Shown here: piece by piece, positions 1 through 64,000 of the stretch
Position numbering within the stretch: position 1 is the stretch's first letter
How the letters are laid out: each line of letters opens with the position of its first letter
DNA from: Calditrichota bacterium
GTDB lineage: Bacteria; Electryoneota; RPQS01
Direction of reading: 5' to 3'
NCBI GenBank assembly: GCA_020637395.1
Contig: JACJWA010000001.1
Coordinates: 1,110,078 to 1,174,077, forward strand
DNA length: 64,000 nucleotides
The notes under the pieces: model-generated
What the model was told of the DNA's origin: nothing
What the model saw: the letters and a program-made list of their open reading frames with translations, nothing else
Database searches by the model: none
Translations under genes and position numbers: made by a program

Positions 1-1197
1 CTCTACTGGTTTCCCCGGATCGCTCTGGACTACAACAAGTTCAAGCCCGGGACCTATCTGCTGCTGAACGATGTTTTGGACAAACTGACTTTCATCGGCG
101 GCGCAGCAGTCAACCAAGACCGGGAATACGATCTGTACGGCCTTGCGGAGTACAAGGAGTTCTATCCGACGATTTTTGCAGAGTACTTCAATGTGCAACG
201 TAGATTGACGTCCTACTTCGCGGATTCCACGAGGATTATCGGCGAAGAGGAGATTGGCGGCAGGCCAATTCCGCTATTTGACCAGTACAGAATTCGTTAT
301 CGGTACAATCTGAACGAGATCAGCGTTGGGTTGGGAGTTCCCCTAACGTCCACCGCCAACGTCAAGACCCGCGCGACGTACGACCAGTATGTCGCGCACA
401 ATAGATTTGACGACGGCACAAGCGTTAGCCTAACCTACTTCAAAGGGTGGTCTTGGAAATCCGGATTCTATCTCGATGCCAGACGGCCCGGTATTCTAAC
501 CAACATCAGTCCGTCGAATGGGTATCGCGGATTCGTTGAATACACCCGAGCAAATCACAAATTCATTTCCGATATCGAAGTCGGTGGTGACGCGCTGGGT
601 TTACAGGAAATCTACGACCCCAACAACTACAACTTGTTGGAAGCGGGCGTTGAACGCTATTTCAAGTCACCCGTAAAGAACCATTCCATAGAGCTTCGCT
701 TGCGCGGTGGCTACATGGATGAGGGCGTTGATCCCTTCTTCTACCAATACGCAGGGGGTCTTCCGGGCATGCGCGGCTACTCGTTCTACAGTTTGGGCGG
801 TACACGGACCGCTGTAGGAACCTTGACTTACCGTTTTCCAGTAGTCCAGCGCGCGGCGCTCAACCTTTGGCCGGTCTCGCTTAATAGAGTCTATGGCTCC
901 GTGTTTGCAGACTTCGGCGACGCCTGGACTGGCGACTATACGGACCGTTCGCCCAAGAAAGACATCGGCGGCGGATTGCGATTTCAACTGCACTCGTTCT
1001 ATTCTTACCCAACGGCGGTTTCCTTTGACGTCGCCTATGGGTTGGACAAATTCGATGTGATCGAGGACGATGTTCGAACAAGCTACGGCGAGGAAGTTCG
1101 TTACTATCTTACCGTGCTGTTTGATTTCTACACCCCGATCATTCCTCCCGCGCGGCATCCTTCAAGCTGCGGCTGCGCGCACTGCTCAGTGAACTAA
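1..1197 (+). CDS. Hypothetical Tyr/Gly-rich protein, possibly an outer-membrane beta-barrel (5' partial)
   Basis: Frame 1 is open from base 1, so the N-terminus lies outside the window. Alternating hydrophobic/aromatic beta-strand-like composition. No recognisable catalytic motif. Confidence 0.35.
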   Translation, partial: LYWFPRIALDYNKFKPGTYLLLNDVLDKLTFIGGAAVNQDREYDLYGLAEYKEFYPTIFAEYFNVQRRLTSYFADSTRIIGEEEIGGRPIPLFDQYRIRYRYNLNEISVGLGVPLTSTANVKTRATYDQYVAHNRFDDGTSVSLTYFKGWSWKSGFYLDARRPGILTNISPSNGYRGFVEYTRANHKFISDIEVGGDALGLQEIYDPNNYNLLEAGVERYFKSPVKNHSIELRLRGGYMDEGVDPFFYQYAGGLPGMRGYSFYSLGGTRTAVGTLTYRFPVVQRAALNLWPVSLNRVYGSVFADFGDAWTGDYTDRSPKKDIGGGLRFQLHSFYSYPTAVSFDVAYGLDKFDVIEDDVRTSYGEEVRYYLTVLFDFYTPIIPPARHPSSCGCAHCSVN

Positions 1198-1225
1198 GAC
1201 ATTAACTCATACTTCGGAGAAAGCT

Positions 1226-2194
1226 ATGCACTCCAAGACGTACACGCGGCTGCTGCCGCTTCTGCTGATCGCATTGATGCTGCCGCAGTTTGCGCAGGCA
1301 AAGGGACTGGGACTTTCTCCCCACAGAGTCCAGATGGCCGCGCCGAGCTTCGAGCAATCCGCGGCCGACGAAACAGGCGCCGCCGCGCTCAGCGGCAAGA
1401 AGAACATAGGCCGAGCGGTGATGTTCAGCTTAATCATCCCAGGAACCGGACAGCTCTACTCGGGCTCCTGGCTGCGCGCTCTGCCTTGGTTTGCCGTTGA
1501 AGTCGCCGGTTGGGCGCTCTTTGCCAGCTATCACGGCCAGGGCAATGATAAGACGAGTGAGTTTGAAACCTATGCCGGACCGTGGCAGAACACCGATCGC
1601 GGTGCAGGCAATTTTAACTACGATGTCTACATGCTGCGTGAGTATCAAGTTGCTGTAAACGAAGTATTTGCCCGCACGCCGTGGGAGGGTGATCTGGTCG
1701 AATGGCGTGACCTGCCTTGGACGGATCGGTCGGAGCACCTGCCTGCTCCATACACTCATGACATCAATACCAGAGACGTTCAGCAGTACTACGAGATGAT
1801 CGGCAAGTACTACGAGCAGTTCGGATACGGCTGGAACGACGCCTGGGATGGTGCTTATTCACCCGGTACACAGACCCTGGACAACATTTGGCTCGCGGCA
1901 GGTGACGATCCGAGCACCTCGTGGTTTGACGGCAGCAGCGCCATGTTCTACCACTATCGCGACATGCGCGGCGAGGCAAATGATCTGTTGGAGAAGGGCA
2001 ATACCATGATGGAAATCGTGCTCGTTAACCATGTCCTGTCCGCATTGGACGCTGCTTTCGCTGCAAGAAGCTACAATAGGAAGATGGAGTCGGCAGGGCT
2101 TGGTTCGCTTGACTTGCGCTACGACATTAGAAACCGCGATGGCGAATGGGCGCGCACACTGACGCTCGGAGTTCCGCTGTCCTTGACAAAGTAA
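1226..2194 (+). CDS. Secreted DUF5683-like protein
   Basis: N-terminal signal peptide (LLLIALMLPQFAQA). SLIIPGTGQLYSG-SWLRALPW motif typical of the Bacteroidota DUF5683 family. Confidence 0.5.
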   Translation: MHSKTYTRLLPLLLIALMLPQFAQAKGLGLSPHRVQMAAPSFEQSAADETGAAALSGKKNIGRAVMFSLIIPGTGQLYSGSWLRALPWFAVEVAGWALFASYHGQGNDKTSEFETYAGPWQNTDRGAGNFNYDVYMLREYQVAVNEVFARTPWEGDLVEWRDLPWTDRSEHLPAPYTHDINTRDVQQYYEMIGKYYEQFGYGWNDAWDGAYSPGTQTLDNIWLAAGDDPSTSWFDGSSAMFYHYRDMRGEANDLLEKGNTMMEIVLVNHVLSALDAAFAARSYNRKMESAGLGSLDLRYDIRNRDGEWARTLTLGVPLSLTK

Positions 2195-2202
2195 GTCGAT
2201 CT

Positions 2203-2838
2203 ATGCTGAATCGAGTGCATAGGGTCGTCCTGAGTGCCGCGCTGCTATTAGGAGCGTGTTTACCTGCACTTGCAGGTGAACGGGGGCAGGCGGCATTCTT
2301 GAAGTCCCTGGTCATTCCCGGATGGGGCCAGTATGAACTTGGCAGGACGAAGCATGCCTTGGCTTTCTTTGGAGCGGACCTCTTGTTTATTGGTTCTGCG
2401 CTCAGTCTCCAGTATCACGGAAAGTCCCTGCGCGATGACTACCAGGCCTTTGCTGCCTCTCATGCTGGCGTCAGAGGTTCGCATAACAAGGACTTCTATG
2501 TGGACGTCGGCAATTGGATGAATGTCTTTGAGTTCAATGAACAGCGAATGGCAGATCGCAGCTTCGGCGCTCTGTATGATACCGAGTCCGAGTATTGGTC
2601 GTGGAGCAGCGACGCAGACCGGGCGAGAATGGAAGAAATGCGCGTGCAGTCTGACCGATCATTGAACCGCGTGATCTATGCGATTGCGCTCACCGGTGTT
2701 AATCACCTTGTGAGCGCGTTTCACGCCGGCAGGCTCGCCGCGCAGCAGGACGGAGTATCCAACAACAGACTGGGTTGGAATGTCACTCCCCAGAGCGTCA
2801 GCGATGGAGCAGGCGTTAATGTGCTCGTCTGGTGGTGA
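2203..2838 (+). CDS. DUF5683-like paralog
   Basis: Start moved to the ATG at 2203, just after the upstream stop at 2194. Signal peptide present. SLVIPGWGQYELG-RTKHALAF motif paralogous to the upstream gene. Confidence 0.5.
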   Translation: MLNRVHRVVLSAALLLGACLPALAGERGQAAFLKSLVIPGWGQYELGRTKHALAFFGADLLFIGSALSLQYHGKSLRDDYQAFAASHAGVRGSHNKDFYVDVGNWMNVFEFNEQRMADRSFGALYDTESEYWSWSSDADRARMEEMRVQSDRSLNRVIYAIALTGVNHLVSAFHAGRLAAQQDGVSNNRLGWNVTPQSVSDGAGVNVLVWW

Positions 2839-2850
2839 GGTGAGTTCGCG

Positions 2851-3756
2851 GTGAACGTGCTGGTTACGGGTGCGTCCGGTCTCTTGGGGGCCGCAGTTTG
2901 CCTGCGTCTTCAGAAAGGCGGCCATGTCGTTTGCGGAACTCACTTGAGTCATATTGGACCATTCCCATTTCCTTCCGCAAAGGTGGATTTGCGCGAAAGA
3001 GTGGATGTCGAGGCATTGGTCAAGTCTTTTGCGCCAGATGCTATTGTTCATGCGGCTGCGCTGTCCAAGGTTCTGGAGTGCCAGAGAAATCCAATCGAGG
3101 CACGACGGCACAATGTAGATGCGACCCGACATCTTGCGGAGTTGGCAAAGCAGTCGTCCTGCTACTTCTTGTACGTTTCAACGGACCAGGTGTTTTCCGG
3201 GAAGACGGGGATGCACACTGAATCGGAAGCTGTTTCACCGACGCATATCTACGGCGAATTGAAGGCCGAATGCGAAAAGCTACTTCAGAATCTGCTTGAA
3301 CGTCGCTTGATTCTTCGAAGTAATAACATCGTTGGAAGCAACAAAGGTTTCGGTAAGAGCTTCACGGATGGTGTGCTTGAATCCCTGCTTGCGGGCAAGT
3401 CAGTCGAACTGTTTGACGACCAGATTCGTTCTCCCATTCATCTTGATGTCATGTCAGAATTGATTCTGAGATGTGTCGAAGATGCCGTACAGGGAATCCT
3501 GCACGCGGGCGGTCCGGAGCGCCTCAGCAGGTATCAAACCGGACTCCAATTGGCGGAAGCCTTTGGGGGGGGCACTAATCGTATCCACCCGGTGTCGTTC
3601 AAGACTCATGCTGAGTCCGATGTCCTGCAATCTGATGGCAGTTTCGACACCACGAAATTCCGTGAGCTCTATCCTGATCTCGGCAACGAACGCATCTCCA
3701 CTGGATTTGAGCGGGATGCCAAGCGTGTGAAGGCAACACTTGAATCTCCAAGCTGA
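2851..3756 (+). CDS. NAD(P)-dependent sugar-nucleotide epimerase/reductase (RmlD-like)
   Basis: GTG start. N-terminal Rossmann motif VLVTGASGLLG. Length and overall similarity to dTDP-4-dehydrorhamnose reductase-like proteins. Contains a G8 tract. Confidence 0.65.
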   Translation: MNVLVTGASGLLGAAVCLRLQKGGHVVCGTHLSHIGPFPFPSAKVDLRERVDVEALVKSFAPDAIVHAAALSKVLECQRNPIEARRHNVDATRHLAELAKQSSCYFLYVSTDQVFSGKTGMHTESEAVSPTHIYGELKAECEKLLQNLLERRLILRSNNIVGSNKGFGKSFTDGVLESLLAGKSVELFDDQIRSPIHLDVMSELILRCVEDAVQGILHAGGPERLSRYQTGLQLAEAFGGGTNRIHPVSFKTHAESDVLQSDGSFDTTKFRELYPDLGNERISTGFERDAKRVKATLESPS

Positions 3757-4150
3757 ACTGATCCGAATTGAAACCGGCGCGCGTCTTCCAGATGCGTTGT
3801 GTACACTTGCGCGGTCTCGCGAATGGAGCTCTGCTGTTTGTTCAGGAATTGGCGGAGTGTCCGATGTTGAATTGGCATACTATGATTTGAGCACAAGGAA
3901 GTATTTGCCCTTTCCGGTGGATGGTATTGTTGAGTTGGTGTCCCTGCAGGGAAATCTATCCACGGTAGATGGAGAACCATTCTGGCATCTTCATGCTATT
4001 ATTGCGGATCGCGAAGGCCGCTGCTTTGGGGGACACCTGAACACATGCGTAGTAGCCTTGACTCTTGAGCTTGCCGTGTGGCCGATGCCGGAGTCTCGAT
4101 CCCGCGCTTTCGACGAAGACCTTGGACTGCGGCTGCTGATCAATGAGTGA
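3740..4150 (+). CDS. PPC/DUF296-domain protein
   Basis: 136 aa with the conserved PPC-domain core (GIGGVSDVELAYYD...LVSLQGNLS...PFWHLHA). Confidence 0.45.
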   Translation: MNLQAELIRIETGARLPDALCTLARSREWSSAVCSGIGGVSDVELAYYDLSTRKYLPFPVDGIVELVSLQGNLSTVDGEPFWHLHAIIADREGRCFGGHLNTCVVALTLELAVWPMPESRSRAFDEDLGLRLLINE

Positions 4151-4799
4151 CAAGAACATTTCGCGCGAACAGAAACACTTTGTCGCTATCGCGGGCAACA
4201 TCGGTGCCGGCAAGACCACGCTCGCCGAGCGGCTTGCAAGGCAGCTCGGCTGGAAATGCCATCTTGAGCCTGTCATTCAGAATCCCTATCTGAGTGACTT
4301 CTATGCTGACATGAGCAGATGGGCTTTCCATCTGCAGATCTACTTCTTGAGCAAACGATTTCAGAGCCAGCTTGAGATTGACAAGGACCCGGTTTCCTGT
4401 GTTCAGGACCGAACGATTTATGAAGATGCCGAGATATTCGCCCGCACTCTTCACAAACGGGGTGCGATGTCCGACCGGGAACTTGAAAACTACTTCGATC
4501 TGTTTGACTCCTTGATTGCGCATTTGAGACCGCCGGATCTGGTGGTTTACCTAAAGTGTGGTGTGGAGCAGCTACTAGAACGAATCAGCAAACGCGGAAG
4601 AAACTACGAAACCGGAATTGACCCCGAGTATCTTGAAGATTTGAACAACGCCTACGATCAGTGGGCGGAAAGCTATTCCGGTAAGCTCCTGATTGTCACC
4701 ATAGATACAATGGCAGAGGGCCGCGCCTTTGAACATGAAGTGTTTGAAGAGTGCATGCGACTGCTCCGTATGAACCTGCAACTGGAAATTGACTTCTGA
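4143..4799 (+). CDS. Deoxynucleoside kinase
   Basis: P-loop IAGNIGAGKTTL at the N-terminus. dNK family length and motifs (ERS-like, DR..YED). Confidence 0.75.
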   Translation: MSDKNISREQKHFVAIAGNIGAGKTTLAERLARQLGWKCHLEPVIQNPYLSDFYADMSRWAFHLQIYFLSKRFQSQLEIDKDPVSCVQDRTIYEDAEIFARTLHKRGAMSDRELENYFDLFDSLIAHLRPPDLVVYLKCGVEQLLERISKRGRNYETGIDPEYLEDLNNAYDQWAESYSGKLLIVTIDTMAEGRAFEHEVFEECMRLLRMNLQLEIDF

Positions 4800-5623
4800 T
4801 GCACGAATACTCATTGCTTTCCAACACAAGAGCGCCGATTCCCGGTTGGCTGCTCGAGATTTCTATCTGGCTTTGCGCACTTGTTCCGTTTGTCTTGGTG
4901 CTTGAGTCGTCCGAAAGCCTGAGCCCTGCGAACATCGCGGCAAGCGCGGTTGCCTGTCTGTTGGGTTATTTTGCCTGGCGAGCAGGTCCATCTTTCCCGG
5001 GCCGTGAGACGGTGTCTCGCGTGTGGATGATCCTTGCAGTGCTCTCGACGGGTGCGGCAATGTTTGGTGCCGGTTTAGCAAGCAAGATTGGTGTTCTTAC
5101 GATTTTGTGGTGTGCGCTGCCCGCAGTCTTGTTGTTTGCGCACTCGAGGATTGACCGCTCGCATCGAGTTCTTAGACAGTCCATTGTTCCTCTTTTGTTT
5201 GGTTCCATTTTCATGTTTGTTTCAACTTCCTTGGGACAGTCAGCCAAGGGAGCTTTTCCTGCCGTAATCGCCGCGCTCTTCCTTTCCGTTTTGCGGGCGA
5301 CGCTGGACATTGAAGAGGATGTTCTGGAGAATCATGGGGACACCGACTCGCTTGTTGTGGAGGAGCATTACAGAAAGAGGCTCGCGATCACTGCAGCGAT
5401 TTTCTTCCTGTTTGGTACGGTCAGCTTGTGGCCCTGGCTTGGCGAAGTGTATAGCCAAACATACTTCTTCATTATGCTGTTCGGAGTACTGCTGCCGCTT
5501 GCGTACTTCTGGGGAAGGATTCGCCAACCGAAGATGGAGGGTGCGCGCGCTGCTTTGACTCGATTTAACCGCATTGCGCCACTGCTTGGCATCTTTCACC
5601 TGGTTGCTGTGCTCTTTTCGTAG
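4799..5623 (+). CDS. Polytopic membrane protein (weakly UbiA-fold-like)
   Basis: About 8 predicted TM helices. Asp/Glu-rich loop DIEEDVLENHGD. No firm family assignment. Confidence 0.4.
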   Translation: MHEYSLLSNTRAPIPGWLLEISIWLCALVPFVLVLESSESLSPANIAASAVACLLGYFAWRAGPSFPGRETVSRVWMILAVLSTGAAMFGAGLASKIGVLTILWCALPAVLLFAHSRIDRSHRVLRQSIVPLLFGSIFMFVSTSLGQSAKGAFPAVIAALFLSVLRATLDIEEDVLENHGDTDSLVVEEHYRKRLAITAAIFFLFGTVSLWPWLGEVYSQTYFFIMLFGVLLPLAYFWGRIRQPKMEGARAALTRFNRIAPLLGIFHLVAVLFS

Positions 5624-6210
5624 TGGACGTTCGTCTTACTCTGGTGTCTGCTTCACCGCGCAGACAGGAACTGCTGAAATCATTGAAGATTCCTTTCGAC
5701 GTGGCGCCCTCTGCGGCATCGGAGTGCTGGCTGGCGCCGACGCCCGAGGAACTTGCTTCTTTGAATGCCGCGCGGAAAGTGGACAGATCACAATACAGGC
5801 GAGACCGTGATCGGTTGCTGCTCGGCGCGGACACCATAATCGCTCTGGATCGGGAGGTTTTCGGCAAACCTGCGGGGAATGACTCGGCGCGCCGAATGCT
5901 GTCACGACTATCTGACCGGTGGCACAAGGTCATCACCGGATTTTGTTTGATGCGGGGCGGGGAAGAGGAGAGAAAAATCTGCGCGAGCGTCGTAGCGGGT
6001 GTTAGAATAAGATCGTTGTCTGCGGTTGAGATTGATGCATACCTTGCAACCTCAGAGTGGGTTGGAAAAGCGGGTGCTTACGCAATTCAGGGCAAGGCAG
6101 GCGCTTTTGTTGAAGAGATTTCGGGGGACTATTCGAACGTAGTAGGATTACCCACAGAGAGGATTGGCCAGGAACTTGAGCGGAACTTTCGCGAATTCAG
6201 ATTTCTGTGA
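5623..6210 (+). CDS. maf: Maf-like nucleoside triphosphate pyrophosphatase
   Basis: LVSASPRRQELLKSLKIPF N-terminal Maf signature. 195 aa. Confidence 0.8.
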   Translation: MDVRLTLVSASPRRQELLKSLKIPFDVAPSAASECWLAPTPEELASLNAARKVDRSQYRRDRDRLLLGADTIIALDREVFGKPAGNDSARRMLSRLSDRWHKVITGFCLMRGGEEERKICASVVAGVRIRSLSAVEIDAYLATSEWVGKAGAYAIQGKAGAFVEEISGDYSNVVGLPTERIGQELERNFREFRFL

Positions 6211-7033
6211 GGAGCTTAGGAAGGCTCGCGAATTCCGAGGGCTTTCTCTCGAGGACATAGCACGTTCGACACGGATTCCTCTGGACTATCTGCGTGCGAT
6301 TGACCAAGGGCAGCTTGACTCGGTCCCAGAAGCAATTCGAAAAGGGGTGATTACCTCCTACGCCAAGGCCGCCGGGATGAATGCGGACCTTGTCGAACGC
6401 TCGCTGAAAGATCCCTCTGCGAAATCCGCGAAGTCGGGGAGCGGACGAGTCGCTGGAGTTCCTTACCGAGAGAAGATGACCGTTGGAATGACCCGTGCGC
6501 AGATCCAGACGGTCTGGTTTGCCAAGCTCTCATCAAATGCTGGCCTCCATTGGGGGGTCACTGCCGTGTTGCTTGGAATTCTCGTCGTGCTCGGGCTGAC
6601 TTCGACTCCTCACTCAAAGACCTCAGTTTATCCATATTCCAATAAGCTTCCATACGGCGGTATCTTAAGGCAGGTTCCCTTCGTGAAAGTGTCAGAACCA
6701 GGAGTTAGTGATTCCGATCCTTTTCTGATTGACTTTGTGCAACATGTCACGACGGCGATCGCGCTGGACACGGGTTTCGTCGAGACCGAACTGGGAATCA
6801 ATGAGTGGGAAACACACAACTTGTATCCTTTTGACACTATAGAGGTTACGCATGGAACCGGACTTAGATTCAGCTTTCCTCCCGGATTTCCACTGCTGGT
6901 CCTAACTGAGAGCGCCGAAACCTTGCGGACCCATTTTACGCACGATTCGACCGCTGCGTGGATCTGCTCGCCTGACCTCAGTTTGGAAGCTGACGCTGAA
7001 GGTGATTCCGCTGTTGCCGATACGGGGAGTTGA
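6164..7033 (+). CDS. RodZ-like HTH membrane protein
   Basis: N-terminal Cro/C1-type HTH (LSLEDIARSTRIPLDYLRAIDQG), central TM helix, C-terminal extracytoplasmic domain. Start may be later than the track gives. Confidence 0.5.
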   Translation: MARNLSGTFANSDFCEELRKAREFRGLSLEDIARSTRIPLDYLRAIDQGQLDSVPEAIRKGVITSYAKAAGMNADLVERSLKDPSAKSAKSGSGRVAGVPYREKMTVGMTRAQIQTVWFAKLSSNAGLHWGVTAVLLGILVVLGLTSTPHSKTSVYPYSNKLPYGGILRQVPFVKVSEPGVSDSDPFLIDFVQHVTTAIALDTGFVETELGINEWETHNLYPFDTIEVTHGTGLRFSFPPGFPLLVLTESAETLRTHFTHDSTAAWICSPDLSLEADAEGDSAVADTGS

Positions 7034-7058
7034 CTTCACCGGAACTCGTTGTTATATT
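7030..7058 (+). promoter_or_regulatory. Sigma70-like promoter (TTGACT-N17-TATATT) upstream of pgsB
   Basis: The exact hexamers with a 17-nt spacer were read directly from the sequence, about 50 nt upstream of the pgsB start. The -35 element overlaps the upstream stop codon. Confidence 0.4.
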
Positions 7059-7110
7059 GTATTTTTTGCAATTCCTGCCTTGACCAAGAACTGCTTCCCG
7101 CTCCGCCGCG

Positions 7111-8334
7111 ATGGTCTATCTGTTCCTCGCTTTTGCCGCATCCCTCCTATTCGCCGTCTGGGAGTACCTCCAGCACCAGAGGCGCGTTAACTCTATTCCC
7201 ATCCGCATACACGTGAACGGTACGCGCGGCAAGTCGTCAGTAACTCGACTGATTGCTGCGGGACTCCGTGCGGGCGGTATTCGCACGCTCGCCAAGACTA
7301 CCGGCACGCTGCCAAGAATTATTCACGCCGATGGGCTGGAAGTGCCCATTCAGCGTCGAAGCGGTGCGAATATTATTGAGCAGGTTAAGGTGTTCCGATA
7401 CTTCGCAAAGGAGAAACCTCAAGCAATCGTTATTGAGTGCATGGCGGTGAACCCCGAATATCAATGGATCTGCGAACACCGATTTGTCCGGGCGTCCGTG
7501 GGCGTGATCACCAACACTCGACTTGATCACATTCTTGAGATGGGGCCAACCCTTGAGAACGTTACGCGCTCTTTGTGCAACACTTTGCCGCCGCGAGGTG
7601 TAGCCTACACTGCCGAGCAAAACATGTTTTGGCTCATGCGAAAAGAAGCAGAGCGATCGGACTGTCGGCTCTGGCGAGTGAACTCGGAAAGCGTCTCGTA
7701 TCTCGAACTTGGACAGTTTTCCTACATAGAACATGCGGACAATGTCGCGCTCGCACTCGCGGTCTGCGAACACTATCATGTTCCCCGCGAAGTCGCTTTG
7801 GAAGGCATGTACAAAGCGTTTCCCGATCCCGGCGCACTAAAAGTGCTGGAAGCCGAAGAGAATGGCAAGGTCGTTCAGTTCATCAATGCGCTGGCAGCGA
7901 ACGATCCTATGTCCACTCTTGCCATCTGGCACAAAGTCAAGGACCTCTCAACTGAAGTTGGCACCGTGATCTTCATGCTGAACACGCGCGCTGATCGCTA
8001 TGACCGCACAATTCAGTTGCTCGAGATGATCCGCGACAATCTGACCGAAGAGTTCGACTATTTGCTTCTGAATGGAGAAAACCTTGACCGTGTCTATGGA
8101 AGTCTCCATGAGTACAACATTGATCCTGCCAAAGCAATTCGCATTGGTATGCAAGATCCATCCGAAACCTACAAAGCCGTGTTTGAACGCGTTTCCGACA
8201 TCGGAACCGTGTTTGCGATGGGGAATGTCGGCAAAGGCGGATTGAATGTCGCGACGTATTTCGCCAATCGCCGCCGTGTCCGCAAGGGAATGAATTCCAC
8301 AGCGCCCAATGAAATTCAGCAGCCGTCGCATTGA
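7111..8334 (+). CDS. pgsB: Poly-gamma-glutamate synthase PgsB/CapB (Mur-ligase-like amide ligase)
   Basis: IRIHVNGTRGKSSVTRL, ECMAVNPEYQ and AFPDPGALKV align with B. subtilis PgsB throughout its length. Confidence 0.85.
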   Translation: MVYLFLAFAASLLFAVWEYLQHQRRVNSIPIRIHVNGTRGKSSVTRLIAAGLRAGGIRTLAKTTGTLPRIIHADGLEVPIQRRSGANIIEQVKVFRYFAKEKPQAIVIECMAVNPEYQWICEHRFVRASVGVITNTRLDHILEMGPTLENVTRSLCNTLPPRGVAYTAEQNMFWLMRKEAERSDCRLWRVNSESVSYLELGQFSYIEHADNVALALAVCEHYHVPREVALEGMYKAFPDPGALKVLEAEENGKVVQFINALAANDPMSTLAIWHKVKDLSTEVGTVIFMLNTRADRYDRTIQLLEMIRDNLTEEFDYLLLNGENLDRVYGSLHEYNIDPAKAIRIGMQDPSETYKAVFERVSDIGTVFAMGNVGKGGLNVATYFANRRRVRKGMNSTAPNEIQQPSH

Positions 8335-8337
8335 CCT

Positions 8338-8793
8338 ATGATTGAGCTTACTATTGGCCTCGGCGTTCTGATCAGCCTCCTCTTTCATGAGGTGGTCGGC
8401 GCGGCTGCGGGCGGCATCGTCGTCCCGGGCTACATTGCCCTGCATCTGAATGACCCCGCGCGCATGCTGGGCACTTTTGCCGTGGCATTTGTGGCGTTCC
8501 TGTGCATTCGGGTTGTGTCGCGTTTCATGTTTGTGTATGGAAGACGACGCATGGTGCTGGCCATCATGTTCGGGTTCATTTTCGGCTACTTAAGCCGCAA
8601 CCTTGTTCTGAACGATGTCATGGTGGCGGATATCCGTCTCGAGGCAATCGGGTTCATTATCCCCGGGTTGATTGCGAACTGGTTCGAGCGACAGGGAATT
8701 GTCAAGACTATAGCCATGATGCTCATTGCTGCGCCCATTGTGAAACTCCTTGTGATGGTTCTGACGGGAGGCGAGATCTATCATGGCGTTTAG
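8338..8793 (+). CDS. pgsC: Poly-gamma-glutamate synthesis membrane protein PgsC/CapC
   Basis: 150-aa membrane protein. GIVVPGYIAL..., FVYGRRR and GFIIPGLIAN match PgsC. Confidence 0.8.
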   Translation: MIELTIGLGVLISLLFHEVVGAAAGGIVVPGYIALHLNDPARMLGTFAVAFVAFLCIRVVSRFMFVYGRRRMVLAIMFGFIFGYLSRNLVLNDVMVADIRLEAIGFIIPGLIANWFERQGIVKTIAMMLIAAPIVKLLVMVLTGGEIYHGV

Positions 8794-9904
8794 GCCCAGT
8801 CTGCGCTCTATTTGGACTCTGATCTCCATGGCAGTGGTGTGCTACGGATTGTACTTGTGGGCGGAGTATCAAGTGGTTGAAGTGAAGCAGCCACATTATG
8901 CCGAGAAGCTTGCTGCGGCGGAACTTGACAGCCGCGCCATGTTTTTGCTTGCATCAATCGAGTCGCGCGACATGGAGTCCCTGGAAAGTTACGGGGACGA
9001 GCGACTTGATGCCCTGATTGGACAGCAGTTCTCAACAATCACGACGGACATTGGCAGTTTCGAATCCAAACTGAACTGCCTTAACCCCAATTTTGCGGCG
9101 GCCGCCCTTGAGCTTCTGATTGGCGCGGGCCTCGAGAAAGGCGATCTTGTCGCGGTCGCACTGACCGGATCCAACCCGGGAGCAAATCTCGCGGTGCTCA
9201 GTGCGTGTCAGGTGTTAGGGCTCAAGGTGAATGTGATTACCTCCATCGGTTCAACCTGGTGGGGAGCGAACGATCCACACTTCACTTGGGTGGACATGCA
9301 GTCCGTGCTGCGGGACAAAAAGCTTCTCGACTTCACGCCGATTGCGGCTTCACGAGGCGGACTTGACGATCTCGCGACTGGACTTTCCGGTACCGGACGA
9401 GACGAGCTCGATGCTGCTGCCGCACGAAACGGCTTGAAAATGCTCTCTGCGACGTCCGCCGATCAAGCTGGTAAATTGTGGTGGGAAACGTTCAAAGCCG
9501 CCGCCCTCGGCGATCGGTACGCCGCCTATGTTAATGTTGGTGAAGGTGTCGCAAGCACCGGACACACAGAGAATGGCCGCCTTTTGAGCGACGGAGTGCA
9601 CCGCCGTCTGCCCAGCCGAAACTGGCCAGCGCGGGGGGCTTTGCACTTTGCCTCCGCCGAGGGCATCCCTGTCATTCACTTCTACGACATGACCCAAATC
9701 GCCCGCGAGTTTGGTTTGGGCACTCCGCGTATTCCACTTACCGAACCCGGTATCGGGGATGTCTTCACCACCGAGCGATATGATGTTCGAATTGCCTCTC
9801 TGGCACTCTTGCTCGCCGTCACCCTGCTTTTCATACTTGTTCGTATTGACGCGAAGTATTTCAGACTCGCGGATGCGGGCGTCGAACCAGAATCTTTGCT
9901 TTAG
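8783..9904 (+). CDS. Poly-gamma-glutamate system accessory protein (not CapA-like)
   Basis: Overlaps the pgsC stop. N-terminal TM helix. No CapA metallophosphatase motifs. Sits where pgsA would be. Confidence 0.4.
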   Translation: MAFRPSLRSIWTLISMAVVCYGLYLWAEYQVVEVKQPHYAEKLAAAELDSRAMFLLASIESRDMESLESYGDERLDALIGQQFSTITTDIGSFESKLNCLNPNFAAAALELLIGAGLEKGDLVAVALTGSNPGANLAVLSACQVLGLKVNVITSIGSTWWGANDPHFTWVDMQSVLRDKKLLDFTPIAASRGGLDDLATGLSGTGRDELDAAAARNGLKMLSATSADQAGKLWWETFKAAALGDRYAAYVNVGEGVASTGHTENGRLLSDGVHRRLPSRNWPARGALHFASAEGIPVIHFYDMTQIAREFGLGTPRIPLTEPGIGDVFTTERYDVRIASLALLLAVTLLFILVRIDAKYFRLADAGVEPESLL

Positions 9905-9925
9905 CACCGAAAACGAATCCTCATC

Positions 9926-10840
9926 ATGAAGCGATACATTGCCCTTCTTTTGTTCTCGCTTGGAGCTCTGTTCACGAATTCATTCGCGGACAATGGTTTC
10001 AAGTACCTGAAACCTGCTACCTATGATCAGGTGACCAAACTCACAGTCGCCGGAAAGTCGCGAACCTACTTCGTTCTCGAAGGAACGAATCAGATCGGCG
10101 CCGTGATAGAGGGACCGTCGCAGCTGAAAGTCATGTCCCGCGCGACCCTTGAAAAGTCCGACCAGCGTCCGGATTACTCTATTGAGGTGCTGCTTGAAGA
10201 AGGGAAGAAGCCGAGAACGATCCACCACACCAGCAAGCTCTCCGAGAAGGCCGACTTGCCGGACGGATCTACTGGGTACCTGGGTGTGCTGCGCTCAAAA
10301 GTGATTGACATTCCTTCCGGGAAGCACAATGTCATCTTGCGTTTGCCCGACGGTTCCAAGGACAAAGTGTATGTCAGGCTGTCGCAAAAAACGAATGAGT
10401 TCACCGGCGGAACTTCCGTGGTCGCGATGACGCCGTTCGAATATACAACTGCGGTTGATTTGGTGTCGAATGAAACGGCATACACCTACTATCGCGTCGG
10501 CGGCGAGGATCGGGTTGCGCTCAAACTGGTCGGTCCCGCAACTCTTAAAGTGCTCAGTCGTATTGAGTTCGGCCCGGAAATGAAGGGCAATCAGCGATGG
10601 AAGATCCAGTTGATGGAAGACGGCAATGCCAAGAAGACCTACAGTCTTGCCGCCAACAACAGCGACGTGATCCAGTATCGCCAGCCTTCGCAGTATGTCC
10701 CCAGCCGCGCCGAAACATTCTTTGTAGAGATTCCTTCCGGCGAACATGTTTACGAGTTCCGCTTGCCCGATGACCGCCGAACCACCTTACTGAGATTCCT
10801 GCTGCCTACTTCCGAATTGACAGGAGACGGATCAGAGTGA
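9926..10840 (+). CDS. Secreted tandem-domain protein
   Basis: Signal peptide. Two homologous ~120-aa halves ending IPSGKHNVILRLPDG and IPSGEHVYEFRLPDD. Confidence 0.5.
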   Translation: MKRYIALLLFSLGALFTNSFADNGFKYLKPATYDQVTKLTVAGKSRTYFVLEGTNQIGAVIEGPSQLKVMSRATLEKSDQRPDYSIEVLLEEGKKPRTIHHTSKLSEKADLPDGSTGYLGVLRSKVIDIPSGKHNVILRLPDGSKDKVYVRLSQKTNEFTGGTSVVAMTPFEYTTAVDLVSNETAYTYYRVGGEDRVALKLVGPATLKVLSRIEFGPEMKGNQRWKIQLMEDGNAKKTYSLAANNSDVIQYRQPSQYVPSRAETFFVEIPSGEHVYEFRLPDDRRTTLLRFLLPTSELTGDGSE

Positions 10841-11934
10841 AACGGGTCACGCTTTCACTTCTCTTCGGAGTGCTTCTGGTTTCAGCGCAGGCGAATGCTC
10901 GCCGTACGAGCTTCCCGACGTTGGACTGGGGGTTGCGAGTTGGAGTGAACGCGATTTACAATGACAATGTTCTGCGTCTGTCCGAAGCGGACGGGAATGC
11001 TTTTCACCGATTTGATCCGGGATTTCGGACTCCGTTGCAAACGCTTGATGACGGAGAAATGGAAATTCTGCTTGCTGCGTCTCTACAGTGGCGAGCACCC
11101 GCAACGACCATGGTCAATTTGAATTATCGGATCAAGGCCGTTCAGCGAGCGCAGAATAGTGTTACAGACTATCAGACCCACAGCCTAGGCGCAAGCATCA
11201 GACCTCGCGTCCGTGGATACAGATGGATTGCGCGGGGTAGCGTTTTCACTATTCCTTCGTTCTATTTGCGTGTGTATCGCGATCGCGACTTCGGCACATA
11301 TGATGATTGCCGCTTCGAGAACTGGGAGTACAACGGTGAGTTCTCCTATCGGATTGCTGAGCCGCTTTGGCTGAGCGCGATGGCAGGCTATGGCACCTAC
11401 TACTACGGTGCACGATTCACCGAGTACGACTCGGAATACAAAGAGTTTGGAGCGGAAGCGGAGTACACCACACGGTGGGATCCGCGACTGGCCTTTCGCT
11501 ACACGCGAAGAGTGTCCGACAATCTGGTTTCGACACAGTCTCTGAGTCTCGTGGATGAGACAGGTGCGCAGCTCCTGGAAGACTCTGAATACGGTGACGG
11601 CGACTTCAATGAAGATGAGTTTCGAGTTTCTCTGAAATCCAGAGTTAGAGCGCTTCACCCGCACACCGTGAATGCATCACTCGTCACACGCATCAGAAGA
11701 CGTGTCTATACGACAGACCGAACTCTTGAGGCAGACCCTTTCCACCGCGGAAGACTAGACACTCGCTGGGATGTTACGCCGACTCTGGACTGGAGTGTCA
11801 GTTCCGCGCTTGATGTCAGCCTGTTTTTTACCTATGAAGAACGCTCGACCGAATCGGACTATGAACCTCTCGCTCTCGTAAAAAACTTCGTCCGTCGTGA
11901 GGTAGGGCTGGGTTTCACGTACCGGATCAGATAA
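10837..11934 (+). CDS. Putative outer-membrane beta-barrel protein
   Basis: GTGA start/stop overlap with the upstream gene. Signal peptide (VLLVSAQANA). Alternating beta-strand pattern, Tyr/Arg-rich. Confidence 0.4.
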   Translation: MKRVTLSLLFGVLLVSAQANARRTSFPTLDWGLRVGVNAIYNDNVLRLSEADGNAFHRFDPGFRTPLQTLDDGEMEILLAASLQWRAPATTMVNLNYRIKAVQRAQNSVTDYQTHSLGASIRPRVRGYRWIARGSVFTIPSFYLRVYRDRDFGTYDDCRFENWEYNGEFSYRIAEPLWLSAMAGYGTYYYGARFTEYDSEYKEFGAEAEYTTRWDPRLAFRYTRRVSDNLVSTQSLSLVDETGAQLLEDSEYGDGDFNEDEFRVSLKSRVRALHPHTVNASLVTRIRRRVYTTDRTLEADPFHRGRLDTRWDVTPTLDWSVSSALDVSLFFTYEERSTESDYEPLALVKNFVRREVGLGFTYRIR

Positions 11935-11957
11935 CAGTTTCCCCCGAAAGAGAAAAG

Positions 11958-11999
11958 GAAACGGCCCTCGATCTGAGGGCCGTTTCTTGCTCTTGTTGT
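11958..11999. terminator. Bidirectional intrinsic terminator between convergent operons
   Basis: Perfect 12-bp inverted repeat GAAACGGCCCTC-gatct-GAGGGCCGTTTC followed by a T-rich tract. Lies between the + strand operon ending at 11934 and the - strand operon ending at 12010. Confidence 0.6.
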
Positions 12000-12009
12000 T
12001 TGCGATGAT

Positions 12010-13170
12010 TCACGCAAACTTTCGTTCTTTCCACGTCACTTCAGGCCTCGTAAACAATGCGCCGACGAGGCGCCAGGCATAGCCGCATGCAAACAAAGGA
12101 TAGGTCGCCGATGCGAGGAATAGTCCCTTCTTGCGGAGCTTGCCCAAGCATGCTGAAATCACCAGCCAGTCGCCAGTCAATACTGCAAGCGCAATCCACA
12201 GTCCCAGACGCCACGGCAGCAGAAGCGCGAAGGGCCAAAGAAGGTGAACGATCAGCTCAATCCCAAAGAATACTTTTCCGGATGCAGAAACGGCCTCCAT
12301 GCCTTCCATCCAACGATAGCGCTGAGTGACGATGGTCTTTGTTTTTGAAACAGGAAGAGTCGCTGCGGCGGAACCGGGGGTCACGGAAAACGCAACTTTC
12401 CATTTCTTGCTCTGCGCAATCGCCTTGAACAGGGCGATGTCGTCAATCCGATTATGCGGGATGCTTCTGAATGAGCCCACTTCGTGATAGGCTGTGCGGC
12501 GCACTGCATAGTTATTGCCGACCAGCGCAAGCGGAAAGCCGAGCCGGCACATTCCCGCGCACGCTCCCAGAAGCAGCGCCCAGTCCACCGTCTCAAGTTT
12601 GGTTACGGTGTCTGAAGTAAGGTCGTAGTCCGGTAGTGTGATTCCACATACCATGCCGATGCACGGCTCAAAATGGCGAACAATGTCCCGTGCCCAATCC
12701 GGCCGTAGCTCGCAATCACCGTCCGTCATGAGCACATAGTCACCCGTGGCAACGTCAATCCCCTGTGCGAGAGGCAAAGTCTTGGTGGGCGGGAGAGATT
12801 CCTCCGGGCCATGTACTGCAGGGATCACGCGCAGAGGAAAGGGAAGGGAACGTCCGAGGTTCTCGGCGATTTGCGCGGTGCCATCCGTCGAGTCGTCATT
12901 AACAAGAATCAGCTCAATCTTGTCTGCGGGATAGTTGAGCTTGCGCAGAGACCCAAAAAGCCGCGGAAGGTTGTGAGCCTCATTGCGCGCCGGGACAACG
13001 ATGGAAATCAGCGGCAGTTCCGATTGACGCGGCGCGCGCTTCAACAATGCGAGAGACGCCAGCGCTGCGGCGCTAAGATGAAAAGCGCCGACAACAGCAG
13101 CAATCCCCGCCGGAATCACGCGACCTCCCGACGTTTCGACGACTCTTCTGGAAGCAACAGCAGACGCCAA
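12010..13170 (-). CDS. Family 2 glycosyltransferase
   Basis: IVVPARNEAHNL...VNDDSTDGT and TDGDCE (DxD) motifs. N-terminal TM region. Confidence 0.7.
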   Translation of the reverse strand: MASAVASRRVVETSGGRVIPAGIAAVVGAFHLSAAALASLALLKRAPRQSELPLISIVVPARNEAHNLPRLFGSLRKLNYPADKIELILVNDDSTDGTAQIAENLGRSLPFPLRVIPAVHGPEESLPPTKTLPLAQGIDVATGDYVLMTDGDCELRPDWARDIVRHFEPCIGMVCGITLPDYDLTSDTVTKLETVDWALLLGACAGMCRLGFPLALVGNNYAVRRTAYHEVGSFRSIPHNRIDDIALFKAIAQSKKWKVAFSVTPGSAAATLPVSKTKTIVTQRYRWMEGMEAVSASGKVFFGIELIVHLLWPFALLLPWRLGLWIALAVLTGDWLVISACLGKLRKKGLFLASATYPLFACGYAWRLVGALFTRPEVTWKERKFA

Positions 13171-13769
13171 TTGCGACGAGTGATTTCGCTCCGAATATGT
13201 TCAAGCACCGGCCGCAGAGTCACAGCACATCCCGGTTTGTCATGAAGAAGCAAAATCATTCGGTCGTGAAAGTTATTCTGAGCGACTCGCAACAAGTCCC
13301 CGGCGGTTCTCATTCGCCAGTCTGAAAGGTGAGCGGACCAAAGTACTGGACTCAGTCCCATCCGCCGGGCAAGACGGCCCGTCCGCCAGTCCAATGAGCC
13401 GTATGGCGGTCGGAACGCAGGTGCCATCGTTGCGCATCCACGGGACTCAATCGCGGCGCGTGTGCGCATCAAACTCTCAGTCACAAACTCTTTCGATTGA
13501 AATGCGTGACGACGATGAACGTATCCATGATTTGCCACGGCATGTCCCGCCGAGACAATCTTACTCAAGAGCTCCTGATTTCTCTCGCATGCTTCGCCAA
13601 CCAGAAACATCGTACACTTGAGGTCCAATTCACTTAGCAGCTGCAACAGTTCGGGAGTGGAGTCCGGATTGGGACCGTCGTCAAAGGTGACCGCAATCGA
13701 GCCGTCTTCAGTAGTGCGAGACTGCCAGCCCGGGATCGCCCGAGGAATCCACTGACTCAAAGGGATCAT
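13116..13769 (-). CDS. Polysaccharide deacetylase (NodB/CE4)
   Basis: TFDDGP...FLVG...HGYVHRRH CE4 motifs. Start moved to the ATG at 13769, which forms an ATGA overlap with the upstream gene's stop. Confidence 0.7.
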   Translation of the reverse strand: MIPLSQWIPRAIPGWQSRTTEDGSIAVTFDDGPNPDSTPELLQLLSELDLKCTMFLVGEACERNQELLSKIVSAGHAVANHGYVHRRHAFQSKEFVTESLMRTRAAIESRGCATMAPAFRPPYGSLDWRTGRLARRMGLSPVLWSAHLSDWRMRTAGDLLRVAQNNFHDRMILLLHDKPGCAVTLRPVLEHIRSEITRRNWRLLLLPEESSKRREVA

Positions 13770-15022
13770 TGCTTCTCTGCCAGCGAAACTGGTTGGCGCG
13801 AGGGTTTCGAATCGCCGCGCAGCCGCAGCCACTTCGGACGGAGAGCTTTGGGCAATGTTGCCGTGCGGTACCAATCTCCCTTCCAACGATAGGGCAGGAG
13901 CAGACCCGCGAGACCAAAGCAGGGAGTGGTCAAAGTGTGCCAAAACTCATACTCTGGAAAGTAGGGCAACAGACGTTCTTGTCTAAACACTCGAGATCCG
14001 GTGATTACAAGCACGGCATCCACCGCAAGCTTAAGTCCCCACACCGCTGCGGCAGCCGAAATCAGAGTGTTACCAAGCACTGCGAGCACAGGTAATACAA
14101 GAAGCAGCAGGTAGTAGAAGTAGATTGCGAACAGGAAGAACAGCATGCTTCCCCGATAACTTAGACCTTTTGAAGCCCAGCGAAGCCGCTGCTGAAACAA
14201 CCCGCGAATTGTGGTCACGGGTAGTGAGCGCACCAGAGTTTCTTGCGTGGTGGCAAACACCATCTTCCAAGTTGTGGACTGTGCCACGCGCTGCGCAAAC
14301 AACACATCGTCCCCGGACACTACGGAAGCACCGGCGCCAAAGCCCTCAATGCTTTCATAGACTTCGCGGCGATAGCAGAGATTGCTGCCGTTGCAGCTTG
14401 CCGCGTGCCCCCAGCCCAGGGATCCCGCCGCCAGAAAATTCTGCACGAAGAAGTCCAGCCATTGAATCTTCTGCCAGCGAGGCACAGAAGCATAATCGGG
14501 CAAATCAAAGACTGTGAGTCCCGCCACAACTCCCACACCTTCCGTCAGATGCGCCACCATGCCGCGCAACCAATTATCGTGGTACTGACAGTCGGCGTCC
14601 GTCGTGAGAATGACCTCTGAGTCGGATGCCGCGATTCCTGCAGCGAGTGCGCGCTTTTTGGGTGACCCTGTGCTCTGTTCTTCGATACGAAGAGAACGCA
14701 GACCTGAATACTTCGCACACAGTTCTGCGAGAACTGTCGGTGTGTTATCCTCACTGCGATCATCCACAACAATCACTTCCCACTTCCCGGGGTAGTTCTG
14801 CCTCATCAGCGAATCGAGGGTCCACGGCAATACCTCCGCTTCATTTCGGGCGGGCATGACGACGCAAACGCTCGGCCAAGAGTCGGGTGCCGCGGACTTG
14901 TTTCGCCGCAGACGTCTTAAGCCAATCGCAAAAACCAGCATGATCACGGCATACACCGCGGTCAGCCCTGCGACAACCACAAGAAGTGCGCTTACAAGTC
15001 CGGTCAGCTTCGGGATCTCCAT
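13766..15022 (-). CDS. Processive GT2 polysaccharide synthase (PgaC/IcaA-like)
   Basis: VVMPARNE, DDRSEDNT, TDADCQ and the QRLRWASKG (QxxRW) motif. Multiple TM helices. Start trimmed to MEIPKL. Confidence 0.7.
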   Translation of the reverse strand: MEIPKLTGLVSALLVVVAGLTAVYAVIMLVFAIGLRRLRRNKSAAPDSWPSVCVVMPARNEAEVLPWTLDSLMRQNYPGKWEVIVVDDRSEDNTPTVLAELCAKYSGLRSLRIEEQSTGSPKKRALAAGIAASDSEVILTTDADCQYHDNWLRGMVAHLTEGVGVVAGLTVFDLPDYASVPRWQKIQWLDFFVQNFLAAGSLGWGHAASCNGSNLCYRREVYESIEGFGAGASVVSGDDVLFAQRVAQSTTWKMVFATTQETLVRSLPVTTIRGLFQQRLRWASKGLSYRGSMLFFLFAIYFYYLLLLVLPVLAVLGNTLISAAAAVWGLKLAVDAVLVITGSRVFRQERLLPYFPEYEFWHTLTTPCFGLAGLLLPYRWKGDWYRTATLPKALRPKWLRLRGDSKPSRQPVSLAEKQ

Positions 15023-16017
15023 TGTCGAGGTAAGGCAAAGATGCGCTTCACGTGAATCAAACCAATCGCTGCAGGCAACGCGACATTCAAAGCAAACAGC
15101 AGAAGGGATGCGGCAATCGCCTGCGAGTCGGGTACGCCAAGTCCCCGCAAACAGAGCATCGCTGTCCATTCGCCCACGCCCAAGCTGCCAAGTGTGAGCG
15201 GGATATTCCCTTTCAAGAAGAAGTTCAAGTGCACCGCCAGCAAACCCGCAAGGAGCGGCACTTCGACTCCCAATGCGCCCAGCATGAGAATGAACTGAAG
15301 GAGAGATACTAAGAGAGAGGCGATGGCCAAGAACAGATAGAGTGCTGCGCTCCGGGTCTGAATCCCCTGTGCAGCTTCAAGAGATGTCACAAGCCCTGCC
15401 GCACGAACCCTAATTTGCAGAACCCCCCGGATCAGCTTTGCAATTCTGCCGGGAACCAATCCCACGCATAGCAATAGAGTCCCCAGCAAGGATAACAGAA
15501 TTGATACTCCGCCGCTCCAAAACAACCACTCTGTTTTCCACCCGAGATACGGCAGTATCCCCAAAGCAATCAAGCCAAACCCGTTGACGGTAATCGCGCT
15601 GTAAAGTCTTTCCGCTACCGTAAGAACGGAAGCTTTGCCCAACGGCACGTTGGTTAGAAACAACCCCCGACCATAGGCACCAACACGACCGGGCGTGATG
15701 AAACCAAGCGTGTGACCCAGCCAATAGCTTGCCCGGATGTCGCTTTCGAGCACGTTTTCCCCCGCGCGCTTCGCGAGCAGTTTCCAGCGCAGATATTGAA
15801 GGTATTGATTGGGAATCCAAAGCAGAATGACGGCAAGAAGCTCGCGCCCACCAACGAAAGAAAGTCCGTTGGAAATCCCCTTCCAATCCAGGCGCCGATA
15901 CAGTAAGTAAAGCAGCGCAAGAGAGAGCGAGACTTTTAGAAAGAAGGCGACATGCCGCTTCCAACCACTCCCGTTGGCGAGATTTCCCATACCGTAATCG
16001 GAAACCGGAACACTCAT
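15004..16017 (-). CDS. Flippase-like membrane protein (lysylphosphatidylglycerol-synthase TM-domain family)
   Basis: Polytopic and rich in Gly/Leu. Family assignment is from overall pattern only. Start trimmed to an ATGA overlap with the upstream stop. Confidence 0.45.
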   Translation of the reverse strand: MSVPVSDYGMGNLANGSGWKRHVAFFLKVSLSLALLYLLYRRLDWKGISNGLSFVGGRELLAVILLWIPNQYLQYLRWKLLAKRAGENVLESDIRASYWLGHTLGFITPGRVGAYGRGLFLTNVPLGKASVLTVAERLYSAITVNGFGLIALGILPYLGWKTEWLFWSGGVSILLSLLGTLLLCVGLVPGRIAKLIRGVLQIRVRAAGLVTSLEAAQGIQTRSAALYLFLAIASLLVSLLQFILMLGALGVEVPLLAGLLAVHLNFFLKGNIPLTLGSLGVGEWTAMLCLRGLGVPDSQAIAASLLLFALNVALPAAIGLIHVKRIFALPRQWRSRS

Positions 16018-17183
16018 GAAGCTTTGGTGACCGTATTCAAGTTTCTCGCTGATTCGAACTGCCTTCCGCGCCAAATGTAGCGCCCACGGAATACATGCGC
16101 AAACACACGCCAGACGAGCCAAATCGGGAGGAATAAGGATCCTGCAAGTACTCCTGGCGGAGTGATGTCGAGTTTCATTCGACGGGAGAACCATACTCCC
16201 GCAGCAGTGTCCAGCGCAACCTTGACTATTGTCGCAGCAGCGAGAATCGAGCAGCTCGGAAAAATCAAGGGCGACAAAAGCAGGGGATAGCTCAGCACTC
16301 CGACGAGCGAAGTCCAGGCGAACAGCAGCCGCCAGCGGATGGGATAGAATCGAGTTACGCTCTGATGCCGCGCCGCTTGAGACAACCTTGAACCGCGTGC
16401 GCCGTGATCCGTGACAACGCTTTCCGGAGAGTCGCAGAACACGACTCTCCAGCCCGTGCGTGCAATGGCCTGCACCGTCAAATCGTCATCGCCTGACGGT
16501 AGGTCCCGCCGAACAGGCGCTCCGACGTCTTCAATCGCTTGTCGCCGATAGAGTATGCTGTGTCCGCATGCCGAAGCTGGAAATCCCCACCCACAGGCCG
16601 AGGCCATCGAGATGTTGGCGATCAGTCGCTCCCATCGGTAGGTTTCCGGAACTCCGGTAGGAGGCCAAGAGGCACCGAGAACTGCTCCACAAGAATCGTC
16701 AGAATTTGCGATCAAGGATGACAGCCAGTCTGCAGGAACAGCGCAGTCTGCATCCGTTACTGCTATCCATTGTGTGTCAATCCGCGAAAATGCGAATGCC
16801 AAAGCCTCTTTTTTCGGACTGTGGCACAGGCCGCGGTCCACAGGGTTCGCGCTTACTTCGAGACATTGATTAGCCACTGCAAGCTGCTCGGCTATCTCCT
16901 TGGTTCGGTCGCTCGAGTCGTCATCTATGAACCGCACGACCTTCGGAAACAGGTGAGTCTGCGCCAGCACTGACTCAAGGCATAGACCCACGGTTTGCTG
17001 TTCATTTCTGCCCACAACTGCAATCCCGATCGAACTACCATCCGTTGCGACTTGAGCCACCCAACGCCCGGATTTCGCCCGCCACAGCAGTAGCCCTGTA
17101 ACCAAGAGTACGGAAGGCAGTACAACAAACAGCACTCCGAATGCAAGAAGCCAATCAGGTGGATGGTTCCAAGTCAGCATCAT
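16014..17183 (-). CDS. Family 2 glycosyltransferase
   Basis: N-terminal TM helix. IAVVGRNE...IDDDSSDRT and TDADC motifs. Confidence 0.7.
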   Translation of the reverse strand: MMLTWNHPPDWLLAFGVLFVVLPSVLLVTGLLLWRAKSGRWVAQVATDGSSIGIAVVGRNEQQTVGLCLESVLAQTHLFPKVVRFIDDDSSDRTKEIAEQLAVANQCLEVSANPVDRGLCHSPKKEALAFAFSRIDTQWIAVTDADCAVPADWLSSLIANSDDSCGAVLGASWPPTGVPETYRWERLIANISMASACGWGFPASACGHSILYRRQAIEDVGAPVRRDLPSGDDDLTVQAIARTGWRVVFCDSPESVVTDHGARGSRLSQAARHQSVTRFYPIRWRLLFAWTSLVGVLSYPLLLSPLIFPSCSILAAATIVKVALDTAAGVWFSRRMKLDITPPGVLAGSLFLPIWLVWRVFAHVFRGRYIWRGRQFESARNLNTVTKAS

Positions 17184-17192
17184 AAAATATAG

Positions 17193-19337
<2,145 letters not shown>

Positions 19338-19380
19338 TGTGATCAAGTAGAAAAGAAATAAGAAACCACTCAATCAACCT

Positions 19381-19950
19381 ATGGCATCTACCGCGGATAT
19401 TCGCAAAGGCCTGACCATTCAAATGGAAGGCCAGATTTTTGAAATTGCAGATTTTCAACATGTCAAGCCTGGCAAGGGCGGGGCATTTGTCAGAATGACG
19501 TTGCGCAATGCTCGGACGGGTCGAGTCATCGAACGCACACTCAATTCCGGCGCTTCGATTGAGACTGTTCGCGTCGAAGGCAAAGACTTACAGTTCCTTT
19601 ATGGAGACGGCGAGTTCTTTCACTTCATGGACCAGGAATCGTATGAGCAGTTCCAGTTTCCGACGGATTGGATTGGCGACAAGTCGCAGTGGCTTAAAGA
19701 GGGCGTTGTCTGCCGTGTCAACTTCCTTGAGATGGAAGCTCTGACTCTTGAAATGCCCAACTTCCTCGAGTTCGAAATTAAAGAGACTGCTCCGGGTTTT
19801 AAGGGCGATACCGTTTCAAATACGGGGAAACCGGCGACGCTGGAAACCGGAGCGGAAATCAACGTGCCGCTTTTCTGTGAAACCGGTGACGTGGTTCGTG
19901 TGGATACGAGAACAGGTGAATATCTGGATCGAGTGAAACGGGCAGGATAG
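19381..19950 (+). CDS. efp: Elongation factor P
   Basis: 189 aa. KPGKGGAF loop carries the modifiable Lys. Confidence 0.9.
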   Translation: MASTADIRKGLTIQMEGQIFEIADFQHVKPGKGGAFVRMTLRNARTGRVIERTLNSGASIETVRVEGKDLQFLYGDGEFFHFMDQESYEQFQFPTDWIGDKSQWLKEGVVCRVNFLEMEALTLEMPNFLEFEIKETAPGFKGDTVSNTGKPATLETGAEINVPLFCETGDVVRVDTRTGEYLDRVKRAG

Positions 19951-19953
19951 GCC

Positions 19954-20838
19954 ATGGACAACTACCGCCTTGTACTTGCCGCGATAGCATTGGCACTGGC
20001 CATAATGTTCGCAGCGGTCTGGTGGTACAGGGGTCGGCAGCGTTCACCGCGAACACGCGGCGCGCTGATCGTCTATTCGCTTCTCTTGCTCTGTTCTGCA
20101 TTCCTGCTCTATTCGAGGTCAAGTGAACCTTTAGTTGCACAAAAGTCCGACCGGCCAAATCCAAGCGCTGAAGTCAAATCCCCTGTTGCAGCGGAACAAG
20201 AATCCGGGTCGGACCACAAAGCGGACGCCGGAGCGAAGGAAGAGCGAGCCCGACAGGAAACGCTTCAGCAGACCCCGACTTCAAGCTCTTCTGATCGCGA
20301 GGGCTACGACTCAGATCATCGCGATCATGCCGCTTCGCTCAGTTCTTCGCGAGATTTTCAGCTTGTCTATGGCCCTCCGGAGCGACCGTTGCCGAAACGC
20401 AAAGGTTCGGGTGCGAGGTCCGGACAGCCTGAAGAAGTCATTGAGGCGGCGGTTCTGCATGCTTTTGACATTATCGAGCTGTTTTTTGAGACGCACGCCA
20501 CTCCGGTGGTTCAGGCAAATTCTAACCCGGGAGCGGCGGCGGGAACTGCGATTGAGTTCTTGCCTGGAACTGCGCAACTCAGTGATCACAGCAGACGCTA
20601 TTTAGAGTCTTTGGCGCCCGCACTTGAGAAACAATGCAAGAGCGGTCGTTTGGAAATACGTGCGCAGACCAATGAAAAGCTTGGTTCCCCCGCCATGCGG
20701 TTCTCACTGACGCAGTCGCGCGCGGAGGCAGTTGCAGAAATCCTCACTTCAGGAGGATTTCCTGCGGATCGTTTGATCGCCATCGGAAGTGAATCGGCCA
20801 ATCAAACGAGTGTAAGTTTCGTTCACAGGCCAAACTAA
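19954..20838 (+). CDS. OmpA/MotB-family membrane protein with low-complexity linker
   Basis: Two N-terminal TM helices, a Ser/Asp/Glu-rich linker and a C-terminal OmpA-like domain (RAEAVAEIL...G). Confidence 0.45.
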   Translation: MDNYRLVLAAIALALAIMFAAVWWYRGRQRSPRTRGALIVYSLLLLCSAFLLYSRSSEPLVAQKSDRPNPSAEVKSPVAAEQESGSDHKADAGAKEERARQETLQQTPTSSSSDREGYDSDHRDHAASLSSSRDFQLVYGPPERPLPKRKGSGARSGQPEEVIEAAVLHAFDIIELFFETHATPVVQANSNPGAAAGTAIEFLPGTAQLSDHSRRYLESLAPALEKQCKSGRLEIRAQTNEKLGSPAMRFSLTQSRAEAVAEILTSGGFPADRLIAIGSESANQTSVSFVHRPN

Positions 20839-20847
20839 GGAGCCACC

Positions 20848-21360
20848 ATGGCAACTCGGCCCCCAAAGGAAAAATCTCGACTCGATCTTGCAGAGATACA
20901 GAAACTCGTTCGAATGCTCGAGCGCAGCCCGATTACTGAGTTCGAACTGGTTGAAAGTGATCTCCGCATTCGGATCTCGAAGAATGGCGGTTACGCTCCA
21001 ACTATGCTCGCTCCTGCCGGGCTTCCCGGCGTGCCCATGGCGGTCGCGCAGGTTCCGACGCCTGGTGCACCGTCGGCGGCTCCCGAAGCTGCGCCTAAAC
21101 CCGCTGCTGCATCGAATCTGATTGACGTAAAAGCGCCCATGGTCGGAACTTTCTATCGTGCACCGTCCCCCGATGCTGATGTGTATGTCAGAGTGGGAGA
21201 TTCAGTTGAACCCGGTAAGGTGCTCTGCATCATCGAAGCCATGAAGTTGATGAACGAGATTGAGTCTGAGTTCAAAGGACGTATCGCGGAAATCCTGATC
21301 GAGAACGCCCAGCCGGTGGAATACGGCCAAGTGCTGTTCCGAATTGAAAGAACGGCCTGA
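20848..21360 (+). CDS. accB: Acetyl-CoA carboxylase biotin carboxyl carrier protein
   Basis: Pro/Ala-rich linker. Biotinyl-lysine motif EAMKLMNEI. Confidence 0.85.
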
Positions 21361-22712
21361 TGTTCAAAAAGGTTCTTGTTGCTAATCGCGGCGAGATTGC
21401 GCTGCGCGTCATGCGCGCCTGCAAGGATATTGGTCTGAGCACGGTAGCCGTTTTCTCGACTGCGGATCGTGACTCTCTCCACGTACGATTTGCCGACGAA
21501 TCCGTGTGCATCGGTCCCCCGCAGGCGACAGAAAGCTATCTGTCCCCGAGAGCGATCATGTCCGCAGCAGAAATCGCGGGCGCGGATGCCATTCACCCCG
21601 GGTATGGGTTCCTCGCGGAAAATGAAGACTTCGCGCAAATCTGCCAAGCGCATGAAGTGGTTTGGATCGGACCTGATCCCAAAGTGATTCAAATGATGGG
21701 GAACAAATCCGAAGCCAAACGCACCATGATCAAGGCAGGCTGTCCGGTTGTGCCGGGCAGCGACGGTCCGGTCGAAAGTGCAGAGGAAGCACGGACGCTT
21801 GCCGAGGAGTTCGGTCTCCCCGTCATGATCAAAGCTGTGGCTGGCGGAGGGGGACGTGGGATGAGGCTTGTCACGGACATCGCCAATGTCGAGACGGCTT
21901 TTGAGATGGCAAGCGCCGAGGCCGAGGCCGCGTTCAGCAACGGAGACCTCTACCTTGAAAAAGCCATTGTCGAGCCGCGCCATGTCGAAATACAGGTGAT
22001 GGGAGACGGAAAAGGGAATTGCATTCACTTCGGCGAGCGTGATTGCTCGATGCAGAGACGTCACCAAAAGTTGATTGAAGAATCTCCTTCGCCCGCAGTT
22101 TCGCCCGAACTGCGCGAGAAGATGGGACGAACGGCGACGCAAGCCGCAGCGGCCATCAACTATTCCGGTGCAGGCACCATGGAGTTTCTGCTGGACCGAA
22201 GCGGACACTTCTATTTCATGGAAATGAACACGCGAATCCAGGTTGAACATCCCGTGACCGAAATGGTGACCGGTGCTGACTTGGTCAAGTGGCAACTGCT
22301 CGTTGCACTGGGACACAAATTGCCGCGCCAGAAGGATGTTCAGCTACGCGGGCATGCGATTGAGTGCCGTGTGAATGCGGAAGATGCTGCAAGGGGATTC
22401 CTGCCGTCTCCCGGCAAGGTCGCTACTTGGAACCTTCCCGGAGGCCCGGGCGTGCGCGTGGACACGCACGTCTACCAAGGTTATAGCATTCCGCCATTCT
22501 ACGACTCGCTCATTGCCAAATTGATTGTCTGGGGCGAGACTCGGGAAGAGGCAATTGTTCGCTGCAAGCGCGCGCTCTCTGAATTCATCGTTGAGGGCAT
22601 ACAAACGACCATTCCATTTCACCTGCAAATGCTTGAAACTGAGGCCTTCCTGACCGGCGACATCCACACAAAGTGGGTTGAGCAATACATGGAACAGCAG
22701 TCCAAGTCATAG
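21360..22712 (+). CDS. accC: Acetyl-CoA carboxylase biotin carboxylase
   Basis: [14 protein letters not shown]-grasp motifs. 450 aa. Confidence 0.9.
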
Positions 22713-22753
22713 AGGTGAGTTATCATCAGTATTTCAACTGAGGCCGAATCGTA

Positions 22754-23137
22754 ATGAATATTCCTGCAAATTGTCTGTACACTAAAGAACATGAATGGGT
22801 CAGGCTGGCCGACGGAGCCGCCGTGATCGGAGTCACTGATTTTGCTCAAGGCGAACTGGGAGACGTCGTGTTTGTTCAGCTCCCGCCGCTCGGCTCGACC
22901 GTGAAACAAGGGGACTCCTTCGGCACCATCGAAGCAGTTAAGGCAGTCGCCGACCTCTATGCCCCCATCAGTGGCGAGATCCTGGAAGTGAATTCGGTGC
23001 TCGATGGATCGCCCGAAGTGATCAACCGCGAGCCGTATACTGATGGCTGGATTGTCAAGATCAAGCCCACCTCTATCGAAACCGAGAAGTCAAATCTGAT
23101 GACTCCGGAGCAATATAAGGATTTCACCAGCGCGTAG
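22754..23137 (+). CDS. gcvH: Glycine cleavage system H protein
   Basis: Lipoyl-lysine motif IEAVKAV. 127 aa. Confidence 0.9.
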   Translation: MNIPANCLYTKEHEWVRLADGAAVIGVTDFAQGELGDVVFVQLPPLGSTVKQGDSFGTIEAVKAVADLYAPISGEILEVNSVLDGSPEVINREPYTDGWIVKIKPTSIETEKSNLMTPEQYKDFTSA

Positions 23138-23139
23138 CT

Positions 23140-24522
23140 GTGCTGGAGACTATACTCATACCCTTAATGCGATACATCCCGAATACCCCCGATGACCGTA
23201 GTGCGATGCTGCGCGACATCGGGGTCTCCTCTTTTGAAGATCTGCTGACTGCCATTCCGAAGGATCTTCGTTATCAGAAACCACTGAACATCGCACCGGG
23301 AAAATCGGAATGGGAAGTGCGCCGCGAAATGGAAGCCATGGCTCTCAAGAATCAGAATGCCATGAGCACACCCTGTTTCATGGGAGCCGGCTGCTATGAT
23401 CATTTTGTCCCGTCCGCTGTGAATGCACTGGCATCTCGAAGTGAGTACGCCACGGCCTACACTCCGTATCAACCAGAAGTCGCGCAGGGTACGCTGCAGG
23501 TCATCTATGAGTTCCAAACGATGATCAGTGAGCTCTTTGCAATGCCCGCAGCGAATGCAAGCCTGTATGACGGCGGAAACGCTCTTTCAGAGGCGGTTTC
23601 GATGGCCTGTGCGCACACGAAGCGCCGCCGGGTTGTTTGGACTGAAGCCGTAAACCCCGCCTATCGCCGAGTCGCGCGGACGAACAATGTTGCTCACGGC
23701 GTCACTTTCGACACGGCTCCTTGCGCAAACGGCTGCCAGTCCAACGAAGACATTGCCATGCTGCTCAGCGAGGACGTTGCCGCTGTTGTGCTGCAGTATC
23801 CGAATTTCTATGGCGTTGTTGATGACTTGAAAAAGTTGATCGAACGCATTCATACTGCTGGGGCGCTCGCGATTGTTGTTTCGGACCCCATGGCCATGGG
23901 AGTCCTGGCTCCCCCAGGACGGTTTGGAGCAGACATTGTCGTTGGCGAAGGTCAATCTCTTGGTAACTTCATGAGCTACGGCGGTCCATATCTTGGTTTG
24001 TTCGCTTGCACCATGGAGTTGGTGCGACTTATGCCAGGTCGAATTGTGGGTGTTACCAAAGATTTGGACCGCAAGCGCGGTTTCGTACTCACTCTGCAAA
24101 CACGCGAACAGCATATCCGGCGCGACAAGGCCACCTCAAATGTCTGCACGAATCAAGGACTGATTGCCACACGCGCAACGTTCTATCTCTCTCTGGTCGG
24201 ACCGCAAGGGCTAAGGGACATTGGCAACGCCTGCGGACGAAGAGCTGCCTACTTGATCAGCAAGTTGCGCGATGTTCCAGGCTTTGGGTTTCCGCATAGT
24301 GGTCCGCACTTCCGAGAGTTTCTTTTGCGCGTTCCCGGAAAAGCTGAAGAGTTTTTTGATCACATGGCTGCTCACGGTGTCTTGGCCGGCGTTCCGTTAG
24401 TCAGACTTGGGCTTGCTGACGAGCGTGGCTTGTTGGTTGCCTTGACTGAGACCAGAACGCTTGAGGATATGGACTTGTACGTGTCACTCGCTCAGAAATA
24501 TGTTGCGGAGGGCAAGCGATGA
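23140..24522 (+). CDS. gcvPA: Glycine dehydrogenase subunit 1
   Basis: Length and conserved N-terminal half of the P-protein. Confidence 0.85.
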   Translation: MLETILIPLMRYIPNTPDDRSAMLRDIGVSSFEDLLTAIPKDLRYQKPLNIAPGKSEWEVRREMEAMALKNQNAMSTPCFMGAGCYDHFVPSAVNALASRSEYATAYTPYQPEVAQGTLQVIYEFQTMISELFAMPAANASLYDGGNALSEAVSMACAHTKRRRVVWTEAVNPAYRRVARTNNVAHGVTFDTAPCANGCQSNEDIAMLLSEDVAAVVLQYPNFYGVVDDLKKLIERIHTAGALAIVVSDPMAMGVLAPPGRFGADIVVGEGQSLGNFMSYGGPYLGLFACTMELVRLMPGRIVGVTKDLDRKRGFVLTLQTREQHIRRDKATSNVCTNQGLIATRATFYLSLVGPQGLRDIGNACGRRAAYLISKLRDVPGFGFPHSGPHFREFLLRVPGKAEEFFDHMAAHGVLAGVPLVRLGLADERGLLVALTETRTLEDMDLYVSLAQKYVAEGKR

Positions 24523-25994
24523 AAAGAAACATTCTTGCTCTTCAGAGCGAAATGGATATGATTTTTGAGTTGAGCAGAAACGGACGATCCGGTTACCAGG
24601 TTCCTCCTACGTCCGACCAGTTGCCCGAGTTTGAAATTCCCCAGGAGTTGCGTCGAAATGCCGCGCCGCGCTTGCCTGAGGTATCCGAGAATACGACGGT
24701 CAGACACTATGTGAATCTCTCCACGCGAAATCATCACATTGACAAGGATTTCTATCCGCTCGGGTCGTGCACGATGAAGTACAACCCCAAAGTCAATGAT
24801 GAGATGTCCGCACTGCCGGGTTTTGCAGGACTGAACCCATGGCAGACCGGAGCCACGGCACAGGGCGCAATGCAGCTCATGTACGAGCTGTCTGATGCTC
24901 TCCTTGAAGTGACCGGAATGGATGACATCACGCTTCAGCCTGCTGCGGGCGCGCAAGGCGAGTTTGCTGCTCTACTGATGTTTCGTGCATATCACCAGAA
25001 GAACGGAAACCCTCGAAAGAGAATCATCATTCCGGACAGCGCACACGGAACCAACCCTGCCTCAATCATCCTTGCCGGCTATGCGGTGACGCAATTGCCC
25101 TCGGACTCAAACGGGTTGATGGATACCGAAGCCCTGAAGCGCGCTCTCGACGAAGACGTTGCCGGACTGATGATCACCAATCCGAACACTCTCGGTCTGT
25201 TCGAATCCAACATCTCGAAGATCATTGACCTTGTGCATGAGGCAGGAGGATTGGTGTATATGGATGGGGCAAACCTGAATGCGCTGATGGGTATCTCGCG
25301 CCCTGGTGACATGGGATTTGATGCCTGCCACATGAACCTCCACAAGACCTTCTCCACGCCGCACGGAGGAGGCGGACCGGGCAGCGGGCCCGTGGCAATC
25401 AAAGAGAAGCTTACTCGCTTCCTGCCTGTCCCTGTACTGACCAAAACGAAAGCTGAGTTCGCGTGGGATTGGGATCGTCCGGACTCGATTGGCTCAGTAC
25501 ACTCCTTCTATGGAAACTTCGGAATGCATGTTCGAGCGCTTGCTTACATCAAGAGCATGGGAGGCGATGGGTTGCGCGCGATTAGTGAAAACGCAATCAT
25601 CAACGCAAACTACTTGCGAAAAAAGCTTTCGCCTGCCTATCAAGTGTTCGTGGACAAACCTTGCATGCATGAAGTCGTCCTTTCTGGCAATCTGCAAAAG
25701 CAAAAAGGTGTTCGAACAACTGATATCGCCAAGAGGCTGCTCGACTTTGGTATTCACCCTCCGACCGTCTATTTTCCGCTAATCGTTCCTGAGTGCCTGA
25801 TGATTGAACCGACTGAGTCCGAATCGCGAGAGACTCTTGACGAGTTTGTTGAAGTGATGATGCAGATTGATCGCGAAGCAAGCGAGTCACCGGACCTGTT
25901 GAAGCAAGCTCCGTACACCACGCCCGTTCGCAGATTGGATGAAGCCGGTGCCGCTCGAAATCTCAATATCCGGTTCTACGACGACATCAGGTAA
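24519..25994 (+). CDS. gcvPB: Glycine dehydrogenase subunit 2
   Basis: PLP-lysine region HMNLHKTFSTPHGGGGPG. Confidence 0.9.
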   Translation: MKRNILALQSEMDMIFELSRNGRSGYQVPPTSDQLPEFEIPQELRRNAAPRLPEVSENTTVRHYVNLSTRNHHIDKDFYPLGSCTMKYNPKVNDEMSALPGFAGLNPWQTGATAQGAMQLMYELSDALLEVTGMDDITLQPAAGAQGEFAALLMFRAYHQKNGNPRKRIIIPDSAHGTNPASIILAGYAVTQLPSDSNGLMDTEALKRALDEDVAGLMITNPNTLGLFESNISKIIDLVHEAGGLVYMDGANLNALMGISRPGDMGFDACHMNLHKTFSTPHGGGGPGSGPVAIKEKLTRFLPVPVLTKTKAEFAWDWDRPDSIGSVHSFYGNFGMHVRALAYIKSMGGDGLRAISENAIINANYLRKKLSPAYQVFVDKPCMHEVVLSGNLQKQKGVRTTDIAKRLLDFGIHPPTVYFPLIVPECLMIEPTESESRETLDEFVEVMMQIDREASESPDLLKQAPYTTPVRRLDEAGAARNLNIRFYDDIR

Positions 25995-28794
25995 GGGAAA
26001 AGGCGCGCCGCTGTGGCTTGATGGTCTGGGGCTCGGCAACTTTGTCGCCATTGATCTGGAAACCACGGGGTTGACACCCGGACCAAATGAAATCATTGAG
26101 ATTGGGGCGATTCGTTTTGTGGACGGACGACCAAGCGAGAGATTTGAGCGATTTGTCAATCCCGGGAAGTCGCTGCCATCGTTTATTGTTCAACTTACCG
26201 GAATCACGGATCACGACGTTGAGGATGCTCCGACATTTTCCGATCTCCATGACGAACTGCTCGCCTTCATTGGATCTGATCCGATTGTCGGACAGAGTAT
26301 CAACTTTGATTTGAGTTTCTTGTCCGCTGCGGGAGGGAACGAGTTCCGTTTTCCCGGCAGAGTGGTGCTGGATACCGGCGAGCTGGCACGCATTTTTTGG
26401 GCGGAGTTCCCGCGCTTCTCCTTGGGAAACCTGTGCCAGCGATTTGGCGTGGAGTTAGCCACGGCACATCGGGCCGGTGACGACGCTCAAGCGACGGGCG
26501 AGCTGCTGGTTGAAATGATCAGGAACCTGCCGGAGCGCGTGTGGGCAGACCTGACGTCGCAGATCGCCGCCTTGTGCGGCGCTGCTCACCATCGAGGTGA
26601 AGTGTTCTTTGAAAGACTTCGGTTGCTTGCCGCGGATATTCCTCTTCCGGACTTTGCGCCGGACGATGATGAGCGGGAGTTGCTTTCAGAGATCAAACTT
26701 GATTGTCTTGCCGAGGGTGGAGAATTCGAGGCGAGCGTCGAACAATTTTCGCCGCGCCGCCAGCAACTTGACATGGCCGAACTCACTCAGCAGGCATTTG
26801 ATGAAAACCGAGTTCTGTTGATTGAAGCGCCGACAGGCACCGGAAAGTCCCTGGGCTATCTCGTGCCTTCGCTTGAATGGGCTTTGCGAGAAGGCGAGGA
26901 TGACGAGCAGCGTCAAGTCGTGATTTCATCACACACCCGATCGCTTCAAGAGCAGTTGCTCAATCAGGAGATTGCTGCTATTGGAAACGCGCACTCTTCA
27001 CGTGTACCTGCAGCCGTGCTCAAAGGACGGGACAACTACCTCTGCAAACGACGCCTACGTTCCGCGCTCACGGACCTTGACGGAAGACTTTCGGACGGAG
27101 ATCGTATGCGTCTGCTGCCGCTGCTGCGGTGGTCTTATCAAACCAAGCGCGGCGACATCGGAGAGATTGGTGGTTTCCGAGCCGAAACTGAGCCTGTATT
27201 GTGGTCCATCGTGTGTTCGGATACGCTGGGATGTGCAGGCGCGCGTTGCGGTGCGCATCGCGGAGACTTCTATCGTCAAGCGCTGGATCAGGCGAAGTCC
27301 GCGCGTCTGCTATTGGTCAATCACGCCTTGCTGGCTACGGACTTTGGCCGATTTATTGGCGGATCAGCTGATACCAAAAGATTGGTCATTGATGAGGCCC
27401 ATCAGTTTGAACGTGCAGTTGTTTCCGCCTATACCGCCGTGTTTAGCGCGCGGGCTATTCGGAACGTAGTTTCACTACTGACCGACGAACGCGCACCGCG
27501 CGGACTGCTTATGAAACTTGCTCGCGAGGTTGGTGACGACGACTACTCTGCCGAGTTGGCCCTATTGGACACAGCCGGCAAAACCACCATTCAGCGTGCA
27601 AGGCTAGCCTTTCAAGAAGCCGCTGCGGAAGTAGGCGGACTTGCCGGCGAGGAGTCCAAGCTCAGACTTAGACCCAATTCCTCATTGCATCGGCTGCTTG
27701 AGACAGCTTTGGTTCCTGTCGTGGAAGAGCTTGACGACTATGCAATCCGCTTGGACAAGTTGTCGCAGTTGCTCGCCAAGGAAGACGGACTGCAGAAAGA
27801 TACGAAGGATCGAATCGCCGAGTTGCGATCCGCAGTGCTCAACTTGTCTGAACTAGTAGAGACCGGGAAACGTGTTGTAAGTGCGGACGACTCAGGACAT
27901 GTCTATTGGTTGGAGGTGAATCAAGCGAGACAGGCCGCAACTGCCTCACTCTTCGCAGCGCCAATCTCCATCGCAGAGACTCTGCGGCACGATCTGTGGG
28001 AGAGGGTGGAGGGTGCAGTCATGACGTCGGCGACTCTCGCGCACGAGGGAGCATTCGAAGTCACGCAAAGTGCGCTCGGGTTGGAGTCACATGGGTCTGA
28101 CCGTGTTCAATCAAAGATCCTCGATTCCCCTTTCGACCTCGAAACACAGATGCGCTGCTATTGTCCGACCTACTTGCCACCGCCCCGCGAGTCCGATGCG
28201 CACCTGACTCAAGTCTCGGGTTTGCTGACTTTCCTGCTGACAGAAGTGCAGCGTTCTTGCCTGGTCTTGTGCACGTCGCACGCTTCTTCCGAAGCGCTCT
28301 ATCGCAGACTTCAGCCGGTTGCACGGCGCGCGAAACGCCCGCTCTTTCAGCAAACCGGCGGACGTGACACGCATGAGATTGTGCGGGCCTTCCGGGAGTC
28401 CGGCAACGGCATGCTGATCGGTTCTTCAGCACTGTGGGAGGGCATAGACTTGGTCGGCGATGCACTGGAAGTCCTCATGGTCGTGAAGCTACCCTTTGAC
28501 GTACCCACTGATCCGTGGGTGGAAGCTCGGGGTGAAATGCTGCAACTGCAAAAGCAGGATCCGTTTAGCACCTTCAGTGTTCCAAGCTGTGTGATCAGAC
28601 TTCGCCAGGGATTGGGCCGCTTGATTCGCCACACAGGTGATCGGGGCGTCGCGATCATTGCCGACAGCAGACTTACGAACACCCGCTACGGAAGAAACAT
28701 GCAAGCGGCGCTTCCGGTTCGACTCAGAAGTGTGAGCAGTCCGGATGACCTTCTAAATGACATTCACAGTTTCTTTGGAATACCTCATGTTTGA
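25939..28794 (+). CDS. dinG: DinG-family helicase fused to an N-terminal DnaQ-like 3'-5' exonuclease
   Basis: Exo I motif AIDLETTG and Exo III motif HRAGDDA. Walker A APTGTGKS and DEAH box (IDEAHQF). Four-Cys cluster C-x-C..C..C. The true start is uncertain; the track start overlaps gcvPB. Confidence 0.8.
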   Translation: MKPVPLEISISGSTTTSGKGKGAPLWLDGLGLGNFVAIDLETTGLTPGPNEIIEIGAIRFVDGRPSERFERFVNPGKSLPSFIVQLTGITDHDVEDAPTFSDLHDELLAFIGSDPIVGQSINFDLSFLSAAGGNEFRFPGRVVLDTGELARIFWAEFPRFSLGNLCQRFGVELATAHRAGDDAQATGELLVEMIRNLPERVWADLTSQIAALCGAAHHRGEVFFERLRLLAADIPLPDFAPDDDERELLSEIKLDCLAEGGEFEASVEQFSPRRQQLDMAELTQQAFDENRVLLIEAPTGTGKSLGYLVPSLEWALREGEDDEQRQVVISSHTRSLQEQLLNQEIAAIGNAHSSRVPAAVLKGRDNYLCKRRLRSALTDLDGRLSDGDRMRLLPLLRWSYQTKRGDIGEIGGFRAETEPVLWSIVCSDTLGCAGARCGAHRGDFYRQALDQAKSARLLLVNHALLATDFGRFIGGSADTKRLVIDEAHQFERAVVSAYTAVFSARAIRNVVSLLTDERAPRGLLMKLAREVGDDDYSAELALLDTAGKTTIQRARLAFQEAAAEVGGLAGEESKLRLRPNSSLHRLLETALVPVVEELDDYAIRLDKLSQLLAKEDGLQKDTKDRIAELRSAVLNLSELVETGKRVVSADDSGHVYWLEVNQARQAATASLFAAPISIAETLRHDLWERVEGAVMTSATLAHEGAFEVTQSALGLESHGSDRVQSKILDSPFDLETQMRCYCPTYLPPPRESDAHLTQVSGLLTFLLTEVQRSCLVLCTSHASSEALYRRLQPVARRAKRPLFQQTGGRDTHEIVRAFRESGNGMLIGSSALWEGIDLVGDALEVLMVVKLPFDVPTDPWVEARGEMLQLQKQDPFSTFSVPSCVIRLRQGLGRLIRHTGDRGVAIIADSRLTNTRYGRNMQAALPVRLRSVSSPDDLLNDIHSFFGIPHV

Positions 28795-29188
28795 GCAGCT
28801 CGATCATATCGCACTTGCCGTACCGGACCTGGACAAAGCTATTGACAATTGGAAAGAGCTGACCGGGGCGATGCTCAGTCACCGGGAGTTCGTGGAATCC
28901 CAAAACACACATGTTGCATTCCTCAGCCTTGCGGGATTTCGCATCGAGCTGATTGCACCCGGCGGCCCGGAGAGTACTGTGGCAAAGTATCTCGAAAAAA
29001 GAGGACCAGGTCTGCATCACATCGCGCTGAAGTGCGCGGACGGGCAATCGGCTTTGAATGAACTTGCCGAAAAAGGTGCTCGATTGATCAACGAGACGCT
29101 TCGCCCCGGTGCCGAGCAGACCATGGTCGGTTTCGTCCATCCCGCGAGCCTCGGAGGTGTATTGGTCGAAATCGTCGAGCATCCCTGA
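28787..29188 (+). CDS. VOC-family methylmalonyl-CoA epimerase/glyoxalase
   Basis: LDHIALAVPDLDKA...HHIAL VOC motifs. ATG start in an 8-nt overlap with the dinG stop. Confidence 0.65.
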   Translation: MFEQLDHIALAVPDLDKAIDNWKELTGAMLSHREFVESQNTHVAFLSLAGFRIELIAPGGPESTVAKYLEKRGPGLHHIALKCADGQSALNELAEKGARLINETLRPGAEQTMVGFVHPASLGGVLVEIVEHP

Positions 29189-29199
29189 TCACACGAGAT

Positions 29200-31035
29200 T
29201 TGATCGTGTCTGAATCGCTCTCTGAAAAGCTCGAGAATCTTCCTAAAGACCCCGGTGTCTATTTGTTCCGCGACGCGCGGGCAAAGGTCATCTACGTCGG
29301 CAAGGCGAAGGTGCTTCGCAATCGAGTCAGGCAGTACTTTCAGAAGTCTTCAGACGGCCGTGCGCAGTTTGAAATCCTGGTTTCCAAGATTGCAGACCTT
29401 GAAGTCATCACGACGAAGACGGAGTACGAAGCGATCATTCTTGAAGGCAACCTGATCCGCAAATTCAAGCCGCGCTACAATGTTGCCCTCAAAGATGACA
29501 AGTCACAGCCGTATCTCAAGATCGCAAACGAACCGTTTCCTCGAATCTTCCTGACGCGCAATCCCCAGCAGGATGGTTCAAAACTGTACGGACCGTACGG
29601 AGATCTGCGCTATTTGAAGGGACTGCTTCACGTCCTGCGCGGCATGTTGAAAATCAGAACATGCAATCTGCCGCTTGGTGAAGAGTCCATTGCGAATGGA
29701 AAGTTCAAGTCCTGTCTTGAGTTTCATCTTGGACGCTGCAATGCGCCCTGCGTCGGCCATGAAACGCTGCAAGAGTACGATCAGCGAGTTCGAGATTTCG
29801 TTCTGGTGCTGAAGGGCAGAGGGGCAGAGATTATTGCGCAGCTTCGCACCGAGATGGAGCAGGCGTCGGAGGAGTTGCGTTTTGAGCGTGCCGCTCAGCT
29901 TCGTGACTGGCTCTCCGCCATGGACAGCCTGACCCGCAGACAGACGATCATCTCGCCAGAGCCTGTGGACAGAGATATTGTCGGACTTGGAGTACAGGAT
30001 GAGGACGGTTGCCTGGTCGTCATGCAGGTTCGTGATGGCAGACTGCTCGGGCGAGTACAGTACCCGCTCCGCATTCCGAAAGACACTCCGCTCGCCGAGA
30101 TTCTGATGCATGCTTTGCAGCACTATTATTCTCAGGCCGTAGTGCCGTCAGAGCTTGTGCTTCCGTATGAACCAGAGTCGCTTGAGCTCTTAAGCGAATG
30201 GTTGCGGCAGCAAGCGGACTCAAAAGTGGTCGTCAGAGTTCCCGAGCGCGGAGAGAAGGTTAGAATGGTGGACCTCGCGCAGAGAAACGCCGACCTTCAG
30301 CTTCAAGAGATTCTGCGCGCCGCGGCCAAACGCGAGCGTATTCCCGCCAGTTTGACTGAGCTGCAGACCAGACTCGGTCTCCCCGGAATCCCGCGCGAGA
30401 TCGCCGCATTTGACAATTCCACGCTGATGGGTGAACATCAAGTCGCTGGAATGGTCGTTTATCGCATGGGGAAGCCCGCGAGATCAGAGTACCGTCGCTT
30501 CAAGATCAAGACCGTGACAGGTCAGGATGACTTTGCCTCAATGAAAGAGGTTGTCACGCGCCGCTTTTCACGCTTGCAGCGCGAAGGGCAGCCAATGCCG
30601 GATCTGATTCTGATTGATGGAGGCAAAGGCCAGCTTTCCGCAGCGGTGGAAGCCCTTGCTGACTTGGGACTTGAATCACTTCCCATCATCGGATTGGCCA
30701 AGAAGCTTGAAGAGATCTATCGGCCGGGTGAATTGGAGCCCCATAATCTCCCAAAGACATCATCCGCATTGCGGCTTCTTCAACAGGTTCGTGATGAAGT
30801 GCATCGTTACGCGATCACTTATCATCGTCAGGTGCGACAGAAGGAAGCCATGTCCTCGGAGTTGCAGGATATTCCCGGCATCGGTCCTGCGCGCCGCAAG
30901 TTGCTTTTGACTCATTTTCGTAGCGTGCAGCGCCTGTCCCTGGCCACTCGAGACGAGCTGTTAGAAATCCAAGGTATCAGTCCGGCACTGGCGGACAAGG
31001 TTCTATCCTTCTTCCAGGCCAAGAAAGCTCAATAA
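29200..31035 (+). CDS. uvrC: Excinuclease ABC subunit C
   Basis: GIY-YIG domain (GVYLF..YVGKA), UVR domain and C-terminal HhH. Confidence 0.9.
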
Positions 31036-31040
31036 CTAAA

Positions 31041-33263
31041 ATGTCTTCCGTCTATTCGCCCGTTTCTTTGGACACAGCCTTGTCACATGGTTTGACTCCC
31101 CAGGAGTATGAGCAAATCCTGGAAATCCTCGGGCGAACGCCGACGTTTGTTGAACTCGGAATCTTTTCCGCCATGTGGTCGGAGCATTGTTCATACAAGA
31201 ACTCCATTCTCGAGCTGAAACGCTTTCCCAAGAGCGGGAAACGCGTGCTGGTCGAAGCGGGTGAGGAAAACGCGGGTCTGATTGACATCGGCGACGGACT
31301 GGCGGTCTGCTTTAAGATTGAAAGCCACAACCATCCATCTGCCATCGAACCTTTTCAGGGCGCGGCAACGGGTGTCGGAGGAATTCTTCGAGACATCTTC
31401 TCCATGGGCGCGCGCCCCATCGCGTGTTTGAACTCGTTGCGATTTGGAGATCTGTCTCATCCGCGAACCGCTCAACTCCTGGACGGTGTCGTGCGTGGAA
31501 TCAGCCATTATGGCAATTGCTTCGGCGTGCCGACGGTCGGCGGTGAGATATACTTTGATCCTTCGTACAACGAGAATCCTCTCGTCAACGCCATGGCAGT
31601 CGGCGTGGTCGAAGTGGACAAGATTATCAAGGGTGCGGCTACCGGCGCTGGCAATCCGGTGTTCGTCGTTGGTTCTTCGACTGGACGCGATGGAATTCAC
31701 GGCGCGTCGTTCGCGTCAGAGGATTTGTCGGAGGCCTCCAAGGAGAAGCGCCCCTCAGTTCAAATCGGCGACCCCTTCAAAGAGAAACTTCTGCTTGAAG
31801 CCTCGCTTGAGCTCGCGCGTACTGACGCACTGGTCGGCATGCAAGATATGGGTGCTGCGGGAATCTGCTGTTCATGCAGCGAAACCCCTGCTCGAGGCGG
31901 CACGGGCCTCAAGCTGGATGTGGACAAGGTCTCGCGCCGCGAAAGTTCCATGAATGCCTACGAGATCTGTCTCTCCGAATCTCAAGAGCGTATGCTGGTT
32001 ATCTTGAAAAAAGGCAAAGAGCACCTTGCCAAAGATATTTTCAGCAAATGGGACTTACACGCGGATGAAGTCGGAGTGGTGACGGACGACAAGTTGTTCA
32101 CCATTCTTGAAAATGGCAATGTTGTGGGACAGATTCCTGCAGATTCGCTTGTGCTGGGAGGCGGCGCGCCGCAGAATCGAAGAGAACACGCGCGCCCTGC
32201 GCATCTCGACGCTCTTCTGAGTTTTGATCCCACGCATCTTCCCGACCCCGATGATTGGAACGAAGCACTCCTCGCTCTGTTAAAATCACCGAACATTGCT
32301 TCGCGCAGGTTTGTGTTTGAGCAGTATGATCACACCATCGGCGCGGCAACGGCACAAGGCGGCGGTGCTTCCGATGCGGGCGTCGTGCGCATTCCCGGCA
32401 CTCAGAAGGGACTTGCCATGTCCGTGGATTGCAACTCACGCTATGTGTCCGTAGATCCCAGGCGCGGAGCCGCGCTGGCCGTGCTCGAAGGTGCGCGAAA
32501 TGTGGCCTGCGCGGGTGCGATTCCCGTGGGCATCACAAACTGTCTGAATTTCGCTAACCCGATGAAACCGGAGAACTACTACTTCTTCCACGAATCTGTA
32601 ACCGGAATTTCAGATGCTTGCGTCGCGCTCGATATTCCAGTCACCGGTGGAAATGTCTCGTTCTACAACGAGTCTGCGAGCGGTCCGGTTAGGCCGACTC
32701 CTGTGATCGGCATGGTCGGTGTTTTGGAAGATGTTTCTCATCATGTCGGGATAGGATTCAAAGAAGAAGGTGATTTCATCGCCCTGCTGGGGAGCATCGG
32801 TCCTGATCTGGGATGCAGTGAGTATCTTGCCGTCTATCACAATGTTGTCGCGGGTGCCCCGCCCAAGCTTGATCTGGAAGCAAACCTGCGACTGATCCGG
32901 CTTTTGCCTGAACTCGCCAAGCAAGGCATTGTCCGCTCCGCGCACGACCTCTCCGAAGGCGGTTTAGCTGTGGCAGTCTCTGAGTGCAGTTTGGCCGGGA
33001 ACATTGGATGCTTACTGACGTTTCCGTGGAAGGAGCAGGTCGTAAATACGCTTTTTGCAGAGTCCCAGGCGTGCGCCCTGGTCACTGTCTCGCACGAACA
33101 ATGGCCCGCACTCAAGCGCGCGGCGGAGGAGCACGTCGTGCCCCTGCAAATGCTCGGCAGGGTGGGGGGCGAGCTGATTGCCATAAATGACTGGATCACG
33201 CTGCCGCTTGAATTGGCCCGCGACCTGTACGACAATTCGCTTGCTGATTCCCTGGGATTGTGA
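31041..33263 (+). CDS. purL: Phosphoribosylformylglycinamidine synthase II
   Basis: 740-aa PurM-like duplicated domains. [16 protein letters not shown]. Confidence 0.9.
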
Positions 33264-33316
33264 GAAAACCTTCGCAAGTTAATATATTTGTTAACTATAG
33301 CTTAGAAGTGTACGTA

Positions 33317-33345
33317 TTGCGTTTGCAATGTAATTGTAGTATATT
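33317..33345 (+). promoter_or_regulatory. Sigma70-like promoter (TTGCGT-N17-TATATT) for tRNA-Arg
   Basis: Hexamers and 17-nt spacing read directly. Lies in an AT-rich island about 35 nt upstream of the tRNA 5' end. Confidence 0.4.
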
Positions 33346-33381
33346 AAGAGATTAGAGGTTCTCCTTCCGCTCGCAGAACCT

Positions 33382-33455
33382 GCCCCCGTAGCTCAGTGGA
33401 TAGAGCACCGGCCTCCGGAGCCGGGAGCATGGGTTCGAGTCCCGTCGGGGGCGCA
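33382..33455 (+). tRNA. tRNA-Arg (anticodon CCG)
   Basis: Cloverleaf folded by hand: acceptor GCCCCCG/CGGGGGC, D-arm GCTC/GAGC, anticodon stem CCGGC/GCCGG with loop CTCCGGA, T-arm ATGGG-TTCGAGT-CCCGT. Confidence 0.85.
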
Positions 33456-33464
33456 GGAAATACT

Positions 33465-33797
33465 ATGTCAACAGAAGAATCACCCAAAGCTTCCTACGAG
33501 TTGGATGAGTTGAGCGAGGACGAAAAACTCCTTGCCGTGCTCGCGTACATTCCTTTTGTCTGCTTTGTCCCCTTTTTCAAGCGTGGCGAATCCGCGTTTG
33601 TCCACGGACACGTTAGACTGGGCATGGCTCTATTCTTCATTGAGGTCCTTGCTCTGCTGCTGCGCTTTAGATTCATCTGGGACCTTGTCCTGTTTTGCTG
33701 TATCATCGTTGCCGGACTGGGAATCTACAATGTGTTCAAAGGACGTGGTTTCTTTGTTCCGTTTCTTTCCGACATGTTCACCCGAAAATTCGATTGA
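33465..33797 (+). CDS. Small membrane protein
   Basis: Start trimmed to the ATG just past the tRNA, because the ORF-track start overlaps the tRNA. Two or three TM helices. Confidence 0.45.
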   Translation: MSTEESPKASYELDELSEDEKLLAVLAYIPFVCFVPFFKRGESAFVHGHVRLGMALFFIEVLALLLRFRFIWDLVLFCCIIVAGLGIYNVFKGRGFFVPFLSDMFTRKFD

Positions 33798-33827
33798 TCT
33801 TCGATTCAATACCCGTGGAGCCCACGC

Positions 33828-35099
33828 TTGAGATTATCTGAGAAAGCGGCGCAGTTTCAGACTGCAAAGCAAGTCATGGCCCAAGGCATCTATCCCTATT
33901 TCCGTGCGATTGAGACGGATCAAGATGCTGTGGTCAAGATTGACGGCCGTGATATTCTCATGCTCGGTTCCAACAACTACCTTGGTCTGACTAATCATCC
34001 CAAGGTCAAAGAAGCTGCCATAGATGCTGTGCGCCGATTTGGTGCAGGCTGCGCAGGCTCGCGCTTCTTAAACGGTACGCTGAGTATTCACAAGGAATGC
34101 GAAGACAGACTGGCGGAGTTCCTGCACAAGGAGTCTGTGCTGCTGTTCACGACCGGGTATCAGGCCAACGTCGGGACCATCGCCACTCTGGTCGAACGGA
34201 ACACGTGGATCATCGCGGATGCGCTGTCGCATGCTTCAATCATTGACGCCGCACGGCTCTCCTTTGGCCGGGTCGCCAAGTTCAAACATAATGACTTGCA
34301 GGATCTGGAGCGGCTGCTTCAGGTTCATCAGGGTCGGGATGTAATGGTCGTCACGGAGGGCGTCTTTTCGATGGAGGGAGATACCGCCGACCTTCCTGAG
34401 ATCGTCAAGCTCTGTCAGAAGTACGATGTAGATCTCCTGCTTGACGATGCTCATGGCGTGGGAGTCTATGGTTCACATGGAGAAGGAACAGCAGGCCACT
34501 TCGGTCTCAATGACGAAACAGACATCATAGTTGGAACTTTTTCCAAGTCCCTGGCGGCAATCGGCGGATTTGTCGCCGCGTCGGAAGAGATCGTCCATTT
34601 CTTGAAACATCATGCGCGCGCGTTGATCTTCTCAGCAAGTCCGCCGCCCGCGACAGTCGGCGCAGTACTTGCCGCCCTTAAGATTATCGTCGAAGAACCT
34701 GAACGCCGCGAGCTTCTTTGGCGAAATGCCGAGTATCTGCGAGACGGCCTCAAATCTCTTGGTTTGGACACGGGACACAGCAATTCTCCGATTATTCCGG
34801 TCGTCGTAGGAGACGCGACCAGCGCATTTCAAGTGTGCAAGATGATGCAGGACGAAGGTGTCTTCATCAATCCGGTCATTCCGCCTGCTGTTCAACCCGG
34901 CCAGTCCCTGATCCGCTTTTCGGTGATGTCCACTCATACCACCGACCAGCTCGATTTCGCCTTGGACAAGATTGGAAAAATCTCAAAGCTCATCCCCTTT
35001 CGCGCAGAGGCAAGTCATCCGCATTCGAGTCCAAACGGTATCAGACCCGAAAGCTCTGAAGAAGTTCCTTCGCTTCCCCTGGAAAATCCAGGCCGCTGA
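33828..35099 (+). CDS. Alpha-oxoamine synthase (BioF/Kbl/serine palmitoyltransferase family) with C-terminal extension
   Basis: PLP-lysine motif GTFSKSLAAIGGF. Family-typical length plus a ~40-aa tail. Confidence 0.8.
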   Translation: MRLSEKAAQFQTAKQVMAQGIYPYFRAIETDQDAVVKIDGRDILMLGSNNYLGLTNHPKVKEAAIDAVRRFGAGCAGSRFLNGTLSIHKECEDRLAEFLHKESVLLFTTGYQANVGTIATLVERNTWIIADALSHASIIDAARLSFGRVAKFKHNDLQDLERLLQVHQGRDVMVVTEGVFSMEGDTADLPEIVKLCQKYDVDLLLDDAHGVGVYGSHGEGTAGHFGLNDETDIIVGTFSKSLAAIGGFVAASEEIVHFLKHHARALIFSASPPPATVGAVLAALKIIVEEPERRELLWRNAEYLRDGLKSLGLDTGHSNSPIIPVVVGDATSAFQVCKMMQDEGVFINPVIPPAVQPGQSLIRFSVMSTHTTDQLDFALDKIGKISKLIPFRAEASHPHSSPNGIRPESSEEVPSLPLENPGR

Positions 35100-36132
35100 T
35101 CCCGCATGGGTTCCGCCGCTGCTGTTTGATCAGCGGCAGCTCTTCTCGCCCAAGCATCCGTTTCATCAGCACGCCGAAGTCGAACATTTCCTTGCATTCG
35201 ATGAGCATGACGTTGTTCGTGGTAGAATCAGCGCCATCGTCAACCACGCGCACAATCGCTTCTGGAGCGATAAGGTTGGATTCTTCGGCTTCCTTGAATT
35301 GGAAGATGATCCGATTGTGGCAGAGGCGCTGCTTGGCGCTGCGCAGAACTTTCTTAAGAATCGGGGCCTCGAAGTGATGCGAGGCCCGATGAATTTCTCG
35401 ACCAACGAAGAGTGCGGTCTGCTGGTGGACGGGTTCGAGACTCCGCCCGCCGTTATGATGACGCACAACCCGCGTTACTACGCAAGACTTCTGGAATCGC
35501 AAGGACTCGTCAAGGCAAAAGACCTGCTTGCGTATCAAATGTTCGAGGGTGAGCTGACGGACCGTGTTCGAGAGTTCGGCAGGAAACTCGAGGATAAGCT
35601 CGATATTCGATTTCGAGAACTCAATCCCAAGGACTTCAAAGGCGAGATCGAACGCTTCAAGAAAGTGTACAATTCTGCGTGGGAAGAAAACTGGGGCTTC
35701 GTCCCCATGACCGACGCGGAGATTGACGTGATGGCCGCGAGCCTAAAGATGGTGCTGGACCCCCGGCTGATTCAGTTTGCAGAGACTCCCAACGGTGAAA
35801 CCGCGGGATTCATTCTCGGTCTGCCTGACCTGAATGTTATCCTAAGCAAACTGAACGGCAAGCTCTTTCCATTCGGAATATTCCGTTTACTGGCAGGGAA
35901 GCACAAAGTTGGAAGGGCGCGTGTACTGGCCATGGGAGTTCTGCCGGAGTATCGCAAGAAGGGCATTGATACGGTCTTGTATCTGCGGGCTTATGAAGCA
36001 GGGACGAAAGCAGGCTACAAGTGGGGAGAGTTCTCTTGGGTTCTTGCGGACAATCAACTAATGACCAAGGCCGCGGAATCCATGGGTTCAAAGGCGTACA
36101 AGACCTGGCGAATCTACGATAAGGCAATTTGA
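34972..36132 (+). CDS. GNAT-fold N-acyltransferase (386 aa)
   Basis: C-terminal GNAT motif A EYRKKGIDTVLY. The only ATG upstream of the conserved N-terminal region is at 34972, giving a 128-nt overlap with the upstream gene. Confidence 0.5.
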   Translation: MEKSQSSSPFAQRQVIRIRVQTVSDPKALKKFLRFPWKIQAADPAWVPPLLFDQRQLFSPKHPFHQHAEVEHFLAFDEHDVVRGRISAIVNHAHNRFWSDKVGFFGFLELEDDPIVAEALLGAAQNFLKNRGLEVMRGPMNFSTNEECGLLVDGFETPPAVMMTHNPRYYARLLESQGLVKAKDLLAYQMFEGELTDRVREFGRKLEDKLDIRFRELNPKDFKGEIERFKKVYNSAWEENWGFVPMTDAEIDVMAASLKMVLDPRLIQFAETPNGETAGFILGLPDLNVILSKLNGKLFPFGIFRLLAGKHKVGRARVLAMGVLPEYRKKGIDTVLYLRAYEAGTKAGYKWGEFSWVLADNQLMTKAAESMGSKAYKTWRIYDKAI

Positions 36133-36138
36133 AAAAGC

Positions 36139-37683
36139 ATGTTCTCCGATGTTACAACTGCTGCACTGTTGGGCGTGGATGCTTACCGCGTCCGCGCAGA
36201 GTGCCATCTGGAGAACACCAGCGCTGATTTTATTGTCGTCGGATTGCCGGACAATGCGGTGAAAGAAGCGCGCGAGCGTGTCGCCGCAGCTATCAAGAAT
36301 TCCGGCTATGCAATGCCGCAGCGCAAGATCACCATAAATCTTGCTCCAGCGAATATTCGCAAAGAAGGCAGCGGCTATGATTTGCCAATTGCATTTGGTA
36401 TCCTCGCCGCATCCGGTCAACTTGCTCCGGGCGCAACTGACGAGACCGCGTTAGCCGGTGAGCTTGCCTTGGACGGGCACGTTCGCCCCGTGCGCGGAAT
36501 GCTTCCGATTTCCAGCGCCTTGAAGCGCGAAGGATTCAAGCGGTTAATCGTTCCCGAAGCGAATGCCCAGGAAGCTGCGCTGATCCCCGGCATAGATGTT
36601 CATCCGGTTGCGTCGCTTCGCGACGCCGTGGATTTCGTCAACGGGCTTGTCCCCATTCCGCGCTTCACTGTGGATCATCAGAACCTGTTTGATTCCGCGC
36701 GAGAACCCGTGGGCGATTTCAGTGACGTCCGCGGTCAGAGTTCTGTCAAGCGCGCACTTGAAGTCGCCGCCGCAGGTGCGCACAATGTGCTAATGATTGG
36801 TCCACCGGGCTCGGGCAAGACGATGCTGGCCAAGAGGCTGCCAGGAATTCTTCCCGAGTTCAGTCTGGACGAGGCACTTGAGACTACGCGTGTTCATTCG
36901 GTTGCTGGTCTCTTGCGAAATGGTCAAGCAATCGTGGCCAATCGTCCATTCCGTTCTCCGCATCACACTGTTTCTGATGCAGGATTGATTGGCGGCGGCA
37001 TGATCCCTCGTCCGGGAGAGGTTTCACTTGCTCACAACGGCGTGCTGTTTCTTGACGAGCTGCCTGAGTTTCACAAGAACGTGCTGGAAGTCTTGCGTCA
37101 GCCGCTTGAAGACGGAATCGTCACTCTGTCTCGCGCTGCCGTGACCCTTTCTTATCCTGCGCAGTTCATGTTGATTGCCGCCATGAATCCGTGCCCCTGC
37201 GGCTTTGCCACGGACCCGGATCGCGAGTGCAAGTGCACTCCCGAGCAGGTTCGGCGTTATGTCGCAAAGATTTCCGGCCCGCTGCTGGACCGAATTGATC
37301 TGCATGTGGAGGTCCCGAGAGTTTCTTGGAATGATCTCTCTTCGTCCGCTGAGATAGATGAAACACACTTTGTGCGTGATCGCGTAGAACTGGCGCGCCG
37401 CAGACAGCGTGAACGATTCGAAAAACATCGGCCGGGTCTCTATTCAAATTCCCAAATGAGCAACAAGGATATCGAGCAGTTTGCGCCGATTGATGCGCAC
37501 AGCCTCGAGTTGCTGCGGCAGGTTGTTGAGACCATGGGACTTTCCGCTCGGGCCTATCATCGTATTCGCAAGGTCGCCCGCACGATTGCCGACATCGAGG
37601 GCTTTGACGAGATTCAACTCTCACATGTCACCGAAGCGGTACAATACCGATCTCTGGACAGGTTGGGAGAGTTTGTCGCGTGA
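36139..37683 (+). CDS. YifB/ComM Mg-chelatase-like AAA+ ATPase
   Basis: N-terminal Lon-protease-like domain, Walker A GPPGSGKT, MCM-like arginine finger region and C-terminal domain. Confidence 0.85.
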   Translation: MFSDVTTAALLGVDAYRVRAECHLENTSADFIVVGLPDNAVKEARERVAAAIKNSGYAMPQRKITINLAPANIRKEGSGYDLPIAFGILAASGQLAPGATDETALAGELALDGHVRPVRGMLPISSALKREGFKRLIVPEANAQEAALIPGIDVHPVASLRDAVDFVNGLVPIPRFTVDHQNLFDSAREPVGDFSDVRGQSSVKRALEVAAAGAHNVLMIGPPGSGKTMLAKRLPGILPEFSLDEALETTRVHSVAGLLRNGQAIVANRPFRSPHHTVSDAGLIGGGMIPRPGEVSLAHNGVLFLDELPEFHKNVLEVLRQPLEDGIVTLSRAAVTLSYPAQFMLIAAMNPCPCGFATDPDRECKCTPEQVRRYVAKISGPLLDRIDLHVEVPRVSWNDLSSSAEIDETHFVRDRVELARRRQRERFEKHRPGLYSNSQMSNKDIEQFAPIDAHSLELLRQVVETMGLSARAYHRIRKVARTIADIEGFDEIQLSHVTEAVQYRSLDRLGEFVA

Positions 37684-39281
37684 GCACTAGTCTCGGGTTT
37701 GAGTCGTTTGATGCGTCGAAGTGGGCAGCCGACCAGATCGCTTCAGTCCGCAATCGCACCGTGCTTGTTGCCGATGGTCGTGAGATTTCCGGCGATGAAT
37801 TGGCAAAGAGTTGTGAGGTGTGGAGAAGCAGTCTGCTCGCCGCGCGGATCGAACCCGGAGCGGTAGTTGCGATTGCCGCTGAACGTTCGCCCGATGCCGT
37901 TGCTCTTTTTCTGTCTTGCTTGCAGTGCGGCGCATTGCCGTTCTTTGTGGATCCGCGTCAAGACCAGAATGACTTGTACAAGCTCCTGGATGCAGTGAGA
38001 ATTCAAGGAATCTGGTGCGGTACGACATTGGATAGGGAGGGCATTGCCGCACGATTGCCCTACCTTCGCTGGAAAGGCGAGTGTGAAGGGCAGGGAGGAA
38101 CACTTGACAGCACGACGCCGTCCGTCGAACAGGCCTCAGCATTTGTGCTGCATTCCGCTGGCACTTGTTCATTGCCGCGCGCTCTGTTTCATTCTGGTGC
38201 CGCAATTGCATGGCAGGCGAAAGCCCTGATTTCCCAGTTGCGTTTGCGTGCGAGTCTTGAAGTTTGGTTCACGGGAACTCTCGCTTCTCCTGCTGTTCTG
38301 TCCCTTGGGGTGTTCACCGTTCTTAGCTGCGGTGGGACACTGGTTCTTGATGAACCTGACTCGCATCTTGCCTCTGCAAGTACGTCGCCGGGCCAACGCA
38401 TCCTGATACTTGCCGAAGCAAAAGATGAGCAGTCGTGGAATGCCGAGAATCTTCTGAAAATCAAAGGGCGGGTGAATGCTGTCCTACACACCGACGCGCG
38501 ACTAAGCGAGGAGTTTCATGAACGACTCTCGCGTGCGACGGATGCAAGTGTTTGGACAGGGTCCTATGCTGCTGAAACCGCAGGATTCTATGCGCTGAAC
38601 ACGCTCCCCGGTGTCTGGCCATTTGAGTCAGCGGGCAGACCAATTGGAGGAGCGAGCTTCAGGATCTTTGGAACTGATGGCAGACCAGTATTGTGCAATG
38701 AAATAGGACGACTGGCTGTTTCAGGCACGCCTCAACCGCAGAAGACTGTCTCTCTTTCATTCAAGTCTACTGTGGCGAAAAGTGCGGAAGACAGCTGGTG
38801 GTGGGTGGGAGACTGGGCAAGAATGGATGCTCATGATTTCTTACACCTCGAAGGATGCGAAGGTGCCGTCTTTGAAAAGGGCGGATTCACTGTAGTCTCA
38901 AGCGAGATCGAGGACGCTCTTATTCGGATCGAAGGCATTGCGGACGCAGTTGCATTTGCACAACCCGACGAGGACCTTGATTGCGAGGTGTCCGCATGCA
39001 TAGTTCCTTCTGACGGGATGATAGATGCTCAGCAAATTCCTTTGAAACTGCTTGGTGCTTTGGTTCGTTTTAAGATTCCGCGTACGCTCTCCATTGAGCC
39101 GAACGGGCTCCTACGTACTCCTTCGGGCAAGCTGGTACGGCATGGCTCTAACCTTGCCGCGAATCAGGTTTCGCAACTCAAGCCCTTACCTGAAGTTAAG
39201 ACTCCGGTGAGCGGCCCGAAAGTTGCCTCAAAGTCCGAAGCGGACTCGGTGGACGAGTCTCTGCCCGCAGAAGACCTCTGA
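37680..39281 (+). CDS. Divergent AMP-binding (acyl-CoA/acyl-ACP synthetase-like) enzyme
   Basis: GTGA overlap with the upstream gene. Degenerate motif I (HSAGTCSLPRA). GDWARMD...G...EIE motif. C-terminal PSGKLVR. Confidence 0.5.
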   Translation: MSTSLGFESFDASKWAADQIASVRNRTVLVADGREISGDELAKSCEVWRSSLLAARIEPGAVVAIAAERSPDAVALFLSCLQCGALPFFVDPRQDQNDLYKLLDAVRIQGIWCGTTLDREGIAARLPYLRWKGECEGQGGTLDSTTPSVEQASAFVLHSAGTCSLPRALFHSGAAIAWQAKALISQLRLRASLEVWFTGTLASPAVLSLGVFTVLSCGGTLVLDEPDSHLASASTSPGQRILILAEAKDEQSWNAENLLKIKGRVNAVLHTDARLSEEFHERLSRATDASVWTGSYAAETAGFYALNTLPGVWPFESAGRPIGGASFRIFGTDGRPVLCNEIGRLAVSGTPQPQKTVSLSFKSTVAKSAEDSWWWVGDWARMDAHDFLHLEGCEGAVFEKGGFTVVSSEIEDALIRIEGIADAVAFAQPDEDLDCEVSACIVPSDGMIDAQQIPLKLLGALVRFKIPRTLSIEPNGLLRTPSGKLVRHGSNLAANQVSQLKPLPEVKTPVSGPKVASKSEADSVDESLPAEDL

Positions 39282-39300
39282 TCTATTTCTTGGAGTTGTC

Positions 39301-39882
39301 ATGATAAGCGTTGAAGTAATCGGAATCTCGGTTTGCCCCCCGTACCAGGGATACGTTGTTATCCTGAAGGAGAAAGAGGGTGAACGATGGCTCCCTATCT
39401 TCATTGGCGCTGCAGAGGCGCAAAGTATTTCGCTCTTGCTGCAAGGTCTGGAGTATGCCCGCCCAATGACCTATGATCTGTTTGCCGCAATCCTGGAAGA
39501 AGGTGGTGTATCTGTGAATTCCACCACTATTTGCGACTTGAAAGACAACACCTTCTACGCCGAAGTTGAGCTCCAGATTACAGGTGATGAGATCCGGAGA
39601 ATTGATGCCCGTCCTTCTGACGCCATCGCGCTTGCTTTGAAAAGCAAAGCGCCAATCCAAGTGGCCAATAAAGTCATGGATAGTGCGGCGGTCAGCAACG
39701 AGCCTGTGAATCGCTCAATCGTCGAACAAATCGCCTACTTGCACCAGAAACTCAAGGAATATGTCGAGGTGGAGGCCTATGAGGAGGCCGCCAAAATCAG
39801 AGATCACATTCGCTCTCTGGAAACCCGGCTGTCCGAGCATGAACCCCAAGGATCGGACGGTCCTACGGAAGGCAAGGCATAG
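39301..39882 (+). CDS. Bifunctional-nuclease (DUF151) domain protein with C-terminal UVR motif
   Basis: VIGISVC...VVILKE...WLPIFIG core. EAAKIRDHIRSLE UvrB/C-like helix. Start trimmed to an ATG with a GGAG Shine-Dalgarno. Confidence 0.6.
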   Translation: MISVEVIGISVCPPYQGYVVILKEKEGERWLPIFIGAAEAQSISLLLQGLEYARPMTYDLFAAILEEGGVSVNSTTICDLKDNTFYAEVELQITGDEIRRIDARPSDAIALALKSKAPIQVANKVMDSAAVSNEPVNRSIVEQIAYLHQKLKEYVEVEAYEEAAKIRDHIRSLETRLSEHEPQGSDGPTEGKA

Positions 39883-39965
39883 CCGATTCGCTCGTTTTCT
39901 TCTTTCTCCTGTTTATTAACGACTTAAACATTTTTTGCCCTTTCTTTGAGCGCCTTCGCTCTGGC

Positions 39966-39994
39966 TTGATATATTAGCAAAGTCTTGTTATCTT
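39966..39994 (+). promoter_or_regulatory. Sigma70-like promoter (TTGATA-N17-TATCTT) for the yceD-rpmF-plsX-fab operon
   Basis: Read directly from the 134-nt AT-rich intergenic region upstream of yceD. Confidence 0.35.
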
Positions 39995-40015
39995 TACGAC
40001 TTCAGGAATCCTGAC

Positions 40016-40474
40016 GTGAAAATCCACCTACCCACCTACGGGCAAGGCGTCCACGAAATCAATCAGGATTTGGAGGCCGCTGAGCTTGAGCTCGATCCGG
40101 CGATCTTTGAGCAGGCCGTGCATGCCGCTCTGAGACTGGACCGGCATGATCCTTACTTTGAGTTCCGAATTCATCTGACTGCAATTGCTCATGCAGAATG
40201 TGATCGTTGTCTCGAGGGCTTTCAGTTGCCGTTGGAAGTTCGCGCGCCCTTGCTGTTCGTCGCGGGCCATCCCCCAAAGGGCGATGACGTGGACGACACG
40301 GATATTGTCTATTTCAAGGCAGGCACAACGGAACTCGATTTGAGTCACGATTTCCGTGACCTTTTGATTCTCGCATATTCCGGAAAGCATCTCTGCGACG
40401 AGAACTGCAAGGGGCTCTGCCCCAACTGCGGCGCAAATCTCAATGAGCATTTCTGCGAGTGTGCGCCTAACTGA
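40016..40474 (+). CDS. yceD: YceD/DUF177 ribosomal-protein-L32-associated protein
   Basis: C-x2-C...C-x2-C pattern. Position upstream of rpmF-plsX. Confidence 0.7.
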   Translation: MKIHLPTYGQGVHEINQDLEAAELELDPAIFEQAVHAALRLDRHDPYFEFRIHLTAIAHAECDRCLEGFQLPLEVRAPLLFVAGHPPKGDDVDDTDIVYFKAGTTELDLSHDFRDLLILAYSGKHLCDENCKGLCPNCGANLNEHFCECAPN

Positions 40475-40502
40475 TTCCTATTCACAACCAACATAACACA
40501 TC

Positions 40503-40685
40503 ATGCCAGTACCCAAAAGACGAACCGGCAAGTCGCGACGCGACCGTCGCCGGGCTAACTACAACTTGAACGGACCGGCCCTTGCCACCTGTCCTAACTG
40601 CAAAGCGACCATCGCGCCGCACCGTGTTTGCGGTTCGTGCGGATACTACAACGGCCGCTTTGTCATTCAAGTTAAGGCAAGGTAG
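40503..40685 (+). CDS. rpmF: 50S ribosomal protein L32
   Basis: MPVPKRRTGKSRRDRRR, zinc-ribbon form with four Cys. Confidence 0.9.
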   Translation: MPVPKRRTGKSRRDRRRANYNLNGPALATCPNCKATIAPHRVCGSCGYYNGRFVIQVKAR

Positions 40686-40705
40686 AGTCAAATATCGTCT
40701 CGTCC

Positions 40706-41773
40706 ATGGTCATAGCCCTGGATGCAATGGGAGGCGATCACTTCCCTCATGTACCCGTTGAGGCGGCCTGTCAGGCACTCCGTGAATGGAATGACCTGCA
40801 TGTTGCCCTCTTTGGACCAGAGGAAAGCCTGCGATCTGAGTTGAAACGCTTGGATGCGAGCGACATCATGGATCGCATTCTGATCGAGCACAGCGCGGAA
40901 GTCATCGAGATGACTGATTCGCCGGGTAAGGTCGTGAGGTCGAAACCGGATGCGTCTCTCTTGCGCGCGATTGACATGCATCAATCAGGTGCAGCGCAAG
41001 CCGTTGTCTCGGCTGGCCACACCGGCGTGCAGATGGCCGCAAGCTACATGAAACTCGGTCTGATCAAGGGAGTGCGACGCCCCACGATTGGCGGACTTTT
41101 CCCCAAGGGAGACGGCAAGTTCGCCATTCTTCTCGATGTCGGCGCGAACACGGACTGCAAGCCAATTAACCTCCTGCAATTTGCCGTCATGGGCTCTGTG
41201 TATATGGAGCTACTGACTGGCACCAAGAATCCCAGAATTGCTCTGATCTCAATCGGTGAAGAACGAACCAAGGGCAACGAACTCGTTCTCGCAACGCACT
41301 ATCTGCTCGAACAGAGCGGCCTGAACTTTGTCGGAAACGTGGAGGGCCGGGATCTCCTGTCTGATAAGGCCGATGTCATGGTCTGTGACGGTTTTGTCGG
41401 AAATGTCATTCTAAAACTCAGCGAATCGCTGTTTCATGCCTTCATGAGCAGAGTAGCCGTTTCCGATGGCAATGGCCCGACACCTGCGGTGCTTGGCAAG
41501 ATGGCCAAGGAGTTTGATTACTCTGAAATCGGCGGCGTGCCGCTGCTTGGAGTCAATGGAGTCTCCATCATCTGTCATGGAGGATCTCCCGCCAAGGCGA
41601 TCAAAAACGCGATCGGGGAGGCGCGCCGACTGGTTCAGAAAAACCTGCCGTCCGCCCTCAGTGAAGGTGTTGATCAATACGATGCCAGTATGCTGGCGCG
41701 CGGTATGGCCATGTACAAGGGCCGTAAGGAAAAGCGTGACGAGCTGGAGGTAGAGGAGACAGACGATGAGTAA
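40706..41773 (+). CDS. plsX: Phosphate acyltransferase
   Basis: IALDAMGGDH N-terminal signature. 355 aa. Confidence 0.9.
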   Translation: MVIALDAMGGDHFPHVPVEAACQALREWNDLHVALFGPEESLRSELKRLDASDIMDRILIEHSAEVIEMTDSPGKVVRSKPDASLLRAIDMHQSGAAQAVVSAGHTGVQMAASYMKLGLIKGVRRPTIGGLFPKGDGKFAILLDVGANTDCKPINLLQFAVMGSVYMELLTGTKNPRIALISIGEERTKGNELVLATHYLLEQSGLNFVGNVEGRDLLSDKADVMVCDGFVGNVILKLSESLFHAFMSRVAVSDGNGPTPAVLGKMAKEFDYSEIGGVPLLGVNGVSIICHGGSPAKAIKNAIGEARRLVQKNLPSALSEGVDQYDASMLARGMAMYKGRKEKRDELEVEETDDE

Positions 41774-42758
41774 GGGCGTGAAACCCGTTTCGAGGATTGT
41801 GGGTCTTGGTGTCAGCTATCCTGATAACATCATGACCAATCAGGACCTCGAGAAGATCGTCGAAACCAATGACGAGTGGATCACTACTCGCACAGGGATC
41901 AAGGAACGCCATCTCGTCAAACGCGGCGAGCGTACGTCCGACTTCTGTATTCGCGCCGCGCGCGAAGCATTGGCCGAAGCTGGTATTGCAGCGGAGGAGC
42001 TCGATGCCATTATCCTTGGTACAATCTCCGGCGACCTGAGATTTCCGGCCACTGCGACGCTCATTCAAGAAGCGATTGGCGCGAAGAATGCTGCGGCCTG
42101 GGACATCAGCGCGACGTGCAGCGGTTTCATGTTCTCCCTGTACAGTGCCGATACTCTGATTGCCGCGAACCGCGCGAAGAATGTCCTGGTGCTCGGCGCG
42201 GAACTTCTCACGCCAATCACCGACTGGTCCGATCGCGGCACTTGCGTCTTGTTCGGGGATGCTGCCGGTGCTGCCGTCGTTACACGTGCCACGGATGACC
42301 GTGGTGTGTTGTCCGTGGTCATCGGCTCGAACGGCTCATACACCGATCTACTCTATTGCGTTGGCCACGGAACCTCTTCCAAAGGTGAACTTGCAGCACT
42401 AAACGGCGAGCGGGTCATTCACATGAACGGCAACGAAGTCTTTCGGCATGCCGTTCGAATGCTCGAACGAACCGCAAAAGAAGCCGTGGAAAAGGCTGGA
42501 CTTGATCCGGCGGACGTGGACTGGCTGATTCCCCATCAGGCCAACACTCGCATTATCGCCGCAACTGCGGAACGCTTGGGTCTGCCGATGGAAAAAGTCT
42601 TCCTGAATATTCACAAGTACGGCAATACGTCCTCTGCGTCAGTACCTTTGGCCATGTATGAGGCGCGCAAAGAAGGCGCTCTGCGTGACGGCCAAGTAAT
42701 GTTATCCGTCGTGTTTGGCGGCGGTTTCACTTGGGGCGGCGCCGTCATCCGCTTCTAA
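41766..42758 (+). CDS. fabH: 3-oxoacyl-ACP synthase III
   Basis: Active-site Cys context ATCSGF, His/Asn region, C-terminal GGGFTWG. Confidence 0.9.
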   Translation: MSKGVKPVSRIVGLGVSYPDNIMTNQDLEKIVETNDEWITTRTGIKERHLVKRGERTSDFCIRAAREALAEAGIAAEELDAIILGTISGDLRFPATATLIQEAIGAKNAAAWDISATCSGFMFSLYSADTLIAANRAKNVLVLGAELLTPITDWSDRGTCVLFGDAAGAAVVTRATDDRGVLSVVIGSNGSYTDLLYCVGHGTSSKGELAALNGERVIHMNGNEVFRHAVRMLERTAKEAVEKAGLDPADVDWLIPHQANTRIIAATAERLGLPMEKVFLNIHKYGNTSSASVPLAMYEARKEGALRDGQVMLSVVFGGGFTWGGAVIRF

Positions 42759-42779
42759 TTCCTGCTTGCTGCTTACATC

Positions 42780-43715
42780 TTGACCTCACAAACGACCGCT
42801 TTTCTTTGCTCCGGCCAGGGCTCCCAATTCGTCGGAATGGCTCGTGATCTGCACGGGACTTTCGGCTTGGTCAAGCAGCGTTTTGCCGAAGCGAATGATC
42901 TGCTCGGCTTCGATCTTGCTCGATTTTGTTTTGAAGGGCCCGAAGAAGATCTTCGCCAAACTCGCGTCACGCAACCGGCTCTCTTTGTTCATTCCGTGAT
43001 CGTCGGAGAATTGCTGGCTGAGCTGGGAGTGCTGCCCACTTGCGCGGCAGGGCATAGCCTGGGTGAATACTCAGCGCTGTGCTGTGCAAAAGCGTTTGAC
43101 TTTGCCACCGGACTCGAACTTGTGAAGGTCCGCGCGAACGCCATGCAGGCGGCAGGAGAAGAGCGCCCCGGAACCATGGCAGCGGTCGTCGGACTGGAAT
43201 TTGAACAGGTCGAGAAAATCTGCAGCCAAACGCCGGGGATTGTGGTCCCAGCGAACTACAATTCGCCGGGTCAACTCGTGATCTCGGGGGAGATTGAGGC
43301 CGTTGATTTGGCCATGCAGTCCTGCAAGACTGCGGGAGCAAAATTGGTGCGTAAGCTTGTGGTCTCAGGCGCGTTTCATTCGCCGCTGATGGCCTCCGCC
43401 GCAGAGCGTTTGCGCAAAGCTCTGGATTCCGCGACGATCAACTCCGCGTCCGTTCCGGTCATGAGCAATGCCACTGGAAAACCGCACGGTAACGCTGAAG
43501 AGATTCGTCTTGCGCTTGCTCAGCAGCTTCTTGCGCCGGTTCGCTGGACAGAATGCCTGAATGGGCTCAGTGAACTGAAGCCTGAAGGCTGGATGGAACT
43601 CGGTCCCGGCAACGTCTTAGCGGGTTTGCTGAAACGGACCATCAGCGGTGCGTCCGCACAGACGGTGGGAACCGTTGAGGATATTGAGCGAGTGAAAGTG
43701 GGAGTTGCATCGTGA
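42780..43715 (+). CDS. fabD: Malonyl-CoA:ACP transacylase
   Basis: GQGSQ and GHSLGEYSAL motifs. Confidence 0.9.
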   Translation: MTSQTTAFLCSGQGSQFVGMARDLHGTFGLVKQRFAEANDLLGFDLARFCFEGPEEDLRQTRVTQPALFVHSVIVGELLAELGVLPTCAAGHSLGEYSALCCAKAFDFATGLELVKVRANAMQAAGEERPGTMAAVVGLEFEQVEKICSQTPGIVVPANYNSPGQLVISGEIEAVDLAMQSCKTAGAKLVRKLVVSGAFHSPLMASAAERLRKALDSATINSASVPVMSNATGKPHGNAEEIRLALAQQLLAPVRWTECLNGLSELKPEGWMELGPGNVLAGLLKRTISGASAQTVGTVEDIERVKVGVAS

Positions 43716-44461
43716 ATCAACCGTTGGCCGGACGTGTTGCGTGGATTACAGGTTCCGCGCGCGGAATTGGGAAAGCTATTGCCCGTCATCTCGCGCTTCA
43801 GGGCGCTGATCTTGCTCTGACCGATGTGCTGGAAGATGACCTGTACGCGACAGCCAAGGAGCTTGCGCTTGAATCGAATCGCAAGGTGATTCATCAGGTC
43901 TTGGACGTGACGGATCCGGTTGGAGCTGCGGGCTTTGTGCAGCGTACGGTGGATGAGCTCGGTGGACTGACGATTTTGGTGAACAATGCGGGTATCACGC
44001 GTGACGCATTGATGATGAGAATGTCCCTGAATGATTGGGAACGAGTGCTTCATGTGAATTTGACTGGCAGTTTTGTGTGCACACAGGCAGCCATCAAGCC
44101 GATGATGAAGGCTCGCTACGGAAAGATTGTGAACATTGCATCCGTGGTCGGCGTGATGGGCAATGCCGGACAAGCCAACTATTCCGCGTCCAAAGCCGGA
44201 ATGATTGCCTTGACCAAGTCCGTTGCCAAAGAGCTTGCCGGACGAGGCGTGCGTGCCAACGCGGTCGCTCCCGGTTTCATCGAGACAGATATGACGCATC
44301 AGTTGAGTCCCGAAGTCAAGGAAGCCTACTTGCAGGCCATTCCGCTCAAGTACCTCGGCTCGTCAGACGATATTGCGCAAGTTTGCGCGTTTTTGGCAAG
44401 TGCCGCATCCGACTACATCTCAGGACAGGTGTTGATCGTGGATGGCGGCCTACATATGTAA
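43712..44461 (+). CDS. fabG: 3-oxoacyl-ACP reductase
   Basis: TGSARGIG Rossmann motif. NNAG and YSASK catalytic motifs. Confidence 0.9.
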   Translation: MNQPLAGRVAWITGSARGIGKAIARHLALQGADLALTDVLEDDLYATAKELALESNRKVIHQVLDVTDPVGAAGFVQRTVDELGGLTILVNNAGITRDALMMRMSLNDWERVLHVNLTGSFVCTQAAIKPMMKARYGKIVNIASVVGVMGNAGQANYSASKAGMIALTKSVAKELAGRGVRANAVAPGFIETDMTHQLSPEVKEAYLQAIPLKYLGSSDDIAQVCAFLASAASDYISGQVLIVDGGLHM

Positions 44462-44497
44462 CGTAACACTAACCGTCGTTTATTCTACGGAGGCAAA

Positions 44498-44746
44498 ATG
44501 TCCGACATGGAAAACAAAGTCAAAAAGATCATCGCCGACCGCTTGCAGGTTGACCTCAGCAGCGTCACCGATGGCGCAGGTTTCGTCGAGGACCTCGGAG
44601 CGGATTCGCTTGATCTCGTCGAACTGGTCATGGCCTTCGAGGAAGAGTTCGGCCTGGAAATCCCGGATCAGGACGCCGAAACGATGAAGACCGTGGGAGA
44701 TGCCGTCAACTACTTGAAGAGCAAGAGCCCCGCGGAAAACGCCTAA
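44498..44746 (+). CDS. acpP: Acyl carrier protein
   Basis: DLGADSLD phosphopantetheine site. GGAGG Shine-Dalgarno upstream. Confidence 0.95.
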
Positions 44747-44763
44747 CTACTGAACCTACTGTC

Positions 44764-46020
44764 ATGCAGAAGCAGCGAGTTGTTGTCACCGGAATGGGTG
44801 TTATCTCCCCGATTGGCAACGACGTTTCAACCTTCTGGGATGCACTGATCTCCGGACGTTCCGGCGCAGGACCAATCACTTTGTTTGATCCTGCTGATTT
44901 CGTGACCAAGTTCGCCTGCGAAGTCAAGGACTTTTCCATTGGGGACTTGCTGGATCCCAAGGAGGCTCGAAGATTCCAACGATTCACTCAGTTCGGTATT
45001 GCCGCGGCGCATCAAGCGCTGACGGACGCGGGTCTTGCGGGTGAGTCCAGTCCTGTGCCCAAGGAAAGGATTGGCGTCATCATTGGATCCGGTATCGGTG
45101 GAATTGAACTGTTTGAAGAACAGGCGAAGACGTACCTCGAGCGCGGACCCAAACGTATCAGCCCTTTCTTTGTGCCGATGATGATTTCGGACATCGTCGC
45201 GGGACAAGTTTCGATCTGTTTCGGTTTGGGAGGTCCCAATTTCGCGGTCGTTTCCGCGTGTTCCACAGCCGGGCATTCGATCCATGTGGCCAACCGCTTG
45301 ATTCAGTCCGGCGAGGCCGAAGTGATTCTTGCCGGCGGAACGGAAGGGGCGATCACGCACCTTGGGGTAGGCGGATTCAACGCTCTAAAAGCCTTGTCAA
45401 CGCGTAACGATGATCCGGAGAAAGCCAGCCGTCCATTCGATCGAGATCGAGACGGATTCGTGATTGGTGAAGGCGCGGGAGTGTTAGTCTTGGAGAGCCT
45501 TGACTCGGCGAAACGACGCGGAGCAAAGATTCACGCCGAACTTCTCGGAGTCGGAGCGTCAGGCGATGCATTTCATATCACCGCGCCGCATTCAGAAGGC
45601 GAGGGCGCGCGTCGAGCCATGGAGGCCGCGCTGAAAGATTCCGGCGTCCCCCGCGAGGACATCGCATACATCAATGCGCATGGAACCTCCACGGATGTGG
45701 GAGACCCGACCGAAATCAAGGCCATTCGCAGTGTATTCGCCTTGCACGCTGAGAAGTTAGCCGTGTCGTCAACTAAGTCCATGCATGGGCATACTCTGGG
45801 TGCCGCCGGAGCAATTGAAGCAATTGCTTCAATTCTCGCTACACAAAACAACCTGATTCCGCCGACCATCAATGTTGAGAATCAGGACCCGGAGTGCGAT
45901 CTCTTCGTGACTCCGAACAAGGCCGTGCGGCGAGTTGTCCAAGTGGCAATGTCCAATGCATTCGGATTCGGAGGACACAACTCTTCTCTGATCTTTGCCA
46001 AACCGGAGTACCGACGATAA
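44764..46020 (+). CDS. fabF: 3-oxoacyl-ACP synthase II
   Basis: Active-site Cys context SACSTAG, HGTST and GHTLGAAG motifs. Confidence 0.9.
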   Translation: MQKQRVVVTGMGVISPIGNDVSTFWDALISGRSGAGPITLFDPADFVTKFACEVKDFSIGDLLDPKEARRFQRFTQFGIAAAHQALTDAGLAGESSPVPKERIGVIIGSGIGGIELFEEQAKTYLERGPKRISPFFVPMMISDIVAGQVSICFGLGGPNFAVVSACSTAGHSIHVANRLIQSGEAEVILAGGTEGAITHLGVGGFNALKALSTRNDDPEKASRPFDRDRDGFVIGEGAGVLVLESLDSAKRRGAKIHAELLGVGASGDAFHITAPHSEGEGARRAMEAALKDSGVPREDIAYINAHGTSTDVGDPTEIKAIRSVFALHAEKLAVSSTKSMHGHTLGAAGAIEAIASILATQNNLIPPTINVENQDPECDLFVTPNKAVRRVVQVAMSNAFGFGGHNSSLIFAKPEYRR

Positions 46021-46033
46021 GGGCAAGTCTCGC

Positions 46034-46819
46034 ATGAGTTTTCTGCGCCAACTGCTTCGACGCAACGATGGGGGTGTCCCTTCCGAGCTCCGGCAGCAGC
46101 TGCGCAGACTCGAAAAGCGAATCGGCTACCGATTCACAGATAGCATTTTGCTTGTTTCCGCGCTTCGGCATCGGAGTGTGCTAAACAAGGAAAACCTCGG
46201 GCGTCATGAGTCTAATGAACGTCTCGAGTTTCTCGGTGATGCCGTATTGGATTTCATCATCGCAGAGTACTTCTACCACTTGTTCCCCGGAATGGTGGAA
46301 GGTCAGCTGACTAAGTTGAGATCCGTGATTGTGTCAGGAACGGCACTCGTGGAAGCAGCCCGACGCATTGATCTCGGTTCTCATCTCATCCTGAGCGAGA
46401 ACGAAGATCGCGCAGGCGGTCGAAATCGGGCGTCCATTCTTGAAGATGCGTTCGAAGCGCTCATTGGCGCCATCTATCTTGATCGAGGTATCGCTCCGGC
46501 ACGGGAGTTCGTGGAGACTCACCTGCTTGACAATTGGCGGGAAGTCGTCAAGAAAGACGAATACGTCAATTTCAAGAGCCTTGTTCTGGAGCATGCACAG
46601 GCGAATTCGTGGGACAGTCCCGAGTATCGCCTGGTTGAAGAAACCGGTCCCGACCACTCCAAGCGTTTTGTTGTGGAAATCTTTCTGAACGGAGAGTCGT
46701 TTGGAAGAGGAGACGGCAGTTCCAAGAAGTCCGCTGAGCAGAAAGCGGCCTCTGTAGCTGCTTCAAAACTTGGACTTCTTGGCTCTGACGATCTTGATTC
46801 TGACTCGGCATCCGGCTGA
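46034..46819 (+). CDS. rnc: Ribonuclease III
   Basis: ERLEFLGDAVL signature and C-terminal dsRBD. Start trimmed to the ATG after the fabF stop. Confidence 0.85.
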   Translation: MSFLRQLLRRNDGGVPSELRQQLRRLEKRIGYRFTDSILLVSALRHRSVLNKENLGRHESNERLEFLGDAVLDFIIAEYFYHLFPGMVEGQLTKLRSVIVSGTALVEAARRIDLGSHLILSENEDRAGGRNRASILEDAFEALIGAIYLDRGIAPAREFVETHLLDNWREVVKKDEYVNFKSLVLEHAQANSWDSPEYRLVEETGPDHSKRFVVEIFLNGESFGRGDGSSKKSAEQKAASVAASKLGLLGSDDLDSDSASG

Positions 46820-46848
46820 TCTGCGACTGCACAGCGCAGGGGGATAGG

Positions 46849-47355
46849 TTGACCACCAATCATTTTTGCACCCTTTGTGGCGAGAAGTTATCTGATGTGT
46901 TTGTGGAAGGCCGGGTGCGGCCCGCGTGCTCCGGTTGCGGGCACATCGTCTATCTGAACCCTCTACCTGCCGTCGCGGCCGTTCTTCTGCAGAGTGGCCG
47001 CGTTTTGTTGATTAGGCGCGGCGTGGAACCCGGCGCGGGCCTGTGGGCCTTGCCCTCAGGATTCATGGAACAGGACGAGTCCCCCGAACAGGCCGTCGTC
47101 CGAGAAGTCCTTGAAGAAACGAATGTGCAGTGTGTGCCGGGACGATTGTTGGGAGCAACCACACATCACGATCATGTTTTCGGCCACGTCCTTGTGCTGG
47201 CTTTTGCCGCACGATTCGCCGACGGTGATCTTCGGGCGGGTGATGACGCACGTGAAGCGCTCTGGTTTGATACTCAGAATTTGCCGGACATGGCCTTCAG
47301 AAGTCATGCCGAGTTTGTCCGACAGGCGGAACAACTGATGGAATGCAACACATGA
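46849..47355 (+). CDS. NUDIX hydrolase with N-terminal zinc ribbon
   Basis: C-x2-C...C-x2-C ribbon. Nudix box REVLEETN. Confidence 0.7.
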   Translation: MTTNHFCTLCGEKLSDVFVEGRVRPACSGCGHIVYLNPLPAVAAVLLQSGRVLLIRRGVEPGAGLWALPSGFMEQDESPEQAVVREVLEETNVQCVPGRLLGATTHHDHVFGHVLVLAFAARFADGDLRAGDDAREALWFDTQNLPDMAFRSHAEFVRQAEQLMECNT

Positions 47356-48347
47356 GAATTGTCGGCTTCTGGTCTGCTGTTTTGTTGCTGCTGATCGTTG
47401 GCTGCGACATTGAGGAATCACCCGTCGCAAATGGCCGCATCTTCGTCGAACTGCGCGACGATAGCGGTGACGAGATTACCGGTGCGAGAATCTGGCTGGA
47501 TGGAGTGCAGATGTCGCAGCTCACTCCGGACACCCTGAGGCAAGTTGCCCCAGGTGTGCACACCGTGGCAGCCAGTATTCCCCGCTACTATCAGGTCTCG
47601 GAGCAGGTTACCGTCGCGGAAGGCGGGCTGTCAACCGTTTCTTTGGAGACTTCGCTGGCACCTCTTCCCTTTGTGGATCTCGGAGACGTGCCTGACGGAA
47701 CCGCGCTGATCGTGGATGGGTCCGAGTTTGCCATGACGCCGCCAAGCCTGATTGGAATCGGCGTCGGGTCCTGGTCCTTGTCCGCTTTTCTGGATGGGCA
47801 TGCCACGCGCTCACCTGCGCGCTGGACCGTAACACTCGTGGAAGGGGACACCGCACAGATTCCGGTACAATTTGATCCTGTGACCACGGGCCACGAAGTC
47901 GGAGAGCTTGCTCCACTATTCGCGCTGCCCAGCGATGGAGATAGTTCCATCCACAGACTTCAAGATTATCGGGGCAAGATTGTCCTGGTGACATTTTTCT
48001 TCTATGCGTGTGCGCCGTGTCTCGCTGAATTTCCGCATATTCAGGCCGTTTATGCAGATCCGCAATATGCAGGACGAGTGGATGTGTTGGGCATTGATGC
48101 CGTGGATCCGTGGTCCCTTCTGAACTTGTATAAGTCCACGCATCCGACTCTCGGAATCCAGTTCCCGTTGCTGTGGGATCAGACGCAGACGACCCGCACC
48201 GCCTTGTACGCCGTGGAAAGTCACCCGACCAATTTTCTCATTGATCCCAGCGGCGTGATTCGGTACAAGTGGCTCAGCATCACCGAAGAGCAACTGCGCA
48301 GCGCCGTCGGAGAACTGATTTCAGAATTCGACTCACCGACTCCCTAA
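47343..48347 (+). CDS. Lipoprotein with two PEGA/Ig-like beta-sandwich domains and a C-terminal TlpA-like thioredoxin domain
   Basis: Lipobox LLLIVGC. Redox motif C-A-P-C in AhpC/TSA-TlpA context. Confidence 0.5.
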   Translation: MQHMRIVGFWSAVLLLLIVGCDIEESPVANGRIFVELRDDSGDEITGARIWLDGVQMSQLTPDTLRQVAPGVHTVAASIPRYYQVSEQVTVAEGGLSTVSLETSLAPLPFVDLGDVPDGTALIVDGSEFAMTPPSLIGIGVGSWSLSAFLDGHATRSPARWTVTLVEGDTAQIPVQFDPVTTGHEVGELAPLFALPSDGDSSIHRLQDYRGKIVLVTFFFYACAPCLAEFPHIQAVYADPQYAGRVDVLGIDAVDPWSLLNLYKSTHPTLGIQFPLLWDQTQTTRTALYAVESHPTNFLIDPSGVIRYKWLSITEEQLRSAVGELISEFDSPTP

Positions 48348-48361
48348 GCACGAGGACACCT

Positions 48362-48844
48362 GTGAAAACATCCTATGCAATCCTGCTCACTCTTGCCTTG
48401 CTTTCCGCGGCGTTTGCGGGTCGAAACTGGTCTCTGACTCAGGTTCAGGGCGGAGAATTCAGCATCACGGATCATTCCGGCGGGAAACCCAGCCTGCTCA
48501 TTTTTTGGGCCACCTGGTGCAAGCCCTGCAAAGCCGAAATGGATGCGATGAAGGAGACGTTTGACGACTTGAATGCACGTGGGCTCAATGTCATTTTGAT
48601 TTCCGAAGATACGCAGAAGTCCATGAGCCGCGTCAAACCATTTCTGGATTCCAAAGGGTACACTTGGACCGCACTGTTGGATCCCGACGGCGCTGTCCTG
48701 AAGCTCTATGGAGGAACTTCAATTCCGTTCACAGTGATGCTGGACGCCCAAGGCACTCCAGTATATGAACATCGCGGCGAGTTAAAAGACCCTTCAGAGA
48801 TGATCGCCAAGGCAAATCAACTGATTGACTCCGCAAGTGACTAA
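48362..48844 (+). CDS. TlpA-like periplasmic thiol:disulfide oxidoreductase
   Basis: GTG start after the upstream stop. Signal peptide. WATWCKPCKAEM active site. Confidence 0.6.
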   Translation: MKTSYAILLTLALLSAAFAGRNWSLTQVQGGEFSITDHSGGKPSLLIFWATWCKPCKAEMDAMKETFDDLNARGLNVILISEDTQKSMSRVKPFLDSKGYTWTALLDPDGAVLKLYGGTSIPFTVMLDAQGTPVYEHRGELKDPSEMIAKANQLIDSASD

Positions 48845-50342
48845 GTTTCTCGTATTCTGCACATTCCTTCTGCTTGCCGTTCCAGCGTGGGCGCAGCTTG
48901 AAGATATTGAACTGGATGGCTCCAACCAGCTTCGATTTGACGACGGCAGAGAAGTGGATACACAACGCGCCGGGCTGGAGCATCCTGACAATACGATTCG
49001 CCGCCATTTCATTGAGAACAGACTGTTGCTTAACTTGTTCAGTGGCGATTTTCATTTGGGTGGGCGGTTTCTTTATTTTCGTCCGGCTGAAGCGGACGTT
49101 GATCAGTTCAGGCTGGCGGACGAAAACCGTTTTGACAAGCGCTTCTTCGAAGGCAAGATTGCCCCGTTCGATTTCAGATTCGGGCACTTCAGCGATCTTT
49201 GGGGATCAGGGCTCGTCTTCAGCGCGTTTGAAAACCGAGATCTCTACTTCGACTCGGAACTGGACGGCGCACGCGTACAGTTGAATGCCGGTTCAATAAA
49301 GCTGATCGGCGCAACGGGCACGACGGAAGATGGTCCACTGGTGCCAGAGATGAAGGCGACCGCCGGACGAGTTGAGCTATCTCCCGGCAAGGGAAGAAGG
49401 CTGGGATTCAGCTATGTCTATCATGACAGCTTGTCCAATCCTGAGATGGGCGTCGCCGGTGTGGACTGGAACATCACTCGGGGTATTCTGAATCTCTACG
49501 GAGAGCGCGCATGGAATGAGGCCGTCCTGGCGGGAGGCAATAGTGCCGGCCACGCCACTTTCGCGGGATTGACTCTCTCGAAGTGGGGATGGTCCCTGCT
49601 TGCGGAGTATGCGGACTACGACTACCGTATCAATACCCCGATTCAGAATCCGCCAACGACACATCGTGAAGTCGGACCGCGCCTGCTTCAGGGCAGAGAG
49701 CCGCATGTGCTGAACATTGCCGATGAAGTCGGAGTGCAGGTTGAATTGAACGGAAGTGTCGGTGAAAACACCTATGTCACTGCGCACTACAACGCAAGCA
49801 GCCGGCACAGTGACGAAGACGAGTCAGTGCCTTTGCCCGCGCTCGAGGAAAAGTATCGTCCGTATTGGGAGGTGTTTGCCAATGCCGACCACACCTTCGG
49901 CGGTGGAGAGATACTAATTCTTGAAGTCGGTGCAAATGAAGAAGCTGCTGTCGTCTGGCAAGAGCGCAAGTGGGGACAGGTGCGCTTCAAGTTTCATATT
50001 CGCGGCGACCAAGAGCTTGAGCTTGAGACGGAACAACTGCTGATCACCGACCGCACCCGTGATGATGAGAAGTTTCACGACATGCTTTACGGCGTCTCGT
50101 GGGTGCCTTCGCATATCCTTTCCCTTAATGCTTCGGTTCAGTTCACAGACGATGAAGAATTGAAGAAGCGTGAGGGAGAGTTCTGGGCTGGCGGTGAAGT
50201 TGCTATGCAGCTTGCGGGCGGCAAGCATCGCGCGATTCTCTTCTATGGAAGCGAGCGCGGCGGACTCAAGTGCTCGAACGGAGTTTGCAGGCAGGTACAA
50301 GCATTCTCAGGTCTGCGATTCACTCTGGAAACGTCGCTCTAA
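48837..50342 (+). CDS. Putative outer-membrane beta-barrel protein
   Basis: GTG start overlapping the upstream stop. Signal peptide VPAWA. Long amphipathic beta-strand pattern. Confidence 0.4.
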   Translation: MTKFLVFCTFLLLAVPAWAQLEDIELDGSNQLRFDDGREVDTQRAGLEHPDNTIRRHFIENRLLLNLFSGDFHLGGRFLYFRPAEADVDQFRLADENRFDKRFFEGKIAPFDFRFGHFSDLWGSGLVFSAFENRDLYFDSELDGARVQLNAGSIKLIGATGTTEDGPLVPEMKATAGRVELSPGKGRRLGFSYVYHDSLSNPEMGVAGVDWNITRGILNLYGERAWNEAVLAGGNSAGHATFAGLTLSKWGWSLLAEYADYDYRINTPIQNPPTTHREVGPRLLQGREPHVLNIADEVGVQVELNGSVGENTYVTAHYNASSRHSDEDESVPLPALEEKYRPYWEVFANADHTFGGGEILILEVGANEEAAVVWQERKWGQVRFKFHIRGDQELELETEQLLITDRTRDDEKFHDMLYGVSWVPSHILSLNASVQFTDDEELKKREGEFWAGGEVAMQLAGGKHRAILFYGSERGGLKCSNGVCRQVQAFSGLRFTLETSL

Positions 50343-50344
50343 TC

Positions 50345-51739
50345 ATGCCGCGGAGTTCTGATCCGCGCAGTCAGCTGCCCGGTGTGGATCGCTTGCTCGA
50401 GAACCCGCGACTTGCGGAGCTTAGAAAACTTGTTTCTACGCCCAATCTGACGCGGGTGCTTCGCGAGATACTCAGCGAATGTCGTCGGGACTTGGAAAAA
50501 GACAAGAGTGTTCCGGCAGACGAGATTCTGGTCGAGCGTGCAGTAATACGAATTGAAGCGACGATGCACGCCGGTCCTCGCCGCGTTATCAATGCGACCG
50601 GAGTGATTCTCCATACTGGCCTTGGCAGAGCGCCGCTTTCTGACGCCGCTCGAAAGGCCGTTGCCGAGGCCGCAGGCTATTGTGACTTGGAGTTCGATCT
50701 GGACTCCGGAGCTCGCGGAGACCGCCAGGATCATGTAGAGCGCTTGCTTTGTTGTGCCACGGGAGCCGAGTCGGCTCTGGTGGTGAACAACAATGCCGCC
50801 GCTTTGTACCTTGTTTTAGCGGTGCTGGGGTTTCGCAAAGAGGTGATTGTTTCCCGCGGCCAGTTGATTGAAATCGGTGGAAGCTTCAGACTCCCGGAGA
50901 TCATGGCGCGGTCCGGGTGCAAGCTCGTGGAAGTGGGAACCACGAATCGCACACGTATCTCCGATTTTGCGTCCGCAGTTACGGACAAGTCCGCCATGCT
51001 ATTGCGCGCTTATCCGTCCAACTATCGTATTGACGGATTCACGGAGTCCGTTGAGATTTCCGAGCTCGCGGACGTCGCGCGCAAAAACAATCTCATCTGC
51101 GTGGATGACCTCGGCGGTGGACTGCTTTGGGACTGGACATCGTGGGGACTGCCCGAAGAGCCCAATGTCGAGCAAAGCTTGCGAGGAGGAGCTGATCTTG
51201 TTCTGGTATCAGGGGACAAGGTCATCGGCGGACCACAGGCTGGTTTAATCCTCGGCAAAGCCTCGCTCGTCGCAAAGCTCAAGAAGTCTCCTTTGGCCCG
51301 AGTTCTGCGCCCTGGGAAGCTTGAGATTGCTGCGCTTGCAGCAACGGTTGCTGGTTTTTTGCATCATGAGCGGCCCCCAGTCGAAAATCTTTCCTGGCAG
51401 ATGCTCACGGAAACGCCGGAAGTGACTCGTACAAGAGCCGAAGGTCTCTGCGAGAAGATTCGTTCGTTATCGGACTGGCAGATTCTTGAAGTGATTCAGT
51501 CTCCCGCTCAAGCCGGATCGGGAACCCTGCCGGCGGTCGGACTTGAGTCAAGCGCGGTCAAACTGCTTCCGCAGAGACATACCGCCGCCTCATGGGCCAA
51601 GCGGCTTCGCACGGCAACCATTCCTATCGTTCCGGTCGTGCAGGAGGGCGCTGTCCTCATGAACATGCGCACGGTTAGCGATAACGAGATACCGGATATT
51701 GTGTCCGTAATTGGTGACCTGTTGATTTCCCGAAAGTGA
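50345..51739 (+). CDS. selA: L-seryl-tRNA(Sec) selenium transferase
   Basis: N-terminal LPGVDRLL and the PLP-lysine region SGDKVIGGPQAG. Start trimmed to the ATG after the upstream stop. Confidence 0.85.
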   Translation: MPRSSDPRSQLPGVDRLLENPRLAELRKLVSTPNLTRVLREILSECRRDLEKDKSVPADEILVERAVIRIEATMHAGPRRVINATGVILHTGLGRAPLSDAARKAVAEAAGYCDLEFDLDSGARGDRQDHVERLLCCATGAESALVVNNNAAALYLVLAVLGFRKEVIVSRGQLIEIGGSFRLPEIMARSGCKLVEVGTTNRTRISDFASAVTDKSAMLLRAYPSNYRIDGFTESVEISELADVARKNNLICVDDLGGGLLWDWTSWGLPEEPNVEQSLRGGADLVLVSGDKVIGGPQAGLILGKASLVAKLKKSPLARVLRPGKLEIAALAATVAGFLHHERPPVENLSWQMLTETPEVTRTRAEGLCEKIRSLSDWQILEVIQSPAQAGSGTLPAVGLESSAVKLLPQRHTAASWAKRLRTATIPIVPVVQEGAVLMNMRTVSDNEIPDIVSVIGDLLISRK

Positions 51740-53022
51740 TCAGAGTTCTTGTCATACTGCTCTTTTCTGTTTGCGCGCAAGCTGCGACGGTGAGGTGGCT
51801 CACGATTGACGGAGCCATTGGTCCGGTCTCAAATGAGATGGTTGAAAGTGCGCTAGAGCTTGCTCGCCAGGAAAACGCCGAAGCTCTAATCATTGAGCTC
51901 GACACGCCAGGCGGCTTGCTGAAGACGACGCGCATCATGTGCAAGTCTATTCTGGCATCACCCGTTCCGGTGATCGTCTATGTCGCGCCTTCCGGCGCGC
52001 GCGCGGGTTCAGCCGGAGTGTTCATTACGCTTGCGTCGCACGTCGCGGCGATGGCGCCTGGAACGAATATCGGCGCGGCACATCCTGTTGGTCTTGGAGG
52101 ATTTGGAAGCTCCCAGGACACCAGCGGAGTGATGGAGGGGAAGGTGACCAATGATGCCGCAGCCTTCGCCCGAACCCTGGCCGAACAGCGGGGCCGAAAC
52201 GCTGAATGGGCCGAGCTTGCGGTTCGCGAAAGTAAGTCAATCACCGAGTATGAAGCGCTGGAGCTCGGCGTCATCGAGTTGATTGCACCGTCCGCTGATT
52301 CGCTGTTGACTCTGCTTCACGGGCGAATAGTTTCCGTGGATGGGCGGCAAGATACACTTGATACTTCAGGAGCAATTGTCGCTGAAACTCCCATGAGTCT
52401 TAGACTAAGAATCCTGGACTTCATTGCGGATCCCAACATTGCTTACATCCTCCTGCTTCTGGGGATCTACGGACTGTTCTTTGAGCTCTACAATCCCGGC
52501 GCGATCTTTCCCGGAGTGGTCGGAGCTATGTCTCTCGTTCTCGCATTCTTCAGTCTGCAATTGCTCCCCATCAGCTGGGCAGGACTTGCGCTGATCGTAT
52601 TGGCTATTATTCTGTTTGTTCTCGAGATCAAGATCACGAGCTACGGACTCTTGTCTATAGCGGGAGTGCTTTCCATGGTTCTGGGATCTCTTATGCTTTT
52701 TCAGCCCGGGCTCACCGGACTTACTATCGGCCTGGGAGTCGTCATCCCTGCGGCGATACTCACGGCTGCCTTCTTCCTGTTCGTCGTGGGGATGGGGCTG
52801 CGTGCCCAGGCGAGAAAAGTCGTCACGGGCGCGGAGGGCTTGATTGGCGAAATCGCCGTGGTGACCACTCCTCTTGCCCTGGAAGGCAAGGTGAGCGTCC
52901 ACGGTGAAATTTGGTCCGCGCAAGGAGACGTTGCTCTTCCCATTGGGGCACGAGTCAAAGTCACACGTGTGGACGGTATGCTTCTGACGGTTGAGTCCGT
53001 CAAACCTGCTTCGACAACCTAA
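51736..53022 (+). CDS. NfeD-family membrane protease (long form with ClpP-like domain)
   Basis: GTGA overlap with the selA stop. N-terminal ClpP-like serine-protease domain, central TM bundle and C-terminal OB-fold. Confidence 0.7.
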   Translation: MIRVLVILLFSVCAQAATVRWLTIDGAIGPVSNEMVESALELARQENAEALIIELDTPGGLLKTTRIMCKSILASPVPVIVYVAPSGARAGSAGVFITLASHVAAMAPGTNIGAAHPVGLGGFGSSQDTSGVMEGKVTNDAAAFARTLAEQRGRNAEWAELAVRESKSITEYEALELGVIELIAPSADSLLTLLHGRIVSVDGRQDTLDTSGAIVAETPMSLRLRILDFIADPNIAYILLLLGIYGLFFELYNPGAIFPGVVGAMSLVLAFFSLQLLPISWAGLALIVLAIILFVLEIKITSYGLLSIAGVLSMVLGSLMLFQPGLTGLTIGLGVVIPAAILTAAFFLFVVGMGLRAQARKVVTGAEGLIGEIAVVTTPLALEGKVSVHGEIWSAQGDVALPIGARVKVTRVDGMLLTVESVKPASTT

Positions 53023-53040
53023 CAGGTAAGGGAGCTTCTC

Positions 53041-53799
53041 ATGCTGCCGCTTCTTGGTTTTGTGCTCGTCTTCTTCATCTTCATACTAAGCACGTCCCTG
53101 CGCGTGCTGAATGAGTATGAGCGGGGCGTTGTGTTCCGGCTTGGCCGCGCCATCGGAGTCAAAGGACCGGGATTGATCATTCTGATTCCTCTGGTGGACC
53201 GCATGGTGAAAGTCAGCCTGCGCACCGTGGTGCTCGATGTGCCGCCGCAAGACATCATCACGCGAGACAATGTCTCGCTGCAAGTGAACGCAGTAGTCTA
53301 TTTCAGAGTGCTTGCCCCGGACAAAGCAATTCTTGATGTTGAGAATTACATGTTCGCCACAAGTCAACTTTCGCAGACGACTCTCCGCAGTGTGCTTGGT
53401 CAGATTCAGCTTGACGATATTCTCTCCGAGCGCGAGAAAATAAACGACGAACTTCAACAGATCATTGACAGACAGACTGACCCCTGGGGCATCAAAGTCT
53501 CGCTGGTCGAGATCAAGCATGTGGATCTGCCGCAAGAGATGAAACGGGCGATGGCGCGGCAGGCGGAAGCAGAGCGCGAGCGCCGAGCGAAGATTATCGC
53601 AGCTGAGGGCGAACGACAGGCGGCCGATCAACTTACAGAAGCCGCCTCTGTGATCGCGGCCCATCCAGAGGCGCTTCAACTGCGCTATCTGCAAACGCTT
53701 GTAGAGATTTCGGCGGAGAACAATTCAGTGACGATTTTTCCGATTCCCATTGACTTACTGAAGCCGTTCCTGAACAACGCAAACAAGTCCAATTCCTAA
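53041..53799 (+). CDS. SPFH/band-7 (stomatin-like) protein
   Basis: [16 protein letters not shown]...GPGL and a coiled-coil region ([18 protein letters not shown]). Confidence 0.85.
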
Positions 53800-53830
53800 A
53801 CCGCTGTTCAAAGGCCGGGATACATCCTAC

Positions 53831-55237
53831 ATGCCACGTCGCAGTTCGCGTCCAATCATCCAGCTTATCGGCAATCTTGCGAGAATTGCGATTCCGCTTG
53901 CTCTCATTGCCGCTGCCGCGGTTTGGTTCCTGAATCTGAATCCGACACCTTATGGCGACCTTCGAGTCACGACCACTATTCCCGGCGCGGAGATCCAGAT
54001 AGACGGAAAACATGCGGGAGCGCAGAGTGATACCGTCTTAACCGGAATCCGAGCAGGGCGAAGATTCGTCACGGTACGTGCACCAGGGCTCATCTCTGAA
54101 CCTGAGGTCGTTATCGTCGAGATTCAGAAAGGTAGAACTGCTGTTGCGGCTTTTATCATGAGGGATTCCATTTCAGCGGCGAAGGCGGATACTTTTTCCG
54201 CGAAACGCGGCGTTCGTCAGGACATCTTTGCGGAAGATCAATCCTACGTGCGTGCTATTCCTCCCGCGCCGCCTTCTCCGGAAATGCTGGATTACTCTGA
54301 CCCTGACGTGGATGATTTCGCGGATCGCGGAACCGTGCCGCGCTTCGAACCGCGTGTTCGACCGTCCTCTGAGTCACTTACCGAGTCCGGAGAAAGCGAT
54401 TCCAGAGTTTCGGATGACACAAGAAAGTCTCTTGCCGGTACACAGATTACGGTTAGCTCAGAACCTCCCGGCGCGCGAATTCTCGTCAATGGTGCGCGCA
54501 CCACGAGCAGCACACCCTACACGTTTCGTGGACTTGACCGAGGCTATTACGTTTTTTCGATAGAAATGCCCGGACATGCGGCAACACCTGACAGCATAGA
54601 AGTAGTCCTGACGCTGGATGGGCAGTCGGAGCTTGCCGCGTTTTCCCTCGAGCCCCTCGAAAAACTGCCCATACCGCAGCTAACGATCTCGACGAAGCCT
54701 CTTGCTGCGGGAATCCGTGTCAACGGAACAGCTGTTGGTGTAGGGTCTGCGCGAGTGAATGCAGACTACGGAAGTGTATTGATCGAGTTCGTGGCTGTTC
54801 CGGGCTATCAGACTCCTAATCCGACCCGCGTCGAAATTACCAAGGACCATCCCAATCATGAAGTTGCGGGAGTCTATGAACGACTGTCCGGATCTTCAAT
54901 GATTGCCGTAGTCCCCAATGCAAACTTTCCCCGATTTGACGGGAGCAAACTGCGCGTCTTCGTGGACGGTGAGTTGATTCTCGATGGTCCAACCGAGCCC
55001 TTTGATGTCACGCTCTTGGGCGGACTATATCCCGGCGAACGCGCGGTAAAGCTTGAGTACGATGGCCTGGTCGCGGAAGACATTGTGAAAGTGTTCAATG
55101 ATCAAGTTGCCGAGCTGACTATCCGCATAAATGCCGCATTCGGCAAGCGCAGTCTGCGATTCAAGACCAAGACGGACATTCCGCTTGACAAGTGGCAGTC
55201 CGATTTCAAGAAATCCACCATACTTACGCAGAGCTAA
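53831..55237 (+). CDS. PEGA-domain membrane-anchored protein
   Basis: N-terminal TM helix. Repeated PEGA-like modules (ARILVNGA..., AGIRVNGT...). Confidence 0.45.
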   Translation: MPRRSSRPIIQLIGNLARIAIPLALIAAAAVWFLNLNPTPYGDLRVTTTIPGAEIQIDGKHAGAQSDTVLTGIRAGRRFVTVRAPGLISEPEVVIVEIQKGRTAVAAFIMRDSISAAKADTFSAKRGVRQDIFAEDQSYVRAIPPAPPSPEMLDYSDPDVDDFADRGTVPRFEPRVRPSSESLTESGESDSRVSDDTRKSLAGTQITVSSEPPGARILVNGARTTSSTPYTFRGLDRGYYVFSIEMPGHAATPDSIEVVLTLDGQSELAAFSLEPLEKLPIPQLTISTKPLAAGIRVNGTAVGVGSARVNADYGSVLIEFVAVPGYQTPNPTRVEITKDHPNHEVAGVYERLSGSSMIAVVPNANFPRFDGSKLRVFVDGELILDGPTEPFDVTLLGGLYPGERAVKLEYDGLVAEDIVKVFNDQVAELTIRINAAFGKRSLRFKTKTDIPLDKWQSDFKKSTILTQS

Positions 55238-55273
55238 GGTCGTTGCGCCGCAAAGTGACTCACGAGCATGGCA

Positions 55274-55305
55274 GAAACCCTCAACCTGAGGGTTTCTTGC
55301 TCAAT
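55274..55305 (+). terminator. Intrinsic terminator after the PEGA gene
   Basis: 10-bp stem GAAACCCTCA-acc-TGAGGGTTTC, then ttgctcaatt. Falls inside the over-extended ORF-track version of rluB. Confidence 0.5.
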
Positions 55306-56040
55306 TCCGAGCGGATTAACAGATATCTCGCGCGTTGTGGAGTTTGCTCCCGCCGCGAAGCGGACAGGCTGATTGCCGAAGGCAGAGTGACCGTCAACGG
55401 CAAGACTGTCCGTGAACTCGGAATACAGATTGATCCGATGCGTGACACGCTTGAAGTGGATGGGGAGCGCGTCGCCGAAGCGCAAGACCCTACCGTGATT
55501 GCTTTTCACAAACCGGTTGGTGTTCTTTCCACTTGCCGAGCCGGGCGCGAAACGGGTGCCATCATCACCGAGTATCTGCCATCAGGGCGAAGGCTCTATC
55601 CCATCGGAAGATTGGACAAGGATTCGTGCGGTTTGCTGCTTGTGACGGACGACGGCGATTTGGCAAATCTGCTGATGCATCCGAGATATGGATCGCACAA
55701 GACTTATCTCGTGGATACTGAACCGCCGCTGACTCGCAGACAATATGCAACTCTGGCTCGCGGCGTCATCCTTGAGGACGGCCCGGCACGACCAGCGGCG
55801 TTGCGGCAGGTTGGCGAACACTCATTTGAGATTATTCTATCGGAGGGCCGCAAGCGCCAAATTAGACGGATGGTCGCTGCGGTCGGTGCTCGAGTTACAA
55901 AATTGACACGGATCGAGCAGGCCGGAATTCGATTGGGAAGTCTGCCGCCAGGGAAATGGCGGGAACTTTCCGCTTCCGAAATCAAACGACTGAAAGAGTC
56001 ACTTCAGTCTGGTTCATCGCCTTTTCAGGAGAACGGATAA
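55297..56040 (+). CDS. rluB: Pseudouridine synthase (RluB/RsuA family)
   Basis: S4 domain RINRYLARCGV...RREADRLI. Catalytic GRLDKDSCGLLL. Start moved to the in-frame TTG just after the terminator hairpin. Confidence 0.75.
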   Translation: MLNSERINRYLARCGVCSRREADRLIAEGRVTVNGKTVRELGIQIDPMRDTLEVDGERVAEAQDPTVIAFHKPVGVLSTCRAGRETGAIITEYLPSGRRLYPIGRLDKDSCGLLLVTDDGDLANLLMHPRYGSHKTYLVDTEPPLTRRQYATLARGVILEDGPARPAALRQVGEHSFEIILSEGRKRQIRRMVAAVGARVTKLTRIEQAGIRLGSLPPGKWRELSASEIKRLKESLQSGSSPFQENG

Positions 56041-56041
56041 C

Positions 56042-56266
56042 ATGTACCTCGTGGATGAAGAAAAACTGATTATTCATGATATGTCGTCGCCGAAGTACGA
56101 GTGTGAGATCAAGAAGATTGCCGAAGACAAGCGTCGCAAGGTCTACACACTTGATCAGGTGAAGCGGATGATTGACACACAGCACCGTCCGCAATACAAT
56201 GGCTGCAGGTGGTGTATGCCGGAATATCATACCTTTGACATGCAAAGTATCTTCAAGCATGACTGA
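56042..56266 (+). CDS. Low-GC hypothetical 74-aa Cys/His protein
   Basis: H-x5-C-x2-C-x4-H pattern (HRPQYNGCRWCMPEYH). GC content far below the window average. Exactly fills the rluB-selB gap. Confidence 0.3.
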   Translation: MYLVDEEKLIIHDMSSPKYECEIKKIAEDKRRKVYTLDQVKRMIDTQHRPQYNGCRWCMPEYHTFDMQSIFKHD

Positions 56267-56268
56267 CG

Positions 56269-58155
56269 ATGCCACACGTAATTGTCGGCACTGCCGGGCA
56301 CATTGATCACGGAAAGTCCTCGCTCGTCCGGGCCCTGACCGGAACCGATCCGGATCGCTTGCCCGAAGAAAAGCGGCGCCAGATCACGATAGATCTGGGG
56401 TTCGCCTTTCTGAACGAGGTGGCTGCAATCATAGATGTGCCGGGCCACGAAAAGTTCATCCACAACATGGTTGCGGGTGCTGCAACCATTGACTATGCGC
56501 TTCTCGTGATTGCTGCCGACGACGGCATCATGCCGCAAACTCGAGAGCATCTGCACATCTTGAGATTGCTGGGACTGCAGAACGGCGCAATTGTGCTGAC
56601 CAAATGCGGAATCGTACAGACGGATTGGCTGGCACTGGTGGCGGATCAAGTGAAGTCCGAAGTCTGCGGCACCTTCCTTGAAGACGCTCCGATTTTCGAG
56701 GTGGACTCGTTGCAAGGGACTGGCATTGATGCACTGCGCACGTTTCTGGTCAACGAGCTGCCAAAAGTTGTGCGGCGCCGCACTCGTTCGGTTCTCCGCA
56801 TTCCACTTGACCGTGTCTTCACGGTCCATGGTCATGGGACGGTCGTCACGGGTACTGTCCTGTCAGGTGAGATCACACGTGACATGCGGGTTCAGATACT
56901 GCCCGGCGGTGCGTTTGCCAGAGTCAAGCAGTTGCAGTCCAACGCGCGTGAAAGAACCAGAATTGAACCCGGCATGCGGGCGGCGCTCAATCTCGTGACA
57001 GACTCTGAAATCTTGCGCGGTCAAACGATCACAACTGAAGGATCACTCGCGGTGACAAAGCGACTGGTCATCAGTTTTCGCCCAGTTCCTGGAACTCCTC
57101 AGATTCGAGACAGGCAAAGAGTTAGGCTGTTGATCGGAACTCAAGAGGTTATGGGTCGCTTCAGACTGCTTAAGCGAAACTCGTCGTTCGACCTTGCCCT
57201 GCTTTTGTTGGACGAGGAAGTTGTGGCCTCTTGGGGGGATTGTTTCATTGTGCGTCGCTATTCTCCTCTTGAGACACTTGGGGGCGGCGAAGTGCTCGAT
57301 GTTGCTCCCATTCTGCGAGGCGCACGAGATAAGCTTGGCTTGTTGAACATGCTTGGCGACACCGTACAGTCGGACTTCGAAAGTGGTGTGAGAAACTGGG
57401 CATATTCACACAGTTTCCTTGGTGTGCGCTTACAACGGATTGCACAGGTCTTTAGTGCGGAGCTGGGCTTTGTCAAAAAGGCACTCGAAAGTGCGCACGG
57501 CGAATGGCTACTAGTAGAAGAGTATGCTGCGCATCGAGAGCACGTCAATAGATGGCAGAAGAAGATCTTGGACGGCATGGCAAGGTTGCACAAGGAACAA
57601 TCAGATGTCGCCTCGTTCCCTTTGCTGCGACTTGCGCAACTCGTCCCCGGACTTCCTGATTCATTGCTCGCATCCGCTGTTTCTGAGCTTGTTGCCAGAG
57701 CTCAGATGGAATCCAATGCCTCTGGCTTCTCGTTGCCCGGCAAGTCCGCCAACGTGGACCCCAAACAGGCACAATTGCTCGAACGAGTGCTTGTTGAATT
57801 GTCGGTGTCAAAGTTTGCGCCGCCCTCGGCAAATGTGTTGTCCGAAAAGCTGAACGAGCGAAAAAGCGATGTAGAACGAGTATTGGTTCTGGCGACCCGT
57901 CAGAACCTCGTAGTTCGACTGGGCGTTGATATATTCTTTGAACGACAAGTCTTTGCAGATGCAATCGCCAAGACTGTCTCGGTGATTAAGTCATCAGGAA
58001 GCGCGCAGGTGTCGGAGCTTAGCAAGATCTTGAATTCGTCTCGCAAGTATGTCGTTCCATTTCTGGAGTATCTTGACTCCAAAGGAATCACTGAGCGGCA
58101 GGACAATCTTCGCGTAGAAGGAAGAAACTTCTCGAATTTCGATAGCATACAATGA
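56269..58155 (+). CDS. selB: Selenocysteine-specific elongation factor
   Basis: G-domain GHIDHGKSSL. 628 aa with long C-terminal winged-helix extension. Confidence 0.85.
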   Translation: MPHVIVGTAGHIDHGKSSLVRALTGTDPDRLPEEKRRQITIDLGFAFLNEVAAIIDVPGHEKFIHNMVAGAATIDYALLVIAADDGIMPQTREHLHILRLLGLQNGAIVLTKCGIVQTDWLALVADQVKSEVCGTFLEDAPIFEVDSLQGTGIDALRTFLVNELPKVVRRRTRSVLRIPLDRVFTVHGHGTVVTGTVLSGEITRDMRVQILPGGAFARVKQLQSNARERTRIEPGMRAALNLVTDSEILRGQTITTEGSLAVTKRLVISFRPVPGTPQIRDRQRVRLLIGTQEVMGRFRLLKRNSSFDLALLLLDEEVVASWGDCFIVRRYSPLETLGGGEVLDVAPILRGARDKLGLLNMLGDTVQSDFESGVRNWAYSHSFLGVRLQRIAQVFSAELGFVKKALESAHGEWLLVEEYAAHREHVNRWQKKILDGMARLHKEQSDVASFPLLRLAQLVPGLPDSLLASAVSELVARAQMESNASGFSLPGKSANVDPKQAQLLERVLVELSVSKFAPPSANVLSEKLNERKSDVERVLVLATRQNLVVRLGVDIFFERQVFADAIAKTVSVIKSSGSAQVSELSKILNSSRKYVVPFLEYLDSKGITERQDNLRVEGRNFSNFDSIQ

Positions 58156-59681
58156 AACGAATCATTCTCGCGATTCTTGATGGATACGGCCTTGCACCGG
58201 CTGGCCCTCACAATGCGGTCACACTTGCAAGGACCCCGTTCTTAGACAAGCTGTGGCGTGAGTCACCAAATTCTACCCTCATTACTTCGGGTGAAGAGGT
58301 TGGATTGCCCGCAGGGCAAATGGGAAACAGCGAAGTCGGCCATCTGAATATCGGCGCCGGTCGTGTCGTCTATCAGGACATCACTCGAATTGACTTGTCC
58401 ATCAGGAAGCACGAGTTTCACGAGAATTCAACTCTGTTGGACTTGCTGGACAGACTCAAGAAGTCTGGAGCGACGCTGCATCTTATGGGATTGGTCAGCG
58501 ACGGCGGAGTACATTCGTCTCTCAATCATGTGCGGGCAATTCTTGAGACCTGCAAGGAACAAGCCTTTGATCGTGTCGTCGTCCACGCTTTCACAGATGG
58601 CAGAGATACTCCACCGCATTCAGGCAGACAGCACCTGAGCACACTTCAGGAATGGATGCACAAGCTCAAGGTTGGTCGAATCGGAACGGTTGTCGGACGT
58701 TACTATGCTATGGACCGGGACAATCGCTGGGAACGCGTTGAACGAGCGTACCGCGCACTATGTTTTGGCGAGGGCAAAGCTGCGGTTGACATTGATGTCG
58801 CAATGTCTGAATCTTATTCTGATGGAATCACGGACGAGTTCGTGCTTCCAATAGTGATGCATCCTGAATATCCTCGTCTGCGAGTGAGCTCATCCGACGG
58901 CGTGCTCTTCTTCAATTTTCGAGCGGATCGCACCAGGCAGTTGACGCAGGCTTTGACCAATACTGGATTTTCTGCGTTCGATGCTCCCATGAAAGTTGAC
59001 GATTACGTCACCATGACCAAGTATCACGAAGAGTACACCTTTCCCGTACTCTTTGCGCCACAACCGCTAACAGGTATTCTTGGACAAGTTCTTTCGGAGA
59101 ACGGACTGAAACAGCTCAGAATTGCAGAGACGGAGAAATACCCGCACGTCACCTTTTTCTTCAATGGAGGTGATGACCAGCCATTTCCCCTCGAAGAACG
59201 CATTCTTGTTCCCTCACCAAAAGTCGCCACGTATGATCTTCAGCCTGAAATGAGCGAACCAGAAGTTACGAGGAAACTCTGCGAGGCAATTCGTTCCCAA
59301 TCGTTTGATTTCATCTGTGTAAACTTTGCAAACTGTGACATGGTTGGTCACACCGGTGTCCTTGAAGCGGCGATCCAAGCCGTCCAGACCGCAAATCACG
59401 GTGCGCAGGAGATGTGCACTGCCGCCAAGGAATACGGCTATGCAGTTTTGATTACGGCGGATCACGGAAACGCGGAGCAGATGTGGGATGAAAAGACGAA
59501 TGGCCCACATACGGCTCATACTACAAATCCTGTTCGCGTGGCTCTCTTTAACGCAGCGGATGAGTTTCGCCTGAGAGATGGCGGCGTCCTGGGCGATCTT
59601 GCCCCGACAATTCTGGAGTATATGGGCATCCCGAAGTCCCCTGAAATGTCCGGCACGTCACTGCTTGTCAATTCGAAGTGA
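58152..59681 (+). CDS. gpmI: 2,3-bisphosphoglycerate-independent phosphoglycerate mutase
   Basis: ILDGYG...NSEVGHLN N-terminal motifs. 509 aa. Confidence 0.9.
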   Translation: MKRIILAILDGYGLAPAGPHNAVTLARTPFLDKLWRESPNSTLITSGEEVGLPAGQMGNSEVGHLNIGAGRVVYQDITRIDLSIRKHEFHENSTLLDLLDRLKKSGATLHLMGLVSDGGVHSSLNHVRAILETCKEQAFDRVVVHAFTDGRDTPPHSGRQHLSTLQEWMHKLKVGRIGTVVGRYYAMDRDNRWERVERAYRALCFGEGKAAVDIDVAMSESYSDGITDEFVLPIVMHPEYPRLRVSSSDGVLFFNFRADRTRQLTQALTNTGFSAFDAPMKVDDYVTMTKYHEEYTFPVLFAPQPLTGILGQVLSENGLKQLRIAETEKYPHVTFFFNGGDDQPFPLEERILVPSPKVATYDLQPEMSEPEVTRKLCEAIRSQSFDFICVNFANCDMVGHTGVLEAAIQAVQTANHGAQEMCTAAKEYGYAVLITADHGNAEQMWDEKTNGPHTAHTTNPVRVALFNAADEFRLRDGGVLGDLAPTILEYMGIPKSPEMSGTSLLVNSK

Positions 59682-60826
59682 AAACTGACCGGTGGACACG
59701 ATTTGCTGGTGTTTCACTCACACTTGGCATTCTGCTGCGTGCCTATTTCATCGTTGCGACTCCATTCGACCGTCCTGTAGAAATCGGCAAACTCTCAGCG
59801 TATGGCGATGAGCCTGCGCACGTGGCCTACACGATGCACTTGCTCGAGAATGGTGAACTGCCGGCTTTCATCACTCCAATAACGGAGGAAACAGGTGCCG
59901 CTCCATCATTTGAGAACTATCAGTCACCGGCGTACTATGTGCTTCATGCACTGTCATGTCGCGCGGTTGGTGCAGATAGTATCGAGGGCGTAGTCTTGGC
60001 GGGCAGGATATTATCCCTGTGCTTCATGCTTCTGTCCATACCGGTTGCCTGCAAGATCGCAACCCGAATTGCACCAGGAGCCGCGATGACGGCGTGTGCG
60101 GTGATCTTTCTCAGTCTGAGTCCGGTCATGGTTCGGTTCAGCGCATTGTGTGGAAATGAAACACTACTTTGGCTTGCTTCCGGGGTGATCGTTCTTTCCT
60201 ATCTCAGAGATGAGGAGCGGCAAGCCCCGAGAAGTCTGCTCCTGCTGGCCGTCGTGAGTGCGCTGGGAGTTTATGTTAAGCTTTCGGCACTCTTGCTGCT
60301 CCCACTGCTGTTTGTTCGATCCGGAACTCGGTTCAGGACGCAGCGGAAGACCAGCATAGGTGTTGTCTTGTTTTTCGTTCTGCTGGTCGCTCCGGTCTTT
60401 CTGCGCAACAAACTCGTTTTTGACAGCTTCTTGCCCCTGACTGCCGGTTTTGGCCTTCCCCTGTTCAGAATTCCAGGGCCTGATTTTCTTGCTTTCAGTT
60501 TTCGATCAGTAGTGTTTCCTTGGAGTGAATTCTGGAAGGGGTGGATAGGAGTCTTGGTGATGGCACCAGCACTGCTTGTCCTCGTGCGAGCGTGCTGGTC
60601 AGGCGCTTTTCGCCCTCCCATGCGCCTGTGGTCTTCTTGGCTGTCCTTGAGTGCGCTGGCCGCCTATCTGTTACTGAACTTCCAATATCATCAGGCCGAA
60701 GGACGATATCTCTTTGTCGCTTGGCCCGTCGTGGTTGCAGGTCTTCAACCAATAAGCACTTCAGCCAATGGTCCGTTCATAATGATTGCTTCGTTGACCT
60801 TACCTTACTTGCTCTTTGTCTTCTGA
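59678..60826 (+). CDS. GT39/GT83-like (ArnT/PMT-fold) membrane glycosyltransferase
   Basis: Polytopic. DEPAH-type loop after the first TM helix. Confidence 0.45.
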   Translation: MKTDRWTRFAGVSLTLGILLRAYFIVATPFDRPVEIGKLSAYGDEPAHVAYTMHLLENGELPAFITPITEETGAAPSFENYQSPAYYVLHALSCRAVGADSIEGVVLAGRILSLCFMLLSIPVACKIATRIAPGAAMTACAVIFLSLSPVMVRFSALCGNETLLWLASGVIVLSYLRDEERQAPRSLLLLAVVSALGVYVKLSALLLLPLLFVRSGTRFRTQRKTSIGVVLFFVLLVAPVFLRNKLVFDSFLPLTAGFGLPLFRIPGPDFLAFSFRSVVFPWSEFWKGWIGVLVMAPALLVLVRACWSGAFRPPMRLWSSWLSLSALAAYLLLNFQYHQAEGRYLFVAWPVVVAGLQPISTSANGPFIMIASLTLPYLLFVF

Positions 60827-62288
60827 CGGCATGAAATCGAAGCTGAAGGCATTGACCAAAGAGTCAATGATTTACGGACTGGCTCACATCCTGACCCGAT
60901 CCGTCACGTTTCTGCTTCTCCCGTACTACAGCTACCGTTTGTCGGCGGGAGAGTACGGAGAGCTTGCCCTGTACTATTTGTTCCTTGCTGTAGCTCAGAC
61001 GTTTTATGTCTATGGTCTCGATATCGCGTATCTGAGGTTCTACAACCTCAAAGACCATGGCAAGAGCAAGGAAGTCGTGAATGGGACTGTCTTTCTGGCA
61101 GTACTGGTCAGCGCCCTGTCGCTGAGCGGCATTCTTTTGCTGCTGCGCGACGGAATTGGAAGGCTGGTCATTCATAATCCCGTTCGACCAGATGAAGTTG
61201 CTACCGGTGTGATGATTTGCGCCGGCATTCTGTTCTTTGACACATTGGGGACTTTTCCGTTCCTAAAGTTGCGAAGCGACAATCGCCCGCTTGCCTTTTC
61301 GACTCAGAAGCTGATCAATGTGTCGCTGAATATTGCTCTGAATGTCTGGATGGTCGGCGGCTTAAGGCTCGGAGTGATGGGAGTTCTCTACGCGAATCTG
61401 ATCTCAAGCGTGGTCACTTTCCTGCTGCTCCTTCCTTCGTTCGCGCGCTCCTTGGTCTTGACCCTTGACGGTGTTCTGCTCAAATCATTGCTTACCTTCG
61501 GCCTGCCCAATGTTCCGACTTATCTTTTTGTCATGGTTGTTGAACTTGCAGACAGAAAGGCCTTGGAGATTTTTCGGGGTGTGGAGGAGGCAGGTCTTTA
61601 TTCTGCCGGCTACAAACTTGGAATGTTTATGGGTGTTGTCAACGCAGCGTTTCGTTTTGCCTGGCAGCCCTTCTTTCTAAAACATGCGGAAGATAGTGAC
61701 GCACCGAGACTATTCTCTCGCACGCTGACCTATTACCTGCTGGTCGCCTGCGCACTCTTGGTGTCACTAACGGCGCTTGTACCTCCGCTGGTCACGACCG
61801 ATCTACCGGTCATCGGCAGATTGATTTCGAGTGAGTTTTCAAGCGGTCTTGTTGTTTTTCCTGTCATACTTGCCGCTCACATATTCGATGGCGTGTACGC
61901 CAATCTCATGGTCGGCATCTACATTCAGAAGCAGACTCGTAGACTTCCTGCCGTTACCGGCGCTGCGGCAGTCTTCACCATCGCGGCCAATTTGCTGCTT
62001 GTGCCAACGTACGGAATGATGGCAGCCGCGTGGATCACGCTGGCGGCATTCATGATTCAGGCAGTCCTCTTGTATTTCGTGATTCGCAAGTGTTACCCGC
62101 TGAACTACGAATGGGGCCGCATTGGGCTGCTTGGGCTTGTGACGACGATTCTCACACTTGTGGCTGCCCAGAGCGAACTTGGATGGACTCTAAGAGTGCT
62201 CGTCGTGCTGGCGTTTCCGCTGTCGCTGCTTCTGCTTAGATTTCCAACACAAGGCGAACTGGCAGCGGTCCGGCGTTTGTACAAGTGA
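60816..62288 (+). CDS. MOP-superfamily polysaccharide flippase (Wzx-like)
   Basis: 490 aa, about 12-14 TM helices, typical length and topology. Confidence 0.55.
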   Translation: MSSDGMKSKLKALTKESMIYGLAHILTRSVTFLLLPYYSYRLSAGEYGELALYYLFLAVAQTFYVYGLDIAYLRFYNLKDHGKSKEVVNGTVFLAVLVSALSLSGILLLLRDGIGRLVIHNPVRPDEVATGVMICAGILFFDTLGTFPFLKLRSDNRPLAFSTQKLINVSLNIALNVWMVGGLRLGVMGVLYANLISSVVTFLLLLPSFARSLVLTLDGVLLKSLLTFGLPNVPTYLFVMVVELADRKALEIFRGVEEAGLYSAGYKLGMFMGVVNAAFRFAWQPFFLKHAEDSDAPRLFSRTLTYYLLVACALLVSLTALVPPLVTTDLPVIGRLISSEFSSGLVVFPVILAAHIFDGVYANLMVGIYIQKQTRRLPAVTGAAAVFTIAANLLLVPTYGMMAAAWITLAAFMIQAVLLYFVIRKCYPLNYEWGRIGLLGLVTTILTLVAAQSELGWTLRVLVVLAFPLSLLLLRFPTQGELAAVRRLYK

Positions 62289-63367
62289 TGAAGTTCCTTT
62301 ATATCGCGCCAGAGCATGTGTCCGGAACTCTGTCACTTTTCAAAAAGGAACACGAGCGTCGCGGGGACCACTGCAGATTTGTCACATTTTGGCATAGCCG
62401 CTGGAATTTTCCAGATGATATCTGTTTGGACTTGCCGTGGATGCCAAATCGAAGCTGGGTACTCGCCCTGCGCAATGCGATCGCGCCGGACCCGCACAAG
62501 GTTCCATCGCGTATCGTGGCAGGTAAGCCTCCAGTTTGGAATCCGAACCCCTTGATTCGCGGATTGTTTGCCGCAAGGGACTTTCTAAACTGGAAGGCCA
62601 TCTCGCGTGCGATAGAGTTGCATGATCTGAAAAGTTTCGACGTGATTCAATTGGATGGCGGCGCGGACTTCACGCGCAATGCGAGATTCGCCAAGGAGAT
62701 GCGAGCTTCCGGGAAGCACGTCGTGGCCTATTACCACGGTTCCGATCTGAGATCCCGTGGTTATATTCCGGCGGTAGATGAGGTCACTGAACTTCGGTTG
62801 ACTCCAGAGTGGGACTTAGTGAGCCTTGACTCGCGCCTGCAATATTTGTATTTGCCGTTTGAAGGCAAGTCATTGCCCTCCAAAGTGTATTCACCCGGCT
62901 CGCCAGTAAGGATCGGTCATGCTGCGCGAAACCCCTTAAAAGGAACTGCGCATGTCGAACGAGCGGTTCGTGCTCTCCAGAGAGAGTTTGCGCTTGAACT
63001 TGTTCTGATTCGTGACATGAGTCATGAGGAAGCGCTGCGCGTCAAGTTCAGTTGCGACATTCTTGTTGATCAATTGACAAATGAAGGTGGGTGGGGCTAC
63101 GGCATGAGCAGTGTCGAAGCTTTGGCGATGGGCTTGCCTGTCATTACAAACATTCCCGAGGCGATGCGAAGACAGCTCGGCGAGCACCCGTTTCTGCATG
63201 CCGATAGCGAGACGATTGAGCAAGTTCTTCGAGAGTGCTTGTTGAATCGCGAGTTACTTCGAAGTTCGTCAAAGCAGGGACGCGAGTGGGCTTTTGAAAG
63301 ACATGAGCTTGCGAAAGTTGGCGATTCCCTCTACGAGCACTACGATCGGTTGGGGTGGTTGAAGTGA
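62285..63367 (+). CDS. GT4 (group 1) glycosyltransferase
   Basis: C-terminal E-x7-E-like region GYGMSSVEALAMGLPVI. Confidence 0.6.
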   Translation: MMKFLYIAPEHVSGTLSLFKKEHERRGDHCRFVTFWHSRWNFPDDICLDLPWMPNRSWVLALRNAIAPDPHKVPSRIVAGKPPVWNPNPLIRGLFAARDFLNWKAISRAIELHDLKSFDVIQLDGGADFTRNARFAKEMRASGKHVVAYYHGSDLRSRGYIPAVDEVTELRLTPEWDLVSLDSRLQYLYLPFEGKSLPSKVYSPGSPVRIGHAARNPLKGTAHVERAVRALQREFALELVLIRDMSHEEALRVKFSCDILVDQLTNEGGWGYGMSSVEALAMGLPVITNIPEAMRRQLGEHPFLHADSETIEQVLRECLLNRELLRSSSKQGREWAFERHELAKVGDSLYEHYDRLGWLK

Positions 63368-64000
63368 GATTCAGCATTGTCGTCATTTCTTTCAATCAGC
63401 TTGACTTCATCAAACGGCTCACGAGTCAGCTTCTGAACCAGGGCTTTCCAACTGCTGAGTACGAGATCGTTCTTGTAGAGTGCGCTTCGACGGATGGTAC
63501 ATGCGAGTGGCTGTCCGGAGTGATAGACAGTCGCATGCGGCCGCTCGTTTTGGATGTTCCGTCCAACAGATCATTTGCCCGCAATCGAGGCATTGAAGCT
63601 GCGCGTGGCGACATCGTTGTAATGGTTGACGGCGATCATACCGTGCAGGACAACTTTCTTGAAGCTCATTGGAAGCTGCACGAGCAGCGCGAATGCGCCG
63701 TCGTTGGGAAATCCGACTTTGCAGAATCGAAAGCTCACGCCGCGCTGAATGCCTATTTGAATGGGGGGGGAGCAGCAAAACTTCCGACCGGATCATCTCT
63801 GCCGGGCAGGTATTTTTTGACCAGAAACTGTTCAGTACCAAAGCGGATTCTTCTGCAAATCGGCATGTTTGATGAGTCATTCGATCGCTGGGGCGGGGAA
63901 GATCTCGATCTTGGAGTTCGAATAGAGAACGCCGGTGTACCCATCTATGCGTCCACCGAGGCTCTGGCAATTCACCATCATTTTCGTTCGCTTGACGAAT
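63364..64000 (+). CDS. Family 2 glycosyltransferase (3' partial, runs off window)
   Basis: GTG start in a GTGA overlap. FSIVVISFN...VECASTDGT and DGD motifs. No stop before the window end. Contains a G8 tract. Confidence 0.6.
   Translation, partial: MRFSIVVISFNQLDFIKRLTSQLLNQGFPTAEYEIVLVECASTDGTCEWLSGVIDSRMRPLVLDVPSNRSFARNRGIEAARGDIVVMVDGDHTVQDNFLEAHWKLHEQRECAVVGKSDFAESKAHAALNAYLNGGGAAKLPTGSSLPGRYFLTRNCSVPKRILLQIGMFDESFDRWGGEDLDLGVRIENAGVPIYASTEALAIHHHFRSLDE

Follow-up and report, generated by a model that had tools for sequence, protein, structure and literature searches.

Poly-gamma-glutamate (PGA) serves as a capsule, a virulence factor and an industrial polymer, and what is known of its biology comes, to our knowledge, almost wholly from monoderm Bacillus, where the PgsBC pair polymerises glutamate and passes the chain outward. 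The locus described here, from a Calditrichota bacterium, raises the question of how such a polymer would leave a cell that is bounded by two membranes. A 2013 review listed Fusobacterium nucleatum as the only Gram-negative PGA producer; our literature search found no outer-membrane export step for PGA described in the searchable papers, and nothing relevant on pgsB in Bacteroidota or Calditrichota or on PgsBCA cryo-EM. Two conserved, still unannotated proteins encoded beside pgsB and pgsC are offered here for the outer-membrane step, as the first concrete candidates for PGA exit from a two-membrane cell.

In the window, that is, the whole 64,000-nucleotide stretch of DNA that was analysed, five tightly packed open reading frames occupy positions 7111-11934 on the + strand, and the third to fifth of them are called g3, g4 and g5 in what follows. 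The features of the locus are:

Promoter-like site, 7030-7058, + strand: match to the sigma-70-like consensus.
pgsB, 7111-8334, + strand: poly-gamma-glutamate synthase, a Mur-ligase-like amide ligase.
pgsC, 8338-8793, + strand: small polytopic membrane partner of PgsB.
g3, 8783-9904, + strand: 'poly-gamma-glutamate system protein' of family TIGR04332.
g4, 9926-10840, + strand: secreted protein of 304 aa with two homologous beta-jelly-roll domains.
g5, 10837-11934, + strand: GTG start; 365 aa; signal peptide and a 14-stranded outer-membrane beta-barrel, as modelled.
Hairpin, 11956-11988, no strand assigned: 15-bp, G+C-rich, a terminator candidate.

The initial annotation had the genes following one another with overlapping stop and start codons, all behind one sigma-70-like promoter, and both statements need trimming. 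Overlaps are found at two of the four junctions, pgsC/g3 (11 nt) and g4/g5 (4 nt, GTGA), whereas pgsB/pgsC and g3/g4 are separated by spacers of 3 nt and 21 nt, respectively. The promoter-like site is present as TTGACT-17 nt-TATATT with TG before the -10 element, matching the consensus at 10 of 12 positions and lying 52 nt 5' of the pgsB ATG; it is a consensus match whose frequency in the region is that of chance (4 such sites observed vs 3.2 expected), and for this reason it was dropped as support for a single transcription unit. On both strands, T-rich tracts follow the hairpin, which is the sole terminator and lies 3' of g5, where it is likely to end transcription in both directions, that of the pgs block and that of a convergent glycosyltransferase cluster. 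Since two of the junctions are translationally coupled and the only terminator comes after g5, the best reading of the five-gene block is one operon. The Calditrichota MAG bears the locus tags H6506_01375 and H6506_01380.

The first two genes had been called pgsB and pgsC from motifs, and profile search bears this out, with both products exceeding the curated equivalog cut-offs over their full length. PgsB scores 410.1 bits against TIGR04012 (cut-off 222.7; residues 5-384) and 33.4 bits against Mur_ligase_M, PF08245 (cut-off 24), and has a hydrophobic N-terminal anchor and the P-loop GTRGKSS at residues 37-43; PgsC scores 120 bits against TIGR04011 (cut-off 96.45) and 120.2 bits against PF14102, CapC (cut-off 27). 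By these profile scores, the pair belongs to the curated families TIGR04012 and TIGR04011/PF14102.

The third gene scores 241.1 bits against TIGR04332 (cut-off 100), and its homologues carry the name 'poly-gamma-glutamate system protein' at NCBI and JGI; the idea of g3 as an orphan was rejected because of its match to this curated family. An identity as PgsA/CapA was also rejected, with neither PGA_cap (PF09587) nor any other Pfam family matching at E ≤ 0.1, which agrees with the earlier view of a non-CapA third gene. The g3 profile retrieved nothing meaningful from the PDB sequences. Hydrophobic helices at the N- and C-terminus, both of them conserved in the alignment, flank a domain of about 300 aa, and the basic residues beside these helices suggest that the domain is periplasmic. 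In the window, and in every related locus with pgsC inside the contig, g3 adjoins pgsC. The species that bear g3 number 518.

The product of g4 begins with a classical signal peptide of the SPI type (MKRYIALLLFSLGALFTNSFA, with the cleavage motif SFA before D), and its two halves, at about residues 25-155 and 165-295, are homologous (27% identity, E 2e-10), as expected of the secreted tandem-domain protein that had been proposed. Both domains have a CBM35/36-like jelly-roll fold, of the polymer-binding-module type, and the family is basic (pI 9.35). The resemblance to CBM35, CBM36 and CBM6 is one of jelly-roll fold, with no sequence-family match among the members scanned; moreover, those modules bind glycans, whereas the presumed ligand of g4 is a polyanionic peptide. 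Profile searches of g4 against Pfam, NCBIfam and PDB sequences returned no relatives, Pfam scans of individual members gave only weak Arrestin_N-type beta-sandwich noise, and similarity to periplasmic solute-binding folds was not found. A lipoprotein identity was considered for g4 and g5 and rejected, with no lipobox and no cysteine at either N-terminus; the expected location of g4 is the periplasm, since it has no lipobox or surface-anchoring signal.

The product of g5 likewise has a classical signal peptide (MKRVTLSLLFGVLLVSAQANA, with the cleavage motif ANA before R), and its predicted structure is a 14-stranded barrel (pLDDT 88), so that the earlier description of a signal-peptide beta-barrel is retained and, according to the model, g5 is an outer-membrane beta-barrel protein. 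In the fold comparison, its nearest structures are CymA, the cyclodextrin channel of Klebsiella oxytoca, and OmpG, both of them monomeric, open 14-stranded channels. This likeness is one of fold only, at 9-14% sequence identity and without sequence-family membership; no Pfam, NCBIfam or PDB sequence relatives were found, the g5 profile matched no PDB entry at E ≤ 10, and Pfam scans of individual members gave weak generic OMP_b-brl matches in 13 of 43 and no specific family. Loop positions and lumen charge were derived from the periodicity of the sequence and the DSSP string, not from coordinates; on this basis, the strands are amphipathic with an Arg-rich lumen face, on which the conserved residues comprise 9 R and 1 K vs 2 D and 3 E, and the barrel has conserved long loops, of which the predicted outer loops L4 and L6 reach a conservation of 0.85 and 0.76, respectively, vs 0.30–0.40 in the periplasmic turns. 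The mature g5 of the window is acidic overall (pI 5.87), and the relatives of g5 form 576 clusters at 50% identity.

A 10-sequence g3 alignment was used to find related loci, of which there are 80, all from MAGs; the 67 with at least 2.3 kb of sequence 3' of g3 were counted as informative. The conservation of g4 and g5 beside pgsBC was put to a synteny survey as a refutation test, and it survived: pgsB-pgsC-g3-g4-g5 is colinear in 65 of the 67 informative loci, in records titled with many FCB-type phyla, whereas the flanking genes are common to only 5-17 of the 80. The loci are titled Calditrichota, KSB1, Zixibacteria, LCP-89, Bacteroidales, Ignavibacteriales, Marinimicrobia and Cloacimonadota; in a Fermentibacteria-labelled locus, the sequence ends after g4. 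Two of the loci, L001 and L003, have different downstream neighbours, and L092 is rearranged yet linked, with the order g5-LVIVD-pgsB. Among the closest relatives, the upstream housekeeping genes are syntenic too. In four of the five more distant loci sampled, one of them labelled Myxococcales, pgsB-pgsC-g3 occurs without g4 or g5, and in one Rikenellaceae locus pgsB-pgsC-g3 is present with g4 and g5 missing; thus, not every such locus needs g4 and g5.

The genes are also joined by fusion, the make-up of which was assigned with HMMs built in this analysis, Pfam having given no match on ten long fusion proteins. One protein is a g4-g5 fusion (P0381), six combine g4-type domains with g5 (P0350, P0266, P0322, P0373, P0377 and P0391), one is a g3-g5 fusion (P0353), and two carry g3, a g4 domain and g5 in one chain (P0321 and P0327); each of the three whose context was examined lies directly 3' of pgsB-pgsC. 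The five genes are evolutionarily coupled, and a functional link of g4 and g5 with pgsB-pgsC-g3 is well supported. Given the synteny and the fusions, it was fair to name g4 and g5 as candidate export or anchoring components, and the proteins in which they are fused to g3 speak for a physical bridge that spans the periplasm.

The interpretation that we favour, and consider reasonably probable, is that the block encodes a diderm-adapted, envelope-spanning machine for poly-gamma-glutamate or a close gamma-glutamyl polymer, in which g5 would be the conduit across the outer membrane. At the inner membrane, the ATP-dependent amide ligase PgsB would polymerise glutamate together with PgsC and send the chain outward, a step that follows established knowledge of Bacillus PgsBC. 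The g3 protein, held by its two-helix anchor, would extend its periplasmic domain of about 300 aa in place of PgsA/CapA; the soluble, basic tandem jelly-roll protein g4 may bind the polyanionic chain in the periplasm, bridge g3 to g5, or both; and the polymer would exit through g5, a barrel of CymA/OmpG size with an arginine-rich lumen and conserved loops that would fold inward. Counting against this interpretation are the loci that have pgsB-pgsC-g3 alone, the overall acidity of mature g5 from the window, and the findings reported for Francisella capB and capC that are given below.

Compared with known systems, the block resembles Bacillus pgsBCA(E) and capBCA(DE) in that its PgsB and PgsC are full-length equivalogs and that the synthase genes come first and are followed by a membrane-anchored extracytoplasmic third subunit. 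It differs from them in its third gene, which is of the TIGR04332 family and without the PF09587 match of PgsA/CapA; in having g4, presumably periplasmic, and the predicted outer-membrane barrel g5, which are without counterpart in monoderm systems; and in having no CapD-type anchoring enzyme within the block. The systems for alginate (Alg8/44-AlgK-AlgE), PNAG (PgaCD-PgaB-PgaA), cellulose (BcsAB-BcsC) and Pel (PelB/C) handle polysaccharide, whereas the presumed product here is a polyamide. Their export barrels have 16-18 strands, whereas g5 has 14, and they use a TPR scaffold, whereas the present block has no TPR and carries tandem jelly-roll domains instead. An assignment of g5 to the AlgE, PgaA, BcsC or PelB type, which have 16-18 strands and usually TPR, was rejected, and as far as sequence comparison can tell, the 14-stranded barrel has no detectable kinship to known exopolysaccharide exporters. 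It is about an even bet, in our estimate, that g3-g4-g5 constitutes a trans-envelope apparatus, not described before, that secretes a polyamide exopolymer and is widespread in FCB-type-labelled bacteria and with the 14-stranded barrel as its translocon. If true, this would mean a new type of exporter for polymers in the outer membrane and answer how PGA crosses it; it would also give names to two sizeable 'hypothetical protein' families, imply that extracellular PGA is made by many bacteria of sediment, gut and sludge that have not been cultured, and predict PGA-type matrices in many of the environmental and gut lineages of the sort that the record titles name.

The same five genes could also serve other ends. 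Polymers can be held at the cell surface, as by the outer-membrane lectin Wzi of group 1 capsules or by CapD anchoring in Bacillus anthracis, and g4 and g5 might similarly hold or organise the polymer there while it crosses the outer membrane by another route. Synteny and fusions fit this equally well, as they show linkage and not the direction of function; the binding-module fold of g4 would suit it, the conserved outer loops of g5 could bind polymer, and the loci without g5 imply that the synthase can do without a barrel. However, the structures nearest to g5 are open channels, the conserved block encodes no other candidate conduit, and g4, lacking a lipobox or anchoring signal, is expected on the periplasmic side, so we regard such a role as unlikely. 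We are slightly more doubtful that PgsB, PgsC and g3 gamma-glutamylate an envelope component or build short polymer on it, with g4 and g5 as acceptor or scaffold or as partner, and that no free PGA capsule or slime is made. A precedent may be seen in Francisella, whose capBCA, compared by description, shares the diderm host, the pgsB-pgsC-third gene core and the TIGR04332 product name, but is described as comprising no more than three genes. Its capA is termed 'poly-gamma-glutamate system protein' in one paper's table, and capB and capC of the LVS strain are reported as uninvolved in, and unneeded for, capsule production; the function of capBCA is listed as unknown, and mutants are attenuated (PMC4688374). 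The g3 family, moreover, is unrelated to CapA and gave no solved relative in the PDB profile search, and a stable structural complex would be compatible with the g3-g5 fusions too. Nevertheless, PgsB and PgsC are by score equivalogs of the two Bacillus polymerase proteins over their whole length, and a large open barrel with a basic tandem binding protein would more naturally handle a long polyanion.

The export reading has also to be set against import, in which g5 would be a glutamate or peptide uptake porin and g4 its periplasmic binding protein, feeding the synthase or retrieving a polymer reserve. CymA and OmpG are themselves uptake channels, and it would be sensible for such a pair to share a transcript with an enzyme that consumes glutamate. 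The operons of CymA and OmpG serve sugar utilisation, whereas the g5 gene sits with a polymer synthase. Import appears improbable to us, because g5 and g4 occur fused to an inner-membrane subunit, g3, which argues for a fixed trans-envelope assembly over a diffusion porin, g4 is unlike periplasmic solute-binding folds, and the glutamate used by PgsB is cytoplasmic. Finally, g4 and g5 could be unrelated envelope genes that stand beside pgsBC through inherited gene order, as the upstream synteny among the closest relatives might suggest. This is very improbable and already contradicted, as the flanks are shared by few loci whereas the block is kept in nearly all informative ones, there are repeated fusions, and in L092 the genes have been rearranged and yet remain linked.

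The poly-gamma-glutamate (PGA) locus is made up of five genes, g1 to g5, with a promoter-like site on one side and a hairpin on the other, as follows:

7030–7058: promoter-like site by consensus match, TTGACT, 17 nt, TG-TATATT
7111–8334, + strand: g1 (pgsB), ORF of 407 aa
8338–8793, + strand: g2 (pgsC), ORF of 151 aa
8783–9904, + strand: g3, ORF of 373 aa
9926–10840, + strand: g4, ORF of 304 aa
10837–11934, + strand: g5, ORF of 365 aa with a GTG start
11956–11988: G+C-rich hairpin of 15 bp, T tracts on both strands, directly 3' of the g5 stop

g1 is identified as PgsB by an equivalog match to TIGR04012 (410 bits, cut-off 222.7) and g2 as PgsC by TIGR04011 (120 bits, cut-off 96.45), with PF14102 also matching. 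The third gene had been described as non-CapA in the initial annotation, and the Pfam scan found no CapA/PGA_cap domain in g3; it belongs to a known, named family, NCBIfam TIGR04332 ("poly-gamma-glutamate system protein"), which it matches with a score of 241 bits (cut-off 100). Homologues of g3 carry the same product name in MAGs labelled Cloacimonetes, Planctomycetota, Phycisphaerae and Myxococcales, and the same wording is given to Francisella capA in a table of PMC5362203. A hydrophobic helix flanked by basic residues is conserved at both ends of the g3 alignment, the predicted topology is N-in/C-in, leaving a domain of some 300 aa in the periplasm, and a profile search found no sequence relative of g3 in the PDB.

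As read from the sequence, the overlapping stop and start codons previously described hold for pgsC/g3 (11-nt overlap, GGAGG 11 nt 5' of the g3 ATG) and g4/g5 (4-nt overlap GTGA, preceded by GGAGA), but pgsB/pgsC and g3/g4 are separated by spacers of 3 and 21 nt. The proposed sigma70-like promoter is present as a site but is indistinguishable from chance, with 4 such sites in the region where 3.2 would be expected. No stronger hairpin occurs in the region scanned, and the genes 3' of it lie on the minus strand, convergent with the block. The gene 5' of pgsB (6164–7033, + strand) encodes an HTH_25 (RodZ-like) membrane protein, and its stop codon falls within the -35 hexamer of the promoter-like site; this gene and Maf precede pgsB in 17 of 80 related loci.

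No Pfam or NCBIfam family matches g4 or g5 above threshold, and NCBI records list them as hypothetical proteins (locus tags H6506_01380 and H6506_01375) in a Calditrichota MAG, Calditrichota being assigned to the FCB superphylum (PMC5317091). The signal peptides, tandem domains and barrel first proposed for these proteins are supported. Both N-termini read as SPI-type signal peptides, with no lipobox in either. The two halves of g4 are homologous (27% identity, E 2e-10), its predicted structure contains two beta-sandwich domains (pLDDT 87.5), and the mature protein has a median pI of 9.35 across the family. g5 is predicted to form a 14-stranded barrel (pLDDT 88, pTM 0.81), in whose strands hydrophobic and polar residues alternate. 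According to sequence periodicity and the DSSP string rather than coordinates, lumen-phase positions with at least 80% conservation comprise 9 Arg and 1 Lys against 2 Asp and 3 Glu, and the long loops, on the expected outer side, are conserved above the short periplasmic turns (L4 0.85 and L6 0.76 against 0.30–0.40). Ordinary porins show the opposite pattern, and because the g5 loops are more conserved than the turns, it is suggested that they may fold inwards into the pore or make contact with the polymer. Conservation within the family is highest in YGARFTEYD (loop 4, residues 190–198) and TDRTLEADPFHRGR (loop 6, residues 293–306), within 11026–11934; the C-terminal residue of g5 is Arg, in contrast to the aromatic residue usual in outer-membrane barrels.

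Relatives of g3 are encoded in 518 genomes, as found by scanning GTDB species genomes with the g3 alignment, and the 80 best loci, which resemble the query most closely, were scanned with HMMs of g3, g4 and g5 and by phmmer with PgsB and PgsC. The titles of these records name Calditrichaeota, KSB1, Zixibacteria, LCP-89, Neomarinimicrobiota, Cloacimonadota, Fermentibacteria and Ignavibacteriales, and many name Bacteroidales, Lentimicrobiaceae or Rikenellaceae. Some TPA records among L005–L020 and L083 are titled "uncultured Alphaproteobacteria bacterium", "Candidatus Puniceispirillum" or "Clostridia bacterium"; their g3 is 47–64% identical to that of Calditrichota within a full five-gene block, and these titles look unreliable as taxonomy. 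Whether g4 and g5 accompany pgsBC in related genomes had been named beforehand as the refuting test, and among the best 80 the block is colinear in 65 of the 67 loci in which 2.3 kb or more follows g3, the exceptions being L043 (g4 only) and L079 (neither g4 nor g5). The window's flanking genes recur in just 5–17 of the 80, so what is conserved is the set of five genes rather than its surroundings. Of the g5 homologues from direct search, the most distant (37–44% identity) have the same five-gene order, followed by genes that vary from one to another. Among five more distant g3 loci sampled, four (L085, L086, titled Myxococcales, L089 and L090) carry pgsB-pgsC-g3 and lack both g4 and g5, and the fifth, L088, has g4 with no barrel gene nearby; the extension therefore appears, in this sample, mainly in loci titled as FCB-type phyla and is not general to diderm pgs loci.

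Three of these distant loci also carry other genes. In L086 (3606–7035), a C39-like peptidase, a RimK-type ATP-grasp protein (alpha-glutamate ligase family) and a GCS2 glutamate-cysteine-ligase-like gene stand in place of g4 and g5 after pgsB-pgsC-g3, so that the core is extended in another way. In L085 (4072–5049), an AstE/AspA-family (zinc carboxypeptidase-like) gene lies directly upstream of pgsB and could encode a polymer-processing enzyme. In L088 (1–1924, − strand), a large protein that combines PKD repeats with a PGA_cap (CapA) domain and the C-terminal sorting domain of type IX secretion is encoded 3.5 kb upstream of pgsB-pgsC-g3-g4, and would be a secreted CapA-domain protein of an FCB-type organism.

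A profile search of 1.84 billion representatives gave 576 clusters of the g5 family at E ≤ 1e-3, among which natural fusions occur:

P0381: g4-g5 fusion
P0350, P0266, P0322, P0373, P0377, P0391: fusion of several g4-type domains with g5
P0353: g3-g5 fusion
P0321, P0327: g3-g4 domain-g5 fusion

All three fusions whose context was looked up (L087, L093, L094) lie directly after pgsB-pgsC. P0321 preserves the presumed topology, since a signal-like hydrophobic segment persists between its g3 and g4 parts. Two members of a distant g5 branch were checked, in both of which an LVIVD-repeat protein follows g5 (L091 2104–4536; L092 1321–2334): L091 begins within a g4 gene and reads g4-g5, then an LVIVD/FGE-sulfatase protein, and in L092 the order is g5, LVIVD protein, pgsB, so that gene order is rearranged and the link of g5 to pgsB is kept. 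In the two g3-(g4)-g5 fusion loci, L087 and L094, genes for a histidine kinase and a response regulator of the OmpR type lie directly 5' of pgsB in divergent orientation and may form a dedicated regulator (L087 1391–3896; L094 1541–4067).

That g4 and g5 merely hitch-hike beside pgsBC is contradicted by these fusions and by the contrast between block and flanks, and their functional coupling to the pgs genes is very probable. The best-supported reading of the block is a trans-envelope machine. In Bacillus, PgsB and PgsC make the glutamate polymer and move it across the membrane. By this precedent PgsB and PgsC would do the same here; g3 would replace PgsA as the extracytoplasmic partner at the inner membrane, g4, a basic tandem jelly-roll, would handle the polyanion and/or bridge to the outer membrane, and g5 would be the outer-membrane conduit. 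A linear polyamide chain would fit amply in a barrel of the size class of CymA and OmpG, the closest structural matches of the g5 model. The same logic is found in the synthase-dependent exopolysaccharide systems (AlgE, PgaA, BcsC, PelB), without any sequence relationship and with a different barrel size and periplasmic module.

The specific assignment of g5 as the export pore is held with moderate confidence. Alternatively, g4 and g5 may anchor the polymer at the surface in a Wzi-like manner or serve substrate uptake. The locus may also carry out a non-capsular gamma-glutamyl modification instead of making a capsule, a reading raised because capB and capC are reported to be dispensable for the Francisella capsule, the function of that locus being listed as unknown (PMC4688374).

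CapsuleFinder counted PGA systems in many phyla with CapB and CapC as the only mandatory components (PMC5542703), and a 2013 review listed Fusobacterium nucleatum as the sole Gram-negative PGA producer (PMC3815933). No description of an outer-membrane component for PGA, or of the g4 or g5 families, was found in the literature searched, most subscription journals lying outside its coverage. Earlier descriptions exist for the core synthase and g3; for the conserved g4-g5 module and its fusions there appear to be none.

Convergent with the pgs operon and sharing its hairpin terminator is a cluster (12010–17183, − strand) of glycosyltransferase-2, polysaccharide deacetylase and glycosyltransferase-2 genes, continued by two ORFs:

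15004–16194, − strand: ORF continuing the glycosyltransferase cluster
16014–17183, − strand: ORF continuing the glycosyltransferase cluster

It has the appearance of a second locus, for an exopolymer or a glycolipid, and adjoins the pgs block in just 5–11 of the 80 related loci; in the KSB1-like locus L003 it is extended by genes for an LPG_synthase_TM protein and another GT2. A tRNA gene at 33382–33453 (+ strand) is the sole Rfam match at the gathering threshold in the whole window.

Follow-up and report, generated by a model that had tools for sequence, protein, structure and literature searches.

The closest described systems to the locus reported here combine a glycosyltransferase, a deacetylase and a stand-alone MprF-like flippase. 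In Clostridioides difficile, HexSDF uses a glycosyltransferase, a CE4-type deacetylase and a PF03706-type flippase to make aminohexosyl-hexosyl-diradylglycerol, and the acetylated intermediate accumulates when the deacetylase is missing (PMC10128005). The three-gene GpgSDF operon of Pseudomonas aeruginosa encodes a glycosyltransferase, a deacetylase and a UPF0104/COG0392 flippase, and makes GlcNAc-PG and then GlcN-PG, with the deacetylase apparently cytoplasmic and acting before flipping (PMC12713373). The same triad is a typical gene context in archaea, and AglD is a fusion of a GT2 with PF03706 (PMC5898192). MprF is described as a lipid flippase/scramblase (PMC11980842).

Synthase-dependent PNAG systems offer a second point of comparison. 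PgaABCD and IcaADBC likewise have a GT2 with DxD, catalytic Asp and QxxRW motifs and a CE4-family deacetylase alongside it, but such systems do not have an MprF-type lipid translocase, and their deacetylases (PgaB and IcaB) are extracytoplasmic, with a signal peptide or lipobox. A looser parallel than HexSDF and GpgSDF is provided by ArnC/ArnD/ArnEF and by the GPI pathway through GlcNAc-PI, in which a lipid first receives its sugar at the cytoplasmic face, the amine of that sugar is de-acylated, and flipping follows. The order of events is like that proposed below; these pathways differ, however, in their glycosyltransferase and flippase families, and a downstream GT-C, as in the Arn pathway, is missing from the operon studied here.

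The window analyzed is a stretch of 64,000 nucleotides from a Calditrichota bacterium (contig JACJWA010000001.1), in which five minus-strand open reading frames exactly fill positions 12010–17183. In transcription order, Pfam assigns them to GT2 (GT2-A), PF03706 LPG_synthase_TM (the flippase-like protein), GT2 (GT2-B), PF01522 CE4, and GT2 (GT2-C), in agreement with the families named in a preliminary description of this DNA. Direct reading of the sequence bears out the overlapping junctions listed in that description, namely ATGA at 16014/16017 (GT2-A/flippase), 19 nt between the ATG at 15022 and the stop at 15004 (flippase/GT2-B), and ATGA at 13766/13769 (GT2-B/CE4), and adds one missing from its list, GTGA at 13116/13119 (CE4/GT2-C), so that adjacent genes overlap at four of four junctions. 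Because this last overlap is preceded by GGGAGG, a Shine-Dalgarno-like site, GTG 13119 is the likely start of GT2-C; the resulting protein has 369 aa, compared to 370 aa for its orthologue in the close relative L001. Two further starts are confirmed by identical database proteins, P0001 (418 aa) and P0121 (337 aa). The five-gene operon is thus confirmed. As all five reading frames overlap, there is no space inside it for a PgaD/IcaD gene, and none of the five proteins has a PgaD/IcaD family match in Pfam.

The operon is bordered by ligA on one side and by a convergent poly-gamma-glutamate unit on the other. The latter was already recognized in the preliminary description, and all three of its diagnostic matches exceed their cutoffs (PgsB, 410 bits vs. 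223; PgsC, 120 vs. 96; TIGR04332, 241 vs. 100). Between the two convergent units, a GC-rich hairpin of 12–15 bp at 11956–11988 scores as terminator-like on both strands (15 pairs on the plus strand; 12 on the minus strand, 8 of those G-C), which agrees with the common terminator proposed earlier. The further proposal that the two units make up a “matrix island” was not confirmed. G+C content is 0.55–0.56 (vs. 0.51–0.57 in the remaining window), the flanks are housekeeping genes, and the Pgs unit adjoins the operon in L001 but in none of 80 more distant loci; the supposed island is a lineage-specific adjacency within the core genome.

The central glycosyltransferase, GT2-B (13766–15022, minus strand; 418 aa, 100% identical to P0001), consists of an N-terminal transmembrane helix, a GT-A domain with DAD, GDD and QQRLRW motifs, and a C-terminus with a conserved WKG, two strongly hydrophobic helices and a third, less hydrophobic one. 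The QxxRW, GDD and C-terminal WKG are like the motifs of synthases, as is, we presume, the gating loop. QxxRW is no hallmark of processivity, since ceramide glucosyltransferase also carries it. The protein had been described as a PgaC/IcaA-like processive synthase, but its score against the NCBIfam PgaC_IcaA model (TIGR03937) is 73 bits, compared to a cutoff of 422.3, and the other two GT2s score lower (61.6 bits for GT2-C, 19.7 for GT2-A). Its highest NCBIfam scores, both above that for PgaC_IcaA, are for the lipid-directed HpnB (91 bits) and HpnI (78 bits). Matches to pgaC/hmsR appear in tblastn searches, and hhalign aligns GT2-B with Escherichia coli PgaC at 28% identity (E 3.8e-23); the alignment covers only columns 44–287, which correspond to the GT-A domain, and no similarity was found outside that domain. 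A hopanoid glucosamine pathway (HpnI/HpnK) was considered and rejected, as the HpnI score falls well under its cutoff of 310 bits (TIGR03472) and the deacetylase of the operon is a CE4 enzyme, not a YdjC-type HpnK.

Both by sequence (about 21% identity) and by fold, the nearest solved relative of GT2-B is the minimal archaeal enzyme PcManGT (PDB 6yv7), followed in the Foldseek ranking of its AF2 model (pLDDT 91.9) by HAS (TMq up to 0.66) and BcsA (about 0.6), with no specific grouping with PgaC/IcaA. In profile comparisons against the PDB, ceramide glucosyltransferase and BcsA are equally distant, and the alignment with ceramide glucosyltransferase is full-length (positions 7–344). Like GT2-B, PcManGT and ceramide glucosyltransferase have an N-terminal transmembrane helix, a GT-A domain, interface helices and few C-terminal helices; they differ in their acceptors, and neither is encoded with a CE4 enzyme and a flippase. 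ArnC, GtrB and DPMS are more remote, with profile matches that do not extend beyond the first half of the GT-A domain and fold TM-scores of about 0.34. Overall, the GT2s of the operon are membrane-embedded enzymes that match ceramide glucosyltransferase, HpnB/HpnI and PcManGT, with BcsA and HAS about as good.

The two outer transferases are paralogs of the central one. GT2-A (16014–17183, minus strand; PF00535, 68 bits) is about 29% identical to GT2-B and has an N-terminal transmembrane segment and DAD and GDD motifs, with QAARH in place of QxxRW; an alternative start at GTG 17135 is possible. GT2-C (12010–13119, minus strand; PF00535, 74 bits) is 29% identical to GT2-B and carries DGD, IDD and QRYRW. 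These motifs are conserved by position across related loci, with QxxRH at the first GT2 (11 of the 12 loci in which a motif was detectable), QxxRW at the central one, and QxxRW/Y at the last. The three positions are distinct, conserved orthologue groups, which fits three different transfer steps, not one homopolymer synthase.

The deacetylase gene (13116–13769, minus strand) encodes a CE4 (NodB-homology) de-N-acetylase of 217 aa (PF01522, 98.2 bits). Its TFDDGP, HGYVH, RPPYG, DW and LLLHD motifs align with those of the solved CE4 enzymes 7y51 and 2c1g, and every motif, including the catalytic His and Asp residues, is intact. The closest NCBIfam models are nearly tied (PdaB, 96.2 bits; NodB, 95.5), and BLASTP gave no significant similarity to PgaB (E 0.31). 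No signal peptide, transmembrane segment or hydrophobic N-terminus was seen in this bare NodB domain, and most of the 27 orthologues examined have only 18–40 residues ahead of TFDDG. The enzyme is therefore predicted to be cytoplasmic, in contrast to PgaB and IcaB, and to have to act before export.

The flippase-like membrane protein (15004–16017, minus strand; 337 aa, identical to P0121) belongs to the MprF-type PplT/UPF0104 family (PF03706, 84.9 bits, cutoff 33.4), and no aminoacyl-PG synthase domain was found in it with Pfam. For its AF2 model (pLDDT 81.9), the top five Foldseek matches in the PDB are all MprF (TMq 0.48–0.61), and all others have TM values of about 0.2 or less. With PF03706 membership and MprF as the only structural neighbor in the PDB, the protein is likely a lipid translocase.

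A stand-alone PF03706 protein and a de-N-acetylase from the same operon are the features shared with the HexSDF and GpgSDF modules, the likeness to HexSDF being drawn from its published description. There are also clear differences. HexS, annotated as MGDG-synthase/MurG-like, is a single transferase, in contrast to the three membrane GT2s here, and HexSDF is under two-component system control in a Gram-positive host. In GpgSDF, which has one transferase and one sugar, GpgS is a soluble GT4 enzyme, and GpgD is a COG3233 member, not a canonical PF01522 CE4. Compared to PgaABCD and IcaADBC, on the other hand, the operon does not have PgaD/IcaD or a PgaA porin, and it encodes two more GT2s as well as a lipid flippase. 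Neither Wzx/Wzy, Wza/Wzc nor a priming phosphoglycosyltransferase was found in the operon, and no porin or TPR protein was found on its strand between ligA and the Pgs unit.

Related loci in other genomes were searched for the same combination of genes. The relative L001 keeps the gene order at 67% identity, and a flippase, a CE4 enzyme and at least three GT2s occur together in 14 of 80 loci from other species. The order GT2-flippase-GT2-CE4-GT2 was found repeatedly across phyla of the FCB group. Given the conservation in L001 and in these 14 loci, the arrangement is not a product of chance. About half of the related loci contain GT2 pairs with neither flippase nor CE4 within the flank of up to 10 kb per locus, so the flippase does not appear to be obligatory for this GT2 family. 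A homologue of the capsule-assembly protein Wzi lies inside or beside the GT2 genes in some relatives (L003, L012), which hints at a surface polysaccharide, and glmS adjoins the module in L012, which is consistent with a demand for amino sugars. One apparent GT2-flippase fusion, P0046, is a single case and unreliable because its assembly is ridden with frameshifts.

Several products could be made by such an operon. The preliminary description proposed a PNAG-like exopolysaccharide, and its families stand (GT2, CE4 and a flippase-like membrane protein); its poly-GlcNAc synthase is not supported, and the cytoplasmic CE4 and the MprF-type translocase point elsewhere, leaving the PNAG reading weakly supported. 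In its fullest form, GT2-B, perhaps as a hetero-oligomer with GT2-A and GT2-C, would polymerize a GlcNAc-containing chain that is partly de-N-acetylated to a PNAG- or chitosan-like polymer, with the PF03706 protein as translocation partner. The GT-A homology to PgaC including QxxRW, the HAS- and BcsA-like fold, the intact CE4 motifs, the Wzi homologues of relatives and the neighboring poly-gamma-glutamate unit are all consistent with this. We nevertheless consider it unlikely, as the likeness to PgaC ends with the GT-A domain and the PgaC_IcaA score falls under those of HpnB and HpnI, while PgaD/IcaD, a porin, a TPR export protein and a c-di-GMP module were not found at the locus. Each GT2 has just three strongly hydrophobic helices, which, going by BcsA and HAS, would not suffice for a glycan channel without a partner. 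Moreover, the deacetylase is related to PgaB only through CE4 membership, the only known role of PF03706 proteins is lipid translocation, and a homopolymer needs no three distinct conserved GT2 groups. That the preliminary description expected a product more complex than PNAG was, in our judgment, right.

Two other schemes keep the cytoplasmic deacetylation. NodC and NodB match GT2-B and the 217-aa CE4 in size and predicted location, the GT2-B and CE4 genes are direct neighbors that overlap by ATGA, and NodB is a joint-best NCBIfam match of the CE4; a short chito-oligosaccharide could thus be made by GT2-B, de-acetylated at its non-reducing end, decorated by the other GT2s, and exported as a soluble or lipid-modified signal. 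This is highly improbable given scores far under the NodC (TIGR04242, 50.7 bits vs. 550) and NodB (TIGR04243, 95.5 vs. 240) cutoffs, the failure to find a NodA-like acyltransferase or NodIJ-type exporter in the operon, and the lack of any role for the lipid flippase and two further conserved membrane GT2s. In the other scheme, modeled on ArnC/ArnD/ArnEF-ArnT or the Bordetella Lgm system, a GT2 would charge undecaprenyl phosphate with GlcNAc, the CE4 would de-acetylate it, the flippase would move it to the periplasmic face, and a GT-C encoded elsewhere would place GlcN on lipid A or another envelope acceptor. The sequence GT2, CE4-type de-acylase, flippase follows the same logic, AglD-type GT2-PF03706 fusions charge dolichyl phosphate (PMC5898192), and the window does contain a GT-C (PMT_2) gene at 59678–60826. 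However, this gene is 43 kb away and the only one seen, with none found in or beside the operon, either here or in those relatives that were inspected, the GT2s do not belong to the ArnC/DPMS/GtrB type (ArnC model NF007986, 29.1 bits vs. 529; partial profile matches and low TM-scores, as above), and three of them are superfluous for a monosaccharide donor, all of which make the scheme quite doubtful.

With somewhat better than even confidence, we read the operon as a cytoplasmic-face pathway for an amino-sugar-bearing, lipid-linked glycan, either a glucosamine-bearing glycolipid or a lipid-linked oligosaccharide. Counting against a glycolipid product are the GT2 fold, which is common to the processive synthases HAS and BcsA, the synthase-like motifs, the highly significant GT-A-domain match to PgaC, the Wzi homologues of relatives, the related loci with GT2 pairs but no flippase or CE4, and the use of GT4- or GT28-type transferases, not GT2, in the known triads. 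In the proposed pathway, the three paralogous membrane GT2s, with their minimal cellulose-synthase-like or ceramide-glucosyltransferase-like architecture, would act in succession and non-processively, at least one of them adding HexNAc, presumably from UDP-GlcNAc, to a membrane lipid acceptor. The small cytoplasmic CE4 would strip the N-acetyl group to leave a free amine, and the MprF-type PplT protein would move the completed head group across to the outer leaflet. We infer the identities of the sugars, the order of the steps, the direction of flipping, and the acceptor, which may be diacylglycerol, phosphatidylglycerol, polyprenyl phosphate or another lipid. Overall, the product is most likely not a secreted PNAG biofilm polymer but an amino-sugar lipid, assembled on the cytoplasmic side of the membrane and then flipped to the outside.

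In this Calditrichota MAG, five co-directional ORFs on the minus strand exactly fill positions 12010–17183. In order of transcription, their Pfam families are GT2 (GT2-A, 16014–17183), PF03706 (LPG_synthase_TM; a flippase-like protein, 15004–16017), GT2 (GT2-B, 13766–15022), PF01522 (CE4 polysaccharide deacetylase, 13116–13769), and GT2 (GT2-C, 12010–13119). The operon is compact (5.2 kb), and its genes overlap at junctions that can be read directly: ATGA at 16014/16017, 19 nt between the GT2-B ATG at 15022 and the flippase stop at 15004, ATGA at 13766/13769, and GTGA at 13116/13119, with GGGAGG 5' of the last. ORFs, families, and junctions thus bear out the overlapping five-gene minus-strand operon of the preliminary description, including the three overlaps it listed, to which the GTGA is additional. 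The starts are consistent with database proteins identical to GT2-B (P0001, 418 aa) and the flippase-like protein (P0121, 337 aa), and also match gene lengths in L001, the closest syntenic relative. A GC-rich hairpin at 11956–11988 is terminator-like on both strands. A sigma-70 scan upstream of the operon returned nothing convincing, and riboswitch or c-di-GMP control was rejected, as Rfam yields only a tRNA-Arg in the window.

The three GT2s are paralogues with about 29% identity to each other, and each has an N-terminal transmembrane segment, a GT-A domain with DxD and catalytic Asp, and hydrophobic C-terminal helices. The AF2 model of GT2-B is confident (pLDDT 91.9) and consists of one N-terminal helix, the GT-A domain, interface helices, and two strongly plus one less hydrophobic C-terminal helices. 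By sequence, profile, and fold, its best solved relative is PcManGT (6yv7), an archaeal minimal cellulose-synthase-fold mannosyltransferase, followed in Foldseek by HAS and BcsA (TMq 0.55–0.66). When processive and non-processive GT2s were compared by fold and profile, BcsA and ceramide glucosyltransferase tied for GT2-B, with full-length profile matches of 49.9 and 50.3 bits, respectively. All scores against curated NCBIfam models fell far under their cutoffs (HpnB 91 bits, HpnI 78, PgaC_IcaA 73, NodC 51; the PgaC_IcaA cutoff is 422 bits). Profile alignment with E. coli PgaC is significant and limited to the GT-A domain, as far as QxxRW (columns 44–287, 28% identity).

The CE4 protein retains all five of the five CE4 motifs, and the loss of catalytic His/Asp residues that the preliminary description had named as counting against its reading was not found. 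The protein is a bare NodB domain of 217 aa whose N-terminus has no hydrophobic segment; most of the 27 motif-bearing orthologues are likewise bare, mostly with 18–40 residues ahead of TFDDG. BLASTP gave no significant similarity to PgaB. The flippase-like protein matches PF03706 at 84.9 bits, and in a fold search with its AF2 model (pLDDT 81.9) MprF structures were the sole PDB neighbours (TMq 0.48–0.61), other matches having TM of about 0.2 or less. The link to MprF was made only by Pfam and fold search; at the sequence level, phmmer and a profile search of the PDB returned no solved MprF. On the strength of the PF03706 match and MprF-like fold, a Wzx-type identity was rejected. A tblastn search of plasmids with the flippase found no match.

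Relatives of GT2-B were sought in one genome per species, which yielded at least 594, and BLASTP was used to compare the window proteins with the ORFs at the loci of the best 80. These 80 belong to Ignavibacteriae, Bacteroidota, KSB1, Latescibacterota, Gemmatimonadota, Fibrobacteria, Calditrichota, and relatives. Among them, 37 have the flippase and 27 the CE4, and 14 combine both with at least three GT2s, mostly in the window's order. The three GT2 positions form separate orthologue groups. In 11 of the 12 loci with a detectable motif, across phyla, the GT2 encoded upstream of the flippase has QxxRH; the middle one has QxxRW in all 16, and the downstream one QxxRW in 13 and QxxRY in five. QxxRH is a signature specific to its position, and it might mark an enzyme that acts on a non-sugar (lipid) acceptor. 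An apparent 682-aa flippase–GT2 fusion in one relative (P0046; L002 8001–10049) was rejected as evidence of functional coupling: ligA, efp, and accC on that contig are also split or mis-fused, as is typical of frameshift errors, so the fusion is probably an assembly artefact rather than real.

Relatives also carry radical SAM/SPASM, SAM methyltransferase, GT28-like, Wzi, and soluble PHP-like (~540 aa) genes, none of which occurs in the window. In other phyla, genes for radical SAM/SPASM enzymes, a SAM methyltransferase, and Wzi capsule-assembly homologues stand between related GT2 genes (L003/L004 8001–11398; L005 1457–2473 and 4962–5978; L006 11166–12266; L011 6543–8496; L012 8330–9952 and 12166–13362), and a trio of GT2, radical SAM/SPASM, and GT2 recurs in Latescibacterota and Gemmatimonadota. 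The PHP-like protein, encoded downstream of the module and often 3' of the GT28-like gene, is 36–55% identical between phyla (L006 15232–16857; L011 12405–14036; L020 12840–14468; and at least seven more loci). Its motifs DAHTHS...TDH are reminiscent of PHP phosphoesterases. These downstream genes were considered as a GT-C partner and rejected, the product being soluble and PHP-like, with no Pfam match and no window homologue. In a KSB1 genome, glmS (glutamine-fructose-6-phosphate aminotransferase) lies immediately upstream of the module (L012 2855–4687). Beside the module in L026 lie two divergently oriented genes for MsbA-like ABC half-transporters (3793–7355), and L028 and L055 have ORFs resembling that pair by size and position alone.

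A glycosyltransferase, a deacetylase, and a stand-alone MprF-like flippase form a triad that has been tied to amino-sugar lipids (PMC10128005, PMC12713373). The HexSDF product is an aminohexosyl-hexosyl-diradylglycerol, and loss of HexD leads to build-up of its acetylated intermediate (PMC10128005). GpgSDF first forms GlcNAc-PG and from it GlcN-PG; the deacetylase of this system is cytoplasmic (PMC12713373). The same triad is a typical context of archaeal PF03706 proteins, and AglD is a GT2–PF03706 fusion (PMC5898192). PF03706 (PplT) proteins have been proposed as general lipid translocases (bioRxiv 10.1101/2022.03.11.483950). Taken together, a CE4 predicted to be cytoplasmic, the small number of hydrophobic helices in the GT2s, the presence of three different transferases, and the lack of genes for polymerising or exporting a polymer at the operon best support a model that we regard as, on balance, probable: a membrane lipid would be glycosylated sequentially at the cytoplasmic face, its HexNAc de-N-acetylated to expose an amine, and the resulting lipid flipped by the PplT protein, with an acceptor, sugars, and step order that we infer. 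The operon would work most like HexSDF and GpgSDF. Unlike those systems, it has three transferases rather than one, these are membrane-embedded GT2s of the cellulose-synthase/ceramide-glucosyltransferase fold rather than GT4- or GT28-type, and the module is conserved across diderm FCB-group phyla.

Other products were weighed against this lipid model. The preliminary description proposed a PNAG-like exopolysaccharide made by a PgaC/IcaA-like synthase; the CE4 motifs and GT-A homology to PgaC agree with that proposal, while PgaC_IcaA membership and likeness to PgaB do not hold. A secreted PNAG- or chitosan-like polymer, consistent with the synthase-like GT2 fold, the QxxRW and GDD motifs, the homology to PgaC, and the Wzi neighbours of some relatives, seems to us unlikely. 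An Arn/Lgm-like pathway to a polyprenyl-phosphate-GlcN donor has logic in common with the operon, which however includes no ArnC-type GT2 and adjoins no GT-C transferase, making this route quite improbable. Least probable of all is a NodC/NodB-like oligosaccharide pathway: the GT2–CE4 pair fits by size and predicted cytoplasmic location, but the flippase and the other two GT2s would be left without a role. By their membership criteria, the operon falls outside PgaABCD/IcaADBC, NodBC, HpnI/K, and ArnCDT, and a literature search for the module (flippase-like PF03706/UPF0104, polysaccharide deacetylase, and GT2) found no characterisation.

The convergent neighbour at 7111–11934 (+) is a genuine poly-gamma-glutamate unit, as previously described: PgsB, PgsC, and the TIGR04332 "poly-gamma-glutamate system protein" all exceed curated cutoffs. 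A Pfam scan of the unit found no protein matching the CapA/PgsA family. These three are followed by two proteins (304 and 365 aa) whose N-termini are hydrophobic and signal-peptide-like and which match no assigned family, and the final protein resembles, by eye, an outer-membrane beta-barrel. The five-gene unit is kept entire in L001, the only one of the related loci compared in which it lies beside the module. G+C of the operon region is ordinary and flanking genes are housekeeping, so the region is not a compositional island; a horizontal origin was rejected on the same grounds, and the "matrix island" once suggested here is not supported. The operon is the sole long minus-strand block in the 64 kb (~53 other ORFs lie on the plus strand) and the only place in the window where GC skew is negative; its inverted orientation is shared with L001 and is therefore not a recent inversion. 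At 59678–62288 (+), 43 kb away, a PMT_2 (GT-C fold) glycosyltransferase adjoins a Wzx-type Polysacc_synt flippase in sequence whose AT skew is very strong (-0.27); a separate surface-glycan locus may begin with this pair. SelA (selenocysteine synthase) and elongation factor SelB are encoded at 50270–51739 and 56269–58155 (+), so the source organism probably uses selenocysteine; the window's single tRNA (33382–33454) is tRNA-Arg(CCG) rather than tRNA-Sec by Rfam.

A bolder form of the lipid model, which we hold only tentatively and consider rather unlikely, is an FCB-wide module whose three cellulose-synthase-fold GT2s are lipid-directed and non-processive and yield a cationic, GlcN-bearing oligoglycosyl envelope lipid. 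Its order would be GT2 (QxxRH), PplT flippase, GT2 (QxxRW), cytoplasmic CE4, and GT2 (QxxRW/Y), and the radical SAM/SPASM, methyltransferase, and PHP-like enzymes of relatives would tailor the lipid further. A further-reaching alternative would be a novel type of glycan export machine made up of three minimal synthases and an MprF-type protein. With the oligoglycosyl lipid, bacterial membrane or outer-membrane glycolipids would gain a new class, and the cellulose-synthase fold a new enzymology. In pathogens, the recently discovered glycosyltransferase–deacetylase–flippase logic makes the surface less negatively charged and provides resistance to cationic antibiotics. Hundreds of MAG proteins in the GT2-B family are labelled "cellulose synthase/PNAG synthase-like," the conclusion also reached in the preliminary description; if the module makes an amino-sugar lipid, as in the probable model above, the triad logic would extend to diderm environmental phyla, minimal GT2s of the cellulose-synthase fold would prove to act as lipid glycosyltransferases in bacteria, and biofilm-matrix predictions would need correcting for Calditrichota, KSB1, Ignavibacteria, Bacteroidota, and their relatives.

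Follow-up and report, generated by a model that had tools for sequence, protein, structure and literature searches.

An overlapping spt-bcerS gene pair predicted to encode the first two steps of bacterial ceramide synthesis in a Calditrichota-labelled bacterium

We analyzed a 64-kb stretch of DNA (hereafter the window) from an uncultured bacterium labelled Calditrichota, in which all the open reading frames (ORFs) of Table 1 lie on the + strand. The ORFs that a sequence-only reading had proposed for the region 33828-39281 were confirmed in both position and strand, and are listed in Table 1 together with the overlap of the first two and with a small gene lying upstream of them. The neighbours of the spt/bcerS pair are PurL, a small predicted membrane protein and YifB, and the YifB/ComM gene, which has no relation to lipid synthesis, stands between bcerS and the gene for an AMP-binding enzyme. 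Two related genomes (L001 and L086) share the gene order of the region, and in the window and its close relatives spt and bcerS are the only members of the ceramide cluster present. The small membrane protein has no Pfam or NCBIfam match; tblastn found it in L086 (81% identity), L001 (77%) and a third locus, L003 (34%, E 7e-19), each time upstream of an alpha-oxoamine synthase (AOS) gene, and its position upstream of spt is thus kept in the window's lineage and at one further locus. A promoter and terminator scan of 28700-41000 gave nothing above the shuffled background.

Table 1. Features of the spt-bcerS region, in coordinates of the window
Feature	Position	Strand	Length or basis
Small predicted membrane protein, immediately 5' of spt	33396..33797	+	tblastn conservation
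spt: PLP-dependent AOS, predicted serine palmitoyltransferase (SPT) type	33828..35099	+	423 aa
Out-of-frame overlap of spt 3' end and bcerS 5' end, 128 nt	34972..35099	+	sequence and codon inspection
bcerS: YghO-family tandem-GNAT N-acyltransferase, bacterial ceramide synthase homolog	34972..36132	+	386 aa
YifB/ComM Mg-chelatase-like AAA ATPase	36139..37683	+	TIGR00368, 600 bits, above cutoff
Divergent adenylate-forming (AMP-binding) enzyme with altered P-loop	37680..39281	+	Pfam AMP-binding, only 72 bits

The AOS matches Pfam Aminotran_1_2 with 214 bits, and its best NCBIfam model is NF047600 (serine palmitoyltransferase, CFB type) with 563 bits, a score under the equivalog cutoff of 640; the bioF and Kbl models give 400 and 386 bits, which are below their own cutoffs (426 and 460) and well under the score of the SPT model. 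When PDB sequences were searched with phmmer, the SPT of Sphingobacterium multivorum (3A2B) scored 444 bits, followed by a Thermus BioF/Kbl enzyme (312), Kbl (253-265), cysteate-C-fatty-acyltransferase (CFAT, 28eh; 261), SulA (7u7h; 237), BioF (220), ALAS (203) and CqsA (140). Identity with the S. multivorum SPT (3A2B, 8GUH) is 50% over 387 columns and the full length, as compared with 36% for E. coli Kbl and 34% for E. coli BioF. The PLP-lysine motif GTFSKS (aa 236-241), HASIID (aa 135-140) and DDAHG (aa 206-210) align to the same blocks of 3A2B, and all the blocks inspected are conserved; unlike that enzyme, the window protein carries an extra, non-conserved C-terminal tail of about 35 aa. 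The placement of the AOS relative to BioF and Kbl, which the sequence-only reading had left to phylogeny, was examined with a neighbour-joining (NJ) tree, in which the window sequence shares a clade with the S. multivorum SPT and 60 bCerS-linked AOS in 80 of 100 bootstraps (CFAT sequences were outside this tree), and all Spt sequences stand apart from Kbl and BioF in 91 of 100 replicates. No bio or tdh genes were found near the AOS gene. From these sequence comparisons we assign the AOS to the Spt type, as a protein closer to characterized SPT than to BioF, Kbl, ALAS, CqsA or CFAT.

The 386-aa protein has a single Pfam hit at E<0.01, a weak Acetyltransf_1 match at residues 267-367. Its residues 15-386 align with residues 5-380 of E. 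coli BL21 YghO at 36% identity (E 1e-74), and hhalign gives a probability of 100. Homology to Caulobacter CC_1154 was established via this YghO, its listed ortholog; YghO and CC_1154, together with the Swit_3908 group, are listed as ceramide N-acyltransferase (PMC9386255), and CC_1154/CCNA_01212 is the cerS/bCerS gene (PMC11324152, PMC10865984). The family motifs FLRFPW (aa 32-37), NWGFVPMT (aa 240-247) and SWVLADN (aa 355-361) are present, and the C-terminal domain has the acyl-CoA motif YRKKGID (aa 327-333), which resembles Q/RxxGxG/A. The AF2 model (pLDDT 92.8) predicts a tandem-GNAT fold. In Foldseek comparisons this model resembles MAB_4324, the glucosamine N-acetyltransferase of C. acetobutylicum, MshD and FemX, which likewise have two GNAT domains per chain (E 1e-13 to 1e-8, TM 0.5-0.6), although their identity with bCerS is only 9-14% and they use other substrates. 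When the PDB was searched with a profile of the GNAT family, only generic matches to the C-terminal GNAT domain came up, and no solved structure could be assigned by sequence to the YghO/bCerS family. An N-acyl amino acid synthase of the OlsB/FeeM type, which is a single-domain protein of Acetyltransf_5, was considered and rejected, because Pfam gives Acetyltransf_1 only and the model is that of a 386-aa tandem GNAT. Of the two families against which the sequence-only reading had wished to compare this protein, bacterial CerS and FeeM, it is thus the former that fits, and we identify the protein as a full-length YghO/CC_1154 homolog and a predicted bacterial ceramide synthase.

The two ORFs are read in different frames where they overlap. 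TTG at 34972 is the sole canonical start codon upstream of the conserved N-terminal strand of bCerS, at which the homology to YghO sets in (nt 35014). The non-conserved tail of Spt is encoded within the overlap; in the related genome L001, where the overlap reaches up to 155 nt, residues of the GNAT frame are conserved and those of the Spt tail are not.

We also examined 80 loci that carry a bCerS homolog, collected from many phyla, 74 of which have enough upstream DNA to be informative. A Spt-type AOS gene lies directly upstream of the bCerS homolog in 55 of these 74, which is in keeping with the proposal that the GNAT acyltransferase is the partner of the Spt-like enzyme. A CerR-type reductase, homologous to the CerR-like epimerase of E. 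coli BL21 (E down to 1e-36), is adjacent in 52 of the 80 loci, and 21 of them have a PAP2_3 protein, whose Pfam family is of the IPC/sphingomyelin-synthase type. This linkage pattern is that of the published Spt-bCerS-CerR ceramide cluster, for which Caulobacter CCNA_01220/01212/01222, E. coli BL21 spt/yghO/epimerase and B. fragilis BF9343_4218/4240 serve as references.

Both the 64-kb window and the 21-kb locus of the relative L001 lack a CerR homolog and a PAP2 gene. An RmlD-like SDR at 2851-3756 was examined as a CerR candidate and rejected, its similarity being only at the Rossmann level (E 0.001). When a CerR of Calditrichia was used as a search seed, the large contigs of this lineage were unrepresented among the best 120 matches. 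The pathway encoded in the window would therefore end at keto-ceramide unless a reductase is encoded elsewhere.

Taking these results together, we think it likely that Spt and bCerS, the products of the overlapping pair, catalyse steps one and two of bacterial ceramide synthesis; we base this on homology, fold and conserved gene linkage, and infer from these the substrates, the order of the reactions and the lipid product. Spt, a soluble PLP enzyme with its predicted catalytic lysine in GTFSKS, would condense L-serine with a long-chain acyl thioester to give 3-ketodihydrosphingosine. By analogy with Bacteroidota-type SPTs the acyl donor would most likely be acyl-CoA; the S. multivorum SPT is placed in the subgroup of bacterial SPTs that use acyl-CoA and do not depend on ACP (PMC9386255). 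bCerS, whose C-terminal GNAT domain would bind the acyl-CoA donor, would then N-acylate the amine of 3-ketodihydrosphingosine, yielding 3-keto-dihydroceramide, and a CerR-type reductase, for which the window has no gene, would reduce this to dihydroceramide. The likeness to the Spt-bCerS-CerR system thus lies in the homologous Spt and bCerS, in the homologous CerR at related loci and in the inferred chemistry, and the difference in the 128-nt overlap of the two genes, with bcerS immediately following spt, and in that the window has neither AcpR/AasR partners nor, within 64 kb, CerR. On this reading the locus would be an ordinary new example of a pathway already known, with its first two enzymes represented. 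Of the amino-lipid module that the sequence-only reading had outlined, the sphingolipid form accordingly survives, with a Spt-like enzyme coupled to a CerS-like GNAT protein; its sulfonolipid form and the inclusion of the AMP-binding enzyme do not.

That enzyme had been suggested to activate the acyl donor. Such a three-component module, in which it would stand in for AasR as a non-orthologous analog and supply acyl-CoA or acyl-ACP to Spt and/or bCerS, finds some encouragement in the tight same-strand gene string (bcerS ending at 36132 and yifB beginning at 36139, with a 4-nt overlap of yifB and the AMP-binding gene), in the order kept in L001 and L086, and in the housekeeping acpP and fab genes 5 kb downstream. 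The degenerate motif I noticed in the sequence-only reading is real: it reads HSAGTCSLPRA (aa 158-168) as against the canonical (T/S)SG(T/S)TGxPKG, and the few homologs of the protein keep it as HSAGTCGLPRA; since its motifs are conserved within the clade, the enzyme is under selection. However, these homologs amount to only nine close ones among 5.8 billion proteins, all on contigs of the same lineage, and the gene occurs in none of the 80 loci with a spt/bcerS pair from other lineages. The protein shares the adenylate-forming superfamily with the AasR/AcpR system of rhodobacterial sphingolipid clusters, but its similarity to E. coli BL21 AasR is only at the superfamily level (BLASTP E 0.018), and it has an altered P-loop and lacks the FAAL-type insertions seen in the alignment of E. 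coli AasR. No homolog of AcpR, the dedicated ACP, was found in any locus, nor in the window besides the housekeeping acpP (44498-44746). Furthermore, the protein diverges much faster than its neighbours, with 43% identity between the window and L001 as against 73-86%. Its co-occurrence with the pair is due only to the synteny of a whole housekeeping region within one lineage; UvrC, PurL, YifB and a BFN nuclease are encoded in the same string, and co-linearity therefore carries little functional information. We regard the three-component module as unlikely, and treat the AMP-binding gene as an unrelated operon neighbour without a demonstrable link to the ceramide pathway.

The same two enzymes might instead use another amino acid, such as alanine or glycine, and produce 1-deoxy or other non-canonical N-acyl amino-ketone lipids, which, with no CerR, may be end products in place of ceramide. 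The lack of CerR in both the window and the relative locus would suit this possibility, as would the score of Spt below the NF047600 equivalog cutoff, and abundant 1-deoxysphingolipids have been reported by Ding et al. from bacteria with Spt-like genes (PMC11334938). Against it, the AOS is half identical to a characterized SPT that is specific for serine, with the inspected motif blocks conserved, and most of the homologous pairs in other phyla carry CerR; we hold the use of another amino acid to be quite unlikely. A scenario in which CerR was lost from the cluster in this lineage, the clade-specific adenylate-forming enzyme with its remodelled P-loop (HSAGTCGLPRA) was recruited into the operon as a non-orthologous fatty-acid activator for Spt/bCerS, and 3-keto-ceramides or another non-canonical sphingoid lipid are the end product, seems to us very unlikely.

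The sulfonolipid alternative would make the AOS a CFAT and have the GNAT protein N-acylate capnine. In its favour, the two enzyme types fall within shared superfamilies, and sulfonolipids occur in the FCB group, of which the source organism is a member. Nevertheless, the aforementioned scores of CFAT and SulA are no better than that of Kbl and fall well short of that of SPT, no cysteate synthase was present among the scanned ORFs of the window, and the conserved partners at other loci match those of ceramide clusters (CerR and PAP2_3), which makes a capnine-type module highly improbable. A BioF or Kbl housekeeping enzyme standing by chance beside an unrelated acetyltransferase, for which only the sizeable sub-threshold bioF and Kbl scores speak, deserves almost no credence in view of the stronger SPT match, the lack of bio or tdh genes nearby and the conservation of the pair across many phyla.

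The preferred reading, a Spt-bCerS pair, extends the predicted synthesis of ceramide-type lipids in bacteria to a Calditrichota-labelled lineage; our literature search found no paper linking Calditrichota to sphingolipid synthesis. Since the pathway and its wide spread over about 40 phyla have already been published, this gain is incremental. The identification should nevertheless be useful for annotation, because the YghO/bCerS family lacks an NCBIfam model and existing labels for the protein go no further than "N-acetyltransferase" or "RimI-like".

The arrangement of the pair also bears on what has been reported for Proteobacteria, in which, according to PMC11324152, spt and cerS are never part of one operon. 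Apparent fusions, with ORFs of 750-830 aa in three loci (L002, L020 and L061), proved to be artefacts of a long open reading of the GNAT frame upstream, and a check of frames and stops revealed no AOS-GNAT fusion among the 80 loci; natural fusions do occur among database proteins (P0292, 780 aa, and P0428). In contrast to the published statement, bcerS outside Proteobacteria is usually located directly 3' of spt, as it is in the window, and is sometimes fused to it.

The region of 25.9–46.8 kb on the plus strand is a single run of tightly spaced genes, in which we have found a gene pair that probably encodes a serine palmitoyltransferase (Spt) and a bacterial ceramide synthase (bCerS); this is an ordinary find, a fresh example of a known pathway. 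The gene order of this run is repeated in two related genomes (loci L001 and L086). By exact sequence match, the window falls in MAGs that carry the NCBI label Calditrichaeota/Calditrichota bacterium. The sequence-only reading had the coordinates right, as well as the 128-nt overlap between the genes for the alpha-oxoamine synthase (AOS) and the GNAT protein, for which TTG 34972 is the sole canonical start that precedes its conserved N-terminal strand. So long an spt/bcerS overlap is unusual (it reaches up to 155 nt in L001); the spacing in most other loci ranges from a few-base overlap to a gap of a few tens of bases; within it, the GNAT-frame residues are conserved between the window and L001 but the Spt tail is not. 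The small predicted membrane protein directly upstream of spt has no family match and is kept at the same position in L086 (81%), L001 (77%) and the more distant L003 (34%). From MCB9357221 (PurL) to MCB9357224 (YifB), window 31041–37683, NCBI has two accessions for three intervening ORFs, one of which may be unannotated, or annotated from another start, in the NCBI entry; only Logan assemblies yielded the 423-aa AOS as an exact match and the GNAT protein in a 271-aa version.

Features of the window with their positions
Feature	Position	Strand	Remark
RmlD-like reductase	2851-3756	+	
UbiA-family prenyltransferase	4799-5623	+	
Five-gene glycosyltransferase cluster	12010-17183	-	
DinG-like helicase-exonuclease, UvrC, PurL	5' part of run	+	
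Small membrane protein	33396-33797	+	
Alpha-oxoamine synthase	33828-35099	+	
GNAT protein	34972-36132	+	386-aa ORF, weak GNAT match
YifB/ComM	36139-37683	+	
AMP-binding protein	37680-39281	+	
BFN-domain nuclease, YceD	after AMP-binding gene	+	
PlsX, FabH, FabD, FabG, ACP, FabF, RNase III	3' part of run	+	
SelA	50270-51739	+	
SelB	56269-58155	+	

The AOS is, judging from its sequence, a serine-palmitoyltransferase-type enzyme. Its top NCBIfam model is NF047600, CFB-type serine palmitoyltransferase, with 563 bits, under the cutoff of 640, but the bioF (400), Kbl (386) and ALAS (265) models all score well below these 563 bits. Among all PDB sequences, the top match is Sphingobacterium multivorum SPT (SmSPT; 3A2B/8GUH, 444 bits), with 50% identity over 387 aligned columns that include the HASIID, DDAHG and GTFSKS (PLP-lysine) blocks, followed by a Thermus BioF/Kbl enzyme (312), Kbl (253–265), cysteate-C-fatty-acyltransferase (CFAT; 261), SulA (237) and BioF (220). 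In a neighbor-joining tree of SPT-type, Kbl and BioF sequences, SmSPT groups with the window AOS and 60 AOS of related loci in 80 of 100 bootstraps, and E. coli BL21 Spt falls in with this group, apart from Kbl and BioF, in 91 of 100.

The GNAT protein can be assigned as a bacterial ceramide synthase homolog. It aligns end to end with E. coli BL21 YghO at 36% identity (E 1e-74), and a profile of its family hits YghO at a probability of 100. We attribute the putative ceramide-synthase function to it because E. coli BL21 yghO (ECD_02850), CC_1154, Swit_3908 and others are listed as encoding the acyl-CoA N-acyltransferase that acts in dihydroceramide synthesis (Padilla-Gomez et al., PMC9386255), and CC_1154/CCNA_01212 is cerS/bCerS (PMC11324152, PMC10865984). 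The E. coli BL21 cluster contains yghO, a fatty acyl-AMP ligase, an epimerase, an ACP and spt. The family comprises at least 7,961 homologs in a word-indexed search and 3,263 clusters at 50% identity (E <= 1e-30) in an exhaustive search; it has no NCBIfam model, and in Pfam the protein gives only a weak Acetyltransf_1 match in its C-terminal third. A confident AlphaFold model from 78 sequences (pLDDT 92.8) shows a tandem-GNAT fold; the solved structures closest to it, at 9–14% identity, are MAB_4324, a clostridial glucosamine N-acetyltransferase, MshD and FemX.

From a family-alignment scan we kept 80 loci, one genome per species, spanning Gemmatimonadota, Zixibacteria, Ignavibacteria, Calditrichia, Eisenbacteria, Planctomycetota, Binatia, Acidobacteria, Bacteroidota and others. 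Among the 74 with sufficient upstream DNA, an Spt-type AOS lies directly upstream of the GNAT gene on the same strand in 55, within 1–4.5 kb in five and downstream in one; 13 have none. A NAD-dependent epimerase/dehydratase-family reductase, homologous to the CerR-like epimerase of E. coli BL21 (E down to 1e-36), lies directly 3' of the GNAT gene or directly 5' of the AOS gene in 52 of the 80. A PAP2_3 membrane protein is also present in 21 of the 80, chiefly Gemmatimonadota, Acidobacteria and Eisenbacteria; this protein (PAP2_3 with PAP2_C) comes after the CerR-type reductase (e.g., L058 12084–12962 and L047 7196–8041). The PAP2_3 family takes in IPC- and sphingomyelin-synthase-type enzymes, and the protein is a candidate head-group transferase for phosphosphingolipids. 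The AOS-GNAT-reductase loci are the Spt-bCerS-CerR ceramide cluster, whose genes are "often found clustered" and whose pathway has been inferred in about 40 phyla (PMC11334938). No AcpR or AasR homolog was found in any of the 80 loci, which fits the published split of SPTs into an ACP-dependent rhodobacterial and a Bacteroidota/delta-proteobacterial subgroup (PMC9386255). Two database proteins, P0292 (780 aa) and P0428 (648 aa), join an AOS at the N terminus to a YghO/bCerS domain at the C terminus in one polypeptide, and P0287 (784 aa) seems to hold the bCerS unit twice in tandem; assembly artefacts are possible in all three.

The sequence-only reading had proposed an amino-lipid module, of sphingolipid or sulfonolipid type, with the AMP-binding enzyme activating the acyl donor; the sphingolipid part is supported, and the other two parts are not. 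The altered motif I noted in this enzyme is real: HSAGTC(G/S)LPRA is conserved in homologs, together with ETAGF and GDWxxxD motifs and the TPSGK lysine, and therefore the gene is not decaying. The protein has GC in place of the usual GR of motif A8. With nine close homologs (41–54% identity) in 5.8 billion proteins and all else at <= 26%, it belongs to a very small, fast-evolving, clade-specific family. A part in acyl activation, an add-on compatible with the other readings, is doubtful: proximity is the sole point in its favour, yifB stands between bcerS and this gene in a run that includes DNA-repair and purine genes as well, and the enzyme lacks specific similarity to AasR and occurs in none of the other 80 loci. 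At least four of the nine homologs share contigs with the closest bCerS homologs, because the whole region is syntenic (L001, L086).

Homologies, fold and conserved linkage are established directly here; on family knowledge, Spt would convert serine and acyl-CoA to 3-ketodihydrosphingosine, bCerS would N-acylate this in the cytoplasm, and a reductase encoded elsewhere, if any, would finish dihydroceramide. In bacteria acylation precedes reduction (PMC11087976). A non-serine substrate or a keto end product is unlikely. No CerR or PAP2 homolog was found in the 64-kb window or in L001. The sole other extended SDR in the window, the RmlD-like protein (148 bits against the rmlD equivalog cutoff of 224), is not a CerR ortholog. 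Sulfonolipid synthesis is very improbable: the AOS scores far higher against SmSPT than against CFAT or SulA. A BioF/Kbl identity is the least likely of all.

Elsewhere in the window, a minus-strand cluster holds three GT2 glycosyltransferases with weak HpnB/HpnI/Glyco_transf_21-like matches, a NodB-type polysaccharide deacetylase and a membrane protein resembling LPG_synthase_TM/flippase proteins. The cluster has the look of a system for lipid-linked or exopolysaccharide glycosylation, and that it glycosylates ceramide is pure speculation. The UbiA-family prenyltransferase has a faint match (26.6 bits) to archaeal-type geranylgeranylglycerol-phosphate geranylgeranyltransferase. SelA (L-seryl-tRNA selenium transferase) and SelB (selenocysteine-specific elongation factor) are both encoded, and therefore the organism uses selenocysteine.
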